Source: a virus. From it: 64,000 nt of DNA. The notes beneath the pieces were generated by a model. The model did no database searches. It was given only the letters and a program-made list of their open reading frames with translations, and was not told where the DNA came from. Location of the stretch: the IMG/VR virus record IMGVR_UViG_3300036944_000550, positions 32,536 to 96,535 of that record; one strand, 5' to 3'. This document shows positions 1-64,000 of the stretch, one piece after another. Position 1 is the first letter of the stretch. The number at the start of each line of letters is the position of its first letter. Made by a program: the position numbers and the translations under genes.

Positions 1-1
1 G

Positions 2-727
2 GGTGATAAGTATCCTGCCAAGTATGTAAACAATTTGTATAACATGGTGAAGAAGAACTACGCCAACCTGTTTACATTCACGTGTTATACGGATGACACC
101 GATGGTTTAATTTGCGATACTGCACCAATACCTGACGATGGTATCCTGCATCCAAAATATTGGTTTGGTAAAGAAACATTCTGTTTCGATCGAGCAAAGT
201 TCTCAGTATTTAATTCACACAACTGGTTAGGTTACGAAGGCAACTGGTGCTACTTTGATCTCGATATAGTAATCCAAGAAGATATAACCGATGTAATAGA
301 ACTTGCACAGAAACCTCGTATCATTCAATGCCGCTGGCAACCACAGTCTCAAAAACACGACAGACTATTCATTGATATTCGCGGAACCTTTTACAACTCT
401 AGTATGATGTTATGGCCTGGAAAATCTTGCGAACACATTTACAGTGATGCATTAGAGAATTCAGAATCGATATTTAAGACTTTCTTCAAGGGAACTGATA
501 ACTATCATTACTGGCGACAGAGAGATTTCTGGAAAGATATTCCAAGCGGATGGGTATATTCTTGGAATAGGGGAAAGTACCATCCAGAAGATGTTGAGCG
601 ATTTAAGTTTCGTAAAGATGCAAAGATCTGCCTATTCAATACTGACAACGTCCCACACCCTTCAGCAAAAGAACAGATAGAATTATCTGAATGCGTAGAT
701 GAAAATATTATTAGGTTGTGGCAATGA
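2..727 (+). CDS. GT-A fold (GT8-like) glycosyltransferase, 5'-truncated by the window edge
   Basis: Frame is open from base 2 (GDKYPAKYVNNLYNM...). Contains DxD motif YFDLDIVI, YNSSMMLW and GTDNY; paralogous to the next two ORFs. Confidence 0.7.
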   Translation, partial: GDKYPAKYVNNLYNMVKKNYANLFTFTCYTDDTDGLICDTAPIPDDGILHPKYWFGKETFCFDRAKFSVFNSHNWLGYEGNWCYFDLDIVIQEDITDVIELAQKPRIIQCRWQPQSQKHDRLFIDIRGTFYNSSMMLWPGKSCEHIYSDALENSESIFKTFFKGTDNYHYWRQRDFWKDIPSGWVYSWNRGKYHPEDVERFKFRKDAKICLFNTDNVPHPSAKEQIELSECVDENIIRLWQ

Positions 728-1542
728 GAGTTAATTACGTCTGCTGTAAATGGGGAACAAAGTATTCTGCTGAGTTTGTCAACCGTCTTTATCGAATGGC
801 AAAGAAACACACCACCGAAGAATTCGAGTTTCACTTCTATTGCTATACAGATAATAGCGAAGGATTCGAAGACGAGATTAAAGTCATCGACTTCCCAGAC
901 ATCGCTGATATTCATCCCAAATATTGGTTCGGAAGCGAAGACTACAAATATGGTATGGCAAGGTGTTGGGACAGACCAAAAACCTTCATCTTCAATACGC
1001 ATAATTTTGCAGAAGACAAACCGACTGGTAGATTTGTATTCTTCGATCTTGACGTTATCATTCAAAACGATTTAACGCCAATCATTACCTACGATCTAGA
1101 CAACCCCACCAAGTTTCGATCTTGGTGGCAAGATCCTCGCCCAATGAAGTCACGCAACTTTAAACTATCGCATGGTGCATATACGAATGGTAGTTGCATG
1201 GTTTGGTCAGATGATCAGACAGAATGTATATGGCAAGATGTTCTAGAGCACCAAGAACGAATCTGGTTTACATTTACAGATGGAACTGACAACTACCACA
1301 GTTGGCGGTGGGGCGACTTTAGTAATACCCCTCTGTGGAAACATTTCCCAAACACCTTTGCTTACTCATACAATCGCGGTCGCGACTGGGATTCAGGGGA
1401 TCTTGAAGTTGGTATATATAGAAAAGACTGTATTGTTTGTGTTTTTAATGTGGATCTACTTCCATTCACAGACAATAGCAGAGGAAAAGTGAAACAGGAA
1501 TCCTTGGTCGATCCTGATCTTTTAGAGCATTGGAATGTTTGA
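724..1542 (+). CDS. GT-A fold (GT8-like) glycosyltransferase
   Basis: CCKWGTKY...FVNRLY N-terminus, FFDLDVII DxD, TNGSCMVW, GTDNY. The ATG overlaps the upstream stop. Confidence 0.7.
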   Translation: MRVNYVCCKWGTKYSAEFVNRLYRMAKKHTTEEFEFHFYCYTDNSEGFEDEIKVIDFPDIADIHPKYWFGSEDYKYGMARCWDRPKTFIFNTHNFAEDKPTGRFVFFDLDVIIQNDLTPIITYDLDNPTKFRSWWQDPRPMKSRNFKLSHGAYTNGSCMVWSDDQTECIWQDVLEHQERIWFTFTDGTDNYHSWRWGDFSNTPLWKHFPNTFAYSYNRGRDWDSGDLEVGIYRKDCIVCVFNVDLLPFTDNSRGKVKQESLVDPDLLEHWNV

Positions 1543-2225
1543 TGATTAGTATTTACACAGTGAAGTGGGGAACAAAATATAGTGTTGACCATGTTAATAA
1601 AATACTTGAGCAATGCAGAGAACACATAACAACTGATTTTGATTTTTACTGTTTGACTGAACATACCATCGGTTTACATTCTGACGTTATCGTAATTCCT
1701 TTTCCAGAAGATAATTACTATGAAAAATGGTGGAATAAATTATACTTATTCGATAAGCAAGTTGTATCTCAACGTGGAGAAAAACTATTTCTGGATCTTG
1801 ATATAGTTATTCAAAACAATATCGATTGCATAGTAGACCATGACCCAGAAGATGGTTTGACATTTGTTCACACTCACTGGCACAACATGAAGAAAATGAA
1901 ACGCGATACACAAGACATTCCTCGTGCATACACCGACCTAAATTCTAGTGTGTTAAGATGGAATGATAGATTAGATACTGATAAGATTACCAAGTTTGTT
2001 ACAGACTATCCCGACCAAATGTTTTTTCATTATCGAGGTCTTGATAATCTTTTCGGTCACCAGCGCGACCGCTTATTGAAAATTGATTTTTTTCCTGATG
2101 GTTGGGTGTATAGTTACAACTACGGATACATGTGGCCGATTGATACTAGAGAACAAGTTATCCGAACCGAACCACTAATTTGCTTATATGACTCAATGGA
2201 AAGACCACAAGATGTTAAATTATAA
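1542..2225 (+). CDS. GT-A fold (GT8-like) glycosyltransferase
   Basis: VKWGTKY, WWNKLYLF, FLDLDIVI, LNSSVLRW. TGATG coupling at 1540-1544. Confidence 0.75.
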   Translation: MISIYTVKWGTKYSVDHVNKILEQCREHITTDFDFYCLTEHTIGLHSDVIVIPFPEDNYYEKWWNKLYLFDKQVVSQRGEKLFLDLDIVIQNNIDCIVDHDPEDGLTFVHTHWHNMKKMKRDTQDIPRAYTDLNSSVLRWNDRLDTDKITKFVTDYPDQMFFHYRGLDNLFGHQRDRLLKIDFFPDGWVYSYNYGYMWPIDTREQVIRTEPLICLYDSMERPQDVKL

Positions 2226-2868
2226 TTATTTGAATAACTATCGTTATTGGGGCGAAGGATTGGATAAAATCAATCACGAACTGCCATGGAAACATGAAGA
2301 CTTTCGTAAGTCTCTGAATCCGAATACTATGGATGCTGCTATTTGGTTAGTAGAAGAACTACTGAAAGTAGAAGATATCCCAGAAGAATTGAATATTACA
2401 ATTTTGAATTCATGGTTAGGATTTCCTCTGCTACCGTTACTCTGCGAAAATTTAAATGTCAAGAAGATTAATTTGATTGATATTGATAAAGATGCGTTGG
2501 AACTATCAAAAGTATTCAATCGGTTTTATAGCGATAGTGGAATAGAACTAGACCATATCAACTGGGATGTTCCCTTTGCATATCATGACATCAATGCACT
2601 AGAAACTGATGTAGTAATTTCTATTGGGTGCGAGTCAATGTATCCGTTGAAGAAAATGACGACCGCAAACAAGGATTGTATCTTTGCTTGTCAGTCTTCA
2701 AATGTTTTTAGAGAGATGTATGGTATCAATTGTGTTCCATCGATCGAAGAGCATGTTGAGAATGTTGGAGTTACTGATGTTTTCTACGAGGGATCTATTA
2801 AGCAGTCATACTATAGTTGGGATGGCAAGGTCGAGTTTGACCGCTTCATGGTAATTGGAAAAAAGTAA
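2212..2868 (+). CDS. Class I SAM-dependent methyltransferase-like protein with degenerate motif I
   Basis: ITILNSWLG...INLIDID...DVVISIGCE...RFMVIG. Paralogous to 51882-52466, which has GGWYG. Confidence 0.55.
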   Translation: MLNYNYLNNYRYWGEGLDKINHELPWKHEDFRKSLNPNTMDAAIWLVEELLKVEDIPEELNITILNSWLGFPLLPLLCENLNVKKINLIDIDKDALELSKVFNRFYSDSGIELDHINWDVPFAYHDINALETDVVISIGCESMYPLKKMTTANKDCIFACQSSNVFREMYGINCVPSIEEHVENVGVTDVFYEGSIKQSYYSWDGKVEFDRFMVIGKK

Positions 2869-3468
2869 ATGATGCTTGGGACAAACACGGATATTAAAAA
2901 AATAACTGAGAATTGGATTCCAGAAAATTCTGTAGGTGCAGAAATCGGTATCTGGAGAGGTGATGCGTCAAAACAACTTTTGACAAAATGTAGTTATCTA
3001 CATATGATAGATCCATATAATATCAGCGTATATGAAAATACTACTGATTGGTTGAATATGGGGTACGAAAAAATATTAGAGAGATATTCTTCATTAGTAG
3101 GTTCGACAGACCCAGCAGATTTTCAAAAATTTTATGACGATCTCTATCTTGACGTTTGTGAACAATTTAAAGATTTACCTGCAACTATCCATCGAATGAC
3201 TTCTCGGGATTGGTTTTCTTCTTATACTGGAGAAAAATTGGACTGGATTTATATCGATGGTGATCATAGTTATGAGGGTGTGATGGAAGATTTGGTATCT
3301 AGTCTTGATGTGGTAAAACAAAATGGATTAATTTTTGTTGATGATTATTCAATACATAATAGTTTACATCCTGGAGTTAGAGCAGCAGTCAGAGATTTCT
3401 GCTATGAGAGAAAATTAAAATTCAAGAGATTATATCTCAATACGTGCATGATAGAATTGGGGACATAA
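2869..3468 (+). CDS. Class I SAM-dependent methyltransferase (Methyltransf_24-like)
   Basis: GAEIGIWRG motif I, LDWIYIDGDHSYEGV, GLIFVDDY, HPGV. Confidence 0.8.
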   Translation: MMLGTNTDIKKITENWIPENSVGAEIGIWRGDASKQLLTKCSYLHMIDPYNISVYENTTDWLNMGYEKILERYSSLVGSTDPADFQKFYDDLYLDVCEQFKDLPATIHRMTSRDWFSSYTGEKLDWIYIDGDHSYEGVMEDLVSSLDVVKQNGLIFVDDYSIHNSLHPGVRAAVRDFCYERKLKFKRLYLNTCMIELGT

Positions 3469-3469
3469 T

Positions 3470-4207
3470 ATGGCAAGAGCAAGAGTCGTCGCACCACCAC
3501 CACAAGATTATATTCCAGAACCTTTAGTATCAGCACCACCTCCTCCCGAGGAAGTGGTCGCGGAAGAATGGATCGATGGAAACTTCCAAGAAGAAATTAT
3601 CGAAGTTGAGATTAATGAACCTTCCCAAGAAGAACTTGATAGGGAAAGAATCGCGCAAGAAAAACATGAAGAAATACAGAGACAAAAACTTGCAATAGAA
3701 GAAGAATCAAAAGTAGCAGCAGAAACAATTGCTAAAGCAAAAGAGATTCTAGAAAATCCGCCTGTCGTAATTGAGAAGGTAATCGAAACAGTAATCGAAA
3801 CTGTTCATGTTACAGATCCGAAACTAGTTGAAGAATTACAAATCCTCAAAGAGGAAAATGAAAAACTTGCCAGAGAAAATGCTGCAGCAGTAAGAGCAAA
3901 AGAAGAACAAATTTTAAAGGCGCGACAACAGGCAACTGAACAGCGCAGCAATCAACACATGGTTCAATTAAACATGACACCAAAAATTCCATCGTTAATT
4001 AGTAAAATTAAAACAGTATTTCGAAACCGTCGAATTAAGTCTGCTACTAATGTTGGAATTAAAAACTATGAAACTGCAATCCTCGAGCGAGCAAGAATTG
4101 CAGTTCCTAAGTTGTTAGATGATATTGAAAAAATGCATGAGCAGTTGACTATTCTAGAAGATCTGCTCACAAAATATAGTGAGGTTAAGAGCACTCAGGA
4201 AAAGTGA
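3470..4207 (+). CDS. Hypothetical acidic coiled-coil protein with a Pro-rich N-terminus
   Basis: 245-aa ORF in the same operon, with E/K/Q-rich heptad-like segments. Confidence 0.6.
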   Translation: MARARVVAPPPQDYIPEPLVSAPPPPEEVVAEEWIDGNFQEEIIEVEINEPSQEELDRERIAQEKHEEIQRQKLAIEEESKVAAETIAKAKEILENPPVVIEKVIETVIETVHVTDPKLVEELQILKEENEKLARENAAAVRAKEEQILKARQQATEQRSNQHMVQLNMTPKIPSLISKIKTVFRNRRIKSATNVGIKNYETAILERARIAVPKLLDDIEKMHEQLTILEDLLTKYSEVKSTQEK

Positions 4208-4872
4208 GAAGCGTCTTCACCTGAGATATCTTCAATCATTGACCGCCAGATTTCTAGATGCGGTACAACATATCCTAGTGTCAATCTTTTAGCAGAGTTA
4301 CCGCAGCAGTGGTATACAATTTTATTCGGATCGCTACGATCACCGAAATGACCAACCTTACATGACCAACCGATAGGATCAACCATAGTTACGATTTCCT
4401 TTGTAACTGGATCCAAGTAGCGAAAGTATCCACCATTTTCTTCTGTATTGTAAGTAATCAGAATATTATATCCTGATGCATTCCAATTGGTATGCCAACC
4501 CATGAAACCATTTTCGGGATAATAGGTAAACACCGCATTGTTTCTTGCACCAAGATAACTCATTATCTCAGAATTCGTTGCTTGCTGTCTTCTACCATAT
4601 TCGGTTGGAAACCATGTTTGTCCATGTGCCTGAGACATGTCAGTACACCATGCAACATCAGGGAAACCAACATGTCGCTCACCTTTACTAACGATATGAT
4701 TAAGATACTGTTCATCAGTAGCAGTTTCCATATTCAATCCACCTCGACGTATTTCTTGATGCCTTTCTGGACCCAGCACGAGATGTTGATCATTTTGAGC
4801 AAAGAACCATTCTGTGAATGGATCTAAAATATCACTTAGTTCTTTAGAAACTGAATTTGTAAATTGTAGCAT
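4195..4872 (-). CDS. 2OG-Fe(II) oxygenase-like (double-stranded beta-helix) protein
   Basis: YYPENGFMGWHTN...GGYFRY...YHCC...RLTLGY pattern, with HxN in place of HxD. Confidence 0.55.
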   Translation of the reverse strand: MLQFTNSVSKELSDILDPFTEWFFAQNDQHLVLGPERHQEIRRGGLNMETATDEQYLNHIVSKGERHVGFPDVAWCTDMSQAHGQTWFPTEYGRRQQATNSEIMSYLGARNNAVFTYYPENGFMGWHTNWNASGYNILITYNTEENGGYFRYLDPVTKEIVTMVDPIGWSCKVGHFGDRSDPNKIVYHCCGNSAKRLTLGYVVPHLEIWRSMIEDISGEDASHFS

Positions 4873-4882
4873 GTGTGTCCTG

Positions 4883-5581
4883 TTAATCTAATAAAGAATG
4901 TGGAATTGTATAATGATAAATCACTACTGGTCGACCCTGCAATTCTTCTTGTTTATATCCGGAAACAAAGTTCCATCTGGCATCTGGATCAGGGAATCTG
5001 GCAGTTTTAACGCCAAAGTCGAAATGATTTAGGAGTCTCCACATTGTGAATGTGTCCCACTGCAATGCTGATTTGGGATAATGTTTACGATCCCATCCTG
5101 GTTTATTCTGTTCCCAGTACTCGTCATACCATGCACGCATGAGTTTCAATGTTTGTTCATTGTTTCGGTAGATAAACAATCCACAGTGCTCAGTCATTTC
5201 TTCTGTGTCAGATAACTTAGTCAGTGCTGCGTTATACGGGCGATTAGCAGTAAAGAGGATATCTACATCTTTGGGGATTTGATCAAAGATCTTTTGGATG
5301 TCTTCATGCTCAACTTCCATGTCACAATCCATGTAGGTTGTTAAGTCATACGGAGTTTGATCAAGCGCCCAAAGTTTCGCTCGTTTATCTCTTGGGACAT
5401 TCTCAGTTACAACTGTGTCAAAGATTTCATAATCATCTGGTTGAACCCATTCCTCATGCGTGAAGAATGTTATTTTTGCATCAGGATAGAAATCGCGTAG
5501 AGATATAGCGGAATTTCTCGCCGCTCTATAATAACCTTTTCTTACCGTTGCAACATAAAGGAAACCATTATTCTGCATCAA
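4883..5581 (-). CDS. Nucleotide-diphospho-sugar transferase (GT-A)
   Basis: NGFLYVATV, KLWAL..TPYDLTTYMDCD (DxD), HCGLFIY, WDTF. Confidence 0.75.
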   Translation of the reverse strand: MMQNNGFLYVATVRKGYYRAARNSAISLRDFYPDAKITFFTHEEWVQPDDYEIFDTVVTENVPRDKRAKLWALDQTPYDLTTYMDCDMEVEHEDIQKIFDQIPKDVDILFTANRPYNAALTKLSDTEEMTEHCGLFIYRNNEQTLKLMRAWYDEYWEQNKPGWDRKHYPKSALQWDTFTMWRLLNHFDFGVKTARFPDPDARWNFVSGYKQEELQGRPVVIYHYTIPHSLLD

Positions 5582-6023
5582 CTGCTTCTCGCACGATAGC
5601 AGTATTTGCTTCTTCCTGTTGTAGAAGAATTACCGTGTACGCAGTAACTTCCATAATGTTTTTTGCTTTGCGGATCTTAGATTTTAACTCGCGATTTTTC
5701 GAGGACTTGATTAGATCGATCTCAAATGCATCTAATTTAGCAGCGAACAGTTGCTCTTGCTGCATACGAGTCTTGTCAACCTTCTGGCGTTCAATGTTGT
5801 GCTTGATATGTTGATTGCGGTCATCAAATCGTTTCTTGGTATTCGCATCAATCTGCTCGACGCTATACTTCTTCATCAATTCATCATAATCTCGATTAGT
5901 ACCATCGTTCATAATTGATGCAGTTGCTCGTTTACCCGTATCGGAATAAACGAACTCCGCAATCACATGTTGTTTTTCTTTGTTCGCCCAGTAAGGATTT
6001 TCAATAGTGCGTGTACTAGTCAT
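5568..6023 (-). CDS. Hypothetical protein downstream of the fibre genes (possible fibre chaperone)
   Basis: 151-aa ORF with a GGAG RBS. The function is inferred from position only. Confidence 0.5.
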   Translation of the reverse strand: MTSTRTIENPYWANKEKQHVIAEFVYSDTGKRATASIMNDGTNRDYDELMKKYSVEQIDANTKKRFDDRNQHIKHNIERQKVDKTRMQQEQLFAAKLDAFEIDLIKSSKNRELKSKIRKAKNIMEVTAYTVILLQQEEANTAIVREAVDAE

Positions 6024-6058
6024 TCAAATCTCCATTAAAAAATAAATTCTCAATATTA

Positions 6059-6090
6059 TATATACGCGATTTTCATATAAAAGTCAAGGG
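6059..6090 (-). promoter_or_regulatory. Sigma70-type promoter (CCCTTGACT-N17-TATATA)
   Basis: TTGACT at 6087-6082 with a 17-nt spacer, upstream of the 6023 ORF. The same extended motif recurs elsewhere in the window. Confidence 0.5.
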
Positions 6091-6092
6091 TT

Positions 6093-7871
6093 TTATACGG
6101 TGCGAACCCAAAGTTTTATGGTCGATACAGTTTCTTTAGTTGCGATCACTGTCGCACCCGAGAAGTTGCTTGAATATGTTCCACTAAAGTTACTGGCATA
6201 ATTTCCTGTATAGTTTCTAGAACCTGAATAATATCCAGTGTAGTTTCCTGTAAAGAATCCAGTGTAGTTACCAGTATATGTTGCAGTTCCTGCAAAGAAC
6301 CCAGTATAAAACCCTGTAAAGAACCCAGTGTAAGTACCCGTATATGTTGCAGTTCCTGCGTAAGCACCTGTAAAGAATCCAGTATAATTACCAGAATATG
6401 TTCCAGTGTAAGTTGCTGGTCCAACATAGTTACCAGTAAAGAATCCTAAGTATGTACCGAGATATGTTCCATTATAGTTACCTGCATAGTTTCTAGAACC
6501 AGAATAGGTGCCGAGATAGTTGCCGGAGAAGTTACCTAGATAGTTACCTGAGAAGTTGCCCGTATAAGTTCCAAGATAGTTACCCTGGAAATTTCCATTA
6601 AGGAATCCGCCAAAGAATCGTGCATATGTTCCGAGATAGTTACCAGAGAAACCTTGCGAGTAAGTTCCTGTGAAGTTTCGCGAATATGTTCCGAGATAGT
6701 TTCCAGCATAGTTACCTGCATAGTTTCTAGAACCAGCATAATTTCCTGAGTAGTTTTTACTGAAGTTACTGGTGTAGTTACCAGAATAACCAGCAGTCCC
6801 TACAAAGTTACCAACATAGTTTCCACTGAAACCTCTCGAGTAAGTACCTGAATAGTTTGCTGGACCAACATAACCGCCACTAAAGTTGTTTGCGAATGCT
6901 CCAGAATATGCTGCGGAATAGTTTGCTGGACCCACGAAACCGCCACTAAAATTGTTTGCGAATGCCCCAGTATATGTCCCAGCATATGCTGCAGAATAGT
7001 TTCTTGAACCTGAGAAGGTGCCGAGATAGTTACCCGAGAAGTTACCCAGATAGTTCTGTGGTGTTACTTGCTCTCTGGTATCAGCAAACTCATCACCCAT
7101 CGCAACCCAAGTACCACTCACTGGTGCTGTAGATTGAACCTTATATGTGCCGATTCCCGTGTCAATAATTCTGTTTCTAAAACTCGGAAGCATCTGTAGG
7201 ATTTCAGAAGATGACATTTCTTTGACATCTTTGGTATCAATCAGTTTTAGTGGTTTGAGATTAGAGTCTGACAATGTAGTTGCAGCAGTTTTCTGCCATA
7301 GATATGTTACTGTGTTGCCGCCATTAGCAACATCAGTTAATGTGTATCGAGCAACCCATGTACCACCTGATGGAGCAGTTGGTTGTAGTTTATATTGCCC
7401 AGCAGTATATGTGGTCTCGGTGATCATCGCATTGATTGCATAATCTAAGATTTCACTATCAATTTGACCATCGGACATTTCTTTAATACCATCGTCATAT
7501 TTCAACGGACGATTGGTAATGCTTTCTGCCGCAGCAGCAGTAACCTGTTTTGCAGTGTATGTGACAACATTCGCATTTGCCATGTATGTACCAGAAGCGT
7601 CCGTATAAGCCGTACCAACTGCATCTGCTGGATGAGTTCCTGTCGCCGCTTGAAGATCTGTGTCAACAAACGTGCCGATCGAAGTACCAGAACCACTGTT
7701 GTTTGTTGTGATGTTGATTTCAGCAGTGCCAGTACCATCTGAGTTTGCGCCGAAAGAAACTGTCAGAGTTTGTGCAATGTAATTCTTTACTTCATCGACA
7801 GACATCTGTTGTAGACCCTGCCAGTTTACAGCAGAAACTGGTGTTGCCGAAGATTTATTTCTCAAAACCAT
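6093..7871 (-). CDS. Virion fibre-like protein with (Y/F)xG(N/T) tetrapeptide repeats
   Basis: Duplicated N-terminal globular module, about 320 aa of aromatic-Gly repeats, C-terminus KETVSTIKLWVRTV. Paralogue of 7874-9907, within the structural gene block. Confidence 0.65.
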   Translation of the reverse strand: MVLRNKSSATPVSAVNWQGLQQMSVDEVKNYIAQTLTVSFGANSDGTGTAEINITTNNSGSGTSIGTFVDTDLQAATGTHPADAVGTAYTDASGTYMANANVVTYTAKQVTAAAAESITNRPLKYDDGIKEMSDGQIDSEILDYAINAMITETTYTAGQYKLQPTAPSGGTWVARYTLTDVANGGNTVTYLWQKTAATTLSDSNLKPLKLIDTKDVKEMSSSEILQMLPSFRNRIIDTGIGTYKVQSTAPVSGTWVAMGDEFADTREQVTPQNYLGNFSGNYLGTFSGSRNYSAAYAGTYTGAFANNFSGGFVGPANYSAAYSGAFANNFSGGYVGPANYSGTYSRGFSGNYVGNFVGTAGYSGNYTSNFSKNYSGNYAGSRNYAGNYAGNYLGTYSRNFTGTYSQGFSGNYLGTYARFFGGFLNGNFQGNYLGTYTGNFSGNYLGNFSGNYLGTYSGSRNYAGNYNGTYLGTYLGFFTGNYVGPATYTGTYSGNYTGFFTGAYAGTATYTGTYTGFFTGFYTGFFAGTATYTGNYTGFFTGNYTGYYSGSRNYTGNYASNFSGTYSSNFSGATVIATKETVSTIKLWVRTV

Positions 7872-7873
7872 GT

Positions 7874-9907
7874 TTATGCTGTCCTTATCCACAATTTAAC
7901 AGATGACACTGTTTCTTTAGTTGCTTGTATTGTTGCGCCGGAATATGTTCCTATAAAGTTATTTATATAACTCCCCAAGTAATTTCCAGTGTAATTTGTT
8001 GTTCCAGTGTAAAAACCAGTATATGCTATTCCTACGCCAGTGAAATACCCTGTATAGGTTCCAGTGTACGCTGTTCCAGTAAAGGTTGCAGAATATGGAG
8101 TTCCTGGAGTTCCGCTGAAAAACCCTGAGTACGCTGGTCCTGGACCAGTATAGAATCCAGTATATGAAGTTCCTGGACCACTGAAAAACCCTGAGTACGC
8201 TGGTCCTGGACCAGTATAGAATCCAGTATATGAAGTTCCTGGACCTGTAGGTCCAGTATAAGTTCCTGCATACGGCTGACCATATGATGGACCTGCTGGA
8301 TTCGAGTATGATGGACCTGCTGGATTCGAATATGATGGACCAGCTGGGTTTGATCCTGCAGGTGTAGAATATGATGGCGGTCCCGCATAGAATCCAGTGT
8401 AATATGCCTTGTCATAACCAGTGACAAAATACAGGGAAGGGCCTTGGAAATTTCCTGCATAACCTAAATTTGATGCATAGAATCCAGCATAATTTTGTGG
8501 TGCCGAAAACTCTCCTATGTAAACTTCTCCAGGTTCATTTGGAGCGATAGGTATCTCAAAGTATCCAGTATAGTTGAGACCTGGACCTGTATAAAACCCA
8601 GTATAGTTTGCAGCAAAGATACCACTAGTATAATATACTACCTGTTCTCTTTGGGGCGGAGGACCATCGTAATTCCCTCCATAACTGCCAGTATATGGTG
8701 TTGAATATGATGGACCTGCTGGATTATTACCTGCTGGATTCGAGTATGATGGACCTGCTGGATTCGAATATGATGGACCAGCAGGTGTAGAATAAAATGG
8801 ACCACCTATGTAATTACCAGTATAATTTGCTCCTGGATTTGCTGGACCCGTATAAGTTAATCCAGTATAATTAGTAGTACTAGAAAAATTACCAGTATAA
8901 TTGCTGGACCCTGTATAGGTTGTTCCAGTATATGCTAAAGGAGAGGAAAAAGATCCAGTATAATTGCTGGAAGTACTATAGGTTGTTCCAGTATATGGGG
9001 AACTATAAGCAGGTCCAGTAAAATTACTGCTGTAATTTCCTGATGCAGAATAAGGCGCAGAATATGGAAAAGGACCAGTATAATTACCAGTATAATTACC
9101 AGTATAATTACTACTGTAATTACCAGCGTAGTTCTGTGGCGTTACTTCTTCGCGAGTATCCGTGAATGTGTTACCTGTTTGAACCCAAGTGCCGCCACTA
9201 GGCGCATCTGATTGGATTTTATAAGTTCCGATACCTGTTTCAATAATTCTATTTCTAAAGACTGGAAGCATCTGTTCGATTTCTGCTTCAGTCATCTGCT
9301 TGCAGTTACCACCATTAAACGTTCTTAGTGGTGTGAGATCCGCTGTTGGTAGTGAAGATGAAACTGTTTTCTGCCACAGATATGTTACAGTGTTTCCACC
9401 TTGTGCTGTATCTGTTAATGTATACCGCGAAACCCAAGTTCCGCCTGATGGTGCAGTTGCTTGCAGTTTATATTGTCCAGCAGTATATGTTGATTCAGAT
9501 ACCATTGCATTAATACACAGATCCATTGTGCTATCAATGTCACCATCTACCATTTCTTCTAGACGAGAATCCCATGCTAATGGTCTGTTGGTAATACTTT
9601 CCACTGCTGCAGCAGTAACCTGTTTAGCAGTGTATGTTGTTGTAGAAACTGCACCAGTAGCAGGATGCGTTCCGATAGATTCGGTTCTTGTCGTATCGAC
9701 AAACGTACCGATCAAAGTTCCTGCACCTGAGTTATTTGTAGTAATATTAATTTCAGCAGTTCCAGTACCATCTGTTACTGCAGCAAACTTTTCTGTGATA
9801 ACATTAGCAATATAATTTTTTACCTCTGCATCGGTCATGGTCTGCAAACCGCTGATGTTTGCAGAAGTGATTGGGGAACCTGTTGCCTTGACCTTTAGAG
9901 GGTTCAT
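7874..9907 (-). CDS. Virion fibre-like protein with YTG and GPSYSNPA repeats
   Basis: N-terminal ~260 aa and the C-terminus closely match 6093-7871, with a long Y/T/G/S/P repeat region between them. Confidence 0.65.
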   Translation of the reverse strand: MNPLKVKATGSPITSANISGLQTMTDAEVKNYIANVITEKFAAVTDGTGTAEINITTNNSGAGTLIGTFVDTTRTESIGTHPATGAVSTTTYTAKQVTAAAVESITNRPLAWDSRLEEMVDGDIDSTMDLCINAMVSESTYTAGQYKLQATAPSGGTWVSRYTLTDTAQGGNTVTYLWQKTVSSSLPTADLTPLRTFNGGNCKQMTEAEIEQMLPVFRNRIIETGIGTYKIQSDAPSGGTWVQTGNTFTDTREEVTPQNYAGNYSSNYTGNYTGNYTGPFPYSAPYSASGNYSSNFTGPAYSSPYTGTTYSTSSNYTGSFSSPLAYTGTTYTGSSNYTGNFSSTTNYTGLTYTGPANPGANYTGNYIGGPFYSTPAGPSYSNPAGPSYSNPAGNNPAGPSYSTPYTGSYGGNYDGPPPQREQVVYYTSGIFAANYTGFYTGPGLNYTGYFEIPIAPNEPGEVYIGEFSAPQNYAGFYASNLGYAGNFQGPSLYFVTGYDKAYYTGFYAGPPSYSTPAGSNPAGPSYSNPAGPSYSNPAGPSYGQPYAGTYTGPTGPGTSYTGFYTGPGPAYSGFFSGPGTSYTGFYTGPGPAYSGFFSGTPGTPYSATFTGTAYTGTYTGYFTGVGIAYTGFYTGTTNYTGNYLGSYINNFIGTYSGATIQATKETVSSVKLWIRTA
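8115..8245. repeat. 66-bp-period tandem duplication encoding GPGTSYTGFYTGPGPAYSGFFS twice
   Basis: Identical 65-bp copies start at 8115 and 8181. Confidence 0.9.
8283..8782. repeat. Two blocks of 24-bp GPSYSNPA repeats (~8283-8344 and ~8706-8782)
   Basis: gatggacctgctggattcga(g/a)tat units, with about 54 bp identical between the two blocks. Confidence 0.85.
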
Positions 9908-9908
9908 T

Positions 9909-10391
9909 TTAGTTTAACCTGTTACCACTCGAGTCATATACAATTAAATTAGTTACACGATACCAATCTACGGCATCTTGTGCAATCAATTCAACAGATG
10001 AATATGGTGATAGATTAACACCAACGTTGACAGTTCCACCGTCAATGACATCTGAAGTATTTGGATACACCTTAATGGTAACTGCTGTGGTATTGATAAC
10101 CTTGATGGTCAAACCAGCGGCAGCAGTCGGGAGTTTTACACCTTGATTTGCTGTTGCTGTTGTGATCATGTTGACAGTTTTTGTCAGCGCAGTAGCATCA
10201 CCTTGAGTGGTTCCTGCTGCTGTAACTGTGCCTGCGACCGATTTGGTCAGGGTTCCGGTAAGTGTTAAATCTGCAAAAGAAGGACTAGCGCCAGATTCAT
10301 ACTTATCTGTATTCAAATTGCTGAAGTTATTATCAACTTCAGTATTCGTCAGCGGAGTCCCCTTTACAGATCTAAGGGTAAGAGTGCTCAT
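9909..10391 (-). CDS. Putative virion structural or fibre-associated protein
   Basis: N-terminal LRSVKGTPLTNTEVDNNF motif typical of phage fibre-like proteins; Thr-rich beta composition. Confidence 0.6.
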   Translation of the reverse strand: MSTLTLRSVKGTPLTNTEVDNNFSNLNTDKYESGASPSFADLTLTGTLTKSVAGTVTAAGTTQGDATALTKTVNMITTATANQGVKLPTAAAGLTIKVINTTAVTIKVYPNTSDVIDGGTVNVGVNLSPYSSVELIAQDAVDWYRVTNLIVYDSSGNRLN

Positions 10392-10397
10392 GCGTTT

Positions 10398-10613
10398 TTA
10401 TCCTTGTTTCTGTAGTATTTTTGTTAGTAAGTTTTTAATCTCAATCATTTCATCCTTAAGATTATTTATATCGTCTCCATATGATTCTATTTGCTTCATA
10501 TGTTGTTTACGAGACTTATATGCATGCAGAGCAGGCAGGTCATTCGAAAGTATTGCCTTCGAATGACCATCACGTTCATACTTTGTTGTATCAGTTAGTT
10601 TAATTCTTGTCAT
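10398..10613 (-). CDS. Small coiled-coil protein following the VrlC-like gene
   Basis: YERDGHSKAILS...INNLKDEMIEIKNLL, a pattern seen at this position in T4-like phages. Confidence 0.6.
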   Translation of the reverse strand: MTRIKLTDTTKYERDGHSKAILSNDLPALHAYKSRKQHMKQIESYGDDINNLKDEMIEIKNLLTKILQKQG

Positions 10614-10614
10614 A

Positions 10615-13600
10615 TTACACCTGCAACGCAATCGCTCTTAGTTCTCTCACGCGAGGAACGACAGAACTATTTGTTGATAGAGGAATAACCTTTACTGCGA
10701 AACTTTTATATCCGCTGTAAGTAGCACTTCCTACTGTGTATTCAAGAACTCCAGCATTTTTATTTGCTGTCGGTATGGTATACTGATATTCAACATAACC
10801 AGATTTTGCTGTGGTGCTAAGAGGTGGATTTACTGCCTCTAATTCGATCCAAGCAAGATCATCAAAGTTCGAGGGATCTGTTGCTTCTTGGAATTTACCA
10901 TATACCTTAACATCACAACCAACAGGAATCTGATTGCTCAAATATACCTTTAGATCTTCTGCATCTTGACCATCATCAAGAACAACCCTACGAGAGATAT
11001 ACTTAGAAGCAGCGGAACCGTTGTTTCCAGTTTCAGTAGTAGTAAGATTATTTACATCATTGGCAATTGCGATTATAGAACATTTTCTAGTATCGATTAC
11101 AGGCGAAACAGTTGATGTTTGTGTCATCATACCTGCTCTAACTGTCAGAGATTTATCACCATCCAAATCTGTTTGTTCATTTGAGTACGAATAGATTTGT
11201 GCTTCATATGATAACTCATACTCCTGCCCGAAATTGATTCCCTCAAACGTAGTTCCGCCAGCACCTGCACCAGTTGCAGTTGGTGCAACTGACCAAGAAA
11301 TTGTTGCAGGAGTATGATCAATAGAACCGATATTGGTTTCAAGGACATTAAGTTGCTTATTTTCGATTTCTGTGATTTCAGCATAAGATGTACCGTTACC
11401 AATAATATCAGCAGCAGTGAATGAACCCAGATTTACTAGAATCTTACCTACATTGTATAGGGAATCATATTGTTTAACAAATCCTCTATTCAAAGTTACT
11501 GCTACTGCTGCAGCAGAACCACTACCACTCGAGATAGTTAGTCTTGGATTGGATGTGGTCACATATGTCAGACCTGTCAACGTACCAGCAGTAGTTACGA
11601 TTGCTGCACCGCCAGAAGTTTGAAGAGTGAATCCAGTAACATTTGGTGACGTTCCAGTTACTGCAGAAACTTTGTAGACAGTTCCTGATGTGTATCCAGT
11701 AATGGTGCCTGTACCTGCACGAGTACCAGTAATTGTTACAGTATCACCAACAGATAGCGACGATGCGCCACAAGTAAACTGCCCAGCAGTACCAGAAGTA
11801 GCAACAGTCGCTGCCAGAGTTCCAGTCGTTGTATTATATCCCGCTCCTGGATTTATAACTGCAACATTTGTTACTGATCCGCCTGCGATTGTTACCGCAA
11901 CAGTTGCATTTGTAGTAGCACCACCACCTGAAAGAGTATGTGTAATAGTTCCGTTCGTATAACCAGTACCTGCATTCGTAATATTGAAGGAGAATCCGTG
12001 AATTACATCACCTGCTTCAAAGTTTCCGTTCGTAAACGAATCGAATTTCAGGAAGTCGACATCCATGTTTCTCATCACAAGCGAACCAACTGTATTGATT
12101 TCAAAGTTTGCACGACGTAACGTAAACTTAATATCTTCTGCTTGGTGTGCTGTCCAAGATCTATCATTTGCAGATGTAAATAGAAGACCTACGTGTGGTT
12201 GCTCAGAAATTCTATTCTCTGTGCCGAGTTCGTTCTCGCCCAATTCAGAAACCCAAATATTATAATCTGGATTATTACCTGCAGGAAGAAGAACAAAACA
12301 GTATTCCGTATTGTTCTGAAGATATACAGGTGATGGGAAAGTGAATGTTGTTGCAGTTGCAGCGGTTTCACTCACAGAAACGTCAGCAGGATTTAGTGTT
12401 ACTTCACCAAACGGAATAACTCTATTACCAGGATATCCATTTACCACTTCTCTTAGTTGGAGAGTAATTGGTGCACTAGATGACTTGGTTCTGAAATATA
12501 CATCAAGATTGGTAGCATAACAACCGAATGGCATACCTTCGACATAGAAGGTCTGTGCAATAGGATCTCGTCCTCGAACTGGTGGCGCGCAAGGATTTAC
12601 TGTGTTACAAATTTCAGGAAGTGATATTGTTTCAAAACTTCCAAAAACGAGACCACCGAAACCACCGAAACCACCTATTTGAATTTCTTGTGCAGGCGTG
12701 CAAGTTGTTACTGGTTCGCAAGGATTTGGAGTTGGAGTTTCGGCAACGGGCACGACAGGTGCGGTTGGTGTTGGTGGTGGAGTTGGTGTAATAACAGGAG
12801 GATCTGCAACAACAACTGGCGGTAACGTAGGAGGAGGAGGTGTTCCTGGTGGTGGTGGAGGAGGTGGCGGAGGAGGTGGTGTAATCACGGTATTTTCAAT
12901 ATTTGTTATGTTATTAACCGTCGTAAATGTATTATTTACTGTTGTTTGGACAACACCAACATTTCTATCTGCTAATCTATTTTCAGTAGTAGATGTTTCA
13001 AATACTGATCTTGAATCAGAAACATTGTTGATCGCCACGTTAGCAACACGAGTCGATACGACTGTGTCTTGGACAGATTGTGACAATCCATTTGCTGACC
13101 ATGTTTGCGTGGACGCAGTTGTTATGAACGTATCGCGGTTAAATTCATCATCACAGAGACGGAAATTCTTATCACCAGTACGGAATGTTGCTGCTGGAAT
13201 TCTAAATTGTCCTACGCAAATACCCTGAGCATTTGTAATTAGCGAGGCACCATAAGCACCCGAATTGCCAGCAATCGCATATGAAGAATACGCTGCAGGA
13301 TCCGTTGGTGGAATATCCGTAGTTGGATCAAAACTCAGTGGTCTACAATGTGTCGCAACACCAATACCATCAAAGAATGGGAATACTCGTGTATTTGGTT
13401 TCATTCTTTTTGCGATGAAGGTTATGACAACTGACCGCATGAACGGAATGATGGAAGTATCTGTTACGCGAGCACCAATTCTCTGACTTTGCGTTTCCGG
13501 AGTTACTGAAATAGAAACACCTTGACGAGTTTGGCGCTGTTCGGTGGTAGTAGTTATAACTTGTGTTTGTTCTTGGAATAGTGTATCACCACGTATTTGT

Positions 13601-16600
13601 GTATTACCAGCGACAGTTTGTGAGGTTTGTCCTGTGGCAGTTCTTCCAGTTACTACATCTTGCCAATCACCATACTGAGTTCCCCATGCATCTGCCATGG
13701 TTTCCCAAGCATCATAATTTCCATCGAAGTTTACACTTACATCTGGTTGCATTGAGGTATCCGTCCAGTTATCAACTGGTGGATCTAGTTCCATATTTCC
13801 GATGTAGTTAAAGAGTAACTCCCCGACACAATTTCTCGGTTTAGAGGCCGATGTATTTTCTGTCATCATGATATTAGTATACGGGAGGGTTATCAAGTCG
13901 CCCGTCTTATATACGTTTGTTGAGTTGGTATAATCAAAAGCGAGATCGATATTTTCTAGATAGAAGAAAGGACGCAGTTCTTTTTTTACTGGATCAATTG
14001 AGATATGATATGCACTATCAAAAACATTACCGATATTATGTCCAGTAAACGCATCAACTAGGATACCGTTTTTAAAACGATCAAGTCCAGAACCATCAGG
14101 TATAGACAAATCACTGGCCGCTTTTTCTAATAGCGTCAACGATGTATAATACTCAAGACGGTTGATTCGTTGTTCTAGAACACCGATGTCGCGCATAGTA
14201 TATCGACGATTATCAATGCTTCGGAATGTCACACCATAATCTGGACGATTTACGCTCTTCGCAACATTAGGAGCGAGTGATGGATATGGTGGAATTGTTA
14301 TGATTGCCAGTGACATGCAATTATCTGGTTCAGCAGGAATTCCAGGAATCAGTGATGGTGTACCATATATCGTACTGAATACACCTTCGGAGTCAATGAT
14401 CAGTCGATCTGTTCTTCCGAGATAATACTCTAGATCAGTAATAAACTGTTCGGTTGGAACTGGATTTGTGATACCAACGGAAGGAGCAGATAAGGTTGTG
14501 CTCTCAGTAGGATTAGTTGTTGCAGATCCTACAGTGGTAGAATTCGCTGCAGAATCTGCATAACGAACACGGAAATCTAAAGTATCACGCAAGTCAAATG
14601 ATTCACCTGTCAGCGGCGATCTATAAATTGGAATATCCTGCGTCTTAATTGTTCCTGCGGCCGCACCAGTATCATCAATCGGATATGAGTCAACAACAAA
14701 GAAAGTACCGTCTGCAGAAGCACCATCGTGGGTGAAGAAATCTAATTTGATAACCAATTTCTTATTCGTAAGTGACGGTGCACTAGGTTTCTTGATAATT
14801 TTGGCATTGCGATATTCATTATCACGTTGACCATTATCGAGAGTAAACGAAGAAGCAATGTCTACACCAGCAGCAACTACTGCAGCATCAGTATCAGTAT
14901 TAGCACCAATAAAAATATTTTTAATTTGATACACATCTGACAGACCAAGTGAATACGTACCAGTATTTGTTGATGGGTGGGTATTCGTATTGATAATTGC
15001 GTAACGATCTTCACGAAGAACCTTTAAAATAGGTTGCGCATTAGCAGTCTGAACATTTACATAAAGTTTAACCTGCTTTGGTGCAGCGGCAAGACTTCCT
15101 GTAAGATCAATAGTGATTGATTGTGCCGAGTTCTTTGTGAATGTTGCCTCAACCGTAGTAAGATTAATTATCGATCCAATTGGACGACTATCACCATCAA
15201 TGGTAGCCGCTTCTTTCATCACCATAGTGAAATTATTGTTTCTGATTGTATTAGTAAACGAATCATATGGGAAAGTTTCGTCACCACTTAGAGTTATGGT
15301 AACTCCACCAGTAATGCTTAATTCACCGTCGAATTCTTTGGTGTAGATAAATGAGTTATCATAAACTGCACTGGGAGCAATAGTTTTCGTTGCTCGAGCA
15401 GGAATTCTATATAGAGATTTGTTGAAACTTGTTTCTTGTAGAACAGCATTACCACCTACGAGAACAATATCGGCATGACCATCAGCAGTATCATTATAGA
15501 AGATACCGCGAACATCCTTAAAATCTCCACTTGACATTGCAATGTCATAGAGATATAAACGATATTCTGCCGCAGCAGTTCCAACTGTTCCAGATTCATA
15601 TACAATCTGTTTTACGCGAGCAGTACCAACCTGAGATCCCGCTGCAGCAGTTGCAGAAAATGTAGTTGCAGTGATTGCTCCTGCTGCTATACTGCGAAGA
15701 CTGACTTTATCGCCAGTGTTTAAATCCCACATCCCGCAGAATTCGTCTACGAGAATATAGTTACCATACGCAGTACTAATTGGAATTTCTTGTTGATTTA
15801 CTGTTGTCAATCCCTTTGGAACAACAACGTATTCTGTTTGGAATGTTTCATGCTCATATCCGCGAACATATGCTTTACCTGCTTCAAGACCGATAGCAAG
15901 AAGATCTTTGCTACCACCACGTTCTGGATCGACAGTGTTTAGTGTTCGTAAACCATTGTTATCGTCAACATTAAGATGCTCTTTAATCAAAACAGGGAAT
16001 TGTCTTACTGCATAATTACCTGACTCGTCATATGTGCGTCTCGCCATGTTCTTACCGAGTTCGCCATAGATATTTGCAGTGTAAATTCTTTGGACTTCTC
16101 CACTTATGATTTCAACCAATTGGTTAAACGTGGGAGGAATTGTGTCAGTTGATTCATATGCAACAAGCGTAGTTGTTACTTGGTATCTATCTGCCCCTGG
16201 AGCAGCATAGTTGAAAGATCCTTGTGCAGGATCTAGTAAAGTTTGATCATCTTCAGCAGAAACTGTATCTTCTACGATCTGGAATCCAACCTTTACAGAT
16301 GGTAGATTGGAATACTTAGAAAGTATGATTGTTTGTGTTTCGTGATTGACGAATTTACCATCAATATACACAATACCGTCATCAACAGTCAACGCAGAAG
16401 CAAGACCCCAATAACTGTTAGTTGGTTCTGCTTCATCATATGTGGTATCAACAACAAATGTATCACCGTTTCTGCCCGCAGTCGTGGAAGTTACAGTAAG
16501 AGTTTCACCCCCTGTGAAGTGAACCGCAGTCGTAGATCCATCACCGCTTGTATAGCGAAGATATAGTGTTTTCAAGTCAGGAGATTCTGCTTGAGTACCA

Positions 16601-16932
16601 GTTGCTGCATCAAGAATTACTGCGGTGATTCCTGATGTTGCACCAGTTACCGTATCGCCAATATAATCTACTAGTGTGTCATTATCTACTCCAGCATCAA
16701 GGATCTTAACGAATGCTCTCTGAGAATCCAGTTTGAATTCACAACCTTGGACGACTGAACCATTCTTGAAAATATGGTTTCCGAATTTACCAATTTGAGA
16801 TTGCAACAGAGTTTGTAGTTGCGTAAGTTCGCGTGCCTGTACTGCATATCCAGGACGGAACAAAACTCGATTGAAATTTTTTGCATCGTCAAAGTCATCA
16901 TAGTATGGAGATACATTTAAATTCAGTGCCAT
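10615..16932 (-). CDS. Large virion structural protein (VrlC/DUF4815-type)
   Basis: N-terminal LNVSPYYDDF...VLFRPGYAVQARELTQLQ, NYAAPGADR, DRFKNGILVD, DPIAQTF, C-terminal VPRVRELRAIAL. Confidence 0.85.
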   Translation of the reverse strand: MALNLNVSPYYDDFDDAKNFNRVLFRPGYAVQARELTQLQTLLQSQIGKFGNHIFKNGSVVQGCEFKLDSQRAFVKILDAGVDNDTLVDYIGDTVTGATSGITAVILDAATGTQAESPDLKTLYLRYTSGDGSTTAVHFTGGETLTVTSTTAGRNGDTFVVDTTYDEAEPTNSYWGLASALTVDDGIVYIDGKFVNHETQTIILSKYSNLPSVKVGFQIVEDTVSAEDDQTLLDPAQGSFNYAAPGADRYQVTTTLVAYESTDTIPPTFNQLVEIISGEVQRIYTANIYGELGKNMARRTYDESGNYAVRQFPVLIKEHLNVDDNNGLRTLNTVDPERGGSKDLLAIGLEAGKAYVRGYEHETFQTEYVVVPKGLTTVNQQEIPISTAYGNYILVDEFCGMWDLNTGDKVSLRSIAAGAITATTFSATAAAGSQVGTARVKQIVYESGTVGTAAAEYRLYLYDIAMSSGDFKDVRGIFYNDTADGHADIVLVGGNAVLQETSFNKSLYRIPARATKTIAPSAVYDNSFIYTKEFDGELSITGGVTITLSGDETFPYDSFTNTIRNNNFTMVMKEAATIDGDSRPIGSIINLTTVEATFTKNSAQSITIDLTGSLAAAPKQVKLYVNVQTANAQPILKVLREDRYAIINTNTHPSTNTGTYSLGLSDVYQIKNIFIGANTDTDAAVVAAGVDIASSFTLDNGQRDNEYRNAKIIKKPSAPSLTNKKLVIKLDFFTHDGASADGTFFVVDSYPIDDTGAAAGTIKTQDIPIYRSPLTGESFDLRDTLDFRVRYADSAANSTTVGSATTNPTESTTLSAPSVGITNPVPTEQFITDLEYYLGRTDRLIIDSEGVFSTIYGTPSLIPGIPAEPDNCMSLAIITIPPYPSLAPNVAKSVNRPDYGVTFRSIDNRRYTMRDIGVLEQRINRLEYYTSLTLLEKAASDLSIPDGSGLDRFKNGILVDAFTGHNIGNVFDSAYHISIDPVKKELRPFFYLENIDLAFDYTNSTNVYKTGDLITLPYTNIMMTENTSASKPRNCVGELLFNYIGNMELDPPVDNWTDTSMQPDVSVNFDGNYDAWETMADAWGTQYGDWQDVVTGRTATGQTSQTVAGNTQIRGDTLFQEQTQVITTTTEQRQTRQGVSISVTPETQSQRIGARVTDTSIIPFMRSVVITFIAKRMKPNTRVFPFFDGIGVATHCRPLSFDPTTDIPPTDPAAYSSYAIAGNSGAYGASLITNAQGICVGQFRIPAATFRTGDKNFRLCDDEFNRDTFITTASTQTWSANGLSQSVQDTVVSTRVANVAINNVSDSRSVFETSTTENRLADRNVGVVQTTVNNTFTTVNNITNIENTVITPPPPPPPPPPPGTPPPPTLPPVVVADPPVITPTPPPTPTAPVVPVAETPTPNPCEPVTTCTPAQEIQIGGFGGFGGLVFGSFETISLPEICNTVNPCAPPVRGRDPIAQTFYVEGMPFGCYATNLDVYFRTKSSSAPITLQLREVVNGYPGNRVIPFGEVTLNPADVSVSETAATATTFTFPSPVYLQNNTEYCFVLLPAGNNPDYNIWVSELGENELGTENRISEQPHVGLLFTSANDRSWTAHQAEDIKFTLRRANFEINTVGSLVMRNMDVDFLKFDSFTNGNFEAGDVIHGFSFNITNAGTGYTNGTITHTLSGGGATTNATVAVTIAGGSVTNVAVINPGAGYNTTTGTLAATVATSGTAGQFTCGASSLSVGDTVTITGTRAGTGTITGYTSGTVYKVSAVTGTSPNVTGFTLQTSGGAAIVTTAGTLTGLTYVTTSNPRLTISSGSGSAAAVAVTLNRGFVKQYDSLYNVGKILVNLGSFTAADIIGNGTSYAEITEIENKQLNVLETNIGSIDHTPATISWSVAPTATGAGAGGTTFEGINFGQEYELSYEAQIYSYSNEQTDLDGDKSLTVRAGMMTQTSTVSPVIDTRKCSIIAIANDVNNLTTTETGNNGSAASKYISRRVVLDDGQDAEDLKVYLSNQIPVGCDVKVYGKFQEATDPSNFDDLAWIELEAVNPPLSTTAKSGYVEYQYTIPTANKNAGVLEYTVGSATYSGYKSFAVKVIPLSTNSSVVPRVRELRAIALQV
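11552..11830 (-). repeat. ~92-codon module also present at ~21390-21668
   Basis: [16 protein letters not shown]...[19 protein letters not shown]...[11 protein letters not shown] occurs in both proteins, with the shared identical DNA run acatatgtcagacctgtcaacgtaccag. Confidence 0.9.
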
Positions 16933-16947
16933 ATTTTATGTTCTCTC

Positions 16948-18564
16948 TTAAAATTTTAGAATTGCTCTAATTTTCTCTACCTGATCTTCTTGACGAACGA
17001 TGAATTCTCTGTTATCCAGATATATAATTTCGCCTGTTTTGTTGTCAAGTTCAGGTTCTACCACACTATTTATAGTCAATCCAGTCAAAGATTGCGTAGT
17101 ATTACTGAGTATACTAGAAGATGTTATTATTGGTATTATAGGAAGAAGGTATATACTTTCCAATGAACCATCGTTGTTGGCATCAACCTTTTGAACGACA
17201 ATAAATTTACCGCCGCTGTCAGTTGTAATCACATCATCCAAGGCATAACTAGCAGGAGATGAAGTGTTAATAATGTAACAGCAGGTTCCCGTGGAATCTT
17301 GAAAATTATTATTAGTATCAAAAATTAATGGATTTTTAACCAATCCGATTTGTCGGAAATCATTATTCAGAAACAGATCAGCAGTGTCATTTGTTAAATT
17401 GACAGAGAATCCAACATTAGTTGCAAACAGTTCTTTTTGTGCATTCGCACCATGACCTGCTCTTGGTGAAATAACTGCAATTATACTAGCACCAGATCCT
17501 TCTACGCCATCAATAGTAATGTCAGCAAAAGAATAACCAGTACCACGATTTGTTATAGTAATTGAAAGAATTGCTCCATCATCTGGATCAATTTCTAGTG
17601 TTGCTTCTGCCCCAGAACCATCACCAATGATTCCAACCGATGCATCGTTTTCTTGGTAATCGATGCCGCCAGAAAGAATTTCTATGCGATCAATTGTTCC
17701 TGGAATAGCAGCATTCTCAACGTTTTGTTGCGCAGTACCAGACTCAGTAGCGCCCAAGGTGACAGAAGCCGCAGCACCAGATCCACCACCACCCGAGAAT
17801 GTGATGTACGCAAAACTATAACCTTCGCCTGGATTTGTCAGAGAAATATTTGTAAGAACTCCCGCACCAGAAACCGTAGCAGTTGCAACTGCACCAGTAC
17901 CATCACCATTTATGATAACTGTTGGTGCAGTTTCATATGAAGAACCAGTATTGGTAATAGTAATAGTGTCGATACGTCCATTAACATCAAATGCAGGATC
18001 ACCAGAACCTGCAATTTTTCTCACAGGGATAAATTCTGGTGTGAGAAACTTTGTCTTATCTGATGCCTCGACCTTAAACATAAACTTCCAGATATATCCA
18101 TCTGCTGTTTCAATCGCAGAAGTAGAAGTTCCTGTTGGTTTAGTGGTGCTTTGAGAATTACCATCATTGAAGATGCACTTATAAACATGGTCGTCATCAG
18201 TTAGCACATAAAATTCTGCATCTTTGAGCGATAGAGCACCACTGTTTGCAGCATATGCGTCACCATTCGCATCTAGTTCGCCATATTTGTCATCATACTG
18301 ATCATAAACTGTTCCTGACGCCCAGTTGATTCTAGGAATCATAAGAACTGTGTCGCTCGACTGAATACGTTTAACGAACAGCATGTTTCTATTTGACGTG
18401 TTCGCATAACGCACAGAATCTACTGGATCTTCGGGTGATTCTTCGTCATCCCATTCAGTTGTTCTGCCTACAAAGAAATAGTAGAAGTCGTTCTCGTTGT
18501 AAATATCACGATAAAGACTTCTTGCTATTTCTGTGCGACCTGCTGATCGTAAAAGAAGTGTCAT
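16948..18564 (-). CDS. gp8: Baseplate wedge subunit gp8
   Basis: IPRINWASGTVYDQY, FYVLTDDDHVYKCI, DGYIWKFMF, FRQIGLVKNP, GEIIYLDNR. Confidence 0.85.
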   Translation of the reverse strand: MTLLLRSAGRTEIARSLYRDIYNENDFYYFFVGRTTEWDDEESPEDPVDSVRYANTSNRNMLFVKRIQSSDTVLMIPRINWASGTVYDQYDDKYGELDANGDAYAANSGALSLKDAEFYVLTDDDHVYKCIFNDGNSQSTTKPTGTSTSAIETADGYIWKFMFKVEASDKTKFLTPEFIPVRKIAGSGDPAFDVNGRIDTITITNTGSSYETAPTVIINGDGTGAVATATVSGAGVLTNISLTNPGEGYSFAYITFSGGGGSGAAASVTLGATESGTAQQNVENAAIPGTIDRIEILSGGIDYQENDASVGIIGDGSGAEATLEIDPDDGAILSITITNRGTGYSFADITIDGVEGSGASIIAVISPRAGHGANAQKELFATNVGFSVNLTNDTADLFLNNDFRQIGLVKNPLIFDTNNNFQDSTGTCCYIINTSSPASYALDDVITTDSGGKFIVVQKVDANNDGSLESIYLLPIIPIITSSSILSNTTQSLTGLTINSVVEPELDNKTGEIIYLDNREFIVRQEDQVEKIRAILKF

Positions 18565-18570
18565 TTTATA

Positions 18571-19020
18571 TTACGAGATCGTAACCGTCCAAGTGATAGT
18601 CATGCTGTCTGATGCACCCTTGTTGATGACAGCAAATTCAGTGCGGCAAAGCATTGTTCCGCTGGTCAGAGCATTGAAGATACCTGCTTCAGTTACCGCA
18701 CCAGTACCTGCACCAGCACCAAACGTTGCAACATATTCAATTGCGTTTGCTGTTACCGTTGTTGAAGTCAAAGCAACACGTGCACCGAGTGCAGTTTCAA
18801 GAGCAGTATCACCTGCTGCTGGATTTGTTGTACCCGAACCAACACCCATGTGCGTCATAGCAGTAAGAGTGGTGTCTTTCATGCGCGAAGCAATATAAGC
18901 AAGACCAGTGTTAACAACAAGGTTAGGGACAGTTACTTCTTGAGTAACATTACCTGCTTCGTCGCGAAGAACGATGTTTAGTTCGCCCTTAGTACCTTTT
19001 ACGTTTTCGATTAGTTTCAT
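18571..19020 (-). CDS. Putative virion (tail/baseplate) structural protein
   Basis: NLVVNTG...MGVGSG...EAGIFNA...ITWTVTI module, preceded by a late promoter. Confidence 0.6.
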   Translation of the reverse strand: MKLIENVKGTKGELNIVLRDEAGNVTQEVTVPNLVVNTGLAYIASRMKDTTLTAMTHMGVGSGTTNPAAGDTALETALGARVALTSTTVTANAIEYVATFGAGAGTGAVTEAGIFNALTSGTMLCRTEFAVINKGASDSMTITWTVTIS

Positions 19021-19078
19021 TTGTTTTACCTTCTTCTTAGTTGAAAAACAGGTTAATTTATCACCTGAGTATAATGTA

Positions 19079-19086
19079 TATTTATA
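19079..19086 (-). promoter_or_regulatory. T4-type late promoter TATAAATA
   Basis: Exact consensus in the intergenic gap upstream of 19020. Confidence 0.75.
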
Positions 19087-19124
19087 TAGACTGCTTTTAT
19101 TTATTCGGGTTTTATATTGTTATT

Positions 19125-22100
19125 TTAGATATCAAACCGCCCACGAAGAGCAGTAAAGTTTTGTGTAATTTCTGCGTCCGATAAGGCACGATCGTAGATC
19201 ATTGCCACACCAATATTACCTTTGAAAAATCTACTACTATTGAGATCATCCCAACCAATTTTTATATCATCCAGAGTAGTGCTAGTATGAGATACAGTAT
19301 TGGTGGCAGAGGTAATTCCACTAGATTGGCACAAATATGCCTTTGCTGATGTGCTGGTAACGGAAACTGCAACCATGCACCATGTTGAATCTGGAATAAG
19401 TAGTCCACTATCCCATTGATAGGTATTAATGGCATTGTTCCAAGTATATGAAAGTTTATTGGTTGTACCGTAAACCGTTAATCCAGTAGCAGTTGCGCTT
19501 CTAGAATACATGATACCATCATAATCATCCTGAGGGCCGTTTCGTTTTATCCAGACTATAAAAGTTGCTGCCGATGTTGTAAGTGATCCTGAACATTGGA
19601 CATAGTCATTGGTACCATCAAACACGATGGACCCACCATCTGCACTGCTATATGTTGGTCCATTGGTTAATGTTCCACTGTGGTCACCACCACTCATATC
19701 AGTCCATGTAGTGCCAGTTCCTGAGTAACTTAGAGAGTTACCTGCATCAAGATTCAATATAGAATTGGGAACAGGGAATGATGAATTGGTGCCAGCAAAG
19801 GTCATGGACTGACCAACATAATCTGAACCGAAATCGCCTTCGATATAATTTTGAACGTTAATGATTCCATCTTCAGTAACTGCTACTGTTTCAAATATGC
19901 CTTTGAGTACATCTAAAAGCGATTGTTCAGTTGCTGCAATAGATTCTATTGTTTCAGAATCATTTGCGACGATTAATAATTCAGTGGCACCTGCATCATC
20001 AGTTTTAACCAGATAAGGAATTATGCCGATTGTATCAGTTGATGTAACGGAATCTGTCAAAGATTTATACAGATGGTTGAATGAAGTTTCAGTAGCATTT
20101 GCCTCATCTACATCAATTGCTTCATCATTACCAGGACGCTCTATACCTGCGCTGGTATATTCATGTGTGATCACAGATTCTGCAAACGTTCTATAATACT
20201 CTACAGTTCTGGTAAACGATTCGGTCGCAATAACAGCATCTTCACCTGCTATATGTTCGAATGTAGTTCCTCCGATAGAAAGATAATAACCAAATGGCAT
20301 TCCAAACCCAGAAACAATAGTAATAACACCTTCACTGTTGATACTAATAGTCATAGTATAAAGACCACCATCTTTAGTTATATCAAAGGTGGTACCGTAA
20401 AGTGCACTGGCGTTATCAAACGGAGTAACATAAGAAGGTGTTATTACTTTCGAAACTGCAAATACATTTGCTTCAGAAGTCGTTGCTGCTTCAGCAAGAA
20501 CCTTTGCGAAATCAAATTCAGTAGTATCTGCTGCGACATAATTCTCATCGAAGAAACCGCCTTCAGCGTATGGATCTTGGAGGAAAATAGATTCTTGTAG
20601 AACCTTATCAAAATCAGTAATTGCATTTTCAGCAGTAATTGTTGTTTCGTTTACTTCTCTGACATATTGAACAACACGATCAAACACATCCAGTGTTTCT
20701 GTAGTATCATCTTCCGTTCCATAGATACCAACAGTAAAATCAAGAGTTGTTATATCTGCCACTGTAGCAGCATCAGCCAATACCTTAAAGACATGACTGC
20801 TATTTGCCTCTGCTACTGTTGCAGAGTCAGTAAGAACTTTTCTAAAGTTTACTGCATAATAGAACGTATCAGCAGACAATTCTTCAAGCACAAACTCATA
20901 GATATGCAGAGGTTGTATTGGTGTTGTAATGAATTGATTGAAGTCAACCGTCTGCTCAATGGTAAGTTCACCGAAGATAGCAGTACCTGCTGGGTGAGTA
21001 GTATTCTTGACAATATCCAACCATTTATTGGATGGAACATTTGAACGAACAACATATGAGTAGTTTTGATAGTAGAAGTTATCTTGTAGTTTGTTGACAT
21101 TCGACAACATACCACGCGAGTCTCTAAATCTGCCTGTCTTAACGTTTACTGCACCCGTGGTAAACGACAGAGTAGCAGTACATCCAAGTGCTGATTCTAT
21201 ATCTACTGTGAATGATTCGCGCTCGAAGTCAAATCCAGTATCGAAAATACTAACTGCGGTAGGACAACCATCAACATCAATCGCATCAATTCGAATTGAT
21301 GCCTTGTTATCTCTACCAACAAGAGTATACGGATTCAGCGTAGTGTCAGTTTCATTATATTTGTTTAAAAAGTATCCAGAACTGCTTGACGTTGTAGTAA
21401 CATATGTCAGACCTGTCAACGTACCAGGAGTCGTTGTTATAATACTGCCCGCAGATGTTGTTAAGGTAAACCCAGTAACATTCGGTGATACACCAGTTAC
21501 TGCAGAAACTTTATAGACAGTTCCTGTCGTGTATCCAGTAATAGTTCCTGTGCCTCCACGAGTACCAGTAATTGTTACAGTACTATTAACTGCAAGTGTT
21601 GATGGTCCACAAGTAAATTGACCCTCGGTCCCAGAAACAGCAACAGTTGCTGCAAGAGTTCCAGTTGTCCCTGAATTAAATTCTACAGTATATGAACCTA
21701 CTGATCCAGATTCATCGATCGAGTAAATATCGCCGACTGAGAATCCGCATGGTGGTGTCCCAGAACAATCAATAACATCAACAGTTGAAAGTTGACGAAC
21801 AACATACCCATACAGGGTTGTCGTAGTTCCAGAAACTATCTCAACCTTAGTTCGTATTGCTTCTGTGGAAAACGTAACAGCAGGCGCTGTTGAATATCCA
21901 GATCCACCGTTTGTAACTATTACGTGTGATATTTCACCAGTATCTGTCAGGATTGTTCTAGCAGTTGCAGATGTTCCTGTCGCTGAGGTAAATTGTACTG
22001 CAGGTGCTGCAAAATATCCATTACCACCATCAGTAACAGGTTCATAAAGTCTATTATTTCCTGGATCTGCAGGTGCAATATTAATCCCAGTACCCAGTGT

Positions 22101-23255
22101 TGCATTATTTGCAGATAATGCTAATTTTATTTGGTTGGAATTTACAACAATTACGTAATATATTGCATACTCTGTTAATCCGCCGACAACATGTCCTGTG
22201 CCTCTAGTATATATTACAATATCACCAGTAGAATAACCGTGACTGTTTATTGTAATTATATTCGTGGCATCATTTACGCCTGTTGATGAGTTGAATTCCT
22301 TATACGCATCACCAACAATTGCCTTTACTTGACCACCAGAAACTAAAGCATTCGCAGAAGCGCCAGCGCCTGGAACTAAAATTCGTGCAGTTTTAGGTAA
22401 ACTTGTCACCAACTCATACACGGCAGGGAAAACATATGCGAATTTAGTTACATTGCTTATGTTAGTTTCAACAGTTCGTTCATATGTTACTGATGAGACA
22501 TTCTCATAATATGTAATTTTGACTGTTTTGCTGTTTAGGTCGAATGGATTTGCTGTGATAGATGAATCAACTGCAAGTTTTAATGTTATGTCTTCAATCC
22601 AGATACCATCAGATGCACGAAGCACCTGTTCAGATGGATAAAAGATTTCTGTACGTTCATTGTATAAGATTCTAAAGAGAAGTTCAATTGCCTTCTCAGA
22701 ACCCTTTGCTTCATAGAACTGCTTGATGAATTTGATTAATCTTCTGTCATCAATCTGCGCAGTAAGCGGAAAGTTCTGTGCATACTGGTTCTTAAACTTG
22801 GGGAGGAATGTATCAAGTGTTCTGTTAATATCGAAATTCTTCTCGTAGTTGAGAAGGAAATTGTTTACCTGATTTTCTTCATCTAAAAACTCATAATATT
22901 TTTCTAGGAACGTAATGAATACAGGATACTCGACACGAACGAAATCTGGAAGTTGGTTTGCAATAAGATGACTTAATGATTGCTTGAAACCATTGTAGGC
23001 ATCATCAATATACACCATGTTCGCAGTTGCTGCCGCACCAGATCCACTACCACCTGAAAATGTAATTGTTGGCGGTGAAAGATAATTATAACCAGCAGAT
23101 GTCAAAGTAATTGCAGTAACTTTACCAGAAGAAACTGTAGCAGTTGCTGTAGCATTTCCGCTGATTGTAACTGTTGGCGCAGAGGTATAACCTGATCCAC
23201 CATCAGTGACAGTTACACTAGCAACCTTCTTATAATATGAGGTGGTTTCGGTCAT
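19125..23255 (-). CDS. gp7: Baseplate wedge subunit gp7-like, with accessory domains and a C-terminal LamG/ConA-like domain
   Basis: [54 protein letters not shown]-terminal [11 protein letters not shown]...FDGTNDY...[11 protein letters not shown]. Confidence 0.75.
21390..21668 (-). repeat. Second copy of the ~92-codon module
   Basis: See 11552-11830. Confidence 0.9.
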
Positions 23256-23258
23256 TTA

Positions 23259-25139
23259 TTATTCTTGCGAATTAGCAACTGCAGTAATCGACAGACCTGC
23301 AGGAATATTTGTAACTGAATTTGCTGCACTAGTATCCAATGTTAACACAGTATTTCTAGCAGCATAAGGAAAAACCGCTGCCGTCGAAGAAGTGGTAGTA
23401 GATGTTAAGTCTGTTGTTAAAATATTTGGAGCATCACCAAAAGGTTCAACATAGATTCTCAATTCTGTTTCCAAATCAATTAAAAGATCTGTGATAGTTA
23501 CAACACCCGTAGTGTAATCAACGCTTCCAGTGTTAGATAGAACAATTGTGTCATCAGAAACCCTCTTCATTACAAGAGTTCCAATGTCACCAACTGTTAT
23601 ATCATGCTGATCCGTTATATAAACATCATAGTTTTGTGTGCCAATAGTTGTATTAAAAGTCGTCGTTTTCAGAGTTTCAATTTCAAGCGGACCATTAAAT
23701 CTTATTACATAATCTTCAGCAACTCCTGCAAATATTGGTATTCTTTTGTGCATCAAAACTTGGATACTGGAAGAGAAAATAGACTGGGTTGTTCCAACAA
23801 CTGCAGAAAGCAATTTAGAATAATAAAAGTTTTTCTGTAGTTTGTTAACATTATTTGTGAAGAAACTTTCAATTACTGTTCTAACCTCAGATTCAATTCT
23901 CGAGGAAGTTAATGACGTAATTGTTTTGTTGTAGTTGACTGAAATGTTCAACCCGATGTATGTTACGATTGGGTCGACGAACTCGGGTTGAATCGAAACA
24001 ACACTTCTTGGTCGAATAATATCTCTAGCGATAATGTCCTTATCTGCTTGGGAGACAATCGATCCAGGTAGTGGTTGAATAGATATAAATACCTTACCGT
24101 AAATAGGAGGATTGTTTTCTTCACCACCCCAAACAGCAATAGAATTGATGTTACCAAATCTGGATCTGATCAATGTCTCGTAGTCATCAGAAGTGACAAC
24201 ACGATTTTTAGTAGAATTAAATTTGGGAGCATTATAACGAATACTGTCAACACTTTCCTTTTCGCGACCACCCGTCGCAGCAGATCCAAGATAGACTACT
24301 TTAGACTCCCCAGATGCAGTAAAAGTTTTTGATGGTGAAAAGTTAGGAATAGAGTTCGCTGCTGATCCACTGCTAACAATATAATCGATGCTAACAATAT
24401 TACCAACTTGCAGTTGCTGTCCGATAATATCATCACCAAATCTTACTTCATATAATCCTGATGGACCTTCTTCAATAAAGAATGCCTTTGTAGTTTCATC
24501 GACTTCCATGATGTCATCATAGAAATTCCACGTTACAGTTGTTGTGACTGTGGATGATGTCTGCACTCTTACTCTAACAGTAGTAGTATCAATATTTACA
24601 TTCGGTAGAACAAATGGACCAGACTTATTAGATTGATCAACAATGAACGTATTAGTTACTCGCTTACCTTCAATCAGTTCCATCGGGAAAGTAAATCCTG
24701 TTTGTCCAGTTTCAAGAGTTACTAGTCCAGAAACATAGTCCTCTTTCGGAAAGAAAGTATATGTGTTCTTTGCTGTCTTTGCAGTGAACGGTGTATCACG
24801 TAATATAGTTAAACTTGTATTGGTAAACGTAACAGGCGGATCAATCTGCAATGTTATATTGGCGCGAGCAGATTTTCTAGAAGTCGGCGTATAACCTAAT
24901 GTTTTCGCAATAGATGTGACTGAATTTCTCTTGACTGCACTATCAATAAACATTTCATTTGCTTGAAGGTGTGCAAGAGTTGCATTATAATGTGTATTAT
25001 ATGCAAGAATATCAAGAAGTATCGTGAGACCTGCGCCATCAAAGTTGTAATCTTGGAACTCCTCTTGCGATTGCATGAAGGTTTTTAGATTTTCCTTGAT
25101 AGTTGCGAAATCTAATTCAGTTACATTAAGTTGTGACAT
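23259..25139 (-). CDS. gp6: Baseplate wedge subunit gp6
   Basis: ELDFATIKENL, DYNFDG, LDILAYNTHY, ESVDSIRYNAP, RVVTSDDY, VWGGEENNPPIYGKVFI. Confidence 0.92.
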   Translation of the reverse strand: MSQLNVTELDFATIKENLKTFMQSQEEFQDYNFDGAGLTILLDILAYNTHYNATLAHLQANEMFIDSAVKRNSVTSIAKTLGYTPTSRKSARANITLQIDPPVTFTNTSLTILRDTPFTAKTAKNTYTFFPKEDYVSGLVTLETGQTGFTFPMELIEGKRVTNTFIVDQSNKSGPFVLPNVNIDTTTVRVRVQTSSTVTTTVTWNFYDDIMEVDETTKAFFIEEGPSGLYEVRFGDDIIGQQLQVGNIVSIDYIVSSGSAANSIPNFSPSKTFTASGESKVVYLGSAATGGREKESVDSIRYNAPKFNSTKNRVVTSDDYETLIRSRFGNINSIAVWGGEENNPPIYGKVFISIQPLPGSIVSQADKDIIARDIIRPRSVVSIQPEFVDPIVTYIGLNISVNYNKTITSLTSSRIESEVRTVIESFFTNNVNKLQKNFYYSKLLSAVVGTTQSIFSSSIQVLMHKRIPIFAGVAEDYVIRFNGPLEIETLKTTTFNTTIGTQNYDVYITDQHDITVGDIGTLVMKRVSDDTIVLSNTGSVDYTTGVVTITDLLIDLETELRIYVEPFGDAPNILTTDLTSTTTSSTAAVFPYAARNTVLTLDTSAANSVTNIPAGLSITAVANSQE

Positions 25140-25140
25140 C

Positions 25141-25539
25141 TTATCTACTTCTTCTTAGAACAGTTGAAAATGAAACGGGATCCGGAATCCCGACAACATA
25201 AAAATAAATGGAGACATTAAATGCATTCTGATCAAAGAGCGGCACAACATCTATTTGTTGTGCTCTAACTCGCGGTTCATACTTATTAATTAATAACTCT
25301 AATCTTAATTTTAAAGAGTTAGCAGTAACAATATCAACATTCTCAAACATCATACCGTAGATCGGAGAACCAATCTTGGGTTGGAATGGTCTTTCGTAAA
25401 AGTTCGTAAGAACGAGAACTTTTAGTGCCTGTTTTACAGCATTGACATCAAACTTTCTCGCAACGTCACCCGTAATTGGATGCATTGCGAAGGATAAGTC
25501 TAGATCCGAATAGATTCTGTTTACTGTTTTTGTTGTCAT
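25141..25539 (-). CDS. gp25: Baseplate wedge subunit gp25
   Basis: YSDLDLSF..HPITGD, AVKQAL, ERPFQP.IGS, YEPRV. Confidence 0.92.
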   Translation of the reverse strand: MTTKTVNRIYSDLDLSFAMHPITGDVARKFDVNAVKQALKVLVLTNFYERPFQPKIGSPIYGMMFENVDIVTANSLKLRLELLINKYEPRVRAQQIDVVPLFDQNAFNVSIYFYVVGIPDPVSFSTVLRRSR

Positions 25540-25544
25540 ATAGT

Positions 25545-25552
25545 TATTTATA
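25545..25552 (-). promoter_or_regulatory. T4-type late promoter TATAAATA, 5 nt before the gp25 ATG
   Basis: Exact consensus. Confidence 0.75.
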
Positions 25553-25554
25553 TG

Positions 25555-28500
25555 TTACCAAGGAGTGAATTTACCAGGACTTATAATTTTAGTACTACCA
25601 TTAGACTGTAATTTAGCGGTTCCGTTCGCAGTTCCGCTTCGTTTCTGTCCATTGTAAAGAACCCAACCAATATGAATCCATGCTGTTTTTCCACTCGCAG
25701 TTTCTAAGAGAATTTGATCACATTTCGGTAAAGAAGTTGCAATGTAATTTGCGATTTCAATCATCTTTTTACGATTATCTGCAAATCCCCACTGAATATC
25801 TACTGCGGCATATCTATGTGCACTTTTCGTATCATGTCGGAAACCAGAGTTGATTCTAAAACCTGGATATCTTTCTCTCAATGGTTCTAGGATGTTCAAG
25901 CACAAACATCTATAATTTTGAATAATATCCCATTGACTGATTACACCCGACCCACCCTTCAAAGATCTTGGATATGAAATAAATTGACTCAACTTACGAG
26001 GGTAGAATGCCTTTGAAAAGAAATCATCCAAAACATAATTATCAGACAATTGAATGTTGCCTGAAATTTTACCACCACCAAGTGCAGGCATTGGTTTCTT
26101 AGTTTTGTAGAAGATATTACATCCAGGAATAGCATCAGGAACCTTGCCGAAATCACCAGTTACCGCAGAACTACCATCATCTGCCGCTGTTCCTGGACCT
26201 CCTGGTTGCGATGGATCTGACTTATCGACACAATCTTCAGTACCACTATCTGGTTCATCTGGTACGTCATTCTCAGTATTATCCGGAACACCTTGTGATC
26301 CACCACTTACGTTTGCTGCTGCAGCACCGCCGACATATTGTGATTTACCAGTTACAGATTTACTGACAGGTTTTTCAACAGTCTTGATAGTTGACAATGG
26401 AGCAGCGACTGCACATACAGCTTCTGCAGCAGAAGCTGGTTCGGTCACAGATGCCGTTGTAGTTCCAGCAACTGGTAGATTATGTGTACTTCCACCATTG
26501 GTGCCAGTGTCTGTTCCAGTTGCCCGAAGATTGGTACTACCAGCATTCAGAGTTGTTACATTTACTGTGGTTACGTCAAGAGTTGGAGTGTCAATCGGCG
26601 AAGAAGTTACAAGAGGTGCCTTTAGACTGATATTACCTGCACCTTCAACATTAACAGCAGCACCAGATTTTATTTCAGTTGCTGCACCTGATTTAGTTTT
26701 TATTGCTGCATCAGTGCATAAGTTTGTATCGCCTGTTGAATGATTGAAGAATGACCCTGCCGATTTAATATGAGTATCCGCTTTAGAGGTGACATTAACA
26801 CCTGCATCAGAGGTCAAATTAAACTTGCCTGTGACATCGGTTGTGAAATTGCCTTTCGAATCAATGTCGATATCACCAACATTTTCTAGAGACATTAATC
26901 CACCATTTCTTGCATAAATTCCATCGGCAACAGATAATGATAATCTACCCGCGATGTTAACGTCGACATCATTATGAATGTCCATAGAGACTTTACCATG
27001 CATTGTCAAATTTGTGTCGCTCATGATGATCACATTACAGTTTCCAGCAACGTGCACATTCGCCATACCTTCTATTAAAATGTATCCATTCTTGTCTAGA
27101 ATTGTGTATCCATCACCAACAATCTTAGTTACTTTGGTTCCGTTCGGTCCAATCTCGTCAAATGTTCCGGATCTATGTGCCCAGTTAAGTCTTTCAGAAC
27201 CAGGAGTGTCATCAATTTCCATAGCATGACCTGATTCAGAACCAAACACTTTATTGAATGGATATTGTGCATTATATGGTGATTCTGGTTGCGCCCAAGT
27301 AACACCATTTCTGCCTGCTGTTTGGACTTCACGTTTTCGAGATGCATTTCTTGCAGCAGGGGATGCTCCTGCGCTTAATGTTTCCCTATTCCCCGAAGAA
27401 CTCTTAGGACTCTTACCAATTTGGGGAGAGTTTACACCTGTTGCTAACGGATTTGTATCAGGTTTATTTACTGATGATCTTAATGGATATACGCTGGTAG
27501 GATCTTTAAACCCCTTCGTGTCATCTTGTTGAGATGCAGGCAATACATCTGTGTTTTTGGGTTGATTGTTTGATCTGAAAGTATCAATTGAATTGTCAGT
27601 ATTAACTTGGTCGCTTACTGCAGCATTTTGTACCTGAGTTGATGGTGTGAATGATACATCGGGTTCTTCTGGTTTGACTTCAAGTGCTATCTTCTCAGAT
27701 GTTGTTTCTTTAGTTCGCAGAGTTCCATCTGCATTCACAGTTTCAACAACAGTAGTCTTAGTTCCATCAGGATTAGTTATTGCTGTTGTTGTTATGGTGT
27801 TACCAGCAGCGTCGAAAATTGATGTTATTGTTGGATCAATAATATTGAGTTGTTTTTTAATTGGAGCAATATCTGTTTCAAAAGAATCAACAATCTGCGT
27901 CTTTGCAGATTGTAGAAGTTGGTATTTTTCTTCAAGTCCAGTAATTTTTGCTGCTTGAATTACTTTATCTAATTGTGCAGTAAGACTTGTGATAGACACT
28001 GGTCTTGATACTGCAATTTCTTTACCATCATATAAAAATCTGCCTGCAATATCAGTTCCTGCTGCTACATATTCTATTACGAGACTTCCAATAGTATTTT
28101 CTACTGCCGCCAACCCACCTTCGATTGGAGGCAGAACAGGAACATCTGGTTTCGCCACACTAATTTCTAATGGGGTAGCAGTAACAGAGTTATACCCAAT
28201 GTCATACCAATACTTTGATGTAATACCTGAAGTATCTTTTTTGATAATACCATTAGCATAATTTGCTGCAGTATCATAGTTGATACATAATGCTACTGAT
28301 AGTAATCCAGCAACAATATCCTTATCAGTTGAATCGTTTATTATTCTTGCATTATACAGCAGACTGTAAATGAAATTTAAATAAGCATATGCGATTTCGT
28401 CTTGGTATGATTTATTTGAAAGGATGTCAAATGCTGTTTCTATGCGTACATTGACAGGAATTCCAGTAAGCGCATAAGTCAAGAAATAATATTGGGCGCT

Positions 28501-28875
28501 ATTTTTTGCTTCGATTTTAGATTCAGCAAAATCTAACTGGGTACCATATTTTTCTTTTGCTGCTTCATAGTATGATTTTCGTGTTTCTAACTTTTCTGGA
28601 CCCTCTGGGCGATCAATTAATGTATTGTCAATATAATCTCTAGCAAGGATACCAAGCCAACTCGCATCAATTAGTTGATTGATTGTTAATCTGTATGCAC
28701 CATACTCGCCACCATCGTGAACCTTCGACCATATATCCTTGCTTCCTGCTACAGGATATTGCTCTTTGATTGCATTCTGGCACGCAATAAGAAGTTTTGA
28801 GATATCTTCTGGAGTCAAACTCCCAATATCTGTGCTAAAACTTTCTAATGTAGTTTCATATGTCATAGTAATCAT
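25555..28875 (-). CDS. gp5: gp5 C-terminal part: lysozyme-like N-domain, gp5 beta-helix spike and C-terminal M15-family Zn peptidase
   Basis: YPFNKVFGSESGHAMEIDDTPGSERL...HRSGT gp5 signature and beta-helix repeats; INSGFR..SAH..AVDI..WIHIG M15 motif. Confidence 0.75.
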   Translation of the reverse strand: MITMTYETTLESFSTDIGSLTPEDISKLLIACQNAIKEQYPVAGSKDIWSKVHDGGEYGAYRLTINQLIDASWLGILARDYIDNTLIDRPEGPEKLETRKSYYEAAKEKYGTQLDFAESKIEAKNSAQYYFLTYALTGIPVNVRIETAFDILSNKSYQDEIAYAYLNFIYSLLYNARIINDSTDKDIVAGLLSVALCINYDTAANYANGIIKKDTSGITSKYWYDIGYNSVTATPLEISVAKPDVPVLPPIEGGLAAVENTIGSLVIEYVAAGTDIAGRFLYDGKEIAVSRPVSITSLTAQLDKVIQAAKITGLEEKYQLLQSAKTQIVDSFETDIAPIKKQLNIIDPTITSIFDAAGNTITTTAITNPDGTKTTVVETVNADGTLRTKETTSEKIALEVKPEEPDVSFTPSTQVQNAAVSDQVNTDNSIDTFRSNNQPKNTDVLPASQQDDTKGFKDPTSVYPLRSSVNKPDTNPLATGVNSPQIGKSPKSSSGNRETLSAGASPAARNASRKREVQTAGRNGVTWAQPESPYNAQYPFNKVFGSESGHAMEIDDTPGSERLNWAHRSGTFDEIGPNGTKVTKIVGDGYTILDKNGYILIEGMANVHVAGNCNVIIMSDTNLTMHGKVSMDIHNDVDVNIAGRLSLSVADGIYARNGGLMSLENVGDIDIDSKGNFTTDVTGKFNLTSDAGVNVTSKADTHIKSAGSFFNHSTGDTNLCTDAAIKTKSGAATEIKSGAAVNVEGAGNISLKAPLVTSSPIDTPTLDVTTVNVTTLNAGSTNLRATGTDTGTNGGSTHNLPVAGTTTASVTEPASAAEAVCAVAAPLSTIKTVEKPVSKSVTGKSQYVGGAAAANVSGGSQGVPDNTENDVPDEPDSGTEDCVDKSDPSQPGGPGTAADDGSSAVTGDFGKVPDAIPGCNIFYKTKKPMPALGGGKISGNIQLSDNYVLDDFFSKAFYPRKLSQFISYPRSLKGGSGVISQWDIIQNYRCLCLNILEPLRERYPGFRINSGFRHDTKSAHRYAAVDIQWGFADNRKKMIEIANYIATSLPKCDQILLETASGKTAWIHIGWVLYNGQKRSGTANGTAKLQSNGSTKIISPGKFTPW

Positions 28876-28878
28876 TGG

Positions 28879-29835
28879 TTAAACCTTATACTTGTTTTTA
28901 TAGAAGGCAAATTTATTTTTTCTGTCGGGGAGTCCAGTATCACCACCATTGATCTGTTGTGTTACATAATTGATATCATTCCATTTATTATTTTTACCAA
29001 TTTTTGCTCTTTCCTTATTGAAATACCAAATAATAAGTTCTGCAGCAATTTCTTTTTGCGCAACTAACTCTGGGTTATTTACTAAATCTTTTCCAATGTA
29101 TTTTCCTGCGTTTCTGTAAGCAGATTTCCATGTGTGCTGTAGAAATCCTCTTCCTCTATATTTTGAACCATCGCCTGCAGTAGTATTACCATACTGTCTG
29201 GCTCTGGTAGGATTATCTCCAGTGATATCATATTTTAGAAAATAACTTTCTTTTCCTACTTCTTTTAATTTTCTAAAACCGCCTGTTTCATGATTACATT
29301 GTGCCATAATCATCGCCTTGGCGATTGGAGTATACCCATTTATTTTTTTGCCATTAAGATCTAACCAAGCTTCTAACCAAGACTCTACATTTTTTGCGTC
29401 GCCAGAAGGTTGAACCACATCACCAATATCACCACCAGAATCAGAGTTCCCGCTACCTGTTGCAGCATCACCAGAAGATCCAGATCCTTCGCTCGGAGAA
29501 CAATCATTTGAATTTAATCCTCCTGGAATAGCACCAACTGTTCCAAAAAACATAGGGTGCTGTCCATTCTCACCGTCAGCAAAAAATCCAACTACCCATG
29601 AACCTTCGACTGCACCTGTAGGAGACCATCCAACACCCGAAGTTCCTGCTGAGTTGGCAGGCATTATTGGCATCGCCCAAGGAAGTTCTTCCGTTGGTAA
29701 ACCAATATTATCTTCTGTGTGGTAACCAATAATTCTTACACGACATCTACCCAAACGTAATGGATCGTTGCGATCTTCGACAACCCCAAACCACCAATAG
29801 AAGTTTGCATTATTATTAGATGTAATATTATCCAT
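28879..29835 (-). CDS. gp5: gp5 N-terminal OB-fold fused to a GH19-type muramidase
   Basis: WWFGVVEDRNDPLRLGRCRVRIIGYH, LPWA, GSWVVGFFADG; GH19 motifs AQCNHETGG, YRGRGFLQHT, INGG. Confidence 0.85.
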   Translation of the reverse strand: MDNITSNNNANFYWWFGVVEDRNDPLRLGRCRVRIIGYHTEDNIGLPTEELPWAMPIMPANSAGTSGVGWSPTGAVEGSWVVGFFADGENGQHPMFFGTVGAIPGGLNSNDCSPSEGSGSSGDAATGSGNSDSGGDIGDVVQPSGDAKNVESWLEAWLDLNGKKINGYTPIAKAMIMAQCNHETGGFRKLKEVGKESYFLKYDITGDNPTRARQYGNTTAGDGSKYRGRGFLQHTWKSAYRNAGKYIGKDLVNNPELVAQKEIAAELIIWYFNKERAKIGKNNKWNDINYVTQQINGGDTGLPDRKNKFAFYKNKYKV

Positions 29836-31411
29836 TGTTCACTTCTTCCACTTCATAAATTTCTTGCGCATACGAATCTTTGGAAATCTCTAAAAACATT
29901 GTATGTCTTAACGGAGATATTTGATGATGTATTGCAGTTATCATATAAATTCCTGATACAAATTTATCCCATATTAATGCTTCGGAATCATCTTTAGTCT
30001 TTTCGCCGACTGATGGATAGTACAAGTTAATTAATCTACCAACTTCGGCATCTGTTCTCCCAGGAACTGTTATTTGCATTCGCAACGTAGTTAAATCCAT
30101 TAGAGAACTATTTCTTTGTGAAATAAAATTCTCTGGGTGTAAATCAACCGAATCCTCAGTTGAATCTAACACTCCAGGATTTACCGTAGATACGAATGGT
30201 TTATTATCTGAAGAGCGCAAAACATTAATTGGAAAAATCATTTTGTATTTTTTAGATGAATTTTCAGTTTCGGTATCCAAAGAATATTTACCTGTTGTCA
30301 CATCATACGTTCCATCTTCCATGTGAGCATATTCTCTATAGTTAAACCCATGATCATAATAGTATGACTTGTAATCTTTCTTAACCATATCAAAAGAATG
30401 CACAGTACTAGCAAAATGCCCTAAGTCTTGACTTTGAATTATATCTAAATTTGTAATAAATTCTAGTGCCTCGATTGTTTGAAATCCTTTGGTCAACGAG
30501 GAAACTCTATCAAGATTCTGCAGATTAGTATTATATACGAACGCTGAATATATGTCACCGTTTTCTAACTGATTTGCTACAAGACTTTCTATTGATGCAA
30601 AATAAAACGCTTTCGTTGTTTCAAAGAATAAAAATGTTGGAGATTTATGTTTTAGACCAATTGATCGTTTCGCTAACCAATTTAAGCACTGGATTGGTGT
30701 CCACATAGGAGATACAAATGTTATATGCGAATCGTGTGGTGTATCTGCGATAAAGAATTCTGTTAATGCTGTTTCAGTAGAAATTTGTACTCCATCAACT
30801 GTTTGATTGTTGGCAATTCCAGATTCCTCAGAACCTGCACTATCTGCGATATTTTTATTTGTAAAAAATCGTGGCGATTTCATGTTCTCCGTGAAAATCT
30901 CAGCAGCAATTTCGTCAGTTGTTCCTTCAAATTTTTTACATACTTTAGTTACATTATCTGAAGATGCTTCAAGCGAGCAAAAAAACAATTCATAATATTG
31001 CTCTCTGTCATTATTCAGTTTACGATTCTTTACTGAATACACCGAGAAAGATTTCTGAATCTTATTGATTGGATCGAAGGTTCCGAGATTACTTGTCGTG
31101 TTTCCGCCCAACCCTCCCCATGGAGTTTGAATATCAACAGTAAGAATTTCATCACCAACAATAGGCAATCTTCCAATAAGGTTAAGAGAGTCGCGTATAA
31201 CTACGGAACCATTTAGTGTCGGGGAAAAAATATCTTCATATAAATTTATTTCCATCATAAATGGTTTTAAATCTAATGGTTGCTCTGCAGAGATCACAGT
31301 CAAGTCAAGTGATGTAATAATTACATCTCCTGGTTTTGCCAATGTATCACTGACTGCTGTTGTCTTTTTAGATGATACAGATTTACTTGGATCTGCTGTT
31401 GGTTCTACCAT
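29828..31411 (-). CDS. Baseplate hub protein (gp27-like)
   Basis: INLYEDIF, LPIVGDE, FLFFET, ITVPG, SGIYMITAIHH; lies between gp53 and gp5. Confidence 0.65.
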   Translation of the reverse strand: MVEPTADPSKSVSSKKTTAVSDTLAKPGDVIITSLDLTVISAEQPLDLKPFMMEINLYEDIFSPTLNGSVVIRDSLNLIGRLPIVGDEILTVDIQTPWGGLGGNTTSNLGTFDPINKIQKSFSVYSVKNRKLNNDREQYYELFFCSLEASSDNVTKVCKKFEGTTDEIAAEIFTENMKSPRFFTNKNIADSAGSEESGIANNQTVDGVQISTETALTEFFIADTPHDSHITFVSPMWTPIQCLNWLAKRSIGLKHKSPTFLFFETTKAFYFASIESLVANQLENGDIYSAFVYNTNLQNLDRVSSLTKGFQTIEALEFITNLDIIQSQDLGHFASTVHSFDMVKKDYKSYYYDHGFNYREYAHMEDGTYDVTTGKYSLDTETENSSKKYKMIFPINVLRSSDNKPFVSTVNPGVLDSTEDSVDLHPENFISQRNSSLMDLTTLRMQITVPGRTDAEVGRLINLYYPSVGEKTKDDSEALIWDKFVSGIYMITAIHHQISPLRHTMFLEISKDSYAQEIYEVEEVNNG

Positions 31412-31417
31412 TATTAA

Positions 31418-31930
31418 TTACCTACTAATCAAACTCGAGTATAGAGATACGAATTCTGCCAAATATTTTGGATCCAACATCTTTATTTCTCGTTTTGTAT
31501 TATTTAGTTCTTCTTCATACTGATAATTAGAAACAACATTAATTACCCCATTTGCTAAATCTGTAGCATTATAATCCACAATCAATGGTGGATTATCTGT
31601 TGTTCTGTAATGATGAGGTAAGTAAATTCCAGTTTCACCATATTTCTTTTTGCAATATGCGATTAAATCTGAATCGCTTATCGGCCATTCTTTACGCACA
31701 TCAACAATTTCATTTATGGTTATTATTACCCAATGATACTCTGGGTTATCATAAAACTTATCGGAAACTTGTTCGATCGTAAAACCGTCAGGAACAGTAA
31801 TTGTTTGTAATAACACAATATTATTTTTGAATTTATTAAGTGAGATTCTACGAAATATATCAGTTACAAGTGTTGCTGTGTTTGGTGTGATAGTATTGAC
31901 TATCAATTTTGGGAACATAGAAAAAAACAT
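31418..31930 (-). CDS. gp53: Baseplate wedge protein gp53
   Basis: FFSMFPK, DIFRR, YHWVIITINEI...EWP, HHY, NYQYEEELN..KREIK. Confidence 0.85.
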   Translation of the reverse strand: MFFSMFPKLIVNTITPNTATLVTDIFRRISLNKFKNNIVLLQTITVPDGFTIEQVSDKFYDNPEYHWVIITINEIVDVRKEWPISDSDLIAYCKKKYGETGIYLPHHYRTTDNPPLIVDYNATDLANGVINVVSNYQYEEELNNTKREIKMLDPKYLAEFVSLYSSLISR

Positions 31931-31931
31931 A

Positions 31932-33176
31932 TTAGTATCCCTTCTCAATTCTGTCAGTAGTCAGAGTTTCCAATTCAGAGAATTGTAATCTAACAAATGC
32001 TTCAGTCGGGCAACCATTTGAGAATGTAGTAAAACCTTCTGCACCATAATCAATAACCATATCTGTCAGTACACAGTTTGATATTTTTCTAACATATGTG
32101 TTTTCAGCGCCATTGTGATAATAGATTATCATAAATTCTGATGGATACGTTAGGAAAAGTCCATTCGGACTCATGGTTGGATGCATGTGCATTGTAAATA
32201 ATTCGAGTATACCAGATTTTCCACCTGGACGACCAAAAACCATTTCTGCCTCGTCAGCATTTCTCGGCGCAAATCTATAGTCAAACGAGAATTTTCTAAA
32301 TCCCATAGATCTAAATAATTGCTCCTTGTATGGATTTTCTACTTTCTTAGAAGTTGCTTCAAGAGCATTAGTAAATTGATCAAATCCAGCAATATTTGCG
32401 ATTCGTCCTGCCTTTCTTACGAGAAAATCAGCAGTTTCTGATCCTTCTGTAACCAATCCAGATAATGACGCTTTTCCTGAAGCTAGACCACCGACGAGTG
32501 CACCAAGATCTGCTGTCTCATAGTTTGCATTATACCCTGATCCAATTTTTTCTGGTATATGAAGAATAATTTCGTCGCTACCAATTACTAGGCGTTGTTC
32601 TCCAGCGATACCACTAGCAGCAACACCTGCTGCAGCGCCCACACCAGCACCAATGATTACTCCACCAAGTCCTGCTGCCAATTTAGTAGCAATAGAAACT
32701 GGTCCGCCTGTTACATTTGGATTCGGATTTACTGTATTACCACCATTTGCCTTTAAACGATTGCCGAGAGATGTTGCGGCACCAATTCCAGCAGCTGCTC
32801 CCAACCCTGCACCAATAATTGCACCTGCTGCTCCCACTGCCACTTTACCATTTTCTGGATCAACTCTATTTTGGTCCGTCTGGTCGAAAATTTTTCCACC
32901 ACCACTTGCCAATAATTCTTTACCTCGTTTTGTTCCTTCACGAACAAGAGGGTAGAAAACAACATAGTGTGGAAACTCTTCAGATTCCCCAATATCTATC
33001 GGGTAACGACGTTGTCCATCTACGTCTCGTGGTGTTTCTAGAAAATTAACAGGCGCAGTTCCTCTGCTAAACCGACTTTCTTTTTTTGGTTCTGGTGCTG
33101 TAGTTGCAGCAGCAGGTGCAGTTGTTCCTGGAGCAGGAGTTTGCGTAGGGGCTGCGGGTGCAGGAGTTAATGCCAT
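31932..33176 (-). CDS. gp48: Baseplate tail tube cap gp48
   Basis: NPYKEQLFRSMGFRKFSFDYRFAPRNADEA, YPSEF, CVLTDM.IDY, LQFSELE. Confidence 0.85.
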   Translation of the reverse strand: MALTPAPAAPTQTPAPGTTAPAAATTAPEPKKESRFSRGTAPVNFLETPRDVDGQRRYPIDIGESEEFPHYVVFYPLVREGTKRGKELLASGGGKIFDQTDQNRVDPENGKVAVGAAGAIIGAGLGAAAGIGAATSLGNRLKANGGNTVNPNPNVTGGPVSIATKLAAGLGGVIIGAGVGAAAGVAASGIAGEQRLVIGSDEIILHIPEKIGSGYNANYETADLGALVGGLASGKASLSGLVTEGSETADFLVRKAGRIANIAGFDQFTNALEATSKKVENPYKEQLFRSMGFRKFSFDYRFAPRNADEAEMVFGRPGGKSGILELFTMHMHPTMSPNGLFLTYPSEFMIIYYHNGAENTYVRKISNCVLTDMVIDYGAEGFTTFSNGCPTEAFVRLQFSELETLTTDRIEKGY

Positions 33177-33180
33177 CTAG

Positions 33181-33220
33181 AATAAATATCCTATTAAGTA
33201 TAGAGTTTGGAATATTTATA
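33181..33220. promoter_or_regulatory. Face-to-face late promoters: TATAAATA (minus, 33213-33220, for gp48) and AATAAATA (plus, 33181-33188, for gp4)
   Basis: Both motifs lie in the short gap between divergent genes. Confidence 0.6.
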
Positions 33221-33678
33221 TGAGTTATGGTAAGGAATCTTTGAAAGGTCTGTATAAAATACAGTATCCAAAGAAATATATTGGCAATCCAAACAATATT
33301 GTTTATCGCTCCAGTTGGGAACTAAAATTCATGAAGTGGTGTGATAATAACGACAACATATTAGAATGGGGATCTGAAGAGTTACCCATTCCATATATCT
33401 CTCCTTTAGATAATCGAGTACATAGATATTTCGTGGATTTTTATATCAAGGTTCAAGAAAAAAGTGGTGTTACAAAGAAGTATCTGGTGGAGGTTAAACC
33501 GCAGAAGTTTACTAAAGAACCCAAAGTGCCTGCTAGAAAAACAAAGAAGTTTCTACAGGAAGTTATGCAATGGGGTGTAAACCAAGCAAAGTGGAAATTT
33601 GCTACTGAGTTTTGTGAAGATAGAGGATGGAAATTTATCATCTTAACCGAAAAAGAGTTGGGAATCCGTAATAAATAA
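33220..33678 (+). CDS. gp4: Head completion nuclease gp4
   Basis: KYIGNP, YRSSWE, WGSEE, HRYFVDF, EVKP, NQAKW, ILTEKEL. Confidence 0.9.
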   Translation: MSYGKESLKGLYKIQYPKKYIGNPNNIVYRSSWELKFMKWCDNNDNILEWGSEELPIPYISPLDNRVHRYFVDFYIKVQEKSGVTKKYLVEVKPQKFTKEPKVPARKTKKFLQEVMQWGVNQAKWKFATEFCEDRGWKFIILTEKELGIRNK

Positions 33679-33692
33679 GAAGGAGAATATCT

Positions 33693-33848
33693 ATGGCAAA
33701 AGCAAGTAGCGGAAATAACAAGATTTCCTTTACCAATCAGAAAAAAGGCAAGACCACAATTGGTGGTAGTGCTTCTTCGATAAAGTTTTCGACCATGAAT
33801 AAACGCAAACGTGCGAACTATAAAGCATACAGAGGACAAGGTAGGTAA
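33693..33848 (+). CDS. Small basic protein (51 aa, ends YRGQGR), missing from the ORF track
   Basis: MAKASSGNNK...MNKRKRANYKAYRGQGR. AGGAG RBS and AATAAATA (33670-33677) upstream; fills the gp4-gp2 gap exactly. Confidence 0.75.
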   Translation: MAKASSGNNKISFTNQKKGKTTIGGSASSIKFSTMNKRKRANYKAYRGQGR

Positions 33849-34421
33849 TTGGCAAATCCGTTTCAGAGACTTCGCGCCAAGGCAGGTGATGGACAAAAGT
33901 CCATGGATTGGTACATGAACAATGTGAAAAACCTCGTTGGCGCGAGGTTGTCTCAGAGCAGCGTAATGAAATCAGATATTGGCGAATTAAACTCCAATAT
34001 CGAGATTGGTTCAATGTATATGTATTTCTATGATCCAAAGTTAAAGGAAGAACTTCCTTTCTATGATACCTTTCCGCTGGTACTACCATTTGGTCCAGCA
34101 AAAGGCGGATTCTATGGAATCAATTTACATTACCTGCCTTACCTGCTGCGAGCACAAGTTCTTGGTGAGTTGTTAGATTATAAAACAACCAAGACATATT
34201 CTGAAACAACAAAGTTACGTATGTCATATAATCTATTAAATAACTTGAAGAATGCGAATGAAGTCAAACCATGTATCAAACATTATCTGACCAACCATGT
34301 TAACTCGCGATTCTTGAAAGTCAATCCTGAAGATTGGCAGGCAGCAATATTCTTACCAATCGAGAACTTTGTGGGTGCCACAAAGGAACAGGTATTTAGA
34401 GATTCTAGGAGCAAATTCTAA
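33849..34421 (+). CDS. gp2: DNA end protector gp2
   Basis: YFYDPK.KEELPFYDTFPL, GINLHYLP, PCIKHYL, AIFLP.E.F. Confidence 0.9.
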   Translation: MANPFQRLRAKAGDGQKSMDWYMNNVKNLVGARLSQSSVMKSDIGELNSNIEIGSMYMYFYDPKLKEELPFYDTFPLVLPFGPAKGGFYGINLHYLPYLLRAQVLGELLDYKTTKTYSETTKLRMSYNLLNNLKNANEVKPCIKHYLTNHVNSRFLKVNPEDWQAAIFLPIENFVGATKEQVFRDSRSKF

Positions 34422-35089
34422 TGGCGAGACCAACATATCATAACATAAATGATTTTTTATCTCAGATTAGAAAAACTGATCTCGCGAGATCAAGTCGATT
34501 TGAAGCAATGTTTATCCCACCTTCTTTCATGCGCGATCACAGAACAAGTCAAGGAATATCACCAAAATTAATTTCTATGATGGTTGAAGATGCAATGTTC
34601 CCAGGAATGTTAGTTGGAACTAGACCATTAAGAATAAACAATCTAAATGAACAACGTGCAAATGCTATTGATTTTGGTGGAGATTCTATTACGTTTACGT
34701 TTTTGTGTGACACATCTTGGACAGCAAAAGATTTCTTCGGAGACTGGATGCGCAAAATTATCAATCCATACTCGAGATATGTAAGTTACCCAGATGATTA
34801 CTATTCAGAAATTGATCTGGTATCTCTTAACAATGAAGACAACGTTATTGCTCATTGGAAAATTTATGATGCATTTCCTAGATCTATCGCGCCCATAACT
34901 GTTTCCGCGACCAATTCAGAAGTTCTTAGACTGCCTGTAACTTTCGCATATAAGAGATGGGAAGTAATAAGCGCATATACACCAGAGGGTGTAGAATATA
35001 GGAATTTGACTGAATTAGATAATGCTGACAACGCTGATCAGTTTATCAATGAAGTTGAAAATGACATCCCACAATTTGAAGACATTTAA
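34421..35089 (+). CDS. gp54: Baseplate tail tube initiator gp54 (tail-tube fold)
   Basis: LARSSRF, ITFTF, FFGDW, DAFPRSI, VTFAYKRW. Confidence 0.7.
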   Translation: MARPTYHNINDFLSQIRKTDLARSSRFEAMFIPPSFMRDHRTSQGISPKLISMMVEDAMFPGMLVGTRPLRINNLNEQRANAIDFGGDSITFTFLCDTSWTAKDFFGDWMRKIINPYSRYVSYPDDYYSEIDLVSLNNEDNVIAHWKIYDAFPRSIAPITVSATNSEVLRLPVTFAYKRWEVISAYTPEGVEYRNLTELDNADNADQFINEVENDIPQFEDI

Positions 35090-35106
35090 ATAATTTGGAG
35101 TAAATT

Positions 35107-35793
35107 ATGGCATTACCTACAATATCAGTACCGACATTTGATGTTGAAGTATATTCAACAAAACAAAAGGTATCTATGAGACCATTTCTCGTGAGAGAGG
35201 AAAAGATTTTGATTCTAGCAGCGGAATCAAATCAACGAGCAGATATGATTCGATCCATGCAGCAAGTTATCAATTCCTGCTCTGATGGTAAAATTGATGC
35301 AGAGAAATTACCATTCTTTGACATACAGAACATCTTTATTAGATTGCGCTCGCAGTCTATTGGTAGAGATTCAGAGTTCAATTTGATTTGCGGCGAATGC
35401 GGGCACAAGACTCCAACTATTTTGGATCTGGATCAGATTGAGTTGCAGACAAATCCTGACCACAAAAATAAAATTATGATCACTGACGATATTGGTGTTA
35501 TCATGAAATATCCAACTGCAGAAGTTTTGGTTGATGATGACTTGCCTGTATTTGATTTAGTTGTGTCATGTATTGATAAAGTGTTTACGCAAGATGAAAT
35601 ACATGATGCAAAGGATCAAACTACTGAAGAAATCGCAGAGTTTATCGAAGGATTAACAACCGAACAGTTTGATAAGATCGTAGAATTCTTTATCACTTCA
35701 CCGAAAATTTTCCACAATATCGAGTATACATGTTCGAAATGTGAAACTGAGAACACGGTGGTCGTGGAAGGTGTTGAAAATTTTTTCGGATAA
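35107..35793 (+). CDS. gp26: Baseplate hub assembly protein gp26
   Basis: MALPTI, RPFLVREEKIL, FIRLRSQSIG, two CxxC motifs, MKYP, terminal ENFF. Confidence 0.88.
   Translation: MALPTISVPTFDVEVYSTKQKVSMRPFLVREEKILILAAESNQRADMIRSMQQVINSCSDGKIDAEKLPFFDIQNIFIRLRSQSIGRDSEFNLICGECGHKTPTILDLDQIELQTNPDHKNKIMITDDIGVIMKYPTAEVLVDDDLPVFDLVVSCIDKVFTQDEIHDAKDQTTEEIAEFIEGLTTEQFDKIVEFFITSPKIFHNIEYTCSKCETENTVVVEGVENFFG
35781..35787 (+). other. Candidate -1 slippery heptamer T TTT TTC
   Basis: In the gp26 frame just before the stop. The -1 frame is open into gp51. Confidence 0.55.
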
Positions 35794-35813
35794 CCCTTTC
35801 TCATGATAACTTA

Positions 35814-35960
35814 ATGAATTTCTATAAAATCAACTTTATTTTAATGCATGAACATAAATATAGTTTGACTGAATTAGAGAATATGATGCCGTGGGAGAGG
35901 GAAGTTTACATAGGGATGCTAATGGCGCATCTTAAAAAGAAAGCAGAGAATCAGGATTAA
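35814..35960 (+). CDS. gp51: Baseplate hub assembly catalyst gp51, missing from the ORF track
   Basis: MNFYKINFILMHEHKYSLTELENMMPWEREVYIGML. Confidence 0.85.
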   Translation: MNFYKINFILMHEHKYSLTELENMMPWEREVYIGMLMAHLKKKAENQD

Positions 35961-38116
35961 TGGAACAGCAACAGCAAACTAAAGGTGTCGGCAAAGAAAA
36001 TCAACTTTCTAAGATTGCTGCTGCAGTAAATCCAGGTTCTAAGGCAGAGGCAAATCCTACTGCTACACAATCTATGATCTCAACCTTCATGAAGACATTT
36101 GAGTCAGCAGCACTTGAAATGCAAAATGAAACTAGTGATGATCAGAAACAGTTGATCAAAACAATGATCGATGAGATCACCAAGTTACAGACTAAAAACA
36201 TGAACGAGTTTGAGAAAGCAATTGGTAAGATTGTTGGTATCACAAAAGAATTACAATCCTCGAATAATCCTACGTTACAAAAACTCGGATCTACGATGGA
36301 ATCAACCGCACGCGATGAAGCAGTAAAGGCATCGGGATATACCCTAACTGGTGAGAAAGATACGTTATTAAATCGCCTTGGTCGTTCAGTTGGTATGAAC
36401 ACTGAAAATGAACCAGTTGAAAAAAGTAGATCTGGTATCGGGAAACTTACTAAAGGATTTGCATCTAATTTAGGCAGAGACGTTAAACGTGGTTTCAAAA
36501 TAGCAGTTGGTGCTGACCCTGACCAAGAAGGTACATTCTATAATAATGTAGTCAGATCCGATACAGAAAAGCGCGAACGGTTGATGACCAGAATAGATTC
36601 TGAATCGAATACGGTAAAATCTGAATCTGTATCTGATCAGTTTAAGAAAGTTATTGAAGAATTCTTCAAAGAGAGTAAATCTGCTTCATCCGAAAAACCT
36701 TCAAAATCTTCTACAAGTAATAGCGAGCAGCAAGAAGATTCAGCAGGTATTTCTAAAGATGCCACAATCGAAGCACTGCAAAAAACTGCTGATTCTAATG
36801 TAGCAATACAAGAAAACACATCCGAAACAGTTGATGTATTGAAACAAATACTGGAACAGATGAAAAATATGCCAGCAGGAAATGGCGGCGGAGGTGGTGG
36901 CGCTACAGTAGTTCCTGTCCCTCTCGGTGGTTTTCGCGCAGGTTTTAACGCACTAGGTAGAGGTGTCAGAGCAGTTGGTAGAGGAATCGCATCAGGCGCA
37001 AGAGCAATTGGATCGGGTGCTCGATCATTTGGTAGAGCAATATTGGGTGGCGGCAGAGCACTCGCCAGAGGAATCGGATCAGGTGCCAGAGCTCTCGCAA
37101 CAGGTGCGAGAGCAATAACAGCGCCGATGGCAATCGCAGGGACTGCTGCAGTTGCTGCAACAGGTTCGATTCTTTACGGCATAGACAAAGGCATTAAGAG
37201 TATAAACATTGGAGCGAGAAAAGAGCAAGAAGAAGGAACTGCTAAATTTGGTTTAACTGGTAATAACATGGATGGGTTTTCTATTAATGGAAAACCTGCT
37301 GGTAAGTATAAAGATCTACCAGAATACTATCAGAAGGTTTCCGACGGTTATGGTGCCAATAGCAGAGGTGGTGCGGCAGAGCGTGCACGCGAATATGTTA
37401 AAACGCATAATCCTGATGGTAGTCCTAAGACTGAGAAAGATAAGAAAAAATCTACAGCAGAACCAGTCGCAAAACCAAAACCAACTGTTGCTACAACAGT
37501 AAAAAAAGCATCTGCCAAGTCTGACAAACCAAAAGCAAAAGCAGAGGCATCTGACAAACCAAAAGCAAAAGCAGAAGTAGAAAAATCAAAAGAAACAGCA
37601 AAACCTAAAGCAGTAGAAACTGTTAAGGAAGCAATTGAACCAAAGAAGAAACAGGATCCAGCACCTTCTTTAGATGCAGTTGATAAGTCCATTAAAGGTA
37701 AGGTTGCGGAGATAGATCCTAACGGTCGTTGGGCAAAACTTAAAGATGGTAAAATCGTAGATCCTGATTTTCCCAATGATGCTGATTCAAATAATTCTGC
37801 AGCAGCAGCATATAAGTTAAGTCAGAAAGCAGGTAAGGTCGAGAGCAAAGGCAATCAAACAGGTGATCAAATGTCACCAAAGAAAACAACTGGTAAAACC
37901 GAAACAGGCAAAAATGTTGATGGCGCAATAATTGAGAAAGGAACTGCAGACACTAAAGAGAAAGTGCAAGTTAATGTTCCTCCACCAACAGTGATCAATC
38001 AAGGTGGAAGTGGTAGTCAAACACCGCCCCAAATAACTTTCCCTGGAGGCGTAGGAAACGTTAGAACAAATGATTCTACGTGGCAACGATTCCAAGATAG
38101 AAGAGCAGTCGGATAA
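35960..38116 (+). CDS. Putative tape-measure-like (gp29-position) protein
   Basis: Helical low-complexity protein directly after gp26/gp51, with amphipathic GRA/GAR repeats and a hydrophobic segment. Confidence 0.5.
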   Translation: MEQQQQTKGVGKENQLSKIAAAVNPGSKAEANPTATQSMISTFMKTFESAALEMQNETSDDQKQLIKTMIDEITKLQTKNMNEFEKAIGKIVGITKELQSSNNPTLQKLGSTMESTARDEAVKASGYTLTGEKDTLLNRLGRSVGMNTENEPVEKSRSGIGKLTKGFASNLGRDVKRGFKIAVGADPDQEGTFYNNVVRSDTEKRERLMTRIDSESNTVKSESVSDQFKKVIEEFFKESKSASSEKPSKSSTSNSEQQEDSAGISKDATIEALQKTADSNVAIQENTSETVDVLKQILEQMKNMPAGNGGGGGGATVVPVPLGGFRAGFNALGRGVRAVGRGIASGARAIGSGARSFGRAILGGGRALARGIGSGARALATGARAITAPMAIAGTAAVAATGSILYGIDKGIKSINIGARKEQEEGTAKFGLTGNNMDGFSINGKPAGKYKDLPEYYQKVSDGYGANSRGGAAERAREYVKTHNPDGSPKTEKDKKKSTAEPVAKPKPTVATTVKKASAKSDKPKAKAEASDKPKAKAEVEKSKETAKPKAVETVKEAIEPKKKQDPAPSLDAVDKSIKGKVAEIDPNGRWAKLKDGKIVDPDFPNDADSNNSAAAAYKLSQKAGKVESKGNQTGDQMSPKKTTGKTETGKNVDGAIIEKGTADTKEKVQVNVPPPTVINQGGSGSQTPPQITFPGGVGNVRTNDSTWQRFQDRRAVG
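37520..37575. repeat. 30-bp-period tandem duplication (SDKPKAKAE twice)
   Basis: tctgacaaaccaaaagcaaaagcaga at 37520 and 37550. Confidence 0.85.
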
Positions 38117-38121
38117 TGAAA

Positions 38122-38144
38122 TGGGGGAGCGATTCGCTCCCCCA
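38122..38144. terminator. Hairpin terminator between convergent genes
   Basis: TGGGGGAGCG-ATT-CGCTCCCCCA perfect 10-bp stem between the 38116 and 38150 stops. Confidence 0.8.
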
Positions 38145-38149
38145 AGTTT

Positions 38150-39076
38150 TTAGTCATCAGCGAGACTCGAGAAGTAACTCATCGTGTCATCGTCACTGTC
38201 TTCTTTCCAAGGTGGCGAGTCATCCGTTGCCTTAGCAGCAGGTGCATTACGCATCTTGGTTTCGACAAACAGTTCATCTTCAGCATCAAGCGGATTAACC
38301 TTCTCAGCAGTTGCCATACGAGCACCACCACCCGTTAGAACAGTATTCATCTTCGCCTTCAGTTCATCATATGACTTGAAGTTCGAAGGATCTAGGAAGG
38401 TGGCAAGCGAATGTGCATTCTTCCAGACCTGCTCCAACTTATCCTCATCTTCATCAAGAGGAGTTGGACCATCGAATTCTGACTTATCGTAGTTACGGTA
38501 ACCTTCAACCTGACGAATGCGCAACTTAAAGTTAGCACCTTCCCAAAGGTCAAATGGGTTGACTGGTTTCTCATCCTCAAAGGTTGGTTGCATTACATCC
38601 TTGATCTTGTCAAAGATTTTCTTACCATACTTGTAGAGGAATACCTTACCTTCATTCTCAGGATTCGCGGGATCGCGAAGAACAAGAACGTTGGAGATGT
38701 AGGAAAGACGACGCTTTTGCTTACGAGCGATTTCCTTATTCGCTTCGATACCTGAGTTCCAAAGTTCGGAGTTCAGTTCGCCGACGGGATCTGGTTTGTT
38801 GATTGTGGTCAACGAGTTTTCGATATACCACTTTCCAGTTGGACCCTGGAAACCATGATCAAAGACGCGAACCCAAGGAAGTTCTTCACCTGCAGGAGCA
38901 GGAAGGAAACGAAGCACTGCTTGACCATTACCTGCCTTATCGACAGTTGGTTTCCAGAAGCGATCGTCGTCGCCACGCTTTTCATTTGATGGGTTTGCGA
39001 TTGACTCAACTGCCTTCATGAGTGAGTCAAAGTTTCCGCGATTCTTGCGGAGTTCTGATAGTGAATTAATTGACAT
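38150..39076 (-). CDS. gp32: Single-stranded DNA-binding protein gp32
   Basis: DDRFWKP..DKAGNG.AV.RFLP, WYIENSLTT, GKKIFDKI, NPFDLWEGANFKL, acidic tail YFSSLADD. Confidence 0.95.
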   Translation of the reverse strand: MSINSLSELRKNRGNFDSLMKAVESIANPSNEKRGDDDRFWKPTVDKAGNGQAVLRFLPAPAGEELPWVRVFDHGFQGPTGKWYIENSLTTINKPDPVGELNSELWNSGIEANKEIARKQKRRLSYISNVLVLRDPANPENEGKVFLYKYGKKIFDKIKDVMQPTFEDEKPVNPFDLWEGANFKLRIRQVEGYRNYDKSEFDGPTPLDEDEDKLEQVWKNAHSLATFLDPSNFKSYDELKAKMNTVLTGGGARMATAEKVNPLDAEDELFVETKMRNAPAAKATDDSPPWKEDSDDDTMSYFSSLADD

Positions 39077-39106
39077 ATGTATTGTCCTTATATTTGCGTT
39101 GTATGT

Positions 39107-39280
39107 TTAGTATTTGCGGTTTGTATTGTAATCATCGTAGTCATCATACTCTTCAGCATCATTACTACCTGAGTATTTATACAGGTTTTTACGGTGCTTA
39201 TTTGATTTATCAACACCCTTGCGTACTTCTTTTACTCGGGGTTCAGACCCGTAGTAGTCTTTACTTCTTGAGTTACTCAT
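39107..39280 (-). CDS. Small hypothetical protein (57 aa, basic then acidic), missing from the ORF track
   Basis: MSNSRSKDYY...EEYDDYDDYNTNRKY. The ATG directly follows the gp59 stop. Confidence 0.6.
   Translation of the reverse strand: MSNSRSKDYYGSEPRVKEVRKGVDKSNKHRKNLYKYSGSNDAEEYDDYDDYNTNRKY
39174..39181 (-). promoter_or_regulatory. T4-type late promoter upstream of gp32
   Basis: Exact TATAAATA about 100 nt upstream of the gp32 ATG. Confidence 0.55.
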
Positions 39281-39883
39281 CTAACAGACCACTTGGCCTT
39301 TCTCCTTATTCCATAGTTCAAAGAATTTTGTTCGATCTATACGAACGAACGGACGGTACTTAATTATCAAAAGATTTAAATCCTTCCAGATAAAATCGTT
39401 CAATAATTCAGTAGTTACATTATACCTGAAATCTAGTAGTTTGTCAAGTATAATAACTGTTTCTAGTGAAATTTTTTTACCAAGTAACATCTTAATTAAT
39501 AATGGATGTTGATTGCTAACAGATACAAAAGGATCTTGCTCTGACTTCTCTGCTTCTAATAGCAACCGACTAATATCATCTGTGAACATGTAAGACAATC
39601 TATCTTGTCTACCTTTCCACTTTTCATAGATGTCATCAGAATCTGCACTAAAGATGCCGCCGTTCTTATCTCCTGCTGCAAAGTTTGCAACAAAGTAGTT
39701 GATAATTTCTTGACGAGCGACGAACTTCTTCGCCAGTTTCCTGAATAGGAAAACATCTCTTCGTTTTAAGAAGGCAGATTCTGATGACTTGACAGCACCC
39801 TTGGTTTTGGTGATGTCATATGACTCAGTAGTGAAATGTAGTTTAAGTGCCATGTAGAGGCGATAAACTTCATATGCTTCCAT
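39281..39883 (-). CDS. gp59: Helicase loader gp59
   Basis: YRLYMALKLHFT..YD, F.KRRD..LF.KLA, YFVANF, ISLETVIILD, KYRPF. Confidence 0.85.
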   Translation of the reverse strand: MEAYEVYRLYMALKLHFTTESYDITKTKGAVKSSESAFLKRRDVFLFRKLAKKFVARQEIINYFVANFAAGDKNGGIFSADSDDIYEKWKGRQDRLSYMFTDDISRLLLEAEKSEQDPFVSVSNQHPLLIKMLLGKKISLETVIILDKLLDFRYNVTTELLNDFIWKDLNLLIIKYRPFVRIDRTKFFELWNKEKGQVVC

Positions 39884-40158
39884 TAAAGTGGTAATTTCCC
39901 GCCAGATTTACGCTTTAGCATATTTAGTTCTTCTGCTTCTGCTCGAATCTTTTCTTTTAGAGAAGTGGTGAGTAATACAGCAACAGATTCCATCTCAATA
40001 TCTTTTTTGATACAATAATCAAGAAGAATATCCAAACAAGGAATACCATTCTCGAATGATTGTTTCTCCACGAATTGAGAGAACTCTATTGCTGTATTAT
40101 ACTCTTTCGTAATTAAAAATTCATTGGTTACTTCAGAACCATCCATTACCATGTTCAA
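39883..40158 (-). CDS. gp33: Late transcription co-activator gp33
   Basis: FSQFVE...LDYC...IEMESV..LL...LKEKIRAEAEELNML...KLPL. Confidence 0.85.
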   Translation of the reverse strand: MNMVMDGSEVTNEFLITKEYNTAIEFSQFVEKQSFENGIPCLDILLDYCIKKDIEMESVAVLLTTSLKEKIRAEAEELNMLKRKSGGKLPL

Positions 40159-40163
40159 AATTA

Positions 40164-40769
40164 TTATCCTGCATAAAAAATGTGATCACCGATTTTCGCA
40201 ACACGCTTCAGATTCCATCTTGGATTAACATAATCCGCATGGTAGAATAACACGTTACGTCCAAGTATACCCTGATTTGCCCCAGAAAGCAATACTTTTT
40301 CAGCAACTTTTTTAGATTCTGAATATTGCTGGGCGCTGCGTATGCTCTTGTTACCTTCGCATACCCATGAGAACTGGCAAACACGCTTAGTTCTCTGATA
40401 CACGACTGCGCATACAGACTTCGGGAACTTGGGACTTTTTACGCGATTGATAGTTACTGCAGCAACCGCCAACTTTCCTTGAGTTGACTGGTTTCCTGCC
40501 TCGTAGTAAATATTGTCTGCTAGACATTTCAATTCGCGATTATTTGCTAAATGTATGTTTTGGGTTTCAATTTTTCTTAATGCGGTTTTCTTTTTTTCTT
40601 CTGCCGCATCTTCTTTAATCTCTTGGATTACTTCTACAAAGCCAAGGGAGTATTCCCTTGTATCTCTCTCGATAGCATCTTCAGCATATGAATTGATTCC
40701 ATATAAACTATATACTAATACTGTAAAAATCGAAAGAAACTTGAAAAACTTCTTGTTAAAGGAAGTCAT
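40164..40769 (-). CDS. Cell wall hydrolase (SleB/Hydrolase_2) with an N-terminal hydrophobic segment; candidate endolysin
   Basis: CLADNIYYEAGNQ, AVAAVTINRV, FP.SVCAVVYQ, QFSW, FYHADYVNP.W, IGDHIFY. Confidence 0.88.
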   Translation of the reverse strand: MTSFNKKFFKFLSIFTVLVYSLYGINSYAEDAIERDTREYSLGFVEVIQEIKEDAAEEKKKTALRKIETQNIHLANNRELKCLADNIYYEAGNQSTQGKLAVAAVTINRVKSPKFPKSVCAVVYQRTKRVCQFSWVCEGNKSIRSAQQYSESKKVAEKVLLSGANQGILGRNVLFYHADYVNPRWNLKRVAKIGDHIFYAG

Positions 40770-40789
40770 CTTATTTCCTAGTACTTGTT

Positions 40790-40916
40790 AAACTTGAGAG
40801 GGTATTAACCAGTGACTCCCCACACTGGGTCGTAAACGACAAAATCCCCCGATGCTTTGCTGTTACCAGATCGGCACCGAGGGATTCATATAACTATTTA
40901 TAGATTTTGAATCCCT
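40790..40916 (-). promoter_or_regulatory. Late promoter (40895-40902), leaderless 8-codon uORF (40863-40889) and structured leader of the hydrolase
   Basis: TATAAATA-N5-ATG encoding MNPSVPIW*; a 13-bp stem with two G-U pairs (40874-40886/40843-40855); two further hairpins. Confidence 0.55.
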
Positions 40917-40924
40917 ATGTTAAC

Positions 40925-41250
40925 TCGTTCCACCCGTTTAATCGAACGGTTGATAGTTTTATTCTGTTTCGAGGAAAAACTATCAAAAACCCAATGCTAG
41001 CTTATGCAGCTAGAGCAAAGGCAACGTTATCGTTTGCATTTACAGTTTGTGGCGCTTTGCCAGTCAATCAGTCTCGGTATTCCTATTACACGAAAATCGA
41101 ATTCCAAGGTCACCCCCGTCATAGATACACTTTTCAGTTATTCGGTTGCTATAGCAATATCCGAGCCACTCAGGGCAAATGTATCTATGGTGGAGGTGGA
41201 GGGAGTCGAACCCTCGTCTTTCCGCTTTTATTGTCAACTGTCAACAACTG
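40925..41250 (-). ncRNA. ssrA: Circularly permuted (two-piece) tmRNA; ends approximate
   Basis: The acceptor piece comes first: T-arm GAGGG-TTCGACT-CCCTC, then CACCTCC-A-CCA ending at 41188. A 70-nt self-paired spacer follows, then the coding piece from GGGGGTG (41117, giving G3-U70) with tag ANDNVAFALAA* at 41037-41002. Confidence 0.92.
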
Positions 41251-41256
41251 ATATAT

Positions 41257-41288
41257 TATTTATACTATACATAACGTAGAAAGTCAAG
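41257..41288 (-). promoter_or_regulatory. Overlapping sigma70 (CTTGACT-N17-TATAAA) and late (TATAAATA) promoter for the tmRNA
   Basis: TTGACT at 41287-41282; TATAAATA at 41264-41257. Confidence 0.7.
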
Positions 41289-41292
41289 TGTT

Positions 41293-41487
41293 TTATGCTT
41301 CCCAAGGAAGTTTTTTTCCTACTGAACCCCACTTACCAATGGGGCAAGATGCGCGATTAAGTTTAGTTTTTGCGGGCATGAGACAACCGCATTTCATACA
41401 CAGTTTCGCTTTTAAAAACTCACACTGCCTACAAATTTCCATCCGTTGTTCGGATAGTTCACTCACTGGTATAATACCCATTTTCAT
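41293..41487 (-). CDS. Small Cys-rich putative zinc-binding protein
   Basis: R..IC..C...C..CGC.M.AK.......CP.GKW. Confidence 0.7.
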   Translation of the reverse strand: MKMGIIPVSELSEQRMEICRQCEFLKAKLCMKCGCLMPAKTKLNRASCPIGKWGSVGKKLPWEA

Positions 41488-42142
41488 AGTAGTCGCGAGT
41501 GCGAAGAAGTTTCTTCACCCAGTCATCACGTTTCTCGATGAATACCTGAGGAACGTCATCTTCAACTGCGATTAGGATTACTAACCACGGAACAGGAATC
41601 CCAGTACGTTCTTCATACATGATAGCATATGCTGCTGTCTGCATGAAGTAACTTTCAATGTAAGATTTAGACTTTGACTTATTTGAAGTCTTAAAGTCGA
41701 TGACAGCACGTTTGCCTTGATACTCAGCGATACAGTCAACTCGGCCTGCCATACGCAGATGATCACTGTAAAGCGCAAGTTCCTGACAATGGATGTTGCT
41801 GATTGGTTCTAGAATAGATTTAAACTTATTGAACATCTCAACGTCAAGCATCGATGCTTTAACTTCATCAATCTTGTCACTAACGTTTTCGTTCTTGAGA
41901 TATGTCTCAGTTAGCGTGTGAATCTTAGTTCCACGAGTTGATGCTTTACTTGAGATCTTATTCGCTTCTTCTTCACCAACACGCTTTCGCCAAGCGGCAA
42001 TAGAGTCGCGGGATAGAACTCCAAGAACGGTGGTGGCAGAAGGATATGCAACGCCACTGGCATTTACATAAACTCTACCACCATCTTCGCTCGTAGTTGA
42101 CTGGGCAAAATCTTCATATTCATATATTGTTTCAAACATCAT
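41459..42142 (-). CDS. PD-(D/E)XK exonuclease
   Basis: YPSATTVL, W.KRVG, RGTKIH, AGRVDCIAEY, IDFKTS, YFMQ.AAY. Confidence 0.85.
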   Translation of the reverse strand: MMFETIYEYEDFAQSTTSEDGGRVYVNASGVAYPSATTVLGVLSRDSIAAWRKRVGEEEANKISSKASTRGTKIHTLTETYLKNENVSDKIDEVKASMLDVEMFNKFKSILEPISNIHCQELALYSDHLRMAGRVDCIAEYQGKRAVIDFKTSNKSKSKSYIESYFMQTAAYAIMYEERTGIPVPWLVILIAVEDDVPQVFIEKRDDWVKKLLRTRDYYENGYYTSE

Positions 42143-42148
42143 AAATCC

Positions 42149-42180
42149 ATTATACTATAATTGACAGAAAAGTCAAGCCC
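42149..42180 (-). promoter_or_regulatory. Sigma70-type promoter GGGCTTGACT-N16-TATAAT; predicted start at the exonuclease ATG
   Basis: TTGACT at 42176-42171, TATAAT at 42154-42149, ATG at 42142. Confidence 0.6.
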
Positions 42181-42933
42181 TTAATTATGTTTTTCTTCAT
42201 ATTCTAAACGAGCAAGGATATATTCCTTGACAAGTTTAGACCTGACAATATCATTCACAGAAAATTCAACCGTCTTAAATGATGGCATCATCTCAGCAAT
42301 TGCGATAAACTTTTGCAACCCTGACATGTCGTTCTTTTTATTTAGGTCGGTTTGACGGAAGTCTCCACAGAAGATAATCTTGGAGTTTTTACCGATACGT
42401 GTCATTATAGAGTTGAGTTCCATGTCAGTCATGTTCTGGCATTCGTCAACAATGATCACTGAATTATCAAGTGTGATACCACGCACGAACGAGGTGATTA
42501 GGAAATGAACGGTCTTTTGCTCCTGCATGCGCAGGAAGGGTTGGATGTGATTGAATAGATCATCACATATCTCAACGTAAGGTAAAGTATAGACCTCTGT
42601 TTTTTCCTTCTCGTCACCTGGAAGGTGTCCGATATCTCTTGATGGTACTGCTGAACGCACAACAACAAGACGTTCATAATCTGTTGTTGGATCCAGAACT
42701 TCTTCAAGTGCTTTATACATGGAAATAAATGTTTTGCCTGTTCCTGCTACACCATGTAGTAGCATTGCAGTGGACTGTTGATTATAAAGATCGAAGAAGA
42801 GTCGTTGATTCTGTGTCTTAGGTTGAATATTTCGTAGATCCTCATATTTAACTTTACACAGTTTACTCTTTTCAATTGTTACCTTTGGTTCAGAATTCGT
42901 TACAACTTGGAGATTGTTTTTTCTTCTCGTCAT
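42181..42933 (-). CDS. phoH: PhoH-family ATPase
   Basis: GVAGTGKT Walker A, IGHLPG, SFVRGITL, IIVDECQN, GDFRQTDL, DIVRS. Confidence 0.92.
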   Translation of the reverse strand: MTRRKNNLQVVTNSEPKVTIEKSKLCKVKYEDLRNIQPKTQNQRLFFDLYNQQSTAMLLHGVAGTGKTFISMYKALEEVLDPTTDYERLVVVRSAVPSRDIGHLPGDEKEKTEVYTLPYVEICDDLFNHIQPFLRMQEQKTVHFLITSFVRGITLDNSVIIVDECQNMTDMELNSIMTRIGKNSKIIFCGDFRQTDLNKKNDMSGLQKFIAIAEMMPSFKTVEFSVNDIVRSKLVKEYILARLEYEEKHN

Positions 42934-42964
42934 GAACAGTCCTTATTCTTACTAGAGTGAATAC

Positions 42965-42996
42965 AAAAAAGGCGACGCCACGCAGGTGGAGTCGCC
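42965..42996 (-). terminator. Rho-independent terminator upstream of phoH
   Basis: GGCGACTCCAC-CTGC-GTGGCGTCGCC followed by TTTTTT on the minus strand. Confidence 0.8.
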
Positions 42997-43001
42997 GTTT
43001 G

Positions 43002-43052
43002 TTACCGAGGGAGTTCGGTATCTGAAATTGGAATTGGTGTTTTTGTTCTCAT
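43002..43052 (-). CDS. Putative leaderless 16-aa leader peptide MRTKTPIPISDTELPR
   Basis: The ATG lies 5 nt after AATAAATA (43058-43065) and the stop lies just before the terminator. Confidence 0.35.
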   Translation of the reverse strand: MRTKTPIPISDTELPR

Positions 43053-43063
43053 GTAAGTATTTA

Positions 43064-43603
43064 TTAAACTGTATCGCTCCACCACTCTGGAATAGGACGT
43101 TTTTTCCACTTTGCCATAGTTTTTTTTGCACCGATATAATAGTTACGATACGAAACAACTGAGCAAGGATCTTTGTATTCATCAGGCATCGCAGGAGTTG
43201 GTTGGGTAAAATAACCAACAGGAATATTAGCAGGAGGTTTGCGCAACCAGTATACTAGGCGATCAGTCGCATGAATCTTACCATATCGGTAAGTATATTC
43301 CTGTAGCAGATCCTGCAACAAACACATCAACCAATTGTAATTATTATTAGACTGCCGAACCCAAATAGCACTGGGATGGTTAATATGTGACGCCTTGTAA
43401 AGCATATTCTCCATGTTCTCATCACCAAGTCGCCAACGTTTTATGCGTCGACCAGAAGAGGCATCAATATATTCTTTACCATCAAGCATACGATGTGCTG
43501 TTGACAGTAATTGGGCATACTCTAAAATCATTTTAACAACGTGCTTATCATTGTGATATGTAGCACAAGTTTTGACGTCACGGTCAAGGTAAAAAATATT
43601 CAT
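43064..43603 (-). CDS. Pyrimidine-dimer DNA glycosylase / endonuclease V-like protein
   Basis: MNIFYLD, HNDKHVVKMILEYAQLLSTAH, H.NHPSAIW, EYTYRYGK.H, AMPDEYK, YRNYY. Confidence 0.75.
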   Translation of the reverse strand: MNIFYLDRDVKTCATYHNDKHVVKMILEYAQLLSTAHRMLDGKEYIDASSGRRIKRWRLGDENMENMLYKASHINHPSAIWVRQSNNNYNWLMCLLQDLLQEYTYRYGKIHATDRLVYWLRKPPANIPVGYFTQPTPAMPDEYKDPCSVVSYRNYYIGAKKTMAKWKKRPIPEWWSDTV

Positions 43604-43609
43604 AATATA

Positions 43610-43894
43610 TTAGTTCTCAAGTTTAAAGGGGACTTCCTCAATCGACTTACGAATGCATTGAATATGTGCTTTCGTAGTATTAGAAATATACTCTGATTCA
43701 AGCGAAAAGTCAATACATTTTATGACATCAACTGGATCCATCTTAATTAAATCGTCAATAATTACACGATTATCTGTTTCACCAAATGCATTAACGCAGA
43801 ATAAAACAATGTCAATGTCCATGTCCGAATACAATGGTATTCGGTATAGTCGTTTCCCGTAAAACTTATCAGGAAATTTGAGTATCTCTGCCAT
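43610..43894 (-). CDS. Hypothetical protein
   Basis: 94-aa ORF whose ATG lies 5 nt after AATAAATA (43900-43907). Confidence 0.6.
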   Translation of the reverse strand: MAEILKFPDKFYGKRLYRIPLYSDMDIDIVLFCVNAFGETDNRVIIDDLIKMDPVDVIKCIDFSLESEYISNTTKAHIQCIRKSIEEVPFKLEN

Positions 43895-43898
43895 AGAT

Positions 43899-44423
43899 CT
43901 ATTTATTAAAATGTGTTGAAAAAACTATGTGAAGTCTGTTTGCAGAAGTGGAAGCATTTATTGCAGTATGTTTAACGTTGGTTTGTAAACTATACAACCT
44001 ACCAATATCTGGCATTCGTTCCACCTTGTCATCTACAACAAAGAACGCATTAGTATCAGTGATCAGAGGTATGTGATAACGAATAGAATCAGGGTCAACA
44101 TGATAACTCAAACAGGTTATCGGTGTCATGTTCATAAATCTAATACGATCTATAGTTAGGTAACCATTAGAATAATTATATATTTGATTTTCTAATTTTT
44201 TAATTTCTGGGAAAATATGCTGCGTATAATCCTGCCGCTTGAGGATATTTTGATTACGCAGAGTTCCCGATCCTAGTTGGAGTTTTTCTTCAAAACTTAG
44301 CGCCTCATCACATTCTCTATATTTGAGATTATGCTGTTTCATAACTGGTAATTCTGACCACAGTTTAATGTATGGTGCAGGATCTATAGTAAATTCTAGT
44401 TCTTTAATATACCTTGACATCAT
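43899..44423 (-). CDS. Aspartyl/asparaginyl beta-hydroxylase-like 2OG-Fe(II) oxygenase
   Basis: RIRFM, YHVD (HxD), RYHIPLIT, KHTAIN, RLHIV. Confidence 0.75.
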   Translation of the reverse strand: MMSRYIKELEFTIDPAPYIKLWSELPVMKQHNLKYRECDEALSFEEKLQLGSGTLRNQNILKRQDYTQHIFPEIKKLENQIYNYSNGYLTIDRIRFMNMTPITCLSYHVDPDSIRYHIPLITDTNAFFVVDDKVERMPDIGRLYSLQTNVKHTAINASTSANRLHIVFSTHFNK

Positions 44424-45828
44424 ACATGCCTTGAAACATTGCAGCATCTTTTACATCATTCACCATCGGAAATCCTTTGATGTTCAGACTAGTATTCAGC
44501 AACATCGGACAACCTGTTTCTTCATACCATCTTGTCAACAATTCAAACAATCCTGGATGCTGCTGCTCGTTTACAGTTTGGACGCGAGATGTGCCATCAA
44601 CGTGAATGATAGCAGGGAACTTTGTAGGAAATTTACATCTTGCAGTAAACTGCATGTAAGGGGATACTTCAACTGGCATGTCAAAATACTCTGCTGCATG
44701 TTGCTCAAGGATGACTGGTGCGAATGGTCTAAACTTTTGTCTGCGCTTGATTGCATTTACTCTATCCTTAATGTCTGTCCTAGATGGATCAGCGAGAAGA
44801 CTTCGGTTACCAAATGCTCTCGGACCAAACTCTGCCTTTCCACTAGCAACTCCAACTATACCCTCTTCAAGCAAAGAAGTCAATAGATTTTCTACAGGAT
44901 ATTCGGTATCAATATTCTCGCCGAGATATGGACCTTGCCAGTTTAGTTTTCTGCGGTTGTTTGCAGTAATAGCACCGAGAGAACTACCAGCGTCTCCTGG
45001 ATTCGGTATAATCCAGATATTATCGAAATATTTTCGAGCAATATGATTGGCAGAGCAGTTAAGTGCGCAACCCCCTGATAATACTAGATTATTTTGGAAA
45101 GTGTCTTTCATCTTTGCGCGAACGAGCAGTTTCTCGAATTCTTCCTCATAAATCTTCTGTGCTGATGCGGCAAGATCGTAGTAATCAGGATCTTCACTTT
45201 TCAACCACCACTTACATCCGCGATGTAGATTTACTTTCTCATAGAGTTCGCGCATTTCCCAATAATATTTGTCAGGATTACCATATGCTGCCATACCCAT
45301 GAGGATATACTCGTCTTCGTTTGGTTTCAATCCAACTCTGTCTGTTATAGCAGAATAGAATAAACCGAGCGATTTCGGATAATCCATGCTCCACTGTTTC
45401 TTCATCTCATTACCAGCACATGTCCAAATAGAAGCAGTATCAAATTCGCCGATAGCATCAATTACTAATGCAGTTGCAGTGTAAAATTTAGATGTGTAAT
45501 ATCCAGCAGCAGCATGCGACTCATGATGGTTCGCATATTCTATTGGTGCAGTTATACCAAATGATTTTAGATACTTCTCGGCACTGAATCTAGTCAATCC
45601 TTGCCCCGTAAGAAACCTACGCATTGCACGCAATCTCGGTTTTTCATACCAGTGGATTTTTGCTGGTTTCCCAAACTTCAATGCTACATCAATAAGATCA
45701 GTATTTAGATGCTTGTCATTTTTAATTCCACTGTATCTCTCTGCATGAGAGGCGAAGAGTATTTCTGCACCAGCAACAACAGTCAATGCAGCATCATGTG
45801 CTCCTGCAGATATACCCCATTCAATCAT
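44404..45828 (-). CDS. Carbamoyltransferase (NodU/CmcH/TobZ family)
   Basis: HDAA, HHESHAA, DAIGE, EYILMGMAAYG, GGCALNC, GDAGSSLG, EFGPRAFGNRS, FRPFAP, LLNTSLN. Confidence 0.93.
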   Translation of the reverse strand: MIEWGISAGAHDAALTVVAGAEILFASHAERYSGIKNDKHLNTDLIDVALKFGKPAKIHWYEKPRLRAMRRFLTGQGLTRFSAEKYLKSFGITAPIEYANHHESHAAAGYYTSKFYTATALVIDAIGEFDTASIWTCAGNEMKKQWSMDYPKSLGLFYSAITDRVGLKPNEDEYILMGMAAYGNPDKYYWEMRELYEKVNLHRGCKWWLKSEDPDYYDLAASAQKIYEEEFEKLLVRAKMKDTFQNNLVLSGGCALNCSANHIARKYFDNIWIIPNPGDAGSSLGAITANNRRKLNWQGPYLGENIDTEYPVENLLTSLLEEGIVGVASGKAEFGPRAFGNRSLLADPSRTDIKDRVNAIKRRQKFRPFAPVILEQHAAEYFDMPVEVSPYMQFTARCKFPTKFPAIIHVDGTSRVQTVNEQQHPGLFELLTRWYEETGCPMLLNTSLNIKGFPMVNDVKDAAMFQGMYDVKVY

Positions 45829-45913
45829 AGATAAACGGATCGCTCTTTCGTATCTTATTGATTCTTCTTCGTAGTTTATATGCATTATACCATTTAATTA
45901 TTTTCTGGAACAT
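45821..45913 (-). CDS. 30-aa basic peptide ending DPFIYD, missing from the ORF track
   Basis: MFQKIIKWYNAYKLRRRINKIRKSDPFIYD. GGAGGA RBS; the 3' end overlaps the carbamoyltransferase start. Confidence 0.65.
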   Translation of the reverse strand: MFQKIIKWYNAYKLRRRINKIRKSDPFIYD

Positions 45914-46880
45914 TTTCCCATCCTCCCCATTTCATTACTGATTTAGAATAAAATGTTTCATCATAATATCTATAATCATATTCTTGTACTTTACCATTAA
46001 ATTTTATACTGTAGAAATCGGTATATTCTGTAAAAAATGATAATGCTTCTTCTTTAGATAAATTTAAAACTCTACCCACTTCTGCATAACCTAATCCATT
46101 TTGCTCATTCGATGGATCTACGCCTTTTGATATCAACCATTCCGTAAATTCTGCATCAGTCGGAAATTCATATGTATTGCCAAAGTGACAATCAAATTCT
46201 CCGCTTATCAATCTATGCTCAGAAATTCCAGCATCTGTTACGTCATCGTCATTATCAAGATATGCTTCATACCAAGTTTTACCTGTCTGAGCGTAATGGA
46301 GATATACCAACCCATTATCAACAGTCTTGGTAAAGTTCTTTTTTTCATTTTGCGGAAGTTCTATTTTTTCATTGGCACCAAGCACACTGTAGTAGAAATA
46401 TCCGTTTCTAACTCTGTTATTCCATCGTTCCTTTTTGACTTCTTCGTCATACCAAGTTTCTAACCAATGGCAACAATGATTGAGCATGCATATTGACAGT
46501 CTAACTTCACCAGAAGAGGTCGCTAATAGTCTTGTTGGGTTCCAAACTTGCCCATGGGCAGTTTCGAAATGATGGTGCAATTTATTCAGCAATTGTTGAT
46601 CATACCGAATTCTAAGTACTGAATAATCTTCAGTTATTTTATACTCAGTTTTAGAATTGATAATATAAATCGCTCTGTCGAGTTCATCACAAACTTGTTG
46701 TGGAGTTCTATACTCACAATTAAATCCAAGTAAACTAAAATTTTTCACATAAACAATTGATTGCTTATCCATCAAACGGTCGAGTCGACTCAACCACAAT
46801 AATGATAAATTGCAATCATTAGGTTTGATATTGATATATTCTATATTATTCAGTCTATCTCTAAATCCAAGTTCTATCAT
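45894..46880 (-). CDS. Hypothetical protein with paired His motifs
   Basis: LNKLHHHFE and LNHCCHWLE; lies within the modification operon. Confidence 0.6.
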   Translation of the reverse strand: MIELGFRDRLNNIEYINIKPNDCNLSLLWLSRLDRLMDKQSIVYVKNFSLLGFNCEYRTPQQVCDELDRAIYIINSKTEYKITEDYSVLRIRYDQQLLNKLHHHFETAHGQVWNPTRLLATSSGEVRLSICMLNHCCHWLETWYDEEVKKERWNNRVRNGYFYYSVLGANEKIELPQNEKKNFTKTVDNGLVYLHYAQTGKTWYEAYLDNDDDVTDAGISEHRLISGEFDCHFGNTYEFPTDAEFTEWLISKGVDPSNEQNGLGYAEVGRVLNLSKEEALSFFTEYTDFYSIKFNGKVQEYDYRYYDETFYSKSVMKWGGWENVPENN

Positions 46881-47748
46881 GTAATTCTTTCATTATATTT
46901 TGGGCATGTTTTTCTTGCGATAGTTTTCCTGGGTGCTGTAAATCCCTTGCTTGTTTGTTATCCAAATAGTTAGGGAATATTTCTTCTGCTATGTTATGTG
47001 GCGCAACAATTTGCAACAATTCATGTGTTGGCATATCCCACGTAGTAAATAACACATTAATATTTCTCTCAGCAGCAATATCCAAGATATAATTAATGTT
47101 AAACGATAATTTAGATAATTGATAGTTTTCATGAATACCAAAAAATGGTTCCATGTATTTCTTGTGTACGTTGCTCCTAGAATTCGGAATCAAATCAGTT
47201 ACTATTCCATCCGGATCTATAAAAAATTCTCTGTAAACATGTGGTAACGTAAATACTGCTATATCAAGGTTGACAAATTTTGTAAACACAGAAAAAATTC
47301 TTGTAATTCTCTCGATGGATGATCCTCCTTTACCAACATTGAAAATTCTGGATTGGGTCAACTCTTCAAGATAATGTGGATGTATCTCGTGTGAAGGCAA
47401 TCCATCCCCGAACGTAAAACTATCACCAAAGCATCCTATCTTCTTCTTATCAGTTACAGTTAACTCCCATTTGTCTCTGAATAAATATGGATTTAAATGA
47501 TACTTCCAAGAATCCTGTATTAAACCTTGTTTAATAAGTTGCTCTTCAAAGTAATTGGTGTATTCCAGATAGACATCACGATAGGGAATTTGTTCTGGTT
47601 TTGGGTATGGCAACACATATCCCAGCACTCTAATATCATCTAAAGATAAAAATTTATGGTGCGAAATATCAGTTAACGCTTCTGACACAGATGGATCTCT
47701 GTAAAATTTTTTTTCTAATCTTATCTTTTGTAATATATCATTGTGCAT
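46861..47748 (-). CDS. SGNH/GDSL hydrolase-like protein
   Basis: CFGDSFTFGDG (block I), NVGKGGSS (block II), D.QHPG (block V). Confidence 0.75.
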   Translation of the reverse strand: MHNDILQKIRLEKKFYRDPSVSEALTDISHHKFLSLDDIRVLGYVLPYPKPEQIPYRDVYLEYTNYFEEQLIKQGLIQDSWKYHLNPYLFRDKWELTVTDKKKIGCFGDSFTFGDGLPSHEIHPHYLEELTQSRIFNVGKGGSSIERITRIFSVFTKFVNLDIAVFTLPHVYREFFIDPDGIVTDLIPNSRSNVHKKYMEPFFGIHENYQLSKLSFNINYILDIAAERNINVLFTTWDMPTHELLQIVAPHNIAEEIFPNYLDNKQARDLQHPGKLSQEKHAQNIMKELHDRTWI

Positions 47749-48997
47749 CTATAAACTCCGGATTAACTGCATAGAAATTTTGATTTCTAATATTATCAAG
47801 TCGATTAATTTTGTTTTTGAAATTATCCATCAGGTGACTATTGTCAGAAGAATACATGAAATCTATAATAGACGACCATCCAGAATACGGTATTCCCCAG
47901 TCAGATTGTAATTTCATACCATATATATGAATTTTCTCAGCACATCTATCCTTAAGAAGTTTCGGCATTACCGTAATACTGTATTCACTTGGAACGAACA
48001 GAGGATTTAAGTGGAATCTATCTGACCAATAATTTTCAATATTAATTTCCCGACCGCGAATATCAGTCAAAGGAATCAAATCGTTACTATGTAGAGTATT
48101 ATGGAGTTCTGTTAATCTGAAGATATTAAGAATACTGACAGTAGGATGGATCCAATAATCTGCAGACCTGCTTGCGCGAATTCGTTTAATATTCTCGAAT
48201 GTTTTATTCCAGTTTCCACGATAACGGATATACTCAAACGCATCACCTACGCCATCAATGCTCAAACTCAGATGGACATCTTTAAACTTCTTCCAGTAAT
48301 CTAGAACATTATATTTTTCTTTGCCAAGAGTAGTTCCATTGGTACTATATCTAAGTCGGACATTATGCCTTCCCTTTTCATCTAGTAGTTGAAGAATATT
48401 CCAATGTTCCGGCATTATGAGAGGTTCGCCACCCGCAAAATGTATCTGTTGCATACTACTAAGATTTCGTTCGATTTCTTCCCAAAATAAAGAAGATTTT
48501 TCTAGAGAAATAAGACCCAATTCAGTTTCATCATTTGGATGTAATACTTTCCAATCTTTACTCCACGAAGTGCTGAACAATGGTGCACATGTTACACATG
48601 CTAGATTACACTCATTACTAAAACGAAAGTCCCAATACAATAATCTTGCTTCGGAAATTGTTCCATCTGGTTGTGTAGATTGCACTAAATCTGCTACCGC
48701 ATCATACCACTGAGAATTCATCCCTGCGCGCATGGTGTTCAAACCATGATCGCCTTTATCTATGCAGCGATGACATTGTTCTGGTAAAGGTTTACCATCC
48801 AACATATCCTTTCTCATTTTCTTTGCGCTGTCACTATTCATAATCTCAAGAAATGATTGTTCTTTAACATTTCCAAAAGAATATTCAGATTTCAATGGAG
48901 TTTGGCAACAGGCATATGCTCTACCATCATTGATGACATGCAAGTGTGACCATAGTGCTGAACAGAATGTGGATTCGTTTTTATAATCTCTAGTCAT
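47738..48997 (-). CDS. Radical SAM protein with an N-terminal Twitch/SPASM-like Cys cluster
   Basis: FC.ALW, ACC, C..C; CNLACVTC; FAGGEPL; STNGT; SIDG. Confidence 0.9.
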   Translation of the reverse strand: MTRDYKNESTFCSALWSHLHVINDGRAYACCQTPLKSEYSFGNVKEQSFLEIMNSDSAKKMRKDMLDGKPLPEQCHRCIDKGDHGLNTMRAGMNSQWYDAVADLVQSTQPDGTISEARLLYWDFRFSNECNLACVTCAPLFSTSWSKDWKVLHPNDETELGLISLEKSSLFWEEIERNLSSMQQIHFAGGEPLIMPEHWNILQLLDEKGRHNVRLRYSTNGTTLGKEKYNVLDYWKKFKDVHLSLSIDGVGDAFEYIRYRGNWNKTFENIKRIRASRSADYWIHPTVSILNIFRLTELHNTLHSNDLIPLTDIRGREINIENYWSDRFHLNPLFVPSEYSITVMPKLLKDRCAEKIHIYGMKLQSDWGIPYSGWSSIIDFMYSSDNSHLMDNFKNKINRLDNIRNQNFYAVNPEFIDAQ

Positions 48998-50504
48998 AGT
49001 TGCCCAATGGGTCTCCGATATTGGAAGAATCCGGAGTAAGAATCCAACCTTCTTCTTTTGCGATGCGCATCAGATCTTCATCATTAATATATTGCTTTGT
49101 GCTGTCACCATTAATCAAATTGGTCTTATCTTTCAATTTTGTATCTGGCAATGTTTGATACCAGTCACGAAGAATTACCGGAAACGTCTCAACAAGATTT
49201 TTGTTTCTGCGTTGATCATATTGACTGTAGAATGTTTTAAAATCTCTCCAAAGAGTAATTTTATTGCTGGTTCTTCTGTGCGGTGCTTCTACAATATCAA
49301 GATAATCAATCAATCGTTCGATGCTTACCTTCTCAAAATCATTCCATAATGGACGTTCTTTTGCTTGCTCATACCATGTGAGTAGTTTCTCTCGACAATA
49401 ATTCTTAATATGATCAGGAAGCGCAAGAGGACTTTGGAAACTGGGGAACCGCAGTAGATTCAAACTCAAAGTAGGTGTTTTAGAGTTTGTCATTTGTTTA
49501 ATTGAATATATATCATCCATAAATTCAGTTATGTCAAATAAACATAGACTGTTGATGGTCATCATAATATTCAATCCCTGAACATTACCTTCTGTGATTA
49601 GACGAATAAGGTTCTTTCTCCAAACAACATAATCAAAACCATCACGAATATACTCTGCATGATCTTTAGATGATTCACAACTAGTATATACTGAGAAACT
49701 TTTGATATTTTTACTTTTCTCAATCAATCTATCGATGGTTTCATCTTTAGCAATCAAGTTGGTATTGATAGCAAATGCCATGTCACTATCTTGTTTCTCA
49801 AACCAATCAAGTAGTCTCCATGTTTCAGGACTCATCAGCGGTTCGCCACCAGTAATCCTTAACTCTTTCAGTGTATCAGCAAGACCGTTGTCCCACCATT
49901 TCCAGAAAGCATCAATATACGGATTGGTATCATCCTTACTAAATGGTTCGGTCCAAGAACCATCTTGCTCAAAGGCACCTGCACCATCTGACACTAAGTT
50001 TTGATATGGTCCATTCTGTTTAATATCTCTTGCCCATGAGGTAGAGAAACTAGCATTGCAATATGAACAAGCAAGATTACAAGTTCTATCAAATGCAATC
50101 TCAAAAGTCCGGAGGGATGCATCATCCTTCCAATCGCTCGTATATGCTTTTTCGAGATCATCTTCTGTGTGGATTATAGATTTGAATACTCGATCGCTGA
50201 CATTGTCTCTGCCAATATCTTCAATTTTCCAGCAATACTCACACTCAGAAGGTCGATCACCATCCTGCATCATCTTACGCATTGCTTTTTTATGCATAGT
50301 ATTATGGATTGCAGAAGGATTGTTAGCAACCTCTTCAAGTGGAATCTTATGTGCGGGTGGGTGATGACAACTTGCTGTTGTCCCACTACCCAACCAAGTG
50401 GTCGCATTATACCATTTTGCGCCGCAAAAACTTTTAGACTTACTATCTAAAACTCTGTTACGGTATTCCAGTAGTGTCTCATCAGGTTTCTTGAACGAAG
50501 TCAT
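48990..50504 (-). CDS. Radical SAM protein with an N-terminal Cys cluster
   Basis: FCGAKW, SCHHP, ECEYCW; CNLACSYC; ITGGEPL. Confidence 0.9.
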   Translation of the reverse strand: MTSFKKPDETLLEYRNRVLDSKSKSFCGAKWYNATTWLGSGTTASCHHPPAHKIPLEEVANNPSAIHNTMHKKAMRKMMQDGDRPSECEYCWKIEDIGRDNVSDRVFKSIIHTEDDLEKAYTSDWKDDASLRTFEIAFDRTCNLACSYCNASFSTSWARDIKQNGPYQNLVSDGAGAFEQDGSWTEPFSKDDTNPYIDAFWKWWDNGLADTLKELRITGGEPLMSPETWRLLDWFEKQDSDMAFAINTNLIAKDETIDRLIEKSKNIKSFSVYTSCESSKDHAEYIRDGFDYVVWRKNLIRLITEGNVQGLNIMMTINSLCLFDITEFMDDIYSIKQMTNSKTPTLSLNLLRFPSFQSPLALPDHIKNYCREKLLTWYEQAKERPLWNDFEKVSIERLIDYLDIVEAPHRRTSNKITLWRDFKTFYSQYDQRRNKNLVETFPVILRDWYQTLPDTKLKDKTNLINGDSTKQYINDEDLMRIAKEEGWILTPDSSNIGDPLGNYD

Positions 50505-50505
50505 A

Positions 50506-51885
50506 TTAATCTTTCCACTCTTCAAGTAAGTTCACATACATCGGGAATGTAATGCTGAAGTTCTTATTTCTTCTTATATCATATTCGTTTACAAATTTAA
50601 CGAAGTCACTACGATATTTATCTGCAGTTGGAGTAGTCCTCAGATAATCACAGAATCTTTTAATTTGATCCCATTCTTCAAGATATAGTCTTGCCCACTG
50701 TGATGATGAATGATACTTCAACCAACCTTCACAATATTTCTCAATCTTATCTGCATACTCTATTCTGGTTTCAGTGTTGAGTAGTGTTGCCTGTAAGTAT
50801 GGAGGATACCGTAAGTAGTTAACACTCAACGGAACTCTGTTTTCTTCGGTATTTCTGTTAAACAGAACACGCAGATCCATAACATGCTCGACGAATTCTG
50901 CAAAAGATGGTAAACTTAAAATATTAATCGTTGTCATAATGTTAACACGGAAGTTGGTTTCGCGTAGAATGCGTTCTACGTTTGCATACCACTTCATGTA
51001 GTTAATACCATCACGAGCATACTCTGCTTGTGCGAAGGTGCTCTCCGCGCTAGTATAAATTTGAATATCTTTGACTTTACCCTCGAGAGAGTTAATTGTC
51101 TCAATCAACTTATCAACTAACTGATCGGGCACACCCAAGTTTGTATTAATACCAAGTTCTATGTCAGCAGGAGGGTTCTGTTTGATCAGTTCCATTGTTT
51201 CCCAGAAATCCTTGCTCATAGTGGGTTCACCACCAGTCATACGAAACACTTTCACATGCTTCATCGCTTCTGGGAACCACTCTTTAAATGCTTCCGAGTA
51301 TGGATTATGTTCGCTGTTCTTATATGGGAATCGTCCTACCTGTTTCAACCATTCTAGATTACTTGTTCCGAATTGCGTAGGATATGGACCATTCTGTTTA
51401 ACGTCATCCATCCACTTACTAGAAATTTCAGGTGAACAATATGCACAAGCAAAATTACAAGCATTAGAAAACGAAACTTCAAGATATGTTGGGAATACAT
51501 TCGCATCCCATGCCGTATGCGCGATCTCATCAATCTTATCATATGACCACCATTCCGCAGTCTTGTAATGTCTGTCTGAAAAATACTCTGTATTGAGATC
51601 TTCAATTTTCCAGCAGTATTCACATTCAGATGGACGCTCGCCCTCTAGCATCTTCTTACGTTGCTGTTTCTTGAAAGAACTATTGCTCAACGCATTAATA
51701 TCATTCGCAAGTTCTTCTAGTGGAATTTTATGCGGAGATGGATGGTGACATGAATGATTGTAACCATTTTGCAAATATAAGGTTGTTTGCAACCATTTTG
51801 CTGCACAGAAAGAAGGACTTACTGCATTGATAACATCACGTTTCCTACCCAGTTCTTCTATTCGTTCTTCGTTCGGTATTATCAT
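50506..51885 (-). CDS. Radical SAM protein with an N-terminal Cys cluster; paralogue of 48990-50504
   Basis: FCAAKW, SCHHP, ECEYCW; CNFACAYC; MTGGEPT. Confidence 0.9.
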   Translation of the reverse strand: MIIPNEERIEELGRKRDVINAVSPSFCAAKWLQTTLYLQNGYNHSCHHPSPHKIPLEELANDINALSNSSFKKQQRKKMLEGERPSECEYCWKIEDLNTEYFSDRHYKTAEWWSYDKIDEIAHTAWDANVFPTYLEVSFSNACNFACAYCSPEISSKWMDDVKQNGPYPTQFGTSNLEWLKQVGRFPYKNSEHNPYSEAFKEWFPEAMKHVKVFRMTGGEPTMSKDFWETMELIKQNPPADIELGINTNLGVPDQLVDKLIETINSLEGKVKDIQIYTSAESTFAQAEYARDGINYMKWYANVERILRETNFRVNIMTTINILSLPSFAEFVEHVMDLRVLFNRNTEENRVPLSVNYLRYPPYLQATLLNTETRIEYADKIEKYCEGWLKYHSSSQWARLYLEEWDQIKRFCDYLRTTPTADKYRSDFVKFVNEYDIRRNKNFSITFPMYVNLLEEWKD

Positions 51886-52466
51886 TTATAACCCACTGCC
51901 ATGTATCTATAGAAATGCCCACACTTCAACATACCTGCATACTGCGGATTTTTAATATTGTTGATTGTTAAAAATTCTTCTAGATTATCGGCAATGCGGA
52001 CATGCTCAGGATTAACTAGATTATTTCCTTGGACGATATATTTAGTCGTGTTAGGAATAGAGTCCCACCACGCATCATATACTTCTTGTGTAACATGCTC
52101 GGTACTGGTATTGATCACCAGATCCGGATGTGAATGATTGAGCGGCATGCCATTTCGCATGTCGTGTTGACGAAATGTGATATCGTGATAGCACTCATCG
52201 ATGGCATCAAATACCTGTTTACAATCAGAAGACAAGTCAGTAGTTAGAATTCGCGCATCAGGAAACTTATGTGCAATAAACTGTGCAAGAACTCCATACC
52301 ACCCACCGAAAATTACGATAGATCTATCCATGTGAGTTACATGTTCGAGCAACCATTTCTTGCTCTCGATTTGACTGTCCCAAAAGTTCTCGGAGAATCT
52401 GTATGCATTATCTGGATTATTGCGGATATATTGCATCCATAGCATCACAACATCAAAATTAACCAC
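51882..52466 (-). CDS. Class I SAM-dependent methyltransferase-like protein
   Basis: QIESKKWL, IVIFGGWYG, DLVINTSTEH, RYMAVG. The GTG start overlaps the end of the upstream gene. Confidence 0.65.
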   Translation of the reverse strand: MVNFDVVMLWMQYIRNNPDNAYRFSENFWDSQIESKKWLLEHVTHMDRSIVIFGGWYGVLAQFIAHKFPDARILTTDLSSDCKQVFDAIDECYHDITFRQHDMRNGMPLNHSHPDLVINTSTEHVTQEVYDAWWDSIPNTTKYIVQGNNLVNPEHVRIADNLEEFLTINNIKNPQYAGMLKCGHFYRYMAVGYK

Positions 52467-52860
52467 GACGCATCTTCGCAATCTCCAAAATTTGTTCATC
52501 ATTAATAACAGGAACAGCATTGCTCTTATGTAGAACGCTGATACCCTTGATAAGTGTGCCTGTGTAGATCTGTTCTTTGCGAGAATAGTTTACACCAATA
52601 CCATCACCAGAAGGATACTTGTGACGATGGTCGCTGACTTCATATTTAGGGAGAGGTGTGCCACGCAACTTGGGATTATACTTACCCTGACGATAGGAGA
52701 CATACTCATCGAATGTCTTTGTCTTGCTACCAATCCGCTTCATCTGCTTATTGTAATCTACCCAGTCCTGGGAATACCGTGCAGCGACACCCTTGTTAGA
52801 AGTCTTGCGCTTCTTGGTGCTAGTGGTGGTGAACGCATGTGACATAAGTTGCATAGACAT
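52459..52860 (-). CDS. Hypothetical basic phage protein
   Basis: C-terminal YTGTLIKGISVLHKSNAVPV...MRRG; AAGGA RBS; sigma70 promoter upstream. Confidence 0.7.
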   Translation of the reverse strand: MSMQLMSHAFTTTSTKKRKTSNKGVAARYSQDWVDYNKQMKRIGSKTKTFDEYVSYRQGKYNPKLRGTPLPKYEVSDHRHKYPSGDGIGVNYSRKEQIYTGTLIKGISVLHKSNAVPVINDEQILEIAKMRRG

Positions 52861-52889
52861 AACAGAATCCTTTTCTAACTCAACATACT

Positions 52890-52962
52890 CTTATACCTTA
52901 TCCAATGGAAAATGTCAAGCTAAAAATAAGGGCTTGACATTTTTTAAATTATAGAGTAGAAT
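52890..52962. promoter_or_regulatory. Back-to-back divergent sigma70 promoters whose -35 regions form a 12-bp inverted repeat
   Basis: Minus strand TTGACA(52918-52913)-N17-TATAAG; plus strand TTGACA(52934-52939)-N17-TAGAAT; AAAATGTCAAGC/GCTTGACATTTT. Confidence 0.75.
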
Positions 52963-52983
52963 GGTTAATCAATAGGAGAAGAA

Positions 52984-53259
52984 ATGATGAATATTTTTTA
53001 TGAAACTGGTAACGCGAAAAATAGCGATTTTAATCCGTTCACAATCCTGAAAATGAATCCTAATAGTGCTTGGGCGAATCATTCATATAATCATTTTGTT
53101 CTGTGTCACATCTTCCGCAATTCGCCCGATACACGAGAAAAAATTCAAGCCGGAAAAGAAATTGAAATCGCTGAACGAAAAATGACTTTCTGGGAACGCC
53201 ATCGTGAGTTTGATCGTGAGTCTGCCGAATATTATAGAAAAAAATATTACCGAATGTAA
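52984..53259 (+). CDS. Hypothetical early protein
   Basis: AGGAG RBS, downstream of a sigma70 promoter. Confidence 0.7.
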   Translation: MMNIFYETGNAKNSDFNPFTILKMNPNSAWANHSYNHFVLCHIFRNSPDTREKIQAGKEIEIAERKMTFWERHREFDRESAEYYRKKYYRM

Positions 53260-53262
53260 TTT

Positions 53263-53296
53263 GGGGCTTGACTTTTCTGTAGAAATGGGGTATAGT
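53263..53296 (+). promoter_or_regulatory. Sigma70-type promoter GGGGCTTGACT-N17-TATAGT
   Basis: TTGACT at 53268-53273, TATAGT at 53291-53296. Confidence 0.75.
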
Positions 53297-53318
53297 AAAT
53301 TATATTATGGAGGTTTTG

Positions 53319-53513
53319 ATGGTTATTGATATTACTCAGCGCGAAGAAGAATTGCTAGAACTGCTCGGCGTTTCGTGGAACGGGTGGCAGTATGAACAGC
53401 AAAATTTTGCTGAAATTAATTTTGAGTTGGAAGCGAACGGTGTTCCCAATTATAAATCTTTCGAGGAATACCTCGAAGGTCGTCTTAAATATAAGCAAAG
53501 GATTGCAGCATAA
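53319..53513 (+). CDS. Hypothetical early protein
   Basis: GGAGG RBS before the ATG at 53319; coupled to the next ORF. Confidence 0.6.
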   Translation: MVIDITQREEELLELLGVSWNGWQYEQQNFAEINFELEANGVPNYKSFEEYLEGRLKYKQRIAA

Positions 53514-53728
53514 TGGTTAGTATTACAACTGAAGTCGAAGTTTACATGGACGACTTTGATGACCGAGATCTGATCGAAGAACTCACAGATCGAGGTTACT
53601 ACGTTAGCAAATCAAGCGGTGACATTCCTGTCGCACAGAGTCTTTATGATGCATGGGTCTACAAGACTGGCAATTTTGAAGATCTATTTCGGCAATTTTG
53701 CCAACAATCAATTGGGAGAAGTTTTTAA
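53513..53728 (+). CDS. Hypothetical early protein
   Basis: TAATG coupling; EVEVYMDDFDDRDLIEEL. Confidence 0.65.
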   Translation: MVSITTEVEVYMDDFDDRDLIEELTDRGYYVSKSSGDIPVAQSLYDAWVYKTGNFEDLFRQFCQQSIGRSF

Positions 53729-53898
53729 TGTCTACAACAATTCACGATCAGGAAATCGATGAGCACTTCGGTCGAGTTGAAAGCGAACTCAATACACAAG
53801 AAGTAACAGAAACTCCTGTTGTGTTTTTCCGATTCAACGAGGAAAAGGACAACCCACTACTTACTTGGACGTGGCACGGTAAACCCCATCGAAGTTAG
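53728..53898 (+). CDS. Hypothetical protein
   Basis: TAATG coupling with a GGAG RBS; the 3' end overlaps the cyclase gene. Confidence 0.45.
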   Translation: MSTTIHDQEIDEHFGRVESELNTQEVTETPVVFFRFNEEKDNPLLTWTWHGKPHRS

Positions 53899-55924
53899 CA
53901 GGAGGTTCGCCCTCCATGCGCTCGAGCATCATGTCATAGTAATTTACCAACTCTCCTTGCCAGCACTTCTTTAAGTCGCTGGCAAACATTTTAGCGTCTT
54001 CCCAATTTCCGCTACGGTAAAATCCTAAGAATTTCTTATGTTGTAATTCACCAGCAGTATCATAGAATGGGAATGCTGTATATATTCTAGCAGGTTCTGT
54101 CTTACCTTTAACAGCAATTAGATCAAGTTCTACTACTTGGTATACATCCCCAACCAATTCGGCAGTTTGCGGTCCGAGGACGAGTTTGACTCCATAAGGC
54201 TTGGATTGACCTTCCAGACGAGCAGCCAAATTAACGCCATCCCCCAAGCAAGTATAGTCAAAACGCTGAGTGCTGCCCATATTACCAACAACCACAGTGG
54301 CAGTGTTAATACCAAGACCCATCCCAAAAGCGGGTACACCTTCTCTTTTAATTTCGTCATTGAAAATCTCCAAATCTTTTAGCATCTGAAAGGCAGTTCT
54401 TACTGCATCTAACGCATGCTTGTTATTATCCAACGGTGCATTCCAGAATGCCATCTGAGCATCACCAATATACTTGTCTAGTGTACCCTTGTTCTCAAGG
54501 ATTGCTCTTGTCATCACCGTCATGTAGCGATTCATAATCTTCGTAAGACCTTGAACGTCTTCACCGTAGTGTTCAGAGATGGTAGTAAACCCACGAACGT
54601 CTGTAAACATGATCGACAGTTCCCTAGAGTCACCACCAAGTGTCAGAAGTTCTGGTTGCCTTTGTAACTGAGCGACAAGATCTGGTGACAGATAGGTTCC
54701 GAACTGCTTCTTAATTTGCTGTTTCTGTAGATATTCAGAAATATACTTTGCGGTGAAGATGTGAATATAGATGAGAGCAATAGCAAATACGTTAAATGTT
54801 ACATCGAACAGAATACCTTTGCTCGCAAACAGATAAACAGGTAGATAGAAATATCCACCGAGAATCACAGCAATATAAATTATAGAGAATTTAAAACGAG
54901 AAAGAATGATCAATGCCAGAGCAAGACCAAGAAAAGCAGCGAGATCCGCAATTGCTGACCAGTTCGGAATCGCAACCGAATCCCCATTTATCAGAGTTTC
55001 AAGAATACTCGCCTGAAGGACATGGGGATATTGCGCACCTGAGGGAGTCGCTACAGGGTTCGCTATACCAGCAGCAGTTACGCCAACAATTACAATTTTC
55101 CCATCAAGACGAGGAATATCAGAACCTACTTCAACAGATGGAAATACATAATTGGGATTAATAAACGTTCTTCCATATTCATCTGTTTTAATTGTCTCGA
55201 AAGAAGGAATTCGTAATGCTTCAACCCCAGTCTGATTTATCTTTGCCTGATACGAAGGGTCTCCGGCAGCAACTCTTAACATTTCTAGAGCAAACGCAGG
55301 ATAGTATTCACCCTCTGATGTTGCGAGAAGCGGAACTCGTCGCACAACTCCGTCAGATTCAGGAAGAGTTGACGTTACTCCAACACCAGCAGCATTCTGC
55401 TGAAGCATTGCTAGATTCGATAGGACGCATGGATATGACGAAATAAAGTCTGTCGCCTGACCGTCTCCAATCACAGCAACTCCTGTCCGACCTAGATCCG
55501 CTCGGTGAGCACTCTTTGATGCAGTACAGTCAGCGGACACAGTCTGACTGAGAACTACTGGATACTGATTTAAGGTATCCGAAAGAACTCGATCAGTCCC
55601 CATCCGATCAGACTCAGGCATAAGTATAGTGCTACCAACAAGAGTAGCCCCTCTAGCATAAAGGTCGCTAATAATTTGAGCATGGACCTCACGTGGAAAC
55701 GGCCACTGACCATATTTCTCAATTGCTTTCTCCCCAATATTGACTGTTACAATTTGTTCAGATTGCGTCGGCGAACCGAGCATCAAATAATCATAAAACT
55801 TCAATCTCGCGGATTCGACCATGTATGGATTTGCTAGTTTTACTGTTAACAATACCGCAAAAGTAATCAATGCCAACCATGGCGAGAGTAGAACTTTTTT
55901 AGTTTTTTGTATAAGAGTATCCAT
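53861..55924 (-). CDS. CHASE2-domain class III adenylate cyclase
   Basis: N-terminal TM, CHASE2 (GQWPFPR, DGVVRRVPL, GKIVIVG), three TMs, and a cyclase core FTDVRGFT, DKYIGDAQMAFW, GDGVNLAARLEG. Confidence 0.93.
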   Translation of the reverse strand: MDTLIQKTKKVLLSPWLALITFAVLLTVKLANPYMVESARLKFYDYLMLGSPTQSEQIVTVNIGEKAIEKYGQWPFPREVHAQIISDLYARGATLVGSTILMPESDRMGTDRVLSDTLNQYPVVLSQTVSADCTASKSAHRADLGRTGVAVIGDGQATDFISSYPCVLSNLAMLQQNAAGVGVTSTLPESDGVVRRVPLLATSEGEYYPAFALEMLRVAAGDPSYQAKINQTGVEALRIPSFETIKTDEYGRTFINPNYVFPSVEVGSDIPRLDGKIVIVGVTAAGIANPVATPSGAQYPHVLQASILETLINGDSVAIPNWSAIADLAAFLGLALALIILSRFKFSIIYIAVILGGYFYLPVYLFASKGILFDVTFNVFAIALIYIHIFTAKYISEYLQKQQIKKQFGTYLSPDLVAQLQRQPELLTLGGDSRELSIMFTDVRGFTTISEHYGEDVQGLTKIMNRYMTVMTRAILENKGTLDKYIGDAQMAFWNAPLDNNKHALDAVRTAFQMLKDLEIFNDEIKREGVPAFGMGLGINTATVVVGNMGSTQRFDYTCLGDGVNLAARLEGQSKPYGVKLVLGPQTAELVGDVYQVVELDLIAVKGKTEPARIYTAFPFYDTAGELQHKKFLGFYRSGNWEDAKMFASDLKKCWQGELVNYYDMMLERMEGEPPANFDGVYRATSK

Positions 55925-57353
55925 TACATGGTCCAGTCGTGCATGTTATTTCCATTTTCGCAGAGTCGGCGGCAGTCAAGTTATTTTGTGTGACAGTTAC
56001 ACCAATTCCAGGACTATTTAGTAAAAGTTGAAATTGCTTCGCAGAAGCACCTAGTTGAGTAACAGATGCAGTAACTCCACCAAATGGTGCGCTGATATCT
56101 AGAAAATGGTTACCAGTCCCTTGTTGTAAGGCACTGATATTATTAGAGTTTCCTAAAGCATTGATAAACAACGATTTTCCGTTAGCGTCTTTTTGCTGTG
56201 CTGAGATTTGATTGCTCAGACCATTGGTAATAATCTCCGCATATTTACCACCATATTGTTGAGTCAGAGATACAATATTGTTATTACCAGTTATAGAAAC
56301 TTCTGCTAAATTCTTACCGATTGGTGTTACTGCTGTACCTTGATTAATAGTTACGCTGTTACCGCTACCATTGATCAGCATTGCTTGTGCGCCATTAACG
56401 CCACGAATTTGATTTTGCTTTGAGAACTGTTCGATATAAACCGAATTGTTAGATCCAGTAGCATTGATGTAAATAGAGTTTTGCGTAATCGCATTTGTTT
56501 GATTAATCTTCAATGATTGGTTCGCACTGATTGATGCCAACGGAAATGTTGGTTCTGGTGGCGCAGGTGGAGGAGGTGGCGGTGCAGAAGAACCAGCATT
56601 AGGAGCAACAGGTGTAAAGGTTGCTCCATTCAAGGAGGTTGTTCCTTGCATCTGATCGATAAACAGAATTGGTGATAATGCAGTATCGCCTAGATTGAAT
56701 GAGGCAAATCCTAAAAGATAGTTTCCGTCAGCAGGAACTGTGAAGACTGCGACTTGCCAACCTGTAGCACCGTAAGACCCCACAGAATAATTTCCAGTTC
56801 CTTGATTGGTGAATCCTAGAAGCGCGAAGTTTTGAGTTTGTCCGTTGATTGTCGGAGTACCATTACCACCAGTAACAGTGATCATCGATCCATCATTGTA
56901 TGGAACATAATCCGTCGAAACATACTGCCAAGCATAAGTGTATGTTGTTCCTGCTTGAAGGAACATTGTTCTACTGATAGAAGTCGCATTGGTAGGATAC
57001 ATGCTACCATTAGAGTAAATAGTATTCCTAATTGATGTAATTGTAGAACCTGACAACCCTAAAGTAGTCATGGCACCATCAAATCCAGGAGATCCATTTC
57101 CTGCTTGTAGCGATACCATGTAGGAACCATATGGAGTAACAGTCCAGCACTTACCGCCACCTGGACAGTAGTTAGTCATACCAGTTGTTACTTGAACACC
57201 CGAACCACTATCACTCCAGGAAGTTCTTGCTGTAGTTGAACCGTTACTAACAGTCCAACCTGTATAGTTGCCATTCTCGAAACCGTAGTTCGTTACCTGT
57301 GCGAATGCAGGCATCGCAAACAATAATAAGAATAGAGCAATTAGATTTTTCAT
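55899..57353 (-). CDS. Secreted protein: beta-rich N-domain, Pro linker and C-terminal curlin-like repeats
   Basis: Signal peptide ending AFA, NYGFENG..GW, PPPPPAPPEP, and repeats of G-x-N-N-x-V-x-I-x-Q type. Confidence 0.65.
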   Translation of the reverse strand: MKNLIALFLLLFAMPAFAQVTNYGFENGNYTGWTVSNGSTTARTSWSDSGSGVQVTTGMTNYCPGGGKCWTVTPYGSYMVSLQAGNGSPGFDGAMTTLGLSGSTITSIRNTIYSNGSMYPTNATSISRTMFLQAGTTYTYAWQYVSTDYVPYNDGSMITVTGGNGTPTINGQTQNFALLGFTNQGTGNYSVGSYGATGWQVAVFTVPADGNYLLGFASFNLGDTALSPILFIDQMQGTTSLNGATFTPVAPNAGSSAPPPPPPAPPEPTFPLASISANQSLKINQTNAITQNSIYINATGSNNSVYIEQFSKQNQIRGVNGAQAMLINGSGNSVTINQGTAVTPIGKNLAEVSITGNNNIVSLTQQYGGKYAEIITNGLSNQISAQQKDANGKSLFINALGNSNNISALQQGTGNHFLDISAPFGGVTASVTQLGASAKQFQLLLNSPGIGVTVTQNNLTAADSAKMEITCTTGPCNGYSYTKN

Positions 57354-58495
57354 CTTGCACCTGTTTCCTGCATCACAGTTATATTACCTTGTGGTCTACC
57401 AGTTCCTGATGTTGTCCACTTATCGTCCACAAAGTTGTAAACATCTATCAAACCATTTTGAACAGATACCACTTGCGCTTCGTTACCTTTCTCCAACCAG
57501 ATAGTAACTGCCTGTTGTCTATCTTCGGAGAGTCGAGTATACACCCAACCGACTTGAACATTCTTCTTGAACGTAGGAGAAACATTAGTATAGACTGTTT
57601 CTGCTGGTTTACCACCTTCGTTAAATTCAGCAAAAACTTCTAGTAGTTCTTGAGGTGTTGCTTGACGAAGCATGGCAACTGTAACTTGTTCCGTGCTATC
57701 ATCGGTGCCTGCATCTGGATCCTTATTGTCATCCGATGCTGCTTTTGCAGGGTTAGTAAATTTCTTTAAACTATCTCTAGCAAGTTGAAGCAAACTTTGC
57801 CCATCATCCGTTTCTAGTGGAACAATTTGAACATTGTTATCTAGCGCCTTCATCAAAGGATTAATAACTACTGGTGGAGCAGGAGGAGCAAAGTTGTTTT
57901 CCACAACTGTTGCTTGGAATGGTTGAGTTAATGTAACTACGCCAGATGCTGTAATAACATCTATCATTCCATTCGGACATTCCGCAGTCTGTTTGGTGAT
58001 GTCTAATTCGTTATAACATTCGGGAACCAGCACGACCGTAGAACGACCTGCTTCATCAACCGACATAACGAAGTCTGTGCCACGAACTGCGATAGTAGCA
58101 GTTGGTGTGCGAATGTTTACGCCTCTGGGGTTTGTTTTTGCGACTTTACCTGACGCATATCTAACTGTTCCAAGAGCAACTCGTAACCCGAGTTTGCCTT
58201 TTGATTTCCCTCCACCATCATACACAAAATCATCCACAAGAAGTCGCGAGTTTTCTGTAATATTAACTGTTGTCGAGTCATTGAATGTAATCCTAAATCT
58301 ACCTTGAGAGTTGGTGGACACTGTGTCCATTTTTTCTACAGCAGAACCTTTAGATGCTGCTGTAGTCTTAGCACCACGCTTAATGGCACCACCTCCTCTG
58401 GACTCTGTTATCGACCCAATACCAGCAAAGGCAGGAGTCGATAACAGAAAAATCAGTAGAAGATTAGTGACCAGTTTTGATATTAAACGTGCCAT
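57350..58495 (-). CDS. FecR-domain periplasmic protein
   Basis: Signal peptide ending PAFA; D.V.T...I.F.D.T.V.I.ENS.L, GTVRY.SG, TPTATIAVRGTDF. Confidence 0.85.
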   Translation of the reverse strand: MARLISKLVTNLLLIFLLSTPAFAGIGSITESRGGGAIKRGAKTTAASKGSAVEKMDTVSTNSQGRFRITFNDSTTVNITENSRLLVDDFVYDGGGKSKGKLGLRVALGTVRYASGKVAKTNPRGVNIRTPTATIAVRGTDFVMSVDEAGRSTVVLVPECYNELDITKQTAECPNGMIDVITASGVVTLTQPFQATVVENNFAPPAPPVVINPLMKALDNNVQIVPLETDDGQSLLQLARDSLKKFTNPAKAASDDNKDPDAGTDDSTEQVTVAMLRQATPQELLEVFAEFNEGGKPAETVYTNVSPTFKKNVQVGWVYTRLSEDRQQAVTIWLEKGNEAQVVSVQNGLIDVYNFVDDKWTTSGTGRPQGNITVMQETGAR

Positions 58496-59237
58496 TTGAT
58501 CCCACACTATTAATATTGATCACAGTTTCAGATGCGCCATACTGTTGTGTTGTTACAGTGTTTAGCGAACCTGTTAGGTTTACATATAGTGAGTGACCAA
58601 ATGTTCCACCGAGATCGGTTTGTGTAACATCAAAGTCATTATAGTTGCCTGTCACCAGAATAGTTTGTGACGCATTTGGTGATAACGCATCCATGTTGAT
58701 TGTGTTATTGTTACCGTTGAAATCCATAGAGTTACGGATGTTAGCACCCGAACCACGGAAAACAAACGAGTTGTTATTACCAGTGAATTTGGCATTCATG
58801 TCAAGTTGATTACATGAGGAGTCAGTAACTTCAGTTCCGCAACGGATGGTAGCAGTATTCAGGTCACCGATTTGACGAATTGTTACATCGGCGATTCCTT
58901 GGGCTCCTGTATCGGATACGATACCCATATAAAGTTGGTTTCCATTGCCTGTTTGTATTGCGATAACGCTCTGGTTATCACCACGTAGGTAAATAGGATC
59001 AATAGAAGAACCGATGACATTAGCAGTACCAGTTTGAACGATGTTAACATCTACGTTACCCCCTTCTTGATCAATATAAACTTTATTGGTTGTCGCAACA
59101 GTATTCGCTTCTGTTTCATTTGGCGAAGTTGTTACAATTGCTGGAGGAGTTGGTGCTGTTGGTAGCACTGTTTGTGCAGTCACTGATGTTCCATAACAAA
59201 GAGCAGCTCCAACTAATAAAAACTTACTTAGTTTCAT
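58464..59237 (-). CDS. Secreted curlin-like (CsgA/CsgB-type repeat) protein
   Basis: Signal peptide; repeated Q-x-G-x-x-N motifs (QTGTAN, QTGNGN, QIGDLN) and GNNN/GNYN beta-arcs. Confidence 0.7.
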   Translation of the reverse strand: MKLSKFLLVGAALCYGTSVTAQTVLPTAPTPPAIVTTSPNETEANTVATTNKVYIDQEGGNVDVNIVQTGTANVIGSSIDPIYLRGDNQSVIAIQTGNGNQLYMGIVSDTGAQGIADVTIRQIGDLNTATIRCGTEVTDSSCNQLDMNAKFTGNNNSFVFRGSGANIRNSMDFNGNNNTINMDALSPNASQTILVTGNYNDFDVTQTDLGGTFGHSLYVNLTGSLNTVTTQQYGASETVININSVGSNGTFNIKTGH

Positions 59238-60048
59238 TTGTTGTTTCCTTTTGTTTGAATCTCCATAGACTCTTTCTTTCACCATCCTTGATTAACTCAA
59301 CAACGGCCGTTTCTATGGCAGAACGGATCGCATAACTACCTGCTTCATTACTTGTTTGTTGTCCATCAAATTCAAATGCTTTAGTCGCCATGTCGAAAAA
59401 TGTGAATGCAGTTACTCCCTCGGAAGTAGAGAGAACAGTTTTCTCTACAGTAACCGAATTGAGAACTTCGCCAGTCTGGACAGAAACTAGACGAAGACTA
59501 ACTGTAACTTGGTCTTGTGTGTATTGCTGGTATGGACCGACGCCAAGGAATCTAGCACCAGTACCACCAGTTTTAATGTTAGAATTATAATCAATGATAC
59601 CACCTTCAATGATGATACCCGCAACCTTTAGTGGTGGAAGAGGTTCAGCCGCTTCTCCTGAAATTTGTTCACGCATCTGACGAACAAGTTGACGTTCTTT
59701 AATCAGCGAATCAATACCGACACGTTCAACAGGAATAAACCACTTACCGTTTCCTGTATCCTGTAGTGTTTTGATCAGATATGCATCTGCACCCTGAGTT
59801 ACCGCAGTCGAGAAACTGGCAAGAGTCGAAGATGGTTTACGTTGTCCAGTTCTATCAGTAAACGAATACAGCGCGATGGGAATTGGTTGCCCATCTAATT
59901 CAGGAAGATCCTTGAATAGTTTTGGATTTGCAAAACGCTTGACTTCAGCATCATCTCTAAAGAGATATGATTGGTTGGCAGTAGGATGAAGTGCACCGAC
60001 GCATCCAGAAAGAACTAACAAAAGCGGAAGGAGAATTAACTTTTTCAT
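59224..60048 (-). CDS. csgG: Curli secretion channel CsgG (outer-membrane lipoprotein)
   Basis: Lipobox LSGC; FTDRTGQRKP, FSTAVTQGA, WF.PVER, EGGII.Y.SN.KTGG.GARFLG, DQVTVSLR. Confidence 0.93.
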   Translation of the reverse strand: MKKLILLPLLLVLSGCVGALHPTANQSYLFRDDAEVKRFANPKLFKDLPELDGQPIPIALYSFTDRTGQRKPSSTLASFSTAVTQGADAYLIKTLQDTGNGKWFIPVERVGIDSLIKERQLVRQMREQISGEAAEPLPPLKVAGIIIEGGIIDYNSNIKTGGTGARFLGVGPYQQYTQDQVTVSLRLVSVQTGEVLNSVTVEKTVLSTSEGVTAFTFFDMATKAFEFDGQQTSNEAGSYAIRSAIETAVVELIKDGERKSLWRFKQKETTNETK

Positions 60049-60057
60049 ACCGTCTCC

Positions 60058-60507
60058 TTAGAATGCGAATTTAGCAATAGGAACGACAACAACCGTAGTA
60101 TTGCCATTCTTATCCACTACTGTTAGAGTAACTTCAGTTCCAGTCTTGACATAACTCACAGAATTACCATCGAGATTAAATGTTCCTGTGGTTGATGTTC
60201 CGCCTTCTGCGAACAGATTATTCGAAAGTTGTGTAGCAAGTTGAGCATAAACCTGAGAGGTAAACAACGCCATGAATTTAGCAAGAGGAGTATTTGATGC
60301 CTCTGCTCTTATCAATGCTGCTTTCGCTGCCTCTGCGTCTTTGATTGCCTGTTCGCGCGAACGCTCTTGTGCGTCGATTGACTGCACATGCGAAGACCAC
60401 CCATAACCAGTAAAGGAAGGTGATTTAAACTGTTGAACAATCGGATCGGCGTATGCTGGACTACTTAGACTTAGTAGCGTCAGGAGCATCATCGCTCGTT
60501 TTAGCAT
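60058..60507 (-). CDS. csgF: Curli assembly factor CsgF-like protein
   Basis: Signal peptide followed by QQFKSPSF.G (compare CsgF FRNPNFGG); adjacent to csgG. Confidence 0.8.
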   Translation of the reverse strand: MLKRAMMLLTLLSLSSPAYADPIVQQFKSPSFTGYGWSSHVQSIDAQERSREQAIKDAEAAKAALIRAEASNTPLAKFMALFTSQVYAQLATQLSNNLFAEGGTSTTGTFNLDGNSVSYVKTGTEVTLTVVDKNGNTTVVVVPIAKFAF

Positions 60508-60598
60508 TTTTCTCTTCCCCTTTGTTTTTGTTGTCAGAAGAAAAATTTAAATCAAAAGTAAATACCTTGAGGATTTCAATTTTTAGGTTTATTGTCAT
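60461..60598 (-). CDS. Possible 45-aa ORF spanning the gap before csgF
   Basis: GAGGA RBS and MTINLKIEILKVFTFDLNF..., but it overlaps both neighbours. Confidence 0.25.
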   Translation of the reverse strand: MTINLKIEILKVFTFDLNFSSDNKNKGEEKNAKTSDDAPDATKSK

Positions 60599-60842
60599 CA
60601 CTATGATCCTCTTTTATTTGTAGTACTACACTCACCTTCTGGTTTAATCTTATCAAATCGTTATCAAGCATACGAACACGGTCAATCAACGCAATCAAAA
60701 TTACATTTGTTTCACCAATCAATGGCATCAGTTTATCTGTTACGAATTTATAGATGAACCACACAAAGTACCCCATACCGACAGAGGCGACAATTGGGAA
60801 TCCATACTGCTTTACAAGTTCTGCAATCAGTTGTGGATCCAC
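60576..60842 (-). CDS. Small single-TM membrane protein (GFPI motif; holin-like?)
   Basis: YGFPIVASVGMGYFVWFIY TM followed by LIDRVRMLDNDLIRL coiled coil. Confidence 0.7.
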   Translation of the reverse strand: MDPQLIAELVKQYGFPIVASVGMGYFVWFIYKFVTDKLMPLIGETNVILIALIDRVRMLDNDLIRLNQKVSVVLQIKEDHSDDNKPKN

Positions 60843-61129
60843 TAGTCTTTCCTTGCGTCGTTTTTCCCGTCTGCTCGTGCTATTCTATCTAGATCTGGTT
60901 TAAGACCCAAGGCGGAACTAACAACTGCATCAACGCGAATAATATCATGGTTCATAGTTTTCACTCGGTTATCTAACCCCATGATAATACCCTGCATTCC
61001 TTTGAGTGCTTTTACAACACCCTCAAGAATATAGTTGATGACGAAATACACAAAAACCCCACCGAGCAATGCTGCTGCGATAGGGAATCCTACATCTCCA
61101 ATTAGTTTAAAAATTATGTCGTAACTCAT
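60842..61129 (-). CDS. Small single-TM membrane protein (GFPI motif); paralogue of 60576-60842
   Basis: VGFPIAAALLGGVFVYFVI TM followed by LDNRVKTMNHDIIRV. Confidence 0.7.
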   Translation of the reverse strand: MSYDIIFKLIGDVGFPIAAALLGGVFVYFVINYILEGVVKALKGMQGIIMGLDNRVKTMNHDIIRVDAVVSSALGLKPDLDRIARADGKNDARKD

Positions 61130-61134
61130 ACGAC

Positions 61135-61142
61135 TATTTATA
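61135..61142 (-). promoter_or_regulatory. T4-type late promoter heading the csg/FecR/cyclase operon
   Basis: Exact TATAAATA, 5 nt before the ATG at 61129. Confidence 0.75.
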
Positions 61143-61161
61143 AGAAGTTACGTAAATTTAG

Positions 61162-62280
61162 TCATCGAATGATTTCAATACTGTTAATACTATTTGCATT
61201 CCAAATTTCAAGATTATTTCGTAATCTTCCGTCTGACTTTAATGTTTCGTATCTTGAAGTCGCTTTTTTCTTCCACCAGCGAATAATATTCTCAAAATAA
61301 TGCTTATCAAAGTTTTCTTTGCTCTTGATCAGCGTTTTATCGTTTCCGAGGATGTAATTTTTTGAGTTTTCATACCCGTAAGTCGAAATATAAAATCTTT
61401 TTTGCGTTGTAACGTCTTTGTTCGCCTGAATTGCGTTAGAAAATGCCAAAAGTTCGCTAGAATTGTGAAATTTTAGTGAATTTTTGATAATTGACGTCAT
61501 TTTGTTCTGCATTTTCATTTTATACGACGCAATTCCTTCTCTGCCGAACAATGGGTCACCATTATTTTTGCTTGCGAACCAATTCATGGTCTCTAACCAG
61601 AAATCATCGGAAAATGAAAGGAGAAAATTGCTTACAGTATCGCCAGTGTATCGTATAAACGGTTTTAGACCATCATATTGCGATGCTTGCTTAATATTTC
61701 CGTATAATGATGTCGTTTCAAAGAGACAAGTTTCCATGTCATACTTCTTGTCGAACATTTCACGAAATTCATGAGATGCACAAAGAAGTGATAGTAGTTT
61801 ACCGCCGAGATAATTGAATCCGAACGGTTGCGCAGGAACAATAATGAATCCCATGACTGCATGTTTGTTGAATAACTTTAAATCAGGAACTTGCCCGAAC
61901 CACTCATTCCTCGGTCTAGAATTGATCAGAGGACTTGCGACTCTACAGAAACCAACGTACTTACCACTGTTCTTTTCGCGAACGATGAATTTAATTTCCT
62001 TACCGAATGAGTTCTCGTTACAGAAGGATGAAGTAATTTCAACCATCGTAGAGAACTCATTCGGAGAAGTTTCAAAGATCTCAAACTCCATGTCTTCTGG
62101 ATGCATGCTGAAGTCAGAGAATAACATGTTCTCTGGTTCATAACCTGGAAGTGTGAGAGGAAGAGTGTTTACGCGATCGAGTTTTTTCATACGCATGTGG
62201 TCGTCGATACGATCATAGTTTGACATATAATCAATAAATCGACGACCAATGTATTCTGCGTCTGCTTTATCTAATATCAA
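61162..62280 (-). CDS. DUF4338/DruA-like (probable GNAT-fold) protein
   Basis: FIVREK.SGKYVG, PRNEWFG, VPAQPFGFNYLGGKLL, ETTSLYG, SQYDGL. Confidence 0.6.
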   Translation of the reverse strand: MILDKADAEYIGRRFIDYMSNYDRIDDHMRMKKLDRVNTLPLTLPGYEPENMLFSDFSMHPEDMEFEIFETSPNEFSTMVEITSSFCNENSFGKEIKFIVREKNSGKYVGFCRVASPLINSRPRNEWFGQVPDLKLFNKHAVMGFIIVPAQPFGFNYLGGKLLSLLCASHEFREMFDKKYDMETCLFETTSLYGNIKQASQYDGLKPFIRYTGDTVSNFLLSFSDDFWLETMNWFASKNNGDPLFGREGIASYKMKMQNKMTSIIKNSLKFHNSSELLAFSNAIQANKDVTTQKRFYISTYGYENSKNYILGNDKTLIKSKENFDKHYFENIIRWWKKKATSRYETLKSDGRLRNNLEIWNANSINSIEIIR

Positions 62281-63086
62281 AACAGATCCGCTAGAGAAGA
62301 TTCTACCTTACGATACTTCTTATTACGGTCATGGAGTTTCAACTCTGCGTGACCTGTAGTTTCTCGGATATACATTGTGCAAAGTTCTGGGAACTCGTCA
62401 GCAATAATCTTCACGCTGTCATGCACATATTCCTTAGTGCGAACATCTTGAAGACCACCTTCTTCTTTGTAATACCGAGACTTGACTGTGTAGTTGTCAA
62501 GACGAGCAAGGACACCATTTTTGATATACTGACGAATAGAATATTCGTAGTCTTCACCATGGTTGGTTACTCGAGCGAGAAAATCATCATGTTCAACAAT
62601 CACACCAAACATCGAGGCAATGATATAACAAATGTCATTGTATACTCGATCTTTCATAAAAAACGCATTTGATGCTGCGTAGATACCAAAGGTCTTAGCA
62701 CCTACCTTCTCACATTCCTCAAATCCACGAAGAAAGATTTCTCGCTCGAGATCTTCGACACGACCCAACTTCTGTTCACTGATTTTGACTTGAACTTCTT
62801 CAATGTCATCATCGAACATCATCAGTCGTGTACCTTCCGGATACCAACGTTCAATGAAGTTACGTTGTCTGCCGATAGTCGGAACACCGCGAATAATCTG
62901 AATATCTTTTGCGTAAGGATTTTCCTTCAGCGCATTAGCATATCGGTCATATTCGCCTTCATCCTGATCATTAACAAAGATCGTGATTTTAGCAGGATCG
63001 ATGTTATATGATTCAAGAACTTTCAATGTCTTATTCTGAATAGTATGTTCACGATGATAAGACGGAATAGCAATACTATATTCCAT
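62277..63086 (-). CDS. TET-associated (GREB1-like) GT-A glycosyltransferase
   Basis: IAIPSY.R, RQRNFI, MFDDDI, EDYE.S, GGLQ; directly downstream of the TET/JBP gene. Confidence 0.8.
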   Translation of the reverse strand: MEYSIAIPSYHREHTIQNKTLKVLESYNIDPAKITIFVNDQDEGEYDRYANALKENPYAKDIQIIRGVPTIGRQRNFIERWYPEGTRLMMFDDDIEEVQVKISEQKLGRVEDLEREIFLRGFEECEKVGAKTFGIYAASNAFFMKDRVYNDICYIIASMFGVIVEHDDFLARVTNHGEDYEYSIRQYIKNGVLARLDNYTVKSRYYKEEGGLQDVRTKEYVHDSVKIIADEFPELCTMYIRETTGHAELKLHDRNKKYRKVESSLADLF

Positions 63087-64000
63087 TAAAATAAATCTCC
63101 GAGTGTTGATGTTGTTTTATCTGCTGCAGGATGGTATTTAGAAACTGTTTCACGTCCGAGTTTAGTTTCAAGATAGTCATACCATTCTTGCTCATCCCAC
63201 ATTCCTGGCGATACTCCATTCCAAAGTGGACGATGATGCTTATGCTCTTTGTTCAATCTACGGTCAATCACATACTGCTCACGAGTTGTTTCATATTCAT
63301 ATGAACCAAGATCTAGCATGTTCTCACGAAGATAGCAAACCAACGAAATACGCTCAGCATCTGGACGAGTCAGTTTAATCTCAGTGTTACCATGGATAAT
63401 CTCGTGATTGCTCACAAGTAACAAGTCACCTGGACGAACGTTCACTGCCATCCGATATTCAGGGAATACTAGATAACCACCAGTATAGTCGCCACTACCC
63501 ACGACCAGAAGATTGCTGAGACCATCAGCAAAGTCACCAGCGTCGCGATGCGCTGCTGTTCGGAAGGACTTGTTGACAGTGATGGTGGTGAATACAGTTT
63601 CGGGAACAACGAACTTAGAGTCAATTGTGTCGACTGCTTTCTTTTGGTTCGACCAACGCGAAGGGAGAAGTTCTTTGAAACCACGGTCCAGAGTCTGTAG
63701 AAAAGGAAAGGACAACTTAAACTTATCAAAGTTATCGCGAGTATAGGTAGTAGCACGACCAAAAGGAATCCTAGGATAACGGTCATACCACCCAGCAACA
63801 CCTGAGAAAACCGACTTAGCATAGTTGGTTGTTGAAATCCAAGTTTCTGCAATAGTTTTTGCTTCTTTAGCAACATCTTCTTTGCTCTTTGCTTCTAGAC
63901 TATCGACCCACTTATCGAACCAACCAAAATATTCTGGATATACTTTACATACTTGACTGCGCAACCAGACAGCGCCTCGCGTCTCGTCAGCATTAGATCG
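63086..64000 (-). CDS. TET/JBP-family 2OG-Fe(II) dioxygenase, 5'-truncated by the window edge
   Basis: FTTITVN..FRTAAHRDAGD (HxD), GGYLVFPEY, GDLLL, HGNT, RISLVCYLRE. The frame is open to 64000. Confidence 0.85.
   Translation of the reverse strand, partial: RSNADETRGAVWLRSQVCKVYPEYFGWFDKWVDSLEAKSKEDVAKEAKTIAETWISTTNYAKSVFSGVAGWYDRYPRIPFGRATTYTRDNFDKFKLSFPFLQTLDRGFKELLPSRWSNQKKAVDTIDSKFVVPETVFTTITVNKSFRTAAHRDAGDFADGLSNLLVVGSGDYTGGYLVFPEYRMAVNVRPGDLLLVSNHEIIHGNTEIKLTRPDAERISLVCYLRENMLDLGSYEYETTREQYVIDRRLNKEHKHHRPLWNGVSPGMWDEQEWYDYLETKLGRETVSKYHPAADKTTSTLGDLF

Follow-up and report, generated by a model that had tools for sequence, protein, structure and literature searches.

The gene at positions 6093 to 7871 (minus strand) of the window, the stretch of 64,000 nucleotides analysed here, probably encodes a virion appendage of an uncultured T4-like phage, composed of a base and one very long beta-hairpin that folds back on itself. 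A preliminary description had proposed such an out-and-back, antiparallel course, and comparative sequence data support it: the arms are balanced in length, their six-residue units and Tyr/Phe pattern are mirrored, and the C-terminal tail is predicted to return to the base.

In the proposed architecture, the third base repeat would accommodate, in the loop of its final beta-hairpin, an inserted repeat region of 300 residues. The chain would leave the base at Y281, run out for about 148 residues as (Y/F)xG(N/T) tetrapeptides, turn at F426-F-G-G-F-L-N432 and return antiparallel, finally giving the base its missing last strand (TVSTIKLWVRT). The arms would run alongside each other in one constant register. 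On one face, each Tyr/Phe would be opposite a Gly from the partner arm; the opposite face would be covered by small polar residues (Asn, Thr, Ser), with a Leu-Leu pair here and there. The six-residue units (hexamers) would shift the Tyr/Gly phase by two residues and would be tolerated only where the partner arm carries a matching unit at equal height, SR with SR and PA with TA. If fully extended, the ribbon could measure up to about 50 nm; it may project from the baseplate region, and contact with the host surface might be made by the uncharged Tyr/Asn/Thr exterior of the ribbon or, in the case of the paralogue, by an inserted tip domain.

Gene, base domain and C-terminal tail

Features of the gene and of the adjacent paralogue are listed below. 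Residues are numbered throughout in the 599-residue frame that begins with the GTG at 7892.

6093..7871, minus strand: gene for the putative fold-back fibre protein, 592 aa from the ATG at 7871
7053..7871, minus strand: base domain, residues 8-280, three tandem homologous beta-beta-alpha-beta-beta repeats
6618..7052, minus strand: predicted outbound (N) arm, residues 281-425, (Y/F)xG(N/T) tetrapeptides and five hexamers
N-arm hexamers: FSGSRN 293-298, FVGPAN 319-324, YVGPAN 341-346, FVGTAG 363-368, YAGSRN 385-390
6850..6976, minus strand: 66-bp (22-aa) tandem duplication in the N arm, two GPAN modules, 90% identity
6597..6617, minus strand: predicted turn or tip, residues 426-432 (FFGGFLN), GG at 428-429
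6153..6596, minus strand: predicted return (C) arm, residues 433-580, five hexamers
C-arm hexamers: YSGSRN 463-468, YVGPAT 489-494, YAGTAT 511-516, FAGTAT 533-538, YSGSRN 555-560
6096..6152, minus strand: C-terminal tail, residues 581-599, TVIATKETVSTIKLWVRTV, predicted last beta-strand of base repeat 3
7874..9907, minus strand: paralogue, 677 aa, same base and tail, longer arms, insert of ~100 aa at the tip

The program that listed the open reading frames placed the start at the GTG (6093..7892, minus strand, 599 aa). The true start is probably the ATG at 7871, residue 8 of this frame. Homologues begin at MVLRNK, in support of the ATG, and the ESM Atlas entry for the protein runs from residue 8 onward; the ATG sits 2 nt past the TAA of the paralogue and is preceded by AAGGA. 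The gene directly follows a set of baseplate genes (gp5, gp6, gp7-like and gp8-like). A glycosylation island was considered for the neighbourhood and rejected: Pfam analysis of nine neighbouring ORFs returned a single methyltransferase, and no glycosyltransferase model was matched.

The three repeats of the base extend over about residues 8-125, 126-211 and 212-280, and their homology is apparent from hhalign comparisons (probability 99% for the second and third repeats, with E 1.4e-18; 96% for the first and third; 88% for the first and second). The AF2 monomer model of the window protein is confident for the base (pLDDT mostly >90) and the tail (85-96) only, with residues 283-575 at pLDDT <50. 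The base gives a weak fold match to the beta-prisms of MABP and of MACPF C-terminal domains (Z 5.8-7.0, all below Z 8, the safe level of the fold-search tool; 110-123 aligned residues). The same four beta-prism entries top both fold searches, the next unrelated entry in the second search being 5a3k at Z 2.6.

When the arms are removed in silico, the tail aligns with TVTYLWQKTA, the last strand of base repeat 2 (hhalign probability 99%), suggesting that a hairpin loop of repeat 3 has received the repeat region as an insertion. The earlier suggestion that the C-terminus completes the N-terminal base is thereby borne out at the level of homology. So is the conservation of the tail with the paralogue (TIQATKETVSSVKLWIRTA), which extends to the whole family, with T581 and L594 invariant and W595 and R597 conserved to at least 90%.

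Balanced arms and mirrored units

Residues 281-580 were parsed by dynamic programming into (Y/F)xG(N/T) tetrapeptides, in which Gly occupies position 3 of a Y-x-G-N repeat of period 4, and ten hexamers. With numbers standing for plain tetrapeptides, the N side reads 3, GSRN, 5, GPAN, 4, GPAN, 4, GTAG, 4, GSRN, 9; then come FGGFLNGN and the C side, 7, GSRN, 5, GPAT, 4, GTAT, 4, GTAT, 4, GSRN, 5, followed by the tail. In sequence order the hexamers are thus spaced 5,4,4,4 in both arms, and a 22-residue module (four tetrapeptides and one hexamer) recurs as a period. The repeat pattern is far beyond chance. The order of the bulges and the centre YARFFGGFLNG (residues 423-433) are exactly as given in the preliminary description, as are the 17 plain tetrapeptides that it counted within each arm from one GSRN unit to the other; its estimate of about 160 residues per arm was too high, the parse giving about 147-152. 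The turn motif of the family is [YF][YF]GG[YF], located at the midpoint, with GG loosened to [GSA]G in distant relatives.

Arm lengths were compared in 111 distinct repeat regions, comprising database homologues and IMG/VR loci with one turn motif each. The C arm exceeds the N arm by exactly 4 residues in 63 of these, and 74% lie within one residue of that value, as against 1.4% expected for a randomly placed motif. These 63 regions represent 36 different pairs of arm lengths, the shortest N arm having 30 residues. For the 34 database homologues with one turn motif, the lengths of the two arms are correlated with r = 0.97, and 22 of the 34 show exactly +4. The balance of the arms in homologues, on which the preliminary description had let the hairpin stand or fall, is therefore kept. 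The difference falls outside 2 to 6 in 19 of the 111 relatives; three of these are extreme (-258, +184 and +185) and may be motif mismatches, while the others are 6 to 73 residues off the rule (about one relative in ten by 6 to 23), and in three of them the deviation equals one 22-residue module.

In the window protein, the distances of the hexamers from the turn (N arm/C arm) are SR 39/38, TA 61/PA 64, PA 83/TA 86, PA 105/TA 108 and SR 131/130. For this protein taken singly, parallel and mirrored comparisons of the two arms agree about equally well: 21 mirrored Tyr/Phe positions are the same and 5 different, and 25/30 aromatic identities are found at the parallel offset of 22. Since the arms also match as direct repeats, the mirror reading rests on the family rather than on this one protein. 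The symmetry that the preliminary description had seen in this one protein is not decisive there, but it holds across the family, both for the hexamers and, at single-residue resolution, for Tyr and Phe. With 63 non-redundant architectures and a procedure in which the centre was not used, the hexamer offsets cluster at two precise values (100 and 54 of the 323). The pairs are SR-SR (62), TA-PA (46), PA-TA (32) and PA-PA (1), with no TA-TA, so that PA faces TA in 78 cases against one PA-PA/TA-TA pair. Tyr/Phe identity was followed in 38 non-redundant relatives. Between N-arm position n and C-arm position n+5, there are 319 YY, 104 FF and 29 mixed pairs, with a mutual information of 0.51 bit at the mirror offset versus 0.10 bit at the best parallel offset.

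Direct repetition was rejected at the family level on the grounds that parallel offsets carry no information and that PA pairs with TA, not with PA. A related explanation would make the symmetry a matter of history only, the C arm being a direct duplicate of the N arm within a flexible, low-complexity Tyr/Gly/Asn linker that has no fixed pairing. It would agree with the parallel match just described, with the weak direct DNA similarity between the arms, with the presence of recent 66-bp tandem duplications such as that in the N arm, and with the low AF2 confidence, as in disordered regions. Hardly any credence can be given to it, however, since direct copying is contradicted by the PA-TA complementarity and by the gap in information between mirror and parallel offsets; moreover, the lengths of the two arms change together with single-residue precision in at least 36 length classes, a constraint that disordered linkers do not keep. 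At the DNA level, the C arm's mirrored GTAT modules, at 6234-6287 and 6300-6353, have 81% similarity, and no DNA inverted repeat is present, suggesting that the protein palindrome is held by selection.

The finer couplings between arms are those that would be expected of a twisted two-stranded ribbon. At c = n+3, Leu-Leu pairs are enriched 7.5-fold, Phe opposite a non-Gly position 3 about 4-fold, and Lys-Ser 3.3-fold; the diagonal coupling peaks lie at -5 on one face and at -1 on the other. The most likely register, judged from these sequence couplings, would place residue 860-i opposite residue i. Pairing at n+5 is possible, and n+1 is disfavoured by the absence of Tyr/Phe coupling there; registers with Tyr opposite Tyr were also weighed. 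The class of registers that places Tyr/Phe opposite Gly comprises 63 aromatic-Gly/Ala cross-arm pairs. One coupling peak, of position 4 with position 4 at offset +1, lies off the chosen register.

All of the mirror statistics would be satisfied equally well if the N arm of one subunit paired with the C arm of another, in a swapped dimer or a filament. The tight Gly-Gly turn conserved at the exact midpoint, together with the location of both ends of the insert in one small domain, makes a hairpin within one chain the simpler explanation, and pairing between chains seems unlikely.

Assembly of the shaft and comparison with known fibres

Within the low-confidence part of the AF2 model of the window protein (pLDDT <50), residues 475-571 are drawn as strands about every 11 residues, in a solenoid-like manner, and match LRR and pentapeptide-type solenoids at Z 3.5-6. 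This match and the 22-residue period are what a beta-solenoid or beta-helix would offer, each module forming one coil and the shaft consisting of stacked coils. Such a fold is very unlikely nonetheless. Relatives lack a fixed coil length, some having 28-33 plain tetrapeptides per arm with no hexamer and others having hexamers 0, 1, 2, 3 or 5 units apart, so that a constant number of residues per coil is not kept (hexamer spacing among relatives ranges from 0 to 33 plain tetrapeptides). Furthermore, a one-way coil cannot return the tail to the base, and it leaves the equal arms, the central GG turn and the mirrored Tyr/Phe pattern unexplained. The fibre resembles beta-solenoids and related fibres (pentapeptide repeats, the triple beta-helix of gp5/gp12, the polyglycine-II sandwich of S16 gp38) in being an elongated protein with short Gly-containing repeats, and the fold matches of the low-confidence part of its model to such proteins are weak (Z 3.7-4.8). 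It differs in its period of 4 instead of 5, 8 or 3 and in the predicted return of the chain to its start. The same period sets it apart from collagen-like phage fibres, built on Gly-X-Y triplets, and from the Pentapeptide repeat family, whose period is 5 and whose Pfam model it does not match.

The AF2 model of a short homologue (P0044) has arms that are likewise at pLDDT <50; in it, nothing but GG separates strands 300-308 and 311-320, and the ends of base strands 254-280 and 342-374 fit i+j = 622.

As to how a fold-back hairpin would be assembled, two forms were considered. The shaft is tentatively proposed to be a single chain, a free-standing two-stranded "tyrosine ladder" of up to about 50 nm that would have grown from a hairpin loop of a three-repeat base imitating a trimer, its length being tuned by paired 22-residue gains and by deletions spanning the tip. 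If so, this would be a phage fibre that is no trimer. Alternatively, three out-and-back chains might form a trimeric needle, a narrow antiparallel barrel of six strands whose core would alternate between Tyr and Gly; such a needle would still be a kind of hairpin fibre, differing in assembly alone, and it is plausible while falling short of probable. As a rule phage fibres are trimeric, such a barrel would bury the Tyr/Gly face, and the second coupling peak, at offset +1, could stem from another strand lying alongside. The base, however, is already a threefold tandem repeat in one chain and has the appearance of a pseudo-trimer built by a monomer; in addition, His is absent from the composition of residues 281-580, and with it any HxH motif. 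A complex prediction with three copies of residues 355-502 scored 0.00 with the fold of the partner uncertain, which speaks neither for nor against binding.

The precedent for a trimeric needle is the tip protein of the T4 long tail fibre, gp37 (needle domain, PDB entry 2XGF). The gp37 needle is six-stranded and antiparallel and is made of three chains (PMC9659904). Like the fibre described here it is part of a T4-type fibre in which each chain runs out to the distal tip and back antiparallel, so that the segment begins and ends at the proximal side; comparative sequence analysis (equal arms, mirrored units, tail homology) points to the same course in the present protein. The distal tip of gp37 carries a binding site, and the paralogue likewise has a tip domain. 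On the other hand, the needle of gp37 is short (measured by EM at about 150 A by 25 A), trimeric and bound to iron through His-x-His motifs, whereas the present fibre has arms of about 148 residues of tetrapeptides, no His and a base repeated threefold in one chain. It has no significant sequence or profile match to gp37 or related fibre families (Pfam, PHROG, PDB profile).

Antiparallel hairpins and single-layer sheets stabilised by aromatic residues are known on a smaller scale. Tryptophan zippers, "aromatic rescue of glycine" pairs and OspA have no conventional core; their aromatic rings lie across the neighbouring strand, and they measure 12 to 100 residues in all. Each Tyr/Phe of the present protein would similarly, and most likely, lie opposite a Gly of the partner arm, the difference being that about 300 residues would belong to one predicted hairpin.

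Family and significance

The fibre design has no match in the protein families, solved structures or literature searched. Pfam gave no significant match to the fibre protein (best E 0.11, and at E up to 1 only the irrelevant FlgO), no PHROG family was matched, and the family profile retrieved no chain from the PDB sequences at E up to 1. Foldseek found nothing at E <=0.001 in the PDB, where the top row, T4 gp11 at E 0.66, was discounted, nor in BFVD, where a fragment of T4 gp37 appeared at E 0.063. ESM Atlas contained only unnamed viral clusters, and a literature search for a tetrapeptide-repeat cyanophage fibre returned nothing relevant. By tblastn, phage C48C1 was the sole match to the fibre protein and is the one cultured phage among the hits, and no cultured phage with proteomics carries it. 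The family itself comprises at least 951 database matches within the candidates scored and 327 IMG/VR stretches.

Phage fibres decide host reach, and their known shafts are trimeric coiled coils, triple beta-helices, beta-spirals and collagen-like helices. The present family would add another shaft design, in which a small domain has one of its hairpin loops drawn out to a ribbon of hundreds of residues. Its protein palindrome, which DNA duplication cannot directly create, could be read as a contact map where structure prediction fails. The pairing rules would be simple (Tyr/Phe opposite Gly, SR with SR, PA with TA, Tyr-Tyr or Phe-Phe on the diagonal), and natural length variants range from repeat regions of about 60 residues (P0029, 339 aa) to about 360 (P0005, 720 aa). 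Together, these variants and rules would provide a clean system for the study of folding and register in very long two-stranded sheets, with a possible use as a scaffold of programmable length. The paralogue, with its longer arms, carries PAGPS repeats at distances from the base of 115-141 residues (N arm) and 117-140 residues (C arm).

Gene order and gene start

The window is a structural module from a T4-like myovirus, with genes in the following order:

first, minus strand: tail-tube cap
next, minus strand: gp5-like hub and lysozyme
next, minus strand: gp6
next, minus strand: gp7-like and gp8-like wedge proteins
next, minus strand: a 2105-aa protein and a 160-aa protein
last, 7874-9907 and 6093-7892, minus strand: two paralogous repeat proteins

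The gp5-like hub/lysozyme signal is spread over two neighbouring minus-strand ORFs, one of 318 aa and one of 1106 aa (25555-29835), both of which match phrog_430. The gp6 protein is 33-38% identical to those of the closest cultured phages (Synechococcus phage BUCT-ZZ01, Methylophilales phage Melnitz and Pelagibacter phage HTVC008M). The source record, 96.5 kb of IMG/VR sequence with an estimated completeness of 59%, contains these two paralogues and no others.

Opened at the GTG at 7892, the target ORF (6093-7892) encodes 599 aa and shares 19 nt with the paralogue. At 7871 an ATG follows the paralogue's TAA stop codon by 2 nt, with AAGGA upstream; the corresponding residue 8 is the first residue in homologues and in the ESM Atlas record. 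Homologues, Atlas record and AAGGA motif thus point to the ATG at 7871, rather than the GTG at 7892, as the start. The 599-aa numbering is kept below: base, 8-280; N arm, 281-425; turn FFGGFLN, 426-432; C arm, 433-580; tail, 581-599.

Mirrored arms in the repeat region

Parsing residues 281-580 reproduced exactly the pattern reported in the preliminary description: ten hexamers of the classes GSRN (SR), GPAN or GPAT (PA) and GTAG or GTAT (TA) in the order then given, the centre YARFFGGFLNG, and 17 plain (Y/F)xG(N/T) tetrapeptides between the two GSRN units of each arm. The 300 residues are rich in Gly (64), Tyr (47), Asn (38), Thr (36), Phe (31), Ser (31) and Ala (25), with no acidic residue or His. 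The Y-x-G-N repeat also creates 19 N-x-S/T sequons (window 6153-7052). A search of nine neighbouring ORFs against Pfam gave a single match, a methyltransferase (2869-3468; PF13578), and none to glycosyltransferase models, leaving the idea of a "glycosylation island" without Pfam support.

Judged from sequence, this region probably forms an out-and-back antiparallel hairpin. Taken alone, the target sequence fits mirror and direct symmetry equally well (aromatic identities 25/30 at a parallel offset of 22, against 21/26 at the mirror offset); it is the evidence from the family that decides between the two. At least 951 relatives were found in a large protein collection, a count covering the 8000 candidates scored, along with 609 among cluster representatives and 327 coding stretches in IMG/VR; none of those found bears an informative name or a Pfam domain. 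The motif [YF][YF]GG[YF] is conserved, occurring once per protein, at the midpoint of the stretch that joins the base domain to the tail. Among 34 database relatives, lengths of the N and C arms are correlated (r = 0.97), the C arm being longer by exactly 4 residues in 22; with IMG/VR loci included, this holds in 63 of 111 distinct repeat regions. This rule is obeyed by 36 different arm-length pairs, and 74% of the 111 regions fall within 1 residue of it (1.4% expected for a randomly placed motif). Arm lengths in homologues are therefore balanced, and not unbalanced as in the refuting case named in the preliminary description. Outside a C-minus-N difference of 2 to 6 lie 19 of the 111 regions. 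Three of these have extreme values (-258, +184 and +185) and may be motif mismatches; the others are 6 to 73 residues off the rule, by exactly one 22-residue module in three cases. Homologues P0011, P0037, P0017, P0018, P0020, P0021, P0010 and P0022 have arms 8 to 22 residues off the rule, with differences of -18 in P0011 and P0037, +23 in P0017, P0018 and P0020, and +12 in P0022. Recent one-arm indels, looped-out modules and assembly errors are possible causes in these eight. The tip is absent in some relatives, of which P0006 and P0029 retain matched outer units regardless, as would be left by one tip-spanning deletion between mirrored units.

The hexamers are mirrored as well. Their distances from the turn in the target (N/C) are 39/38 (SR/SR), 61/64 (TA/PA), 83/86 (PA/TA), 105/108 (PA/TA) and 131/130 (SR/SR). 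These two classes, SR/SR and TA with PA, have fixed staggers, which is why the spacing in sequence order reads 5,4,4,4 in both arms. When distance from the base on one arm was compared with distance from the tail on the other, a test independent of the centre, 63 non-redundant architectures gave offsets clustered sharply at two values (100 and 54 of 323). By type, the pairs were SR-SR (62), TA-PA (46), PA-TA (32), PA-PA (1) and TA-TA (0); direct duplication would put PA with PA. In other subfamilies a unit containing Lys faces a Thr-Ser unit, and in one relative PR faces TD.

Co-variation was measured in 38 representatives sharing less than half of their 6-mers, with positions counted outward from the two turn glycines (n, N arm; c, C arm). 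Aromatic identity at n matches that at n+5 (Tyr-Tyr 319, Phe-Phe 104, mixed 29; 0.51 bit); Phe-Phe pairs are rarer at n+1, n-3 and n+9, and no parallel alignment exceeded 0.10 bit of aromatic information. A pairing register of n+5, with Tyr opposite Tyr, is possible. Directly opposed positions at c = n+3 also co-vary: Leu-Leu is enriched 7.5-fold and Lys-Ser 3.3-fold, Ala-Ala is enriched too, and Phe, not Tyr, is favoured about 4-fold opposite a non-Gly residue at position 3. The strong diagonals, -5 on the aromatic face and -1 on the other, are those expected for the n+3 register from a simple geometric argument, by which opposite diagonals come close together on the two faces of a right-twisted antiparallel ribbon of two strands. 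The n+3 register would place Tyr or Phe opposite Gly over the whole length (55 aromatic-Gly pairs in the target; 63 aromatic-Gly/Ala pairs in the same register class) and pair residue i with 860-i, e.g. L420-L440, A345-A515 and A367-A493. A peak between positions 4 of the two arms at offset +1 (0.43 bit), unexplained by this register, might reflect a second neighbouring strand.

At the DNA level, the target gene contains no inverted repeats, and none could encode a protein palindrome anyway, so the palindrome must be kept by selection acting on the protein. In the N arm, a 66-bp tandem duplication (6850-6976; 90% identity) spans the two GPAN modules, and the C arm's mirrored GTAT modules are 81% alike: a paired module gain within the window's own gene.

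Base domain and probable return of the chain

The base consists of three tandem homologous repeats (hhalign probability 99%, E 1.4e-18, for R2-R3; 96% for R1-R3; 88% for R1-R2), each modelled confidently by AF2 as beta-beta-alpha-beta-beta. The 19-residue tail is common to target and paralogue, as originally noted. When residues 281-578 were deleted in silico and repeat 3 plus tail was aligned globally with repeat 2, the tail's TVSTIKLWVRT landed on repeat 2's last strand, TVTYLWQKTA (probability 99%), in agreement with the suggestion that the C-terminus completes the N-terminal base. The 300 residues of the repeat region are therefore inserted into the last beta-hairpin loop of repeat 3, a loop only a few residues long in repeat 2; the ends of the insertion belong to two strands whose repeat 2 counterparts AF2 draws as a beta-hairpin (E178-187 / E194-203). 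Equal arms, mirrored hexamers, n+5 aromatic matching and the tail as a base strand all uphold the proposal of a chain that runs out, turns at an aromatic tip and returns antiparallel. Weak fold matches to beta-prisms (MABP domain and C-terminal domains of MACPF; Z 5.8-7.0) gave alignments reaching the last residue in both searches. P0003, P0033 and other homologues carry a 76-aa insert in the repeat 1 hairpin loop (alignment A2, columns about 124-200), at the site equivalent to the fibre's in repeat 3, marking base hairpin loops as insertion sites.

In the AF2 monomer model of the target (58-sequence alignment) only base and tail are confident (tail pLDDT 85-96); residues 283-575 have pLDDT < 50, with part of the C arm solenoid-like. 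In the AF2 model of a 376-aa homologue with short arms (43 and 47 residues), strands 300-308 and 311-320 flank Gly309-Gly310, and the ends of two long base strands, 254-280 and 342-374, agree with i + j = 622, the register obtained from co-variation, all at pLDDT < 50. These models are compatible with the hairpin and add little weight.

Putative role and related fibres

We infer that the target is a virion appendage from its place after the wedge genes, its conserved pairing with a longer, tip-insert paralogue, and its only cultured match, a giant hypothetical protein of Kyanoviridae phage C48C1 (OQ984149.1, 141011-151054) whose gene adjoins genes annotated as tail fibre and as tail assembly chaperone. 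The base would be the attachment end and the FFGGF turn the distal end of a ribbon up to about 50 nm long if fully extended; speculatively, its Tyr/Asn/Thr surface might bind host surface polysaccharide. The target lacks the defining features of collagen-like and pentapeptide families, and probably those of solenoids. The nearest known design is the T4 gp37 needle, in which three chains each run out and back to give six antiparallel strands (PMC9659904). The out-and-back topology is common to both, but gp37's iron-binding His motifs and sequence family are not shared, and the trimer may not be either. No paper describing such a fold-back fibre design was found in the literature searched.

In the paralogue the mirror rule applies to zones: PAGPS(Y)S(N) repeats are found 115-141 residues away from the base on one arm and 117-140 on the other. 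Its tip is a non-repeat segment of roughly 100 aa that includes charged residues, and its gene has 66-bp and 24-bp tandem repeats at 8089-8347 and 8729-8804. Across the whole C48C1 record, tblastn gave 13 separate matches to the target protein.

Follow-up and report, generated by a model that had tools for sequence, protein, structure and literature searches.

A block of eight co-oriented, abutting open reading frames at 53861-61129 (minus strand) of the window, the whole 64,000-nucleotide stretch of viral DNA analyzed here, probably represents, in a freshwater phage, the type VIII secretion (curli) module already published from aquatic viruses of the T4-like and podo types. Judged from its gene content, the block most likely couples predicted fibre export to an envelope sensor that would make cAMP. 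This reading builds on the gene identities, export signals, intact cyclase active site, gene linkage and variable lectin heads established in this analysis.

Gene content, late promoter and small membrane proteins

The ORF check and family matches bear out the eight co-oriented genes described in the initial annotation, with the same coordinates, content and order. Starting from the promoter, the order is sm1, sm2, csgF, csgG, cur1, the FecR gene, cur2 and the CHASE2 cyclase gene:

61135..61142 (-), T4-type late promoter motif TATAAATA; only exact copy in 53861-61142
60842..61129 (-), sm1, 95-aa single-pass membrane protein with GFPI motif; phrog_18771
60576..60842 (-), sm2, 88-aa sm1 paralogue; phrog_18771
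60058..60507 (-), CsgF homologue, secreted; PF10614, phrog_35372
59224..60048 (-), CsgG outer-membrane lipoprotein pore; PF03783
58464..59237 (-), cur1, secreted curlin-like repeat protein (CsgA/B-like); sub-cut-off Curlin_rpt match, repeat pattern
57350..58495 (-), FecR-domain protein, secreted; PF04773, AF2 model, Foldseek
55899..57353 (-), cur2, secreted, predicted head, polyproline linker and curlin-like repeats; model, orthologous slots
53861..55924 (-), CHASE2-sensor adenylate cyclase, predicted class IIIb; PF05226 and PF00211, phrog_35576

Junctions read from the sequence include a 1-nt overlap between sm1 and sm2, gaps of 68 nt from sm2 to csgF and 9 nt from csgF to csgG, and overlaps of 4 to ~44 nt elsewhere in the module. 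The frames of cur1 and the FecR gene stay open to 59285 and to a GTG at 58507, respectively; the starts at 59237 and 58495 are likelier because they yield clean signal peptides, as in relatives. Taken together, sequence, families and hydropathy indicate that the parts span the cell surface, outer membrane, periplasm, inner membrane and cytoplasm.

The exact T4 late promoter motif that had been reported before the block is indeed the sole TATAAATA there, located at 61142-61135 on the minus strand and 5 nt upstream of the sm1 ATG. This motif occurs 11 times in the whole window against 4.8 expected, a count reached by no shuffle. Of 71 related loci, 44 also have it ahead of sm1, in most cases again at a distance of 5 nt, and the contig encodes a gp33-like late coactivator (E 2.5e-9). 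In T4 late promoters the box lies at -10, and with this geometry the 5-nt spacing predicts a leaderless late mRNA; the transcript led by sm1 is thus probably leaderless. Three freshwater metatranscriptome runs from three studies contain contigs 88-99% alike across all eight genes, weak support for expression because DNA carry-over is possible. Late T4-type transcription is CRP-independent and so offers no evident target for cAMP, which counts against the coupling favored here.

The proteins encoded by sm1 and sm2 are paralogues within one phage-only family (phrog_18771; E 5.3e-30 and 2.1e-30, respectively), and sm1 combines the conserved GFPI motif with a hydrophobic segment at ~residues 13-31 in the hydropathy profile. 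Homologues of the small proteins among 50,697 phage records were restricted to Pelagibacter phage HTVC008M and Methylophilales phage Melnitz, both of which bear the module, and the sm1 atlas clusters are viral throughout. The sm2 gene stands beside sm1 in every related locus, and divergent loci carry the pair downstream of the cyclase on the opposite strand. The sm1 protein matched no Pfam family, and neither small protein matched a histidine-kinase family; an earlier study (PMC9599517) had labeled them histidine kinases (HK). They may act as phage-specific accessories.

The curli-type pore and its predicted fibre subunits

The CsgF homologue matches PF10614 over profile positions 3-132 of 132 (63.1 bits, cut-off 25.8, E 3.8e-17) as well as phrog_35372, and its signal peptide is readable from the sequence; a phmmer comparison with solved structures returned no CsgF chain at E <= 1. 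CsgG matches PF03783 (179.8 bits, 5.8e-53), gives full-length alignments to structures of E. coli CsgG (E 1.4e-48) and carries a lipobox cysteine, Cys16, that is invariant in 17 viral homologues. The constriction of E. coli CsgG is a Tyr/Asn/Phe triad. The phage protein has Ser in place of both Tyr and Asn and shares only the Phe, so that its pore may act differently from that of E. coli. A search of the 96.5-kb contig (59% complete) for CsgE (PF10627) gave no match at E <= 0.1, and CsgC and CsgD were matched by none of the eight module proteins in the Pfam search. Alphaproteobacterial curli systems are also without CsgE (PMC9599517).

Two secreted proteins are candidates for the exported subunits. 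The first, cur1, matches Curlin_rpt in four stretches at 17.6 bits, below the cut-off of 20.7, and CsgB weakly (E 2.6e-4), and it has a regular Q/G/N repeat pattern that is invariant across 18 homologues; in Melnitz, the orthologue bears the annotation "curlin associated repeat protein". The second, cur2, consists of an N-terminal globular head (~residues 20-250), a polyproline linker and curlin-like C-terminal repeats. The window copy of cur2 has no significant Pfam match (Curlin_rpt 12.0 bits vs. the 20.7 cut-off, E 0.22); orthologues in the same slot pass the cut-off with 23.2, 23.3, and 36.5 bits, and the C-terminal half of cur2 is modeled as a regular beta-solenoid (pLDDT 70-87). That the window's own curlin-like proteins both fall below the Curlin_rpt threshold counts against the preferred explanation, as do the undetected CsgE and CsgC and the altered CsgG constriction.

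The cur2 head gave weak CBM/adhesin beta-sandwich matches (E ~1e-3) from a low-confidence model, which likewise weakens that explanation. In relatives, the protein in this slot has a PA14 or F5/8 type C head fused to Curlin_rpt repeats that score above the cut-off, and this swapping of heads points to lectin-headed fibre subunits. On these grounds the second curlin is a predicted lectin-headed fibre subunit, with swappable heads of sugar-binding type in relatives. Wittmers et al. (2022; PMC9599517) make no mention of lectin-type heads on this protein. The cur2 gene is absent from many otherwise complete modules, and every module keeps one or two secreted curlin-repeat proteins.

Similar to the bacterial curli of E. 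coli and Alphaproteobacteria, the block combines a CsgG lipoprotein pore, CsgF and Gln/Gly/Asn-rich repeat subunits with Sec signal peptides. It differs from them in the undetected CsgE, in the constriction changed from that of E. coli, in curlin repeats that are too divergent in the window for the Pfam threshold, in a globular head on one subunit and in the addition of a FecR/CHASE2 cyclase pair.

Some of these features have led to another view, in which CsgG and CsgF form a pore that is not used for fibres, either a gated secretin or pinholin for the timing of lysis (Buchholz et al.) or an open channel by which nutrients or cofactors would be taken up (Zaragoza-Solas et al., Wittmers et al.; discussed in PMC9599517), with the cyclase and FecR protein regulating the pore or being unrelated to it. 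We consider this improbable. The altered constriction and the CsgE gate that was not found would suit it, and the hosts of the cultured relatives lack curli genes, with no clumping seen in Melnitz-infected cells (Buchholz et al., PMC9004378), an observation that also counts against fibres. However, the curlin-repeat proteins secreted by every module are hard to explain without export, the lectin-type heads on curlin tails point to a surface product, and no related module has lost CsgF, which anchors fibres. Fibre export is accordingly retained as the preferred role of the pore.

The FecR-domain protein and the CHASE2 cyclase

The FecR-domain protein (PF04773, 50.6 bits, 2.7e-13) comprises a signal peptide, a FecR-fold domain (~residues 25-210), an acidic linker and a small variable C-terminal domain, the last of which has no profile similarity to curlin. 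Its N-domain was modeled by AF2 with pLDDT 75-93, and Foldseek matched the FecR domain to the anti-sigma periplasmic domains 4m0h and PupR 6ovk (E ~5e-5, TM 0.49-0.53 on target). All of 20 homologues preserve the TPTATIAVRGTDF core and have a cleavable-type signal peptide directly before the FecR domain. The initial annotation had applied the relay logic of Fec-type systems to this protein, a view that the data do not support. No Pfam domain beyond PF04773, no anti-sigma domain and no membrane anchor were identified in it, the signal peptide taking the place of the latter two, and neither an ECF sigma factor nor a TonB-dependent transducer was matched among the eight module proteins and two upstream genes. 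With Fec-type cell-surface signaling (FecR/FecI/FecA), the phage protein has only the periplasmic FecR fold in common.

The cyclase contains a CHASE2 domain (PF05226, 137 bits, 1.1e-39, residues 24-339) and a Guanylate_cyc domain (PF00211, 61.5 bits, 9.9e-17), and matches phrog_35576 over its full length (787 bits). Hydropathy peaks at residues 10-28, 323-341, 348-366, and 371-389 suggest a first TM segment, a periplasmic CHASE2 domain (~32-322), three further TM segments and a cytoplasmic cyclase domain. The closest solved relatives are adenylate cyclases, notably the class IIIb enzymes CyaB (3r5g) and CyaC (1wc0/1wc1), and the best structure match is 6fht, a bacteriophytochrome-adenylate cyclase fusion. 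Residues D442, K484, D488, T558, N565, and R569 are present and align with the CyaB and CyaC structures. We take the roles at these positions to be those of class III cyclases, namely two metal-binding Asp, a substrate-specifying Lys with Asp or Thr, and a transition-state Asn and Arg; the claim of a complete active site (D442, D488, K484, N565, and R569) therefore holds. The second substrate-specifying position, absent from the initial annotation, is Thr558, giving a Lys-Thr pair. None of 19 relatives departs from D442, K484, D488, and R569, and 15 of them also have N565; a subclade of relatives has Asp at 558 and Ser at 565. Based on these residues, the enzyme should be a class IIIb (Lys-Thr) cyclase with a predicted capacity to make cAMP.

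Since the periplasmic CHASE2 domain is conserved in relatives, the output of the cyclase is expected to be conditional rather than constitutive. Searches of five phage records with the module, three of which are complete, and of the contig that contains the window (59% complete) identified no cNMP-binding domain; with none in the module-bearing phages searched, host proteins must presumably read the cAMP. The phage cyclases form a clade of their own, apart from 20 sampled alphaproteobacterial cyclases.

Conservation of the module and its proposed role

The initial annotation had made its proposal depend on linkage of the FecR and cyclase genes with csg genes in related phages, and both genes are linked to csgFG in all ~80 viral contigs with enough flank. 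Every related viral locus with sufficient flank, to a CsgG identity as low as 46%, has the order csgF-csgG-cur1-fecR-(cur2)-AC, which five mis-binned or bacterial contigs show as well. The initial annotation knew of no phage in which the complete circuit had been characterized; Wittmers et al. (2022, PMC9599517) had in fact described the gene set in pelagiphage Myo- and Podoviridae, as HK, CsgF, CsgG, CsgA/B, FecR, another CsgA/B and AC, and the module is annotated with identical gene order in HTVC008M and Melnitz. It has been reported as globally abundant, with metatranscriptome matches (PMC9599517, PMC9004378).

The viral modules of HTVC008M (KC465899, 6900-13807) and Melnitz (MZ577097, 50118-56876) consist of the same eight families in the same order. 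The window's contig shares the T4-like genomic backbone of both phages, and a permuted tmRNA in the window resembles the two-piece tmRNA that has been reported from Melnitz. Differences from these cultured phages are the low identity of the window proteins (just 39-52%) and the position of the late promoter, which lies directly before csgF in HTVC008M and before the small genes, as the only one, in the window. Unlike the pelagiphage examples, DNA records containing the window's stretch are mostly labeled freshwater or lake.

A Caulobacteraceae chromosome bears a copy of the module that nests inside the viral clade; a CpdA/SpdA-like phosphodiesterase adjoins this copy, and the genome has seven cNMP-binding matches. 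Such potential host readers, which the searched phages lack, could mean that the cyclase is mainly a host-takeover enzyme whose cAMP reprograms CRP-type regulons or disturbs cyclic-nucleotide-based defence, and that only joint inheritance places it beside curli genes. Some podovirus modules are without the cyclase (PMC9599517), in agreement with this idea. We nevertheless regard it as very unlikely: the cyclase always follows the FecR-domain gene despite moves of the small genes and gain or loss of cur2, which argues for a functional tie, and the conserved CHASE2 domain leads one to expect conditional output.

The FecR/CHASE2 pair was absent within 10 kb of csgG in seven of eight sampled alphaproteobacterial genomes with a close CsgG. 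A FecR-domain gene lies within 6 kb of 5 of the 20 sampled alphaproteobacterial CHASE2 cyclases; the other 15 have no FecR neighbor, so the pairing is frequent and not obligatory. In three of the five FecR neighbors the FecR domain forms the N-terminus of a giant adhesin-like protein (RTX/Calx-beta/VWA), which suggests that a surface fibre joined to a periplasmic FecR domain is a recurring design. Pairs of FecR and CHASE2 proteins have been published from Burkholderia, Pseudomonas and Campylobacterota (PMC5192318, PMC9239204). The Burkholderia operon of a LysM-FecR protein and a CHASE2 kinase (PMC5192318) likewise places an exported FecR-domain protein beside a CHASE2 membrane sensor, and the Campylobacterota cyclase cluster (PMC9239204) has a FecR neighbor and an adjoining phosphodiesterase, as beside the Caulobacteraceae copy. 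In S. meliloti, the CHASE2 cyclases CyaD1, CyaD2, and CyaK answer an external protein signal via the outer-membrane protein NsrA (PMC13001267), a precedent for an outer-membrane component feeding such cyclases. Different from the phage module, these systems are chromosomal and unjoined to a curli pore, and any FecR-CHASE2 contact in them is putative in biochemical terms.

The S. meliloti precedent and the adhesin-like FecR proteins lend some appeal to a sensor on a fibre stalk, through which contact with a superinfecting phage or neighboring cell would pass from CsgG/CsgF to the FecR protein and the CHASE2 cyclase, with cAMP timing lysis. The parts do reach from the surface to the cytoplasm, their linkage is conserved, and the binding-type head of cur2 could be the sensor. 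This scheme is unlikely and best termed speculation: no result ties the FecR protein to CsgG/CsgF or the fibre, its C-terminal domain being unlike curlin in profile and all other features of Fec-type signaling being absent, many otherwise complete modules lack the proposed sensor cur2, and the block holds no lysis gene.

The preferred reading remains fibre export coupled to an envelope cAMP sensor. Late in infection, the block would be transcribed from the T4-type promoter, probably as a leaderless mRNA, and the infected cell would gain a CsgG/CsgF outer-membrane pore. Through this pore two curlin-type subunits, one plain and one with a sugar-binding-type head on a polyproline linker, would be exported and may coat the cell with adhesive amyloid-like fibres. 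We infer that the exported FecR-fold protein and the CHASE2 class IIIb cyclase act as a conserved periplasm-to-cytoplasm sensor pair, which may convert an envelope or fibre-export cue to cAMP that host proteins would read.

The eight-gene block and its genomic setting

Eight open reading frames, all on the minus strand and following one another head to tail, were identified in the window sequence.

Genes of the block (window coordinates)
61129-60842, minus strand: sm1, small membrane protein
60842-60576, minus strand: sm2, small membrane protein paralogous to sm1
60507-60058, minus strand: csgF
60048-59224, minus strand: csgG
59237-58464 (open to 59285), minus strand: cur1, curlin-like secreted protein
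58495-57350 (open to 58507), minus strand: FecR-domain gene
57353-55899, minus strand: cur2, curlin-like secreted protein
55924-53861, minus strand: cyclase (AC)

Neighboring genes abut or overlap at every junction except for a 68-nt gap before csgF. The Pfam matches to CsgF, CsgG, FecR, CHASE2, and Guanylate_cyc lie well over their cut-offs, and PHROGs families exist for six of the eight proteins, including a full-length match of 787 bits for the cyclase and one phage-only family common to sm1 and sm2. Together these results bear out the block and the gene content proposed in the initial annotation. Judging from the sequence and its relatives, CsgF, cur1, the FecR protein, and cur2 carry Sec-type signal peptides and CsgG contains a lipobox. 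A phmmer comparison of CsgF with solved structures brought up no CsgF chain at E <= 1. The constriction loop of CsgG (59224-60048, minus strand; residues ~71-80) reads KPSSTLASF vs KPYPASNF in Escherichia coli, with the ASF part kept across viral homologues; because of this difference, the eyelet may be wider than or chemically different from that of E. coli.

The rest of the window represents a T4-like myovirus encoding baseplate wedge and tail proteins. It derives from a 96.5-kb IMG/VR contig estimated to be 59% complete, and no near-identical DNA was found in the phage collection searched. Just downstream of the operon, the region 43899-52520 (minus strand) encodes a NodU/Nol-like carbamoyltransferase (phrog_1601, 1.5e-100) and radical SAM enzymes (phrog_14086). 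Two genes lie upstream, at 62277-63086 and 63086-63964 (both minus strand): one matches the beta-glucosyl-HMC-alpha-glucosyltransferase family phrog_842 (1.4e-11), and the product of the next (292 aa) shows by eye an HRD...H pattern resembling 2OG-Fe(II) oxygenases, so that the two may form a DNA hypermodification pair. A permuted (two-piece), alpha-type tmRNA gene was identified at 40952-41291 (minus strand; RF04321, 91 bits; RF01849, 57.6 bits), with the T4-type late promoter motif TATAAATA at 41257-41264, near its 5′ end, and again at 40895-40902, just downstream. A two-piece tmRNA gene has also been reported in the Methylophilales phage Melnitz (Buchholz et al., 2022; PMC9004378).

The block region contains a single copy of TATAAATA, 5 nt ahead of the sm1 ATG, and the window contains 11 copies against 4.8 expected. 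Of 71 related loci, 44 retain the motif upstream of sm1, most of them with the 5-nt spacing unchanged; in the Pelagibacter phage HTVC008M, it sits 5 nt before csgF. A gp33-like coactivator is encoded in the contig. In T4, the late promoter box occupies positions -13 to -6. If the same holds here, transcription of sm1 would begin with the first base of its start codon (A) and yield a leaderless late mRNA. A second gene (25141-25539, minus strand) is preceded by TATAAATA at 25545-25552 (minus strand) in the same TATAAATA-N5-ATG layout as the head of the curli operon, which suggests that this phage lineage may make leaderless late mRNAs. Freshwater metatranscriptomes (three runs, each from a different study) contain contigs that resemble the window at 88-99% across the eight genes, a weak sign of expression given possible DNA carry-over, and one in which strand, 5′ ends, and co-transcription are not visible. 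The run labels offer no more than a lead to a freshwater habitat of the window phage; the direct comparison with the sequence covered four RNA-labelled runs.

Cyclase, FecR protein, and curlin slots

In the cyclase, hydrophobic segments, one N-terminal and three central, surround the CHASE2 domain. The solved structures nearest to it are those of adenylate cyclases: first a bacteriophytochrome-adenylate cyclase fusion (6fht), then CyaB of Pseudomonas aeruginosa and CyaC of Spirulina, both of which we take to be class IIIb cyclases. All catalytic residues named in the initial annotation were found, namely the metal-binding D442 and D488 together with K484, N565, and R569, and Thr558 occupies the second specificity position, which makes a Lys-Thr pair; D442, K484, D488, and R569 are invariant across 19 relatives. 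A viral subclade (loci L066, L074, L077, and L083) has Asp for Thr at 558 and Ser for the transition-state Asn at 565, and these substitutions may reflect a different activity or substrate.

No cNMP-binding domain was detected in the window's contig (59% complete) or in five other phage records that carry the module, among them complete Melnitz, complete HTVC008M, and a complete 360-kb phage, so the reader of cAMP is most likely a host protein.

Behind its signal peptide, the FecR protein has a conserved domain of ~185 residues, then a linker that is acidic and of low complexity, and it ends in a small, variable C-terminal domain. Its modelled N-domain (pLDDT 75-93) matches periplasmic domains of anti-sigma factors (4m0h; PupR, 6ovk). 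The NCBIfam entries nearest to the protein are those named LipL45 and Lsa33, and a LapA-type retention module is matched weakly. Because the protein has neither an anti-sigma domain nor a membrane anchor, and the eight-gene block encodes neither an ECF sigma factor nor a TonB-dependent transducer, we place it outside Fec-type cell-surface signalling, with which it shares only a fold. The C-terminus ends by eye in a curlin-like G-N-x-T-V-x-Q; its reading as a curlin repeat was dropped after a profile-profile comparison with the curlin alignment revealed no similarity (probability 0.2%). Modelling of the FecR domain (25-212) in complex with the periplasmic part of CHASE2 (34-320), run on separate alignments, gave no answer (score 0.00), which speaks neither for nor against binding.

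Regular Gln/Gly/Asn repeats are present in cur1 and in the C-terminal half of cur2; they fall under the Pfam threshold in the window copies, and orthologues in the same slots exceed it. The cur2 slot is variable and is absent from many complete modules; where present, its product comprises a secreted head, a proline-rich linker, and a curlin tail. The tail of the window's cur2 models as a solenoid. PA14 heads occur in loci L038 and L077, and F5/8 type C heads in L068 and L076. In L064 and L078, an extra N-terminal domain precedes a head of the window type, and further loci carry heads of no assigned type. The window head, with a low-confidence model, weakly matches CBM and adhesin beta-sandwich folds. 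Swappable heads of glycan-binding type on a predicted fibre-forming tail point to a product that would be adhesive at the cell surface.

Conservation in phages and bacteria

The eight genes recur in identical order in HTVC008M and Melnitz, and among 80 IMG/VR loci with CsgG 46-100% identical, the arrangement csgF-csgG-cur1-fecR-(cur2)-AC persists wherever there is enough flank. The linkage of the FecR and cyclase genes with csg genes, on which the initial annotation depended, is therefore conserved. The module is also found in giant phages (L049, 258 kb; L053, 360 kb; L063, 326 kb), and the 360-kb genome is 100% complete with direct terminal repeats. The small membrane proteins are confined to module-bearing phages among 50,697 phage records, and their Atlas clusters are viral only, with a weak YvrJ lead at 0.89. 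In divergent loci, the small genes remain linked, but downstream of the block on the other strand.

The novelty claimed for this circuit does not hold, since Wittmers et al. (2022; PMC9599517) described the set in Myo- and Podoviridae among the pelagiphages (HK, CsgF, CsgG, CsgA/B, FecR, another CsgA/B, and AC) and reported the block at all 65 ocean virome stations searched, with ocean-wide abundance and metatranscriptome matches. The window's block is a further, probably freshwater, member of this published module. The HK designation was rejected for sm1 and sm2, which match no kinase family even at E <= 10. Swappable heads are unmentioned by Wittmers et al. (2022).

A pattern scan of 185,579 species genomes recovered the whole module at only five loci. 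Three look like mis-binned phage contigs carrying sm1/sm2, two of them sharing further phage genes with the window and one being a bare 10-kb contig. The other two belong to one Caulobacteraceae lineage, and the genes on either side of them (cytochrome c, TetR, acyl-CoA dehydrogenase) are truly bacterial.

Bacterial features
8230-15539 of L086 (Caulobacteraceae MAG contig CANGCO010000005.1): chromosomal csgF-csgG-curlin-FecR-CHASE2 cyclase copy
1392-5678 of L099, 1450-4395 of L107, and 2-2542 of L114 (Alphaproteobacteria): giant FecR-headed adhesin-like proteins beside CHASE2 adenylate cyclases

The Caulobacteraceae copy lacks the small membrane genes and has an SpdA/CpdA-like phosphodiesterase just upstream; the genome has seven cNMP-binding matches. 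Its cyclase and the window's share 56% identity; the second-best match among 301 alphaproteobacterial genomes reaches 41%. In a quick, midpoint-rooted tree with SH-aLRT support only, the Caulobacteraceae cyclase nests in the viral clade as sister to the window's subclade (SH-aLRT 99), so that, under thin sampling, phage-to-bacterium transfer looks likelier than a bacterial donor. A bacterial origin of the joined module is disfavoured by the same nesting and by the small number of loci, most of them phage-like.

No FecR or cyclase gene lies within 10 kb of csgG in seven other alphaproteobacterial genomes with a close CsgG. Among 20 alphaproteobacterial CHASE2 cyclases sampled, five have a FecR-domain neighbor and none a CsgG neighbor. 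Giant RTX/Calx-beta/VWA proteins account for three of these five neighbors; their FecR domain is N-terminal, the place at which LapA-type adhesins have their periplasmic retention module, and such pairs may constitute an adhesin-coupled cAMP sensor. FecR-CHASE2 pairs have been published from Burkholderia, Pseudomonas, and Campylobacterota (PMC5192318, PMC9239204), and in Sinorhizobium meliloti an external protein signal reaches CHASE2 cyclases via an outer-membrane protein (PMC13001267).

Proposed function of the module

On the best reading, the block is a module that would couple the export of fibres to a sensor in the envelope. The initial annotation went further, proposing a stalk-displayed sensor that times lysis; its anatomy and linkage stand, and its mechanism is not supported by our results. 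Buchholz et al. (2022; PMC9004378) discussed the pore as a possible lysis-timing device. The stalk-displayed sensor that times lysis, a use of CsgG and CsgF as a pore only, and host takeover by the cyclase stand as less likely rivals.

Within the coupled module, the FecR-fold protein could be a periplasmic plug or tether joined through the outer-membrane pore to the surface fibre, with the CHASE2 cyclase reading its load, occupancy, or loss as an outside-in mechanical or contact sensor. We regard this as an improbable, speculative reading, suggested by the giant FecR-headed neighbors of alphaproteobacterial CHASE2 cyclases. The phage protein is laid out to match, with its folded FecR domain, long acidic linker, and small C-terminal domain. 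If it is true, target specificity would come from the lectin-headed curlins.

To the published module, our analysis adds the swappable lectin heads, which predict a glycan target, the class IIIb cyclase, the Caulobacteraceae chromosomal copy without small genes, and the lack of a phage-encoded cAMP reader in the records searched. A cultured relative with the Caulobacteraceae copy, if one exists, would permit genetics. The block is common in aquatic phages, with ~80 viral contigs here, including giants of 258-360 kb. It would equip infected cells with an organelle at the surface and with a sensor linked to a second messenger, both of which hosts of cultured relatives lack. For this reason its function bears on how such cells adhere to one another, keep out other phages, or perceive their environment.
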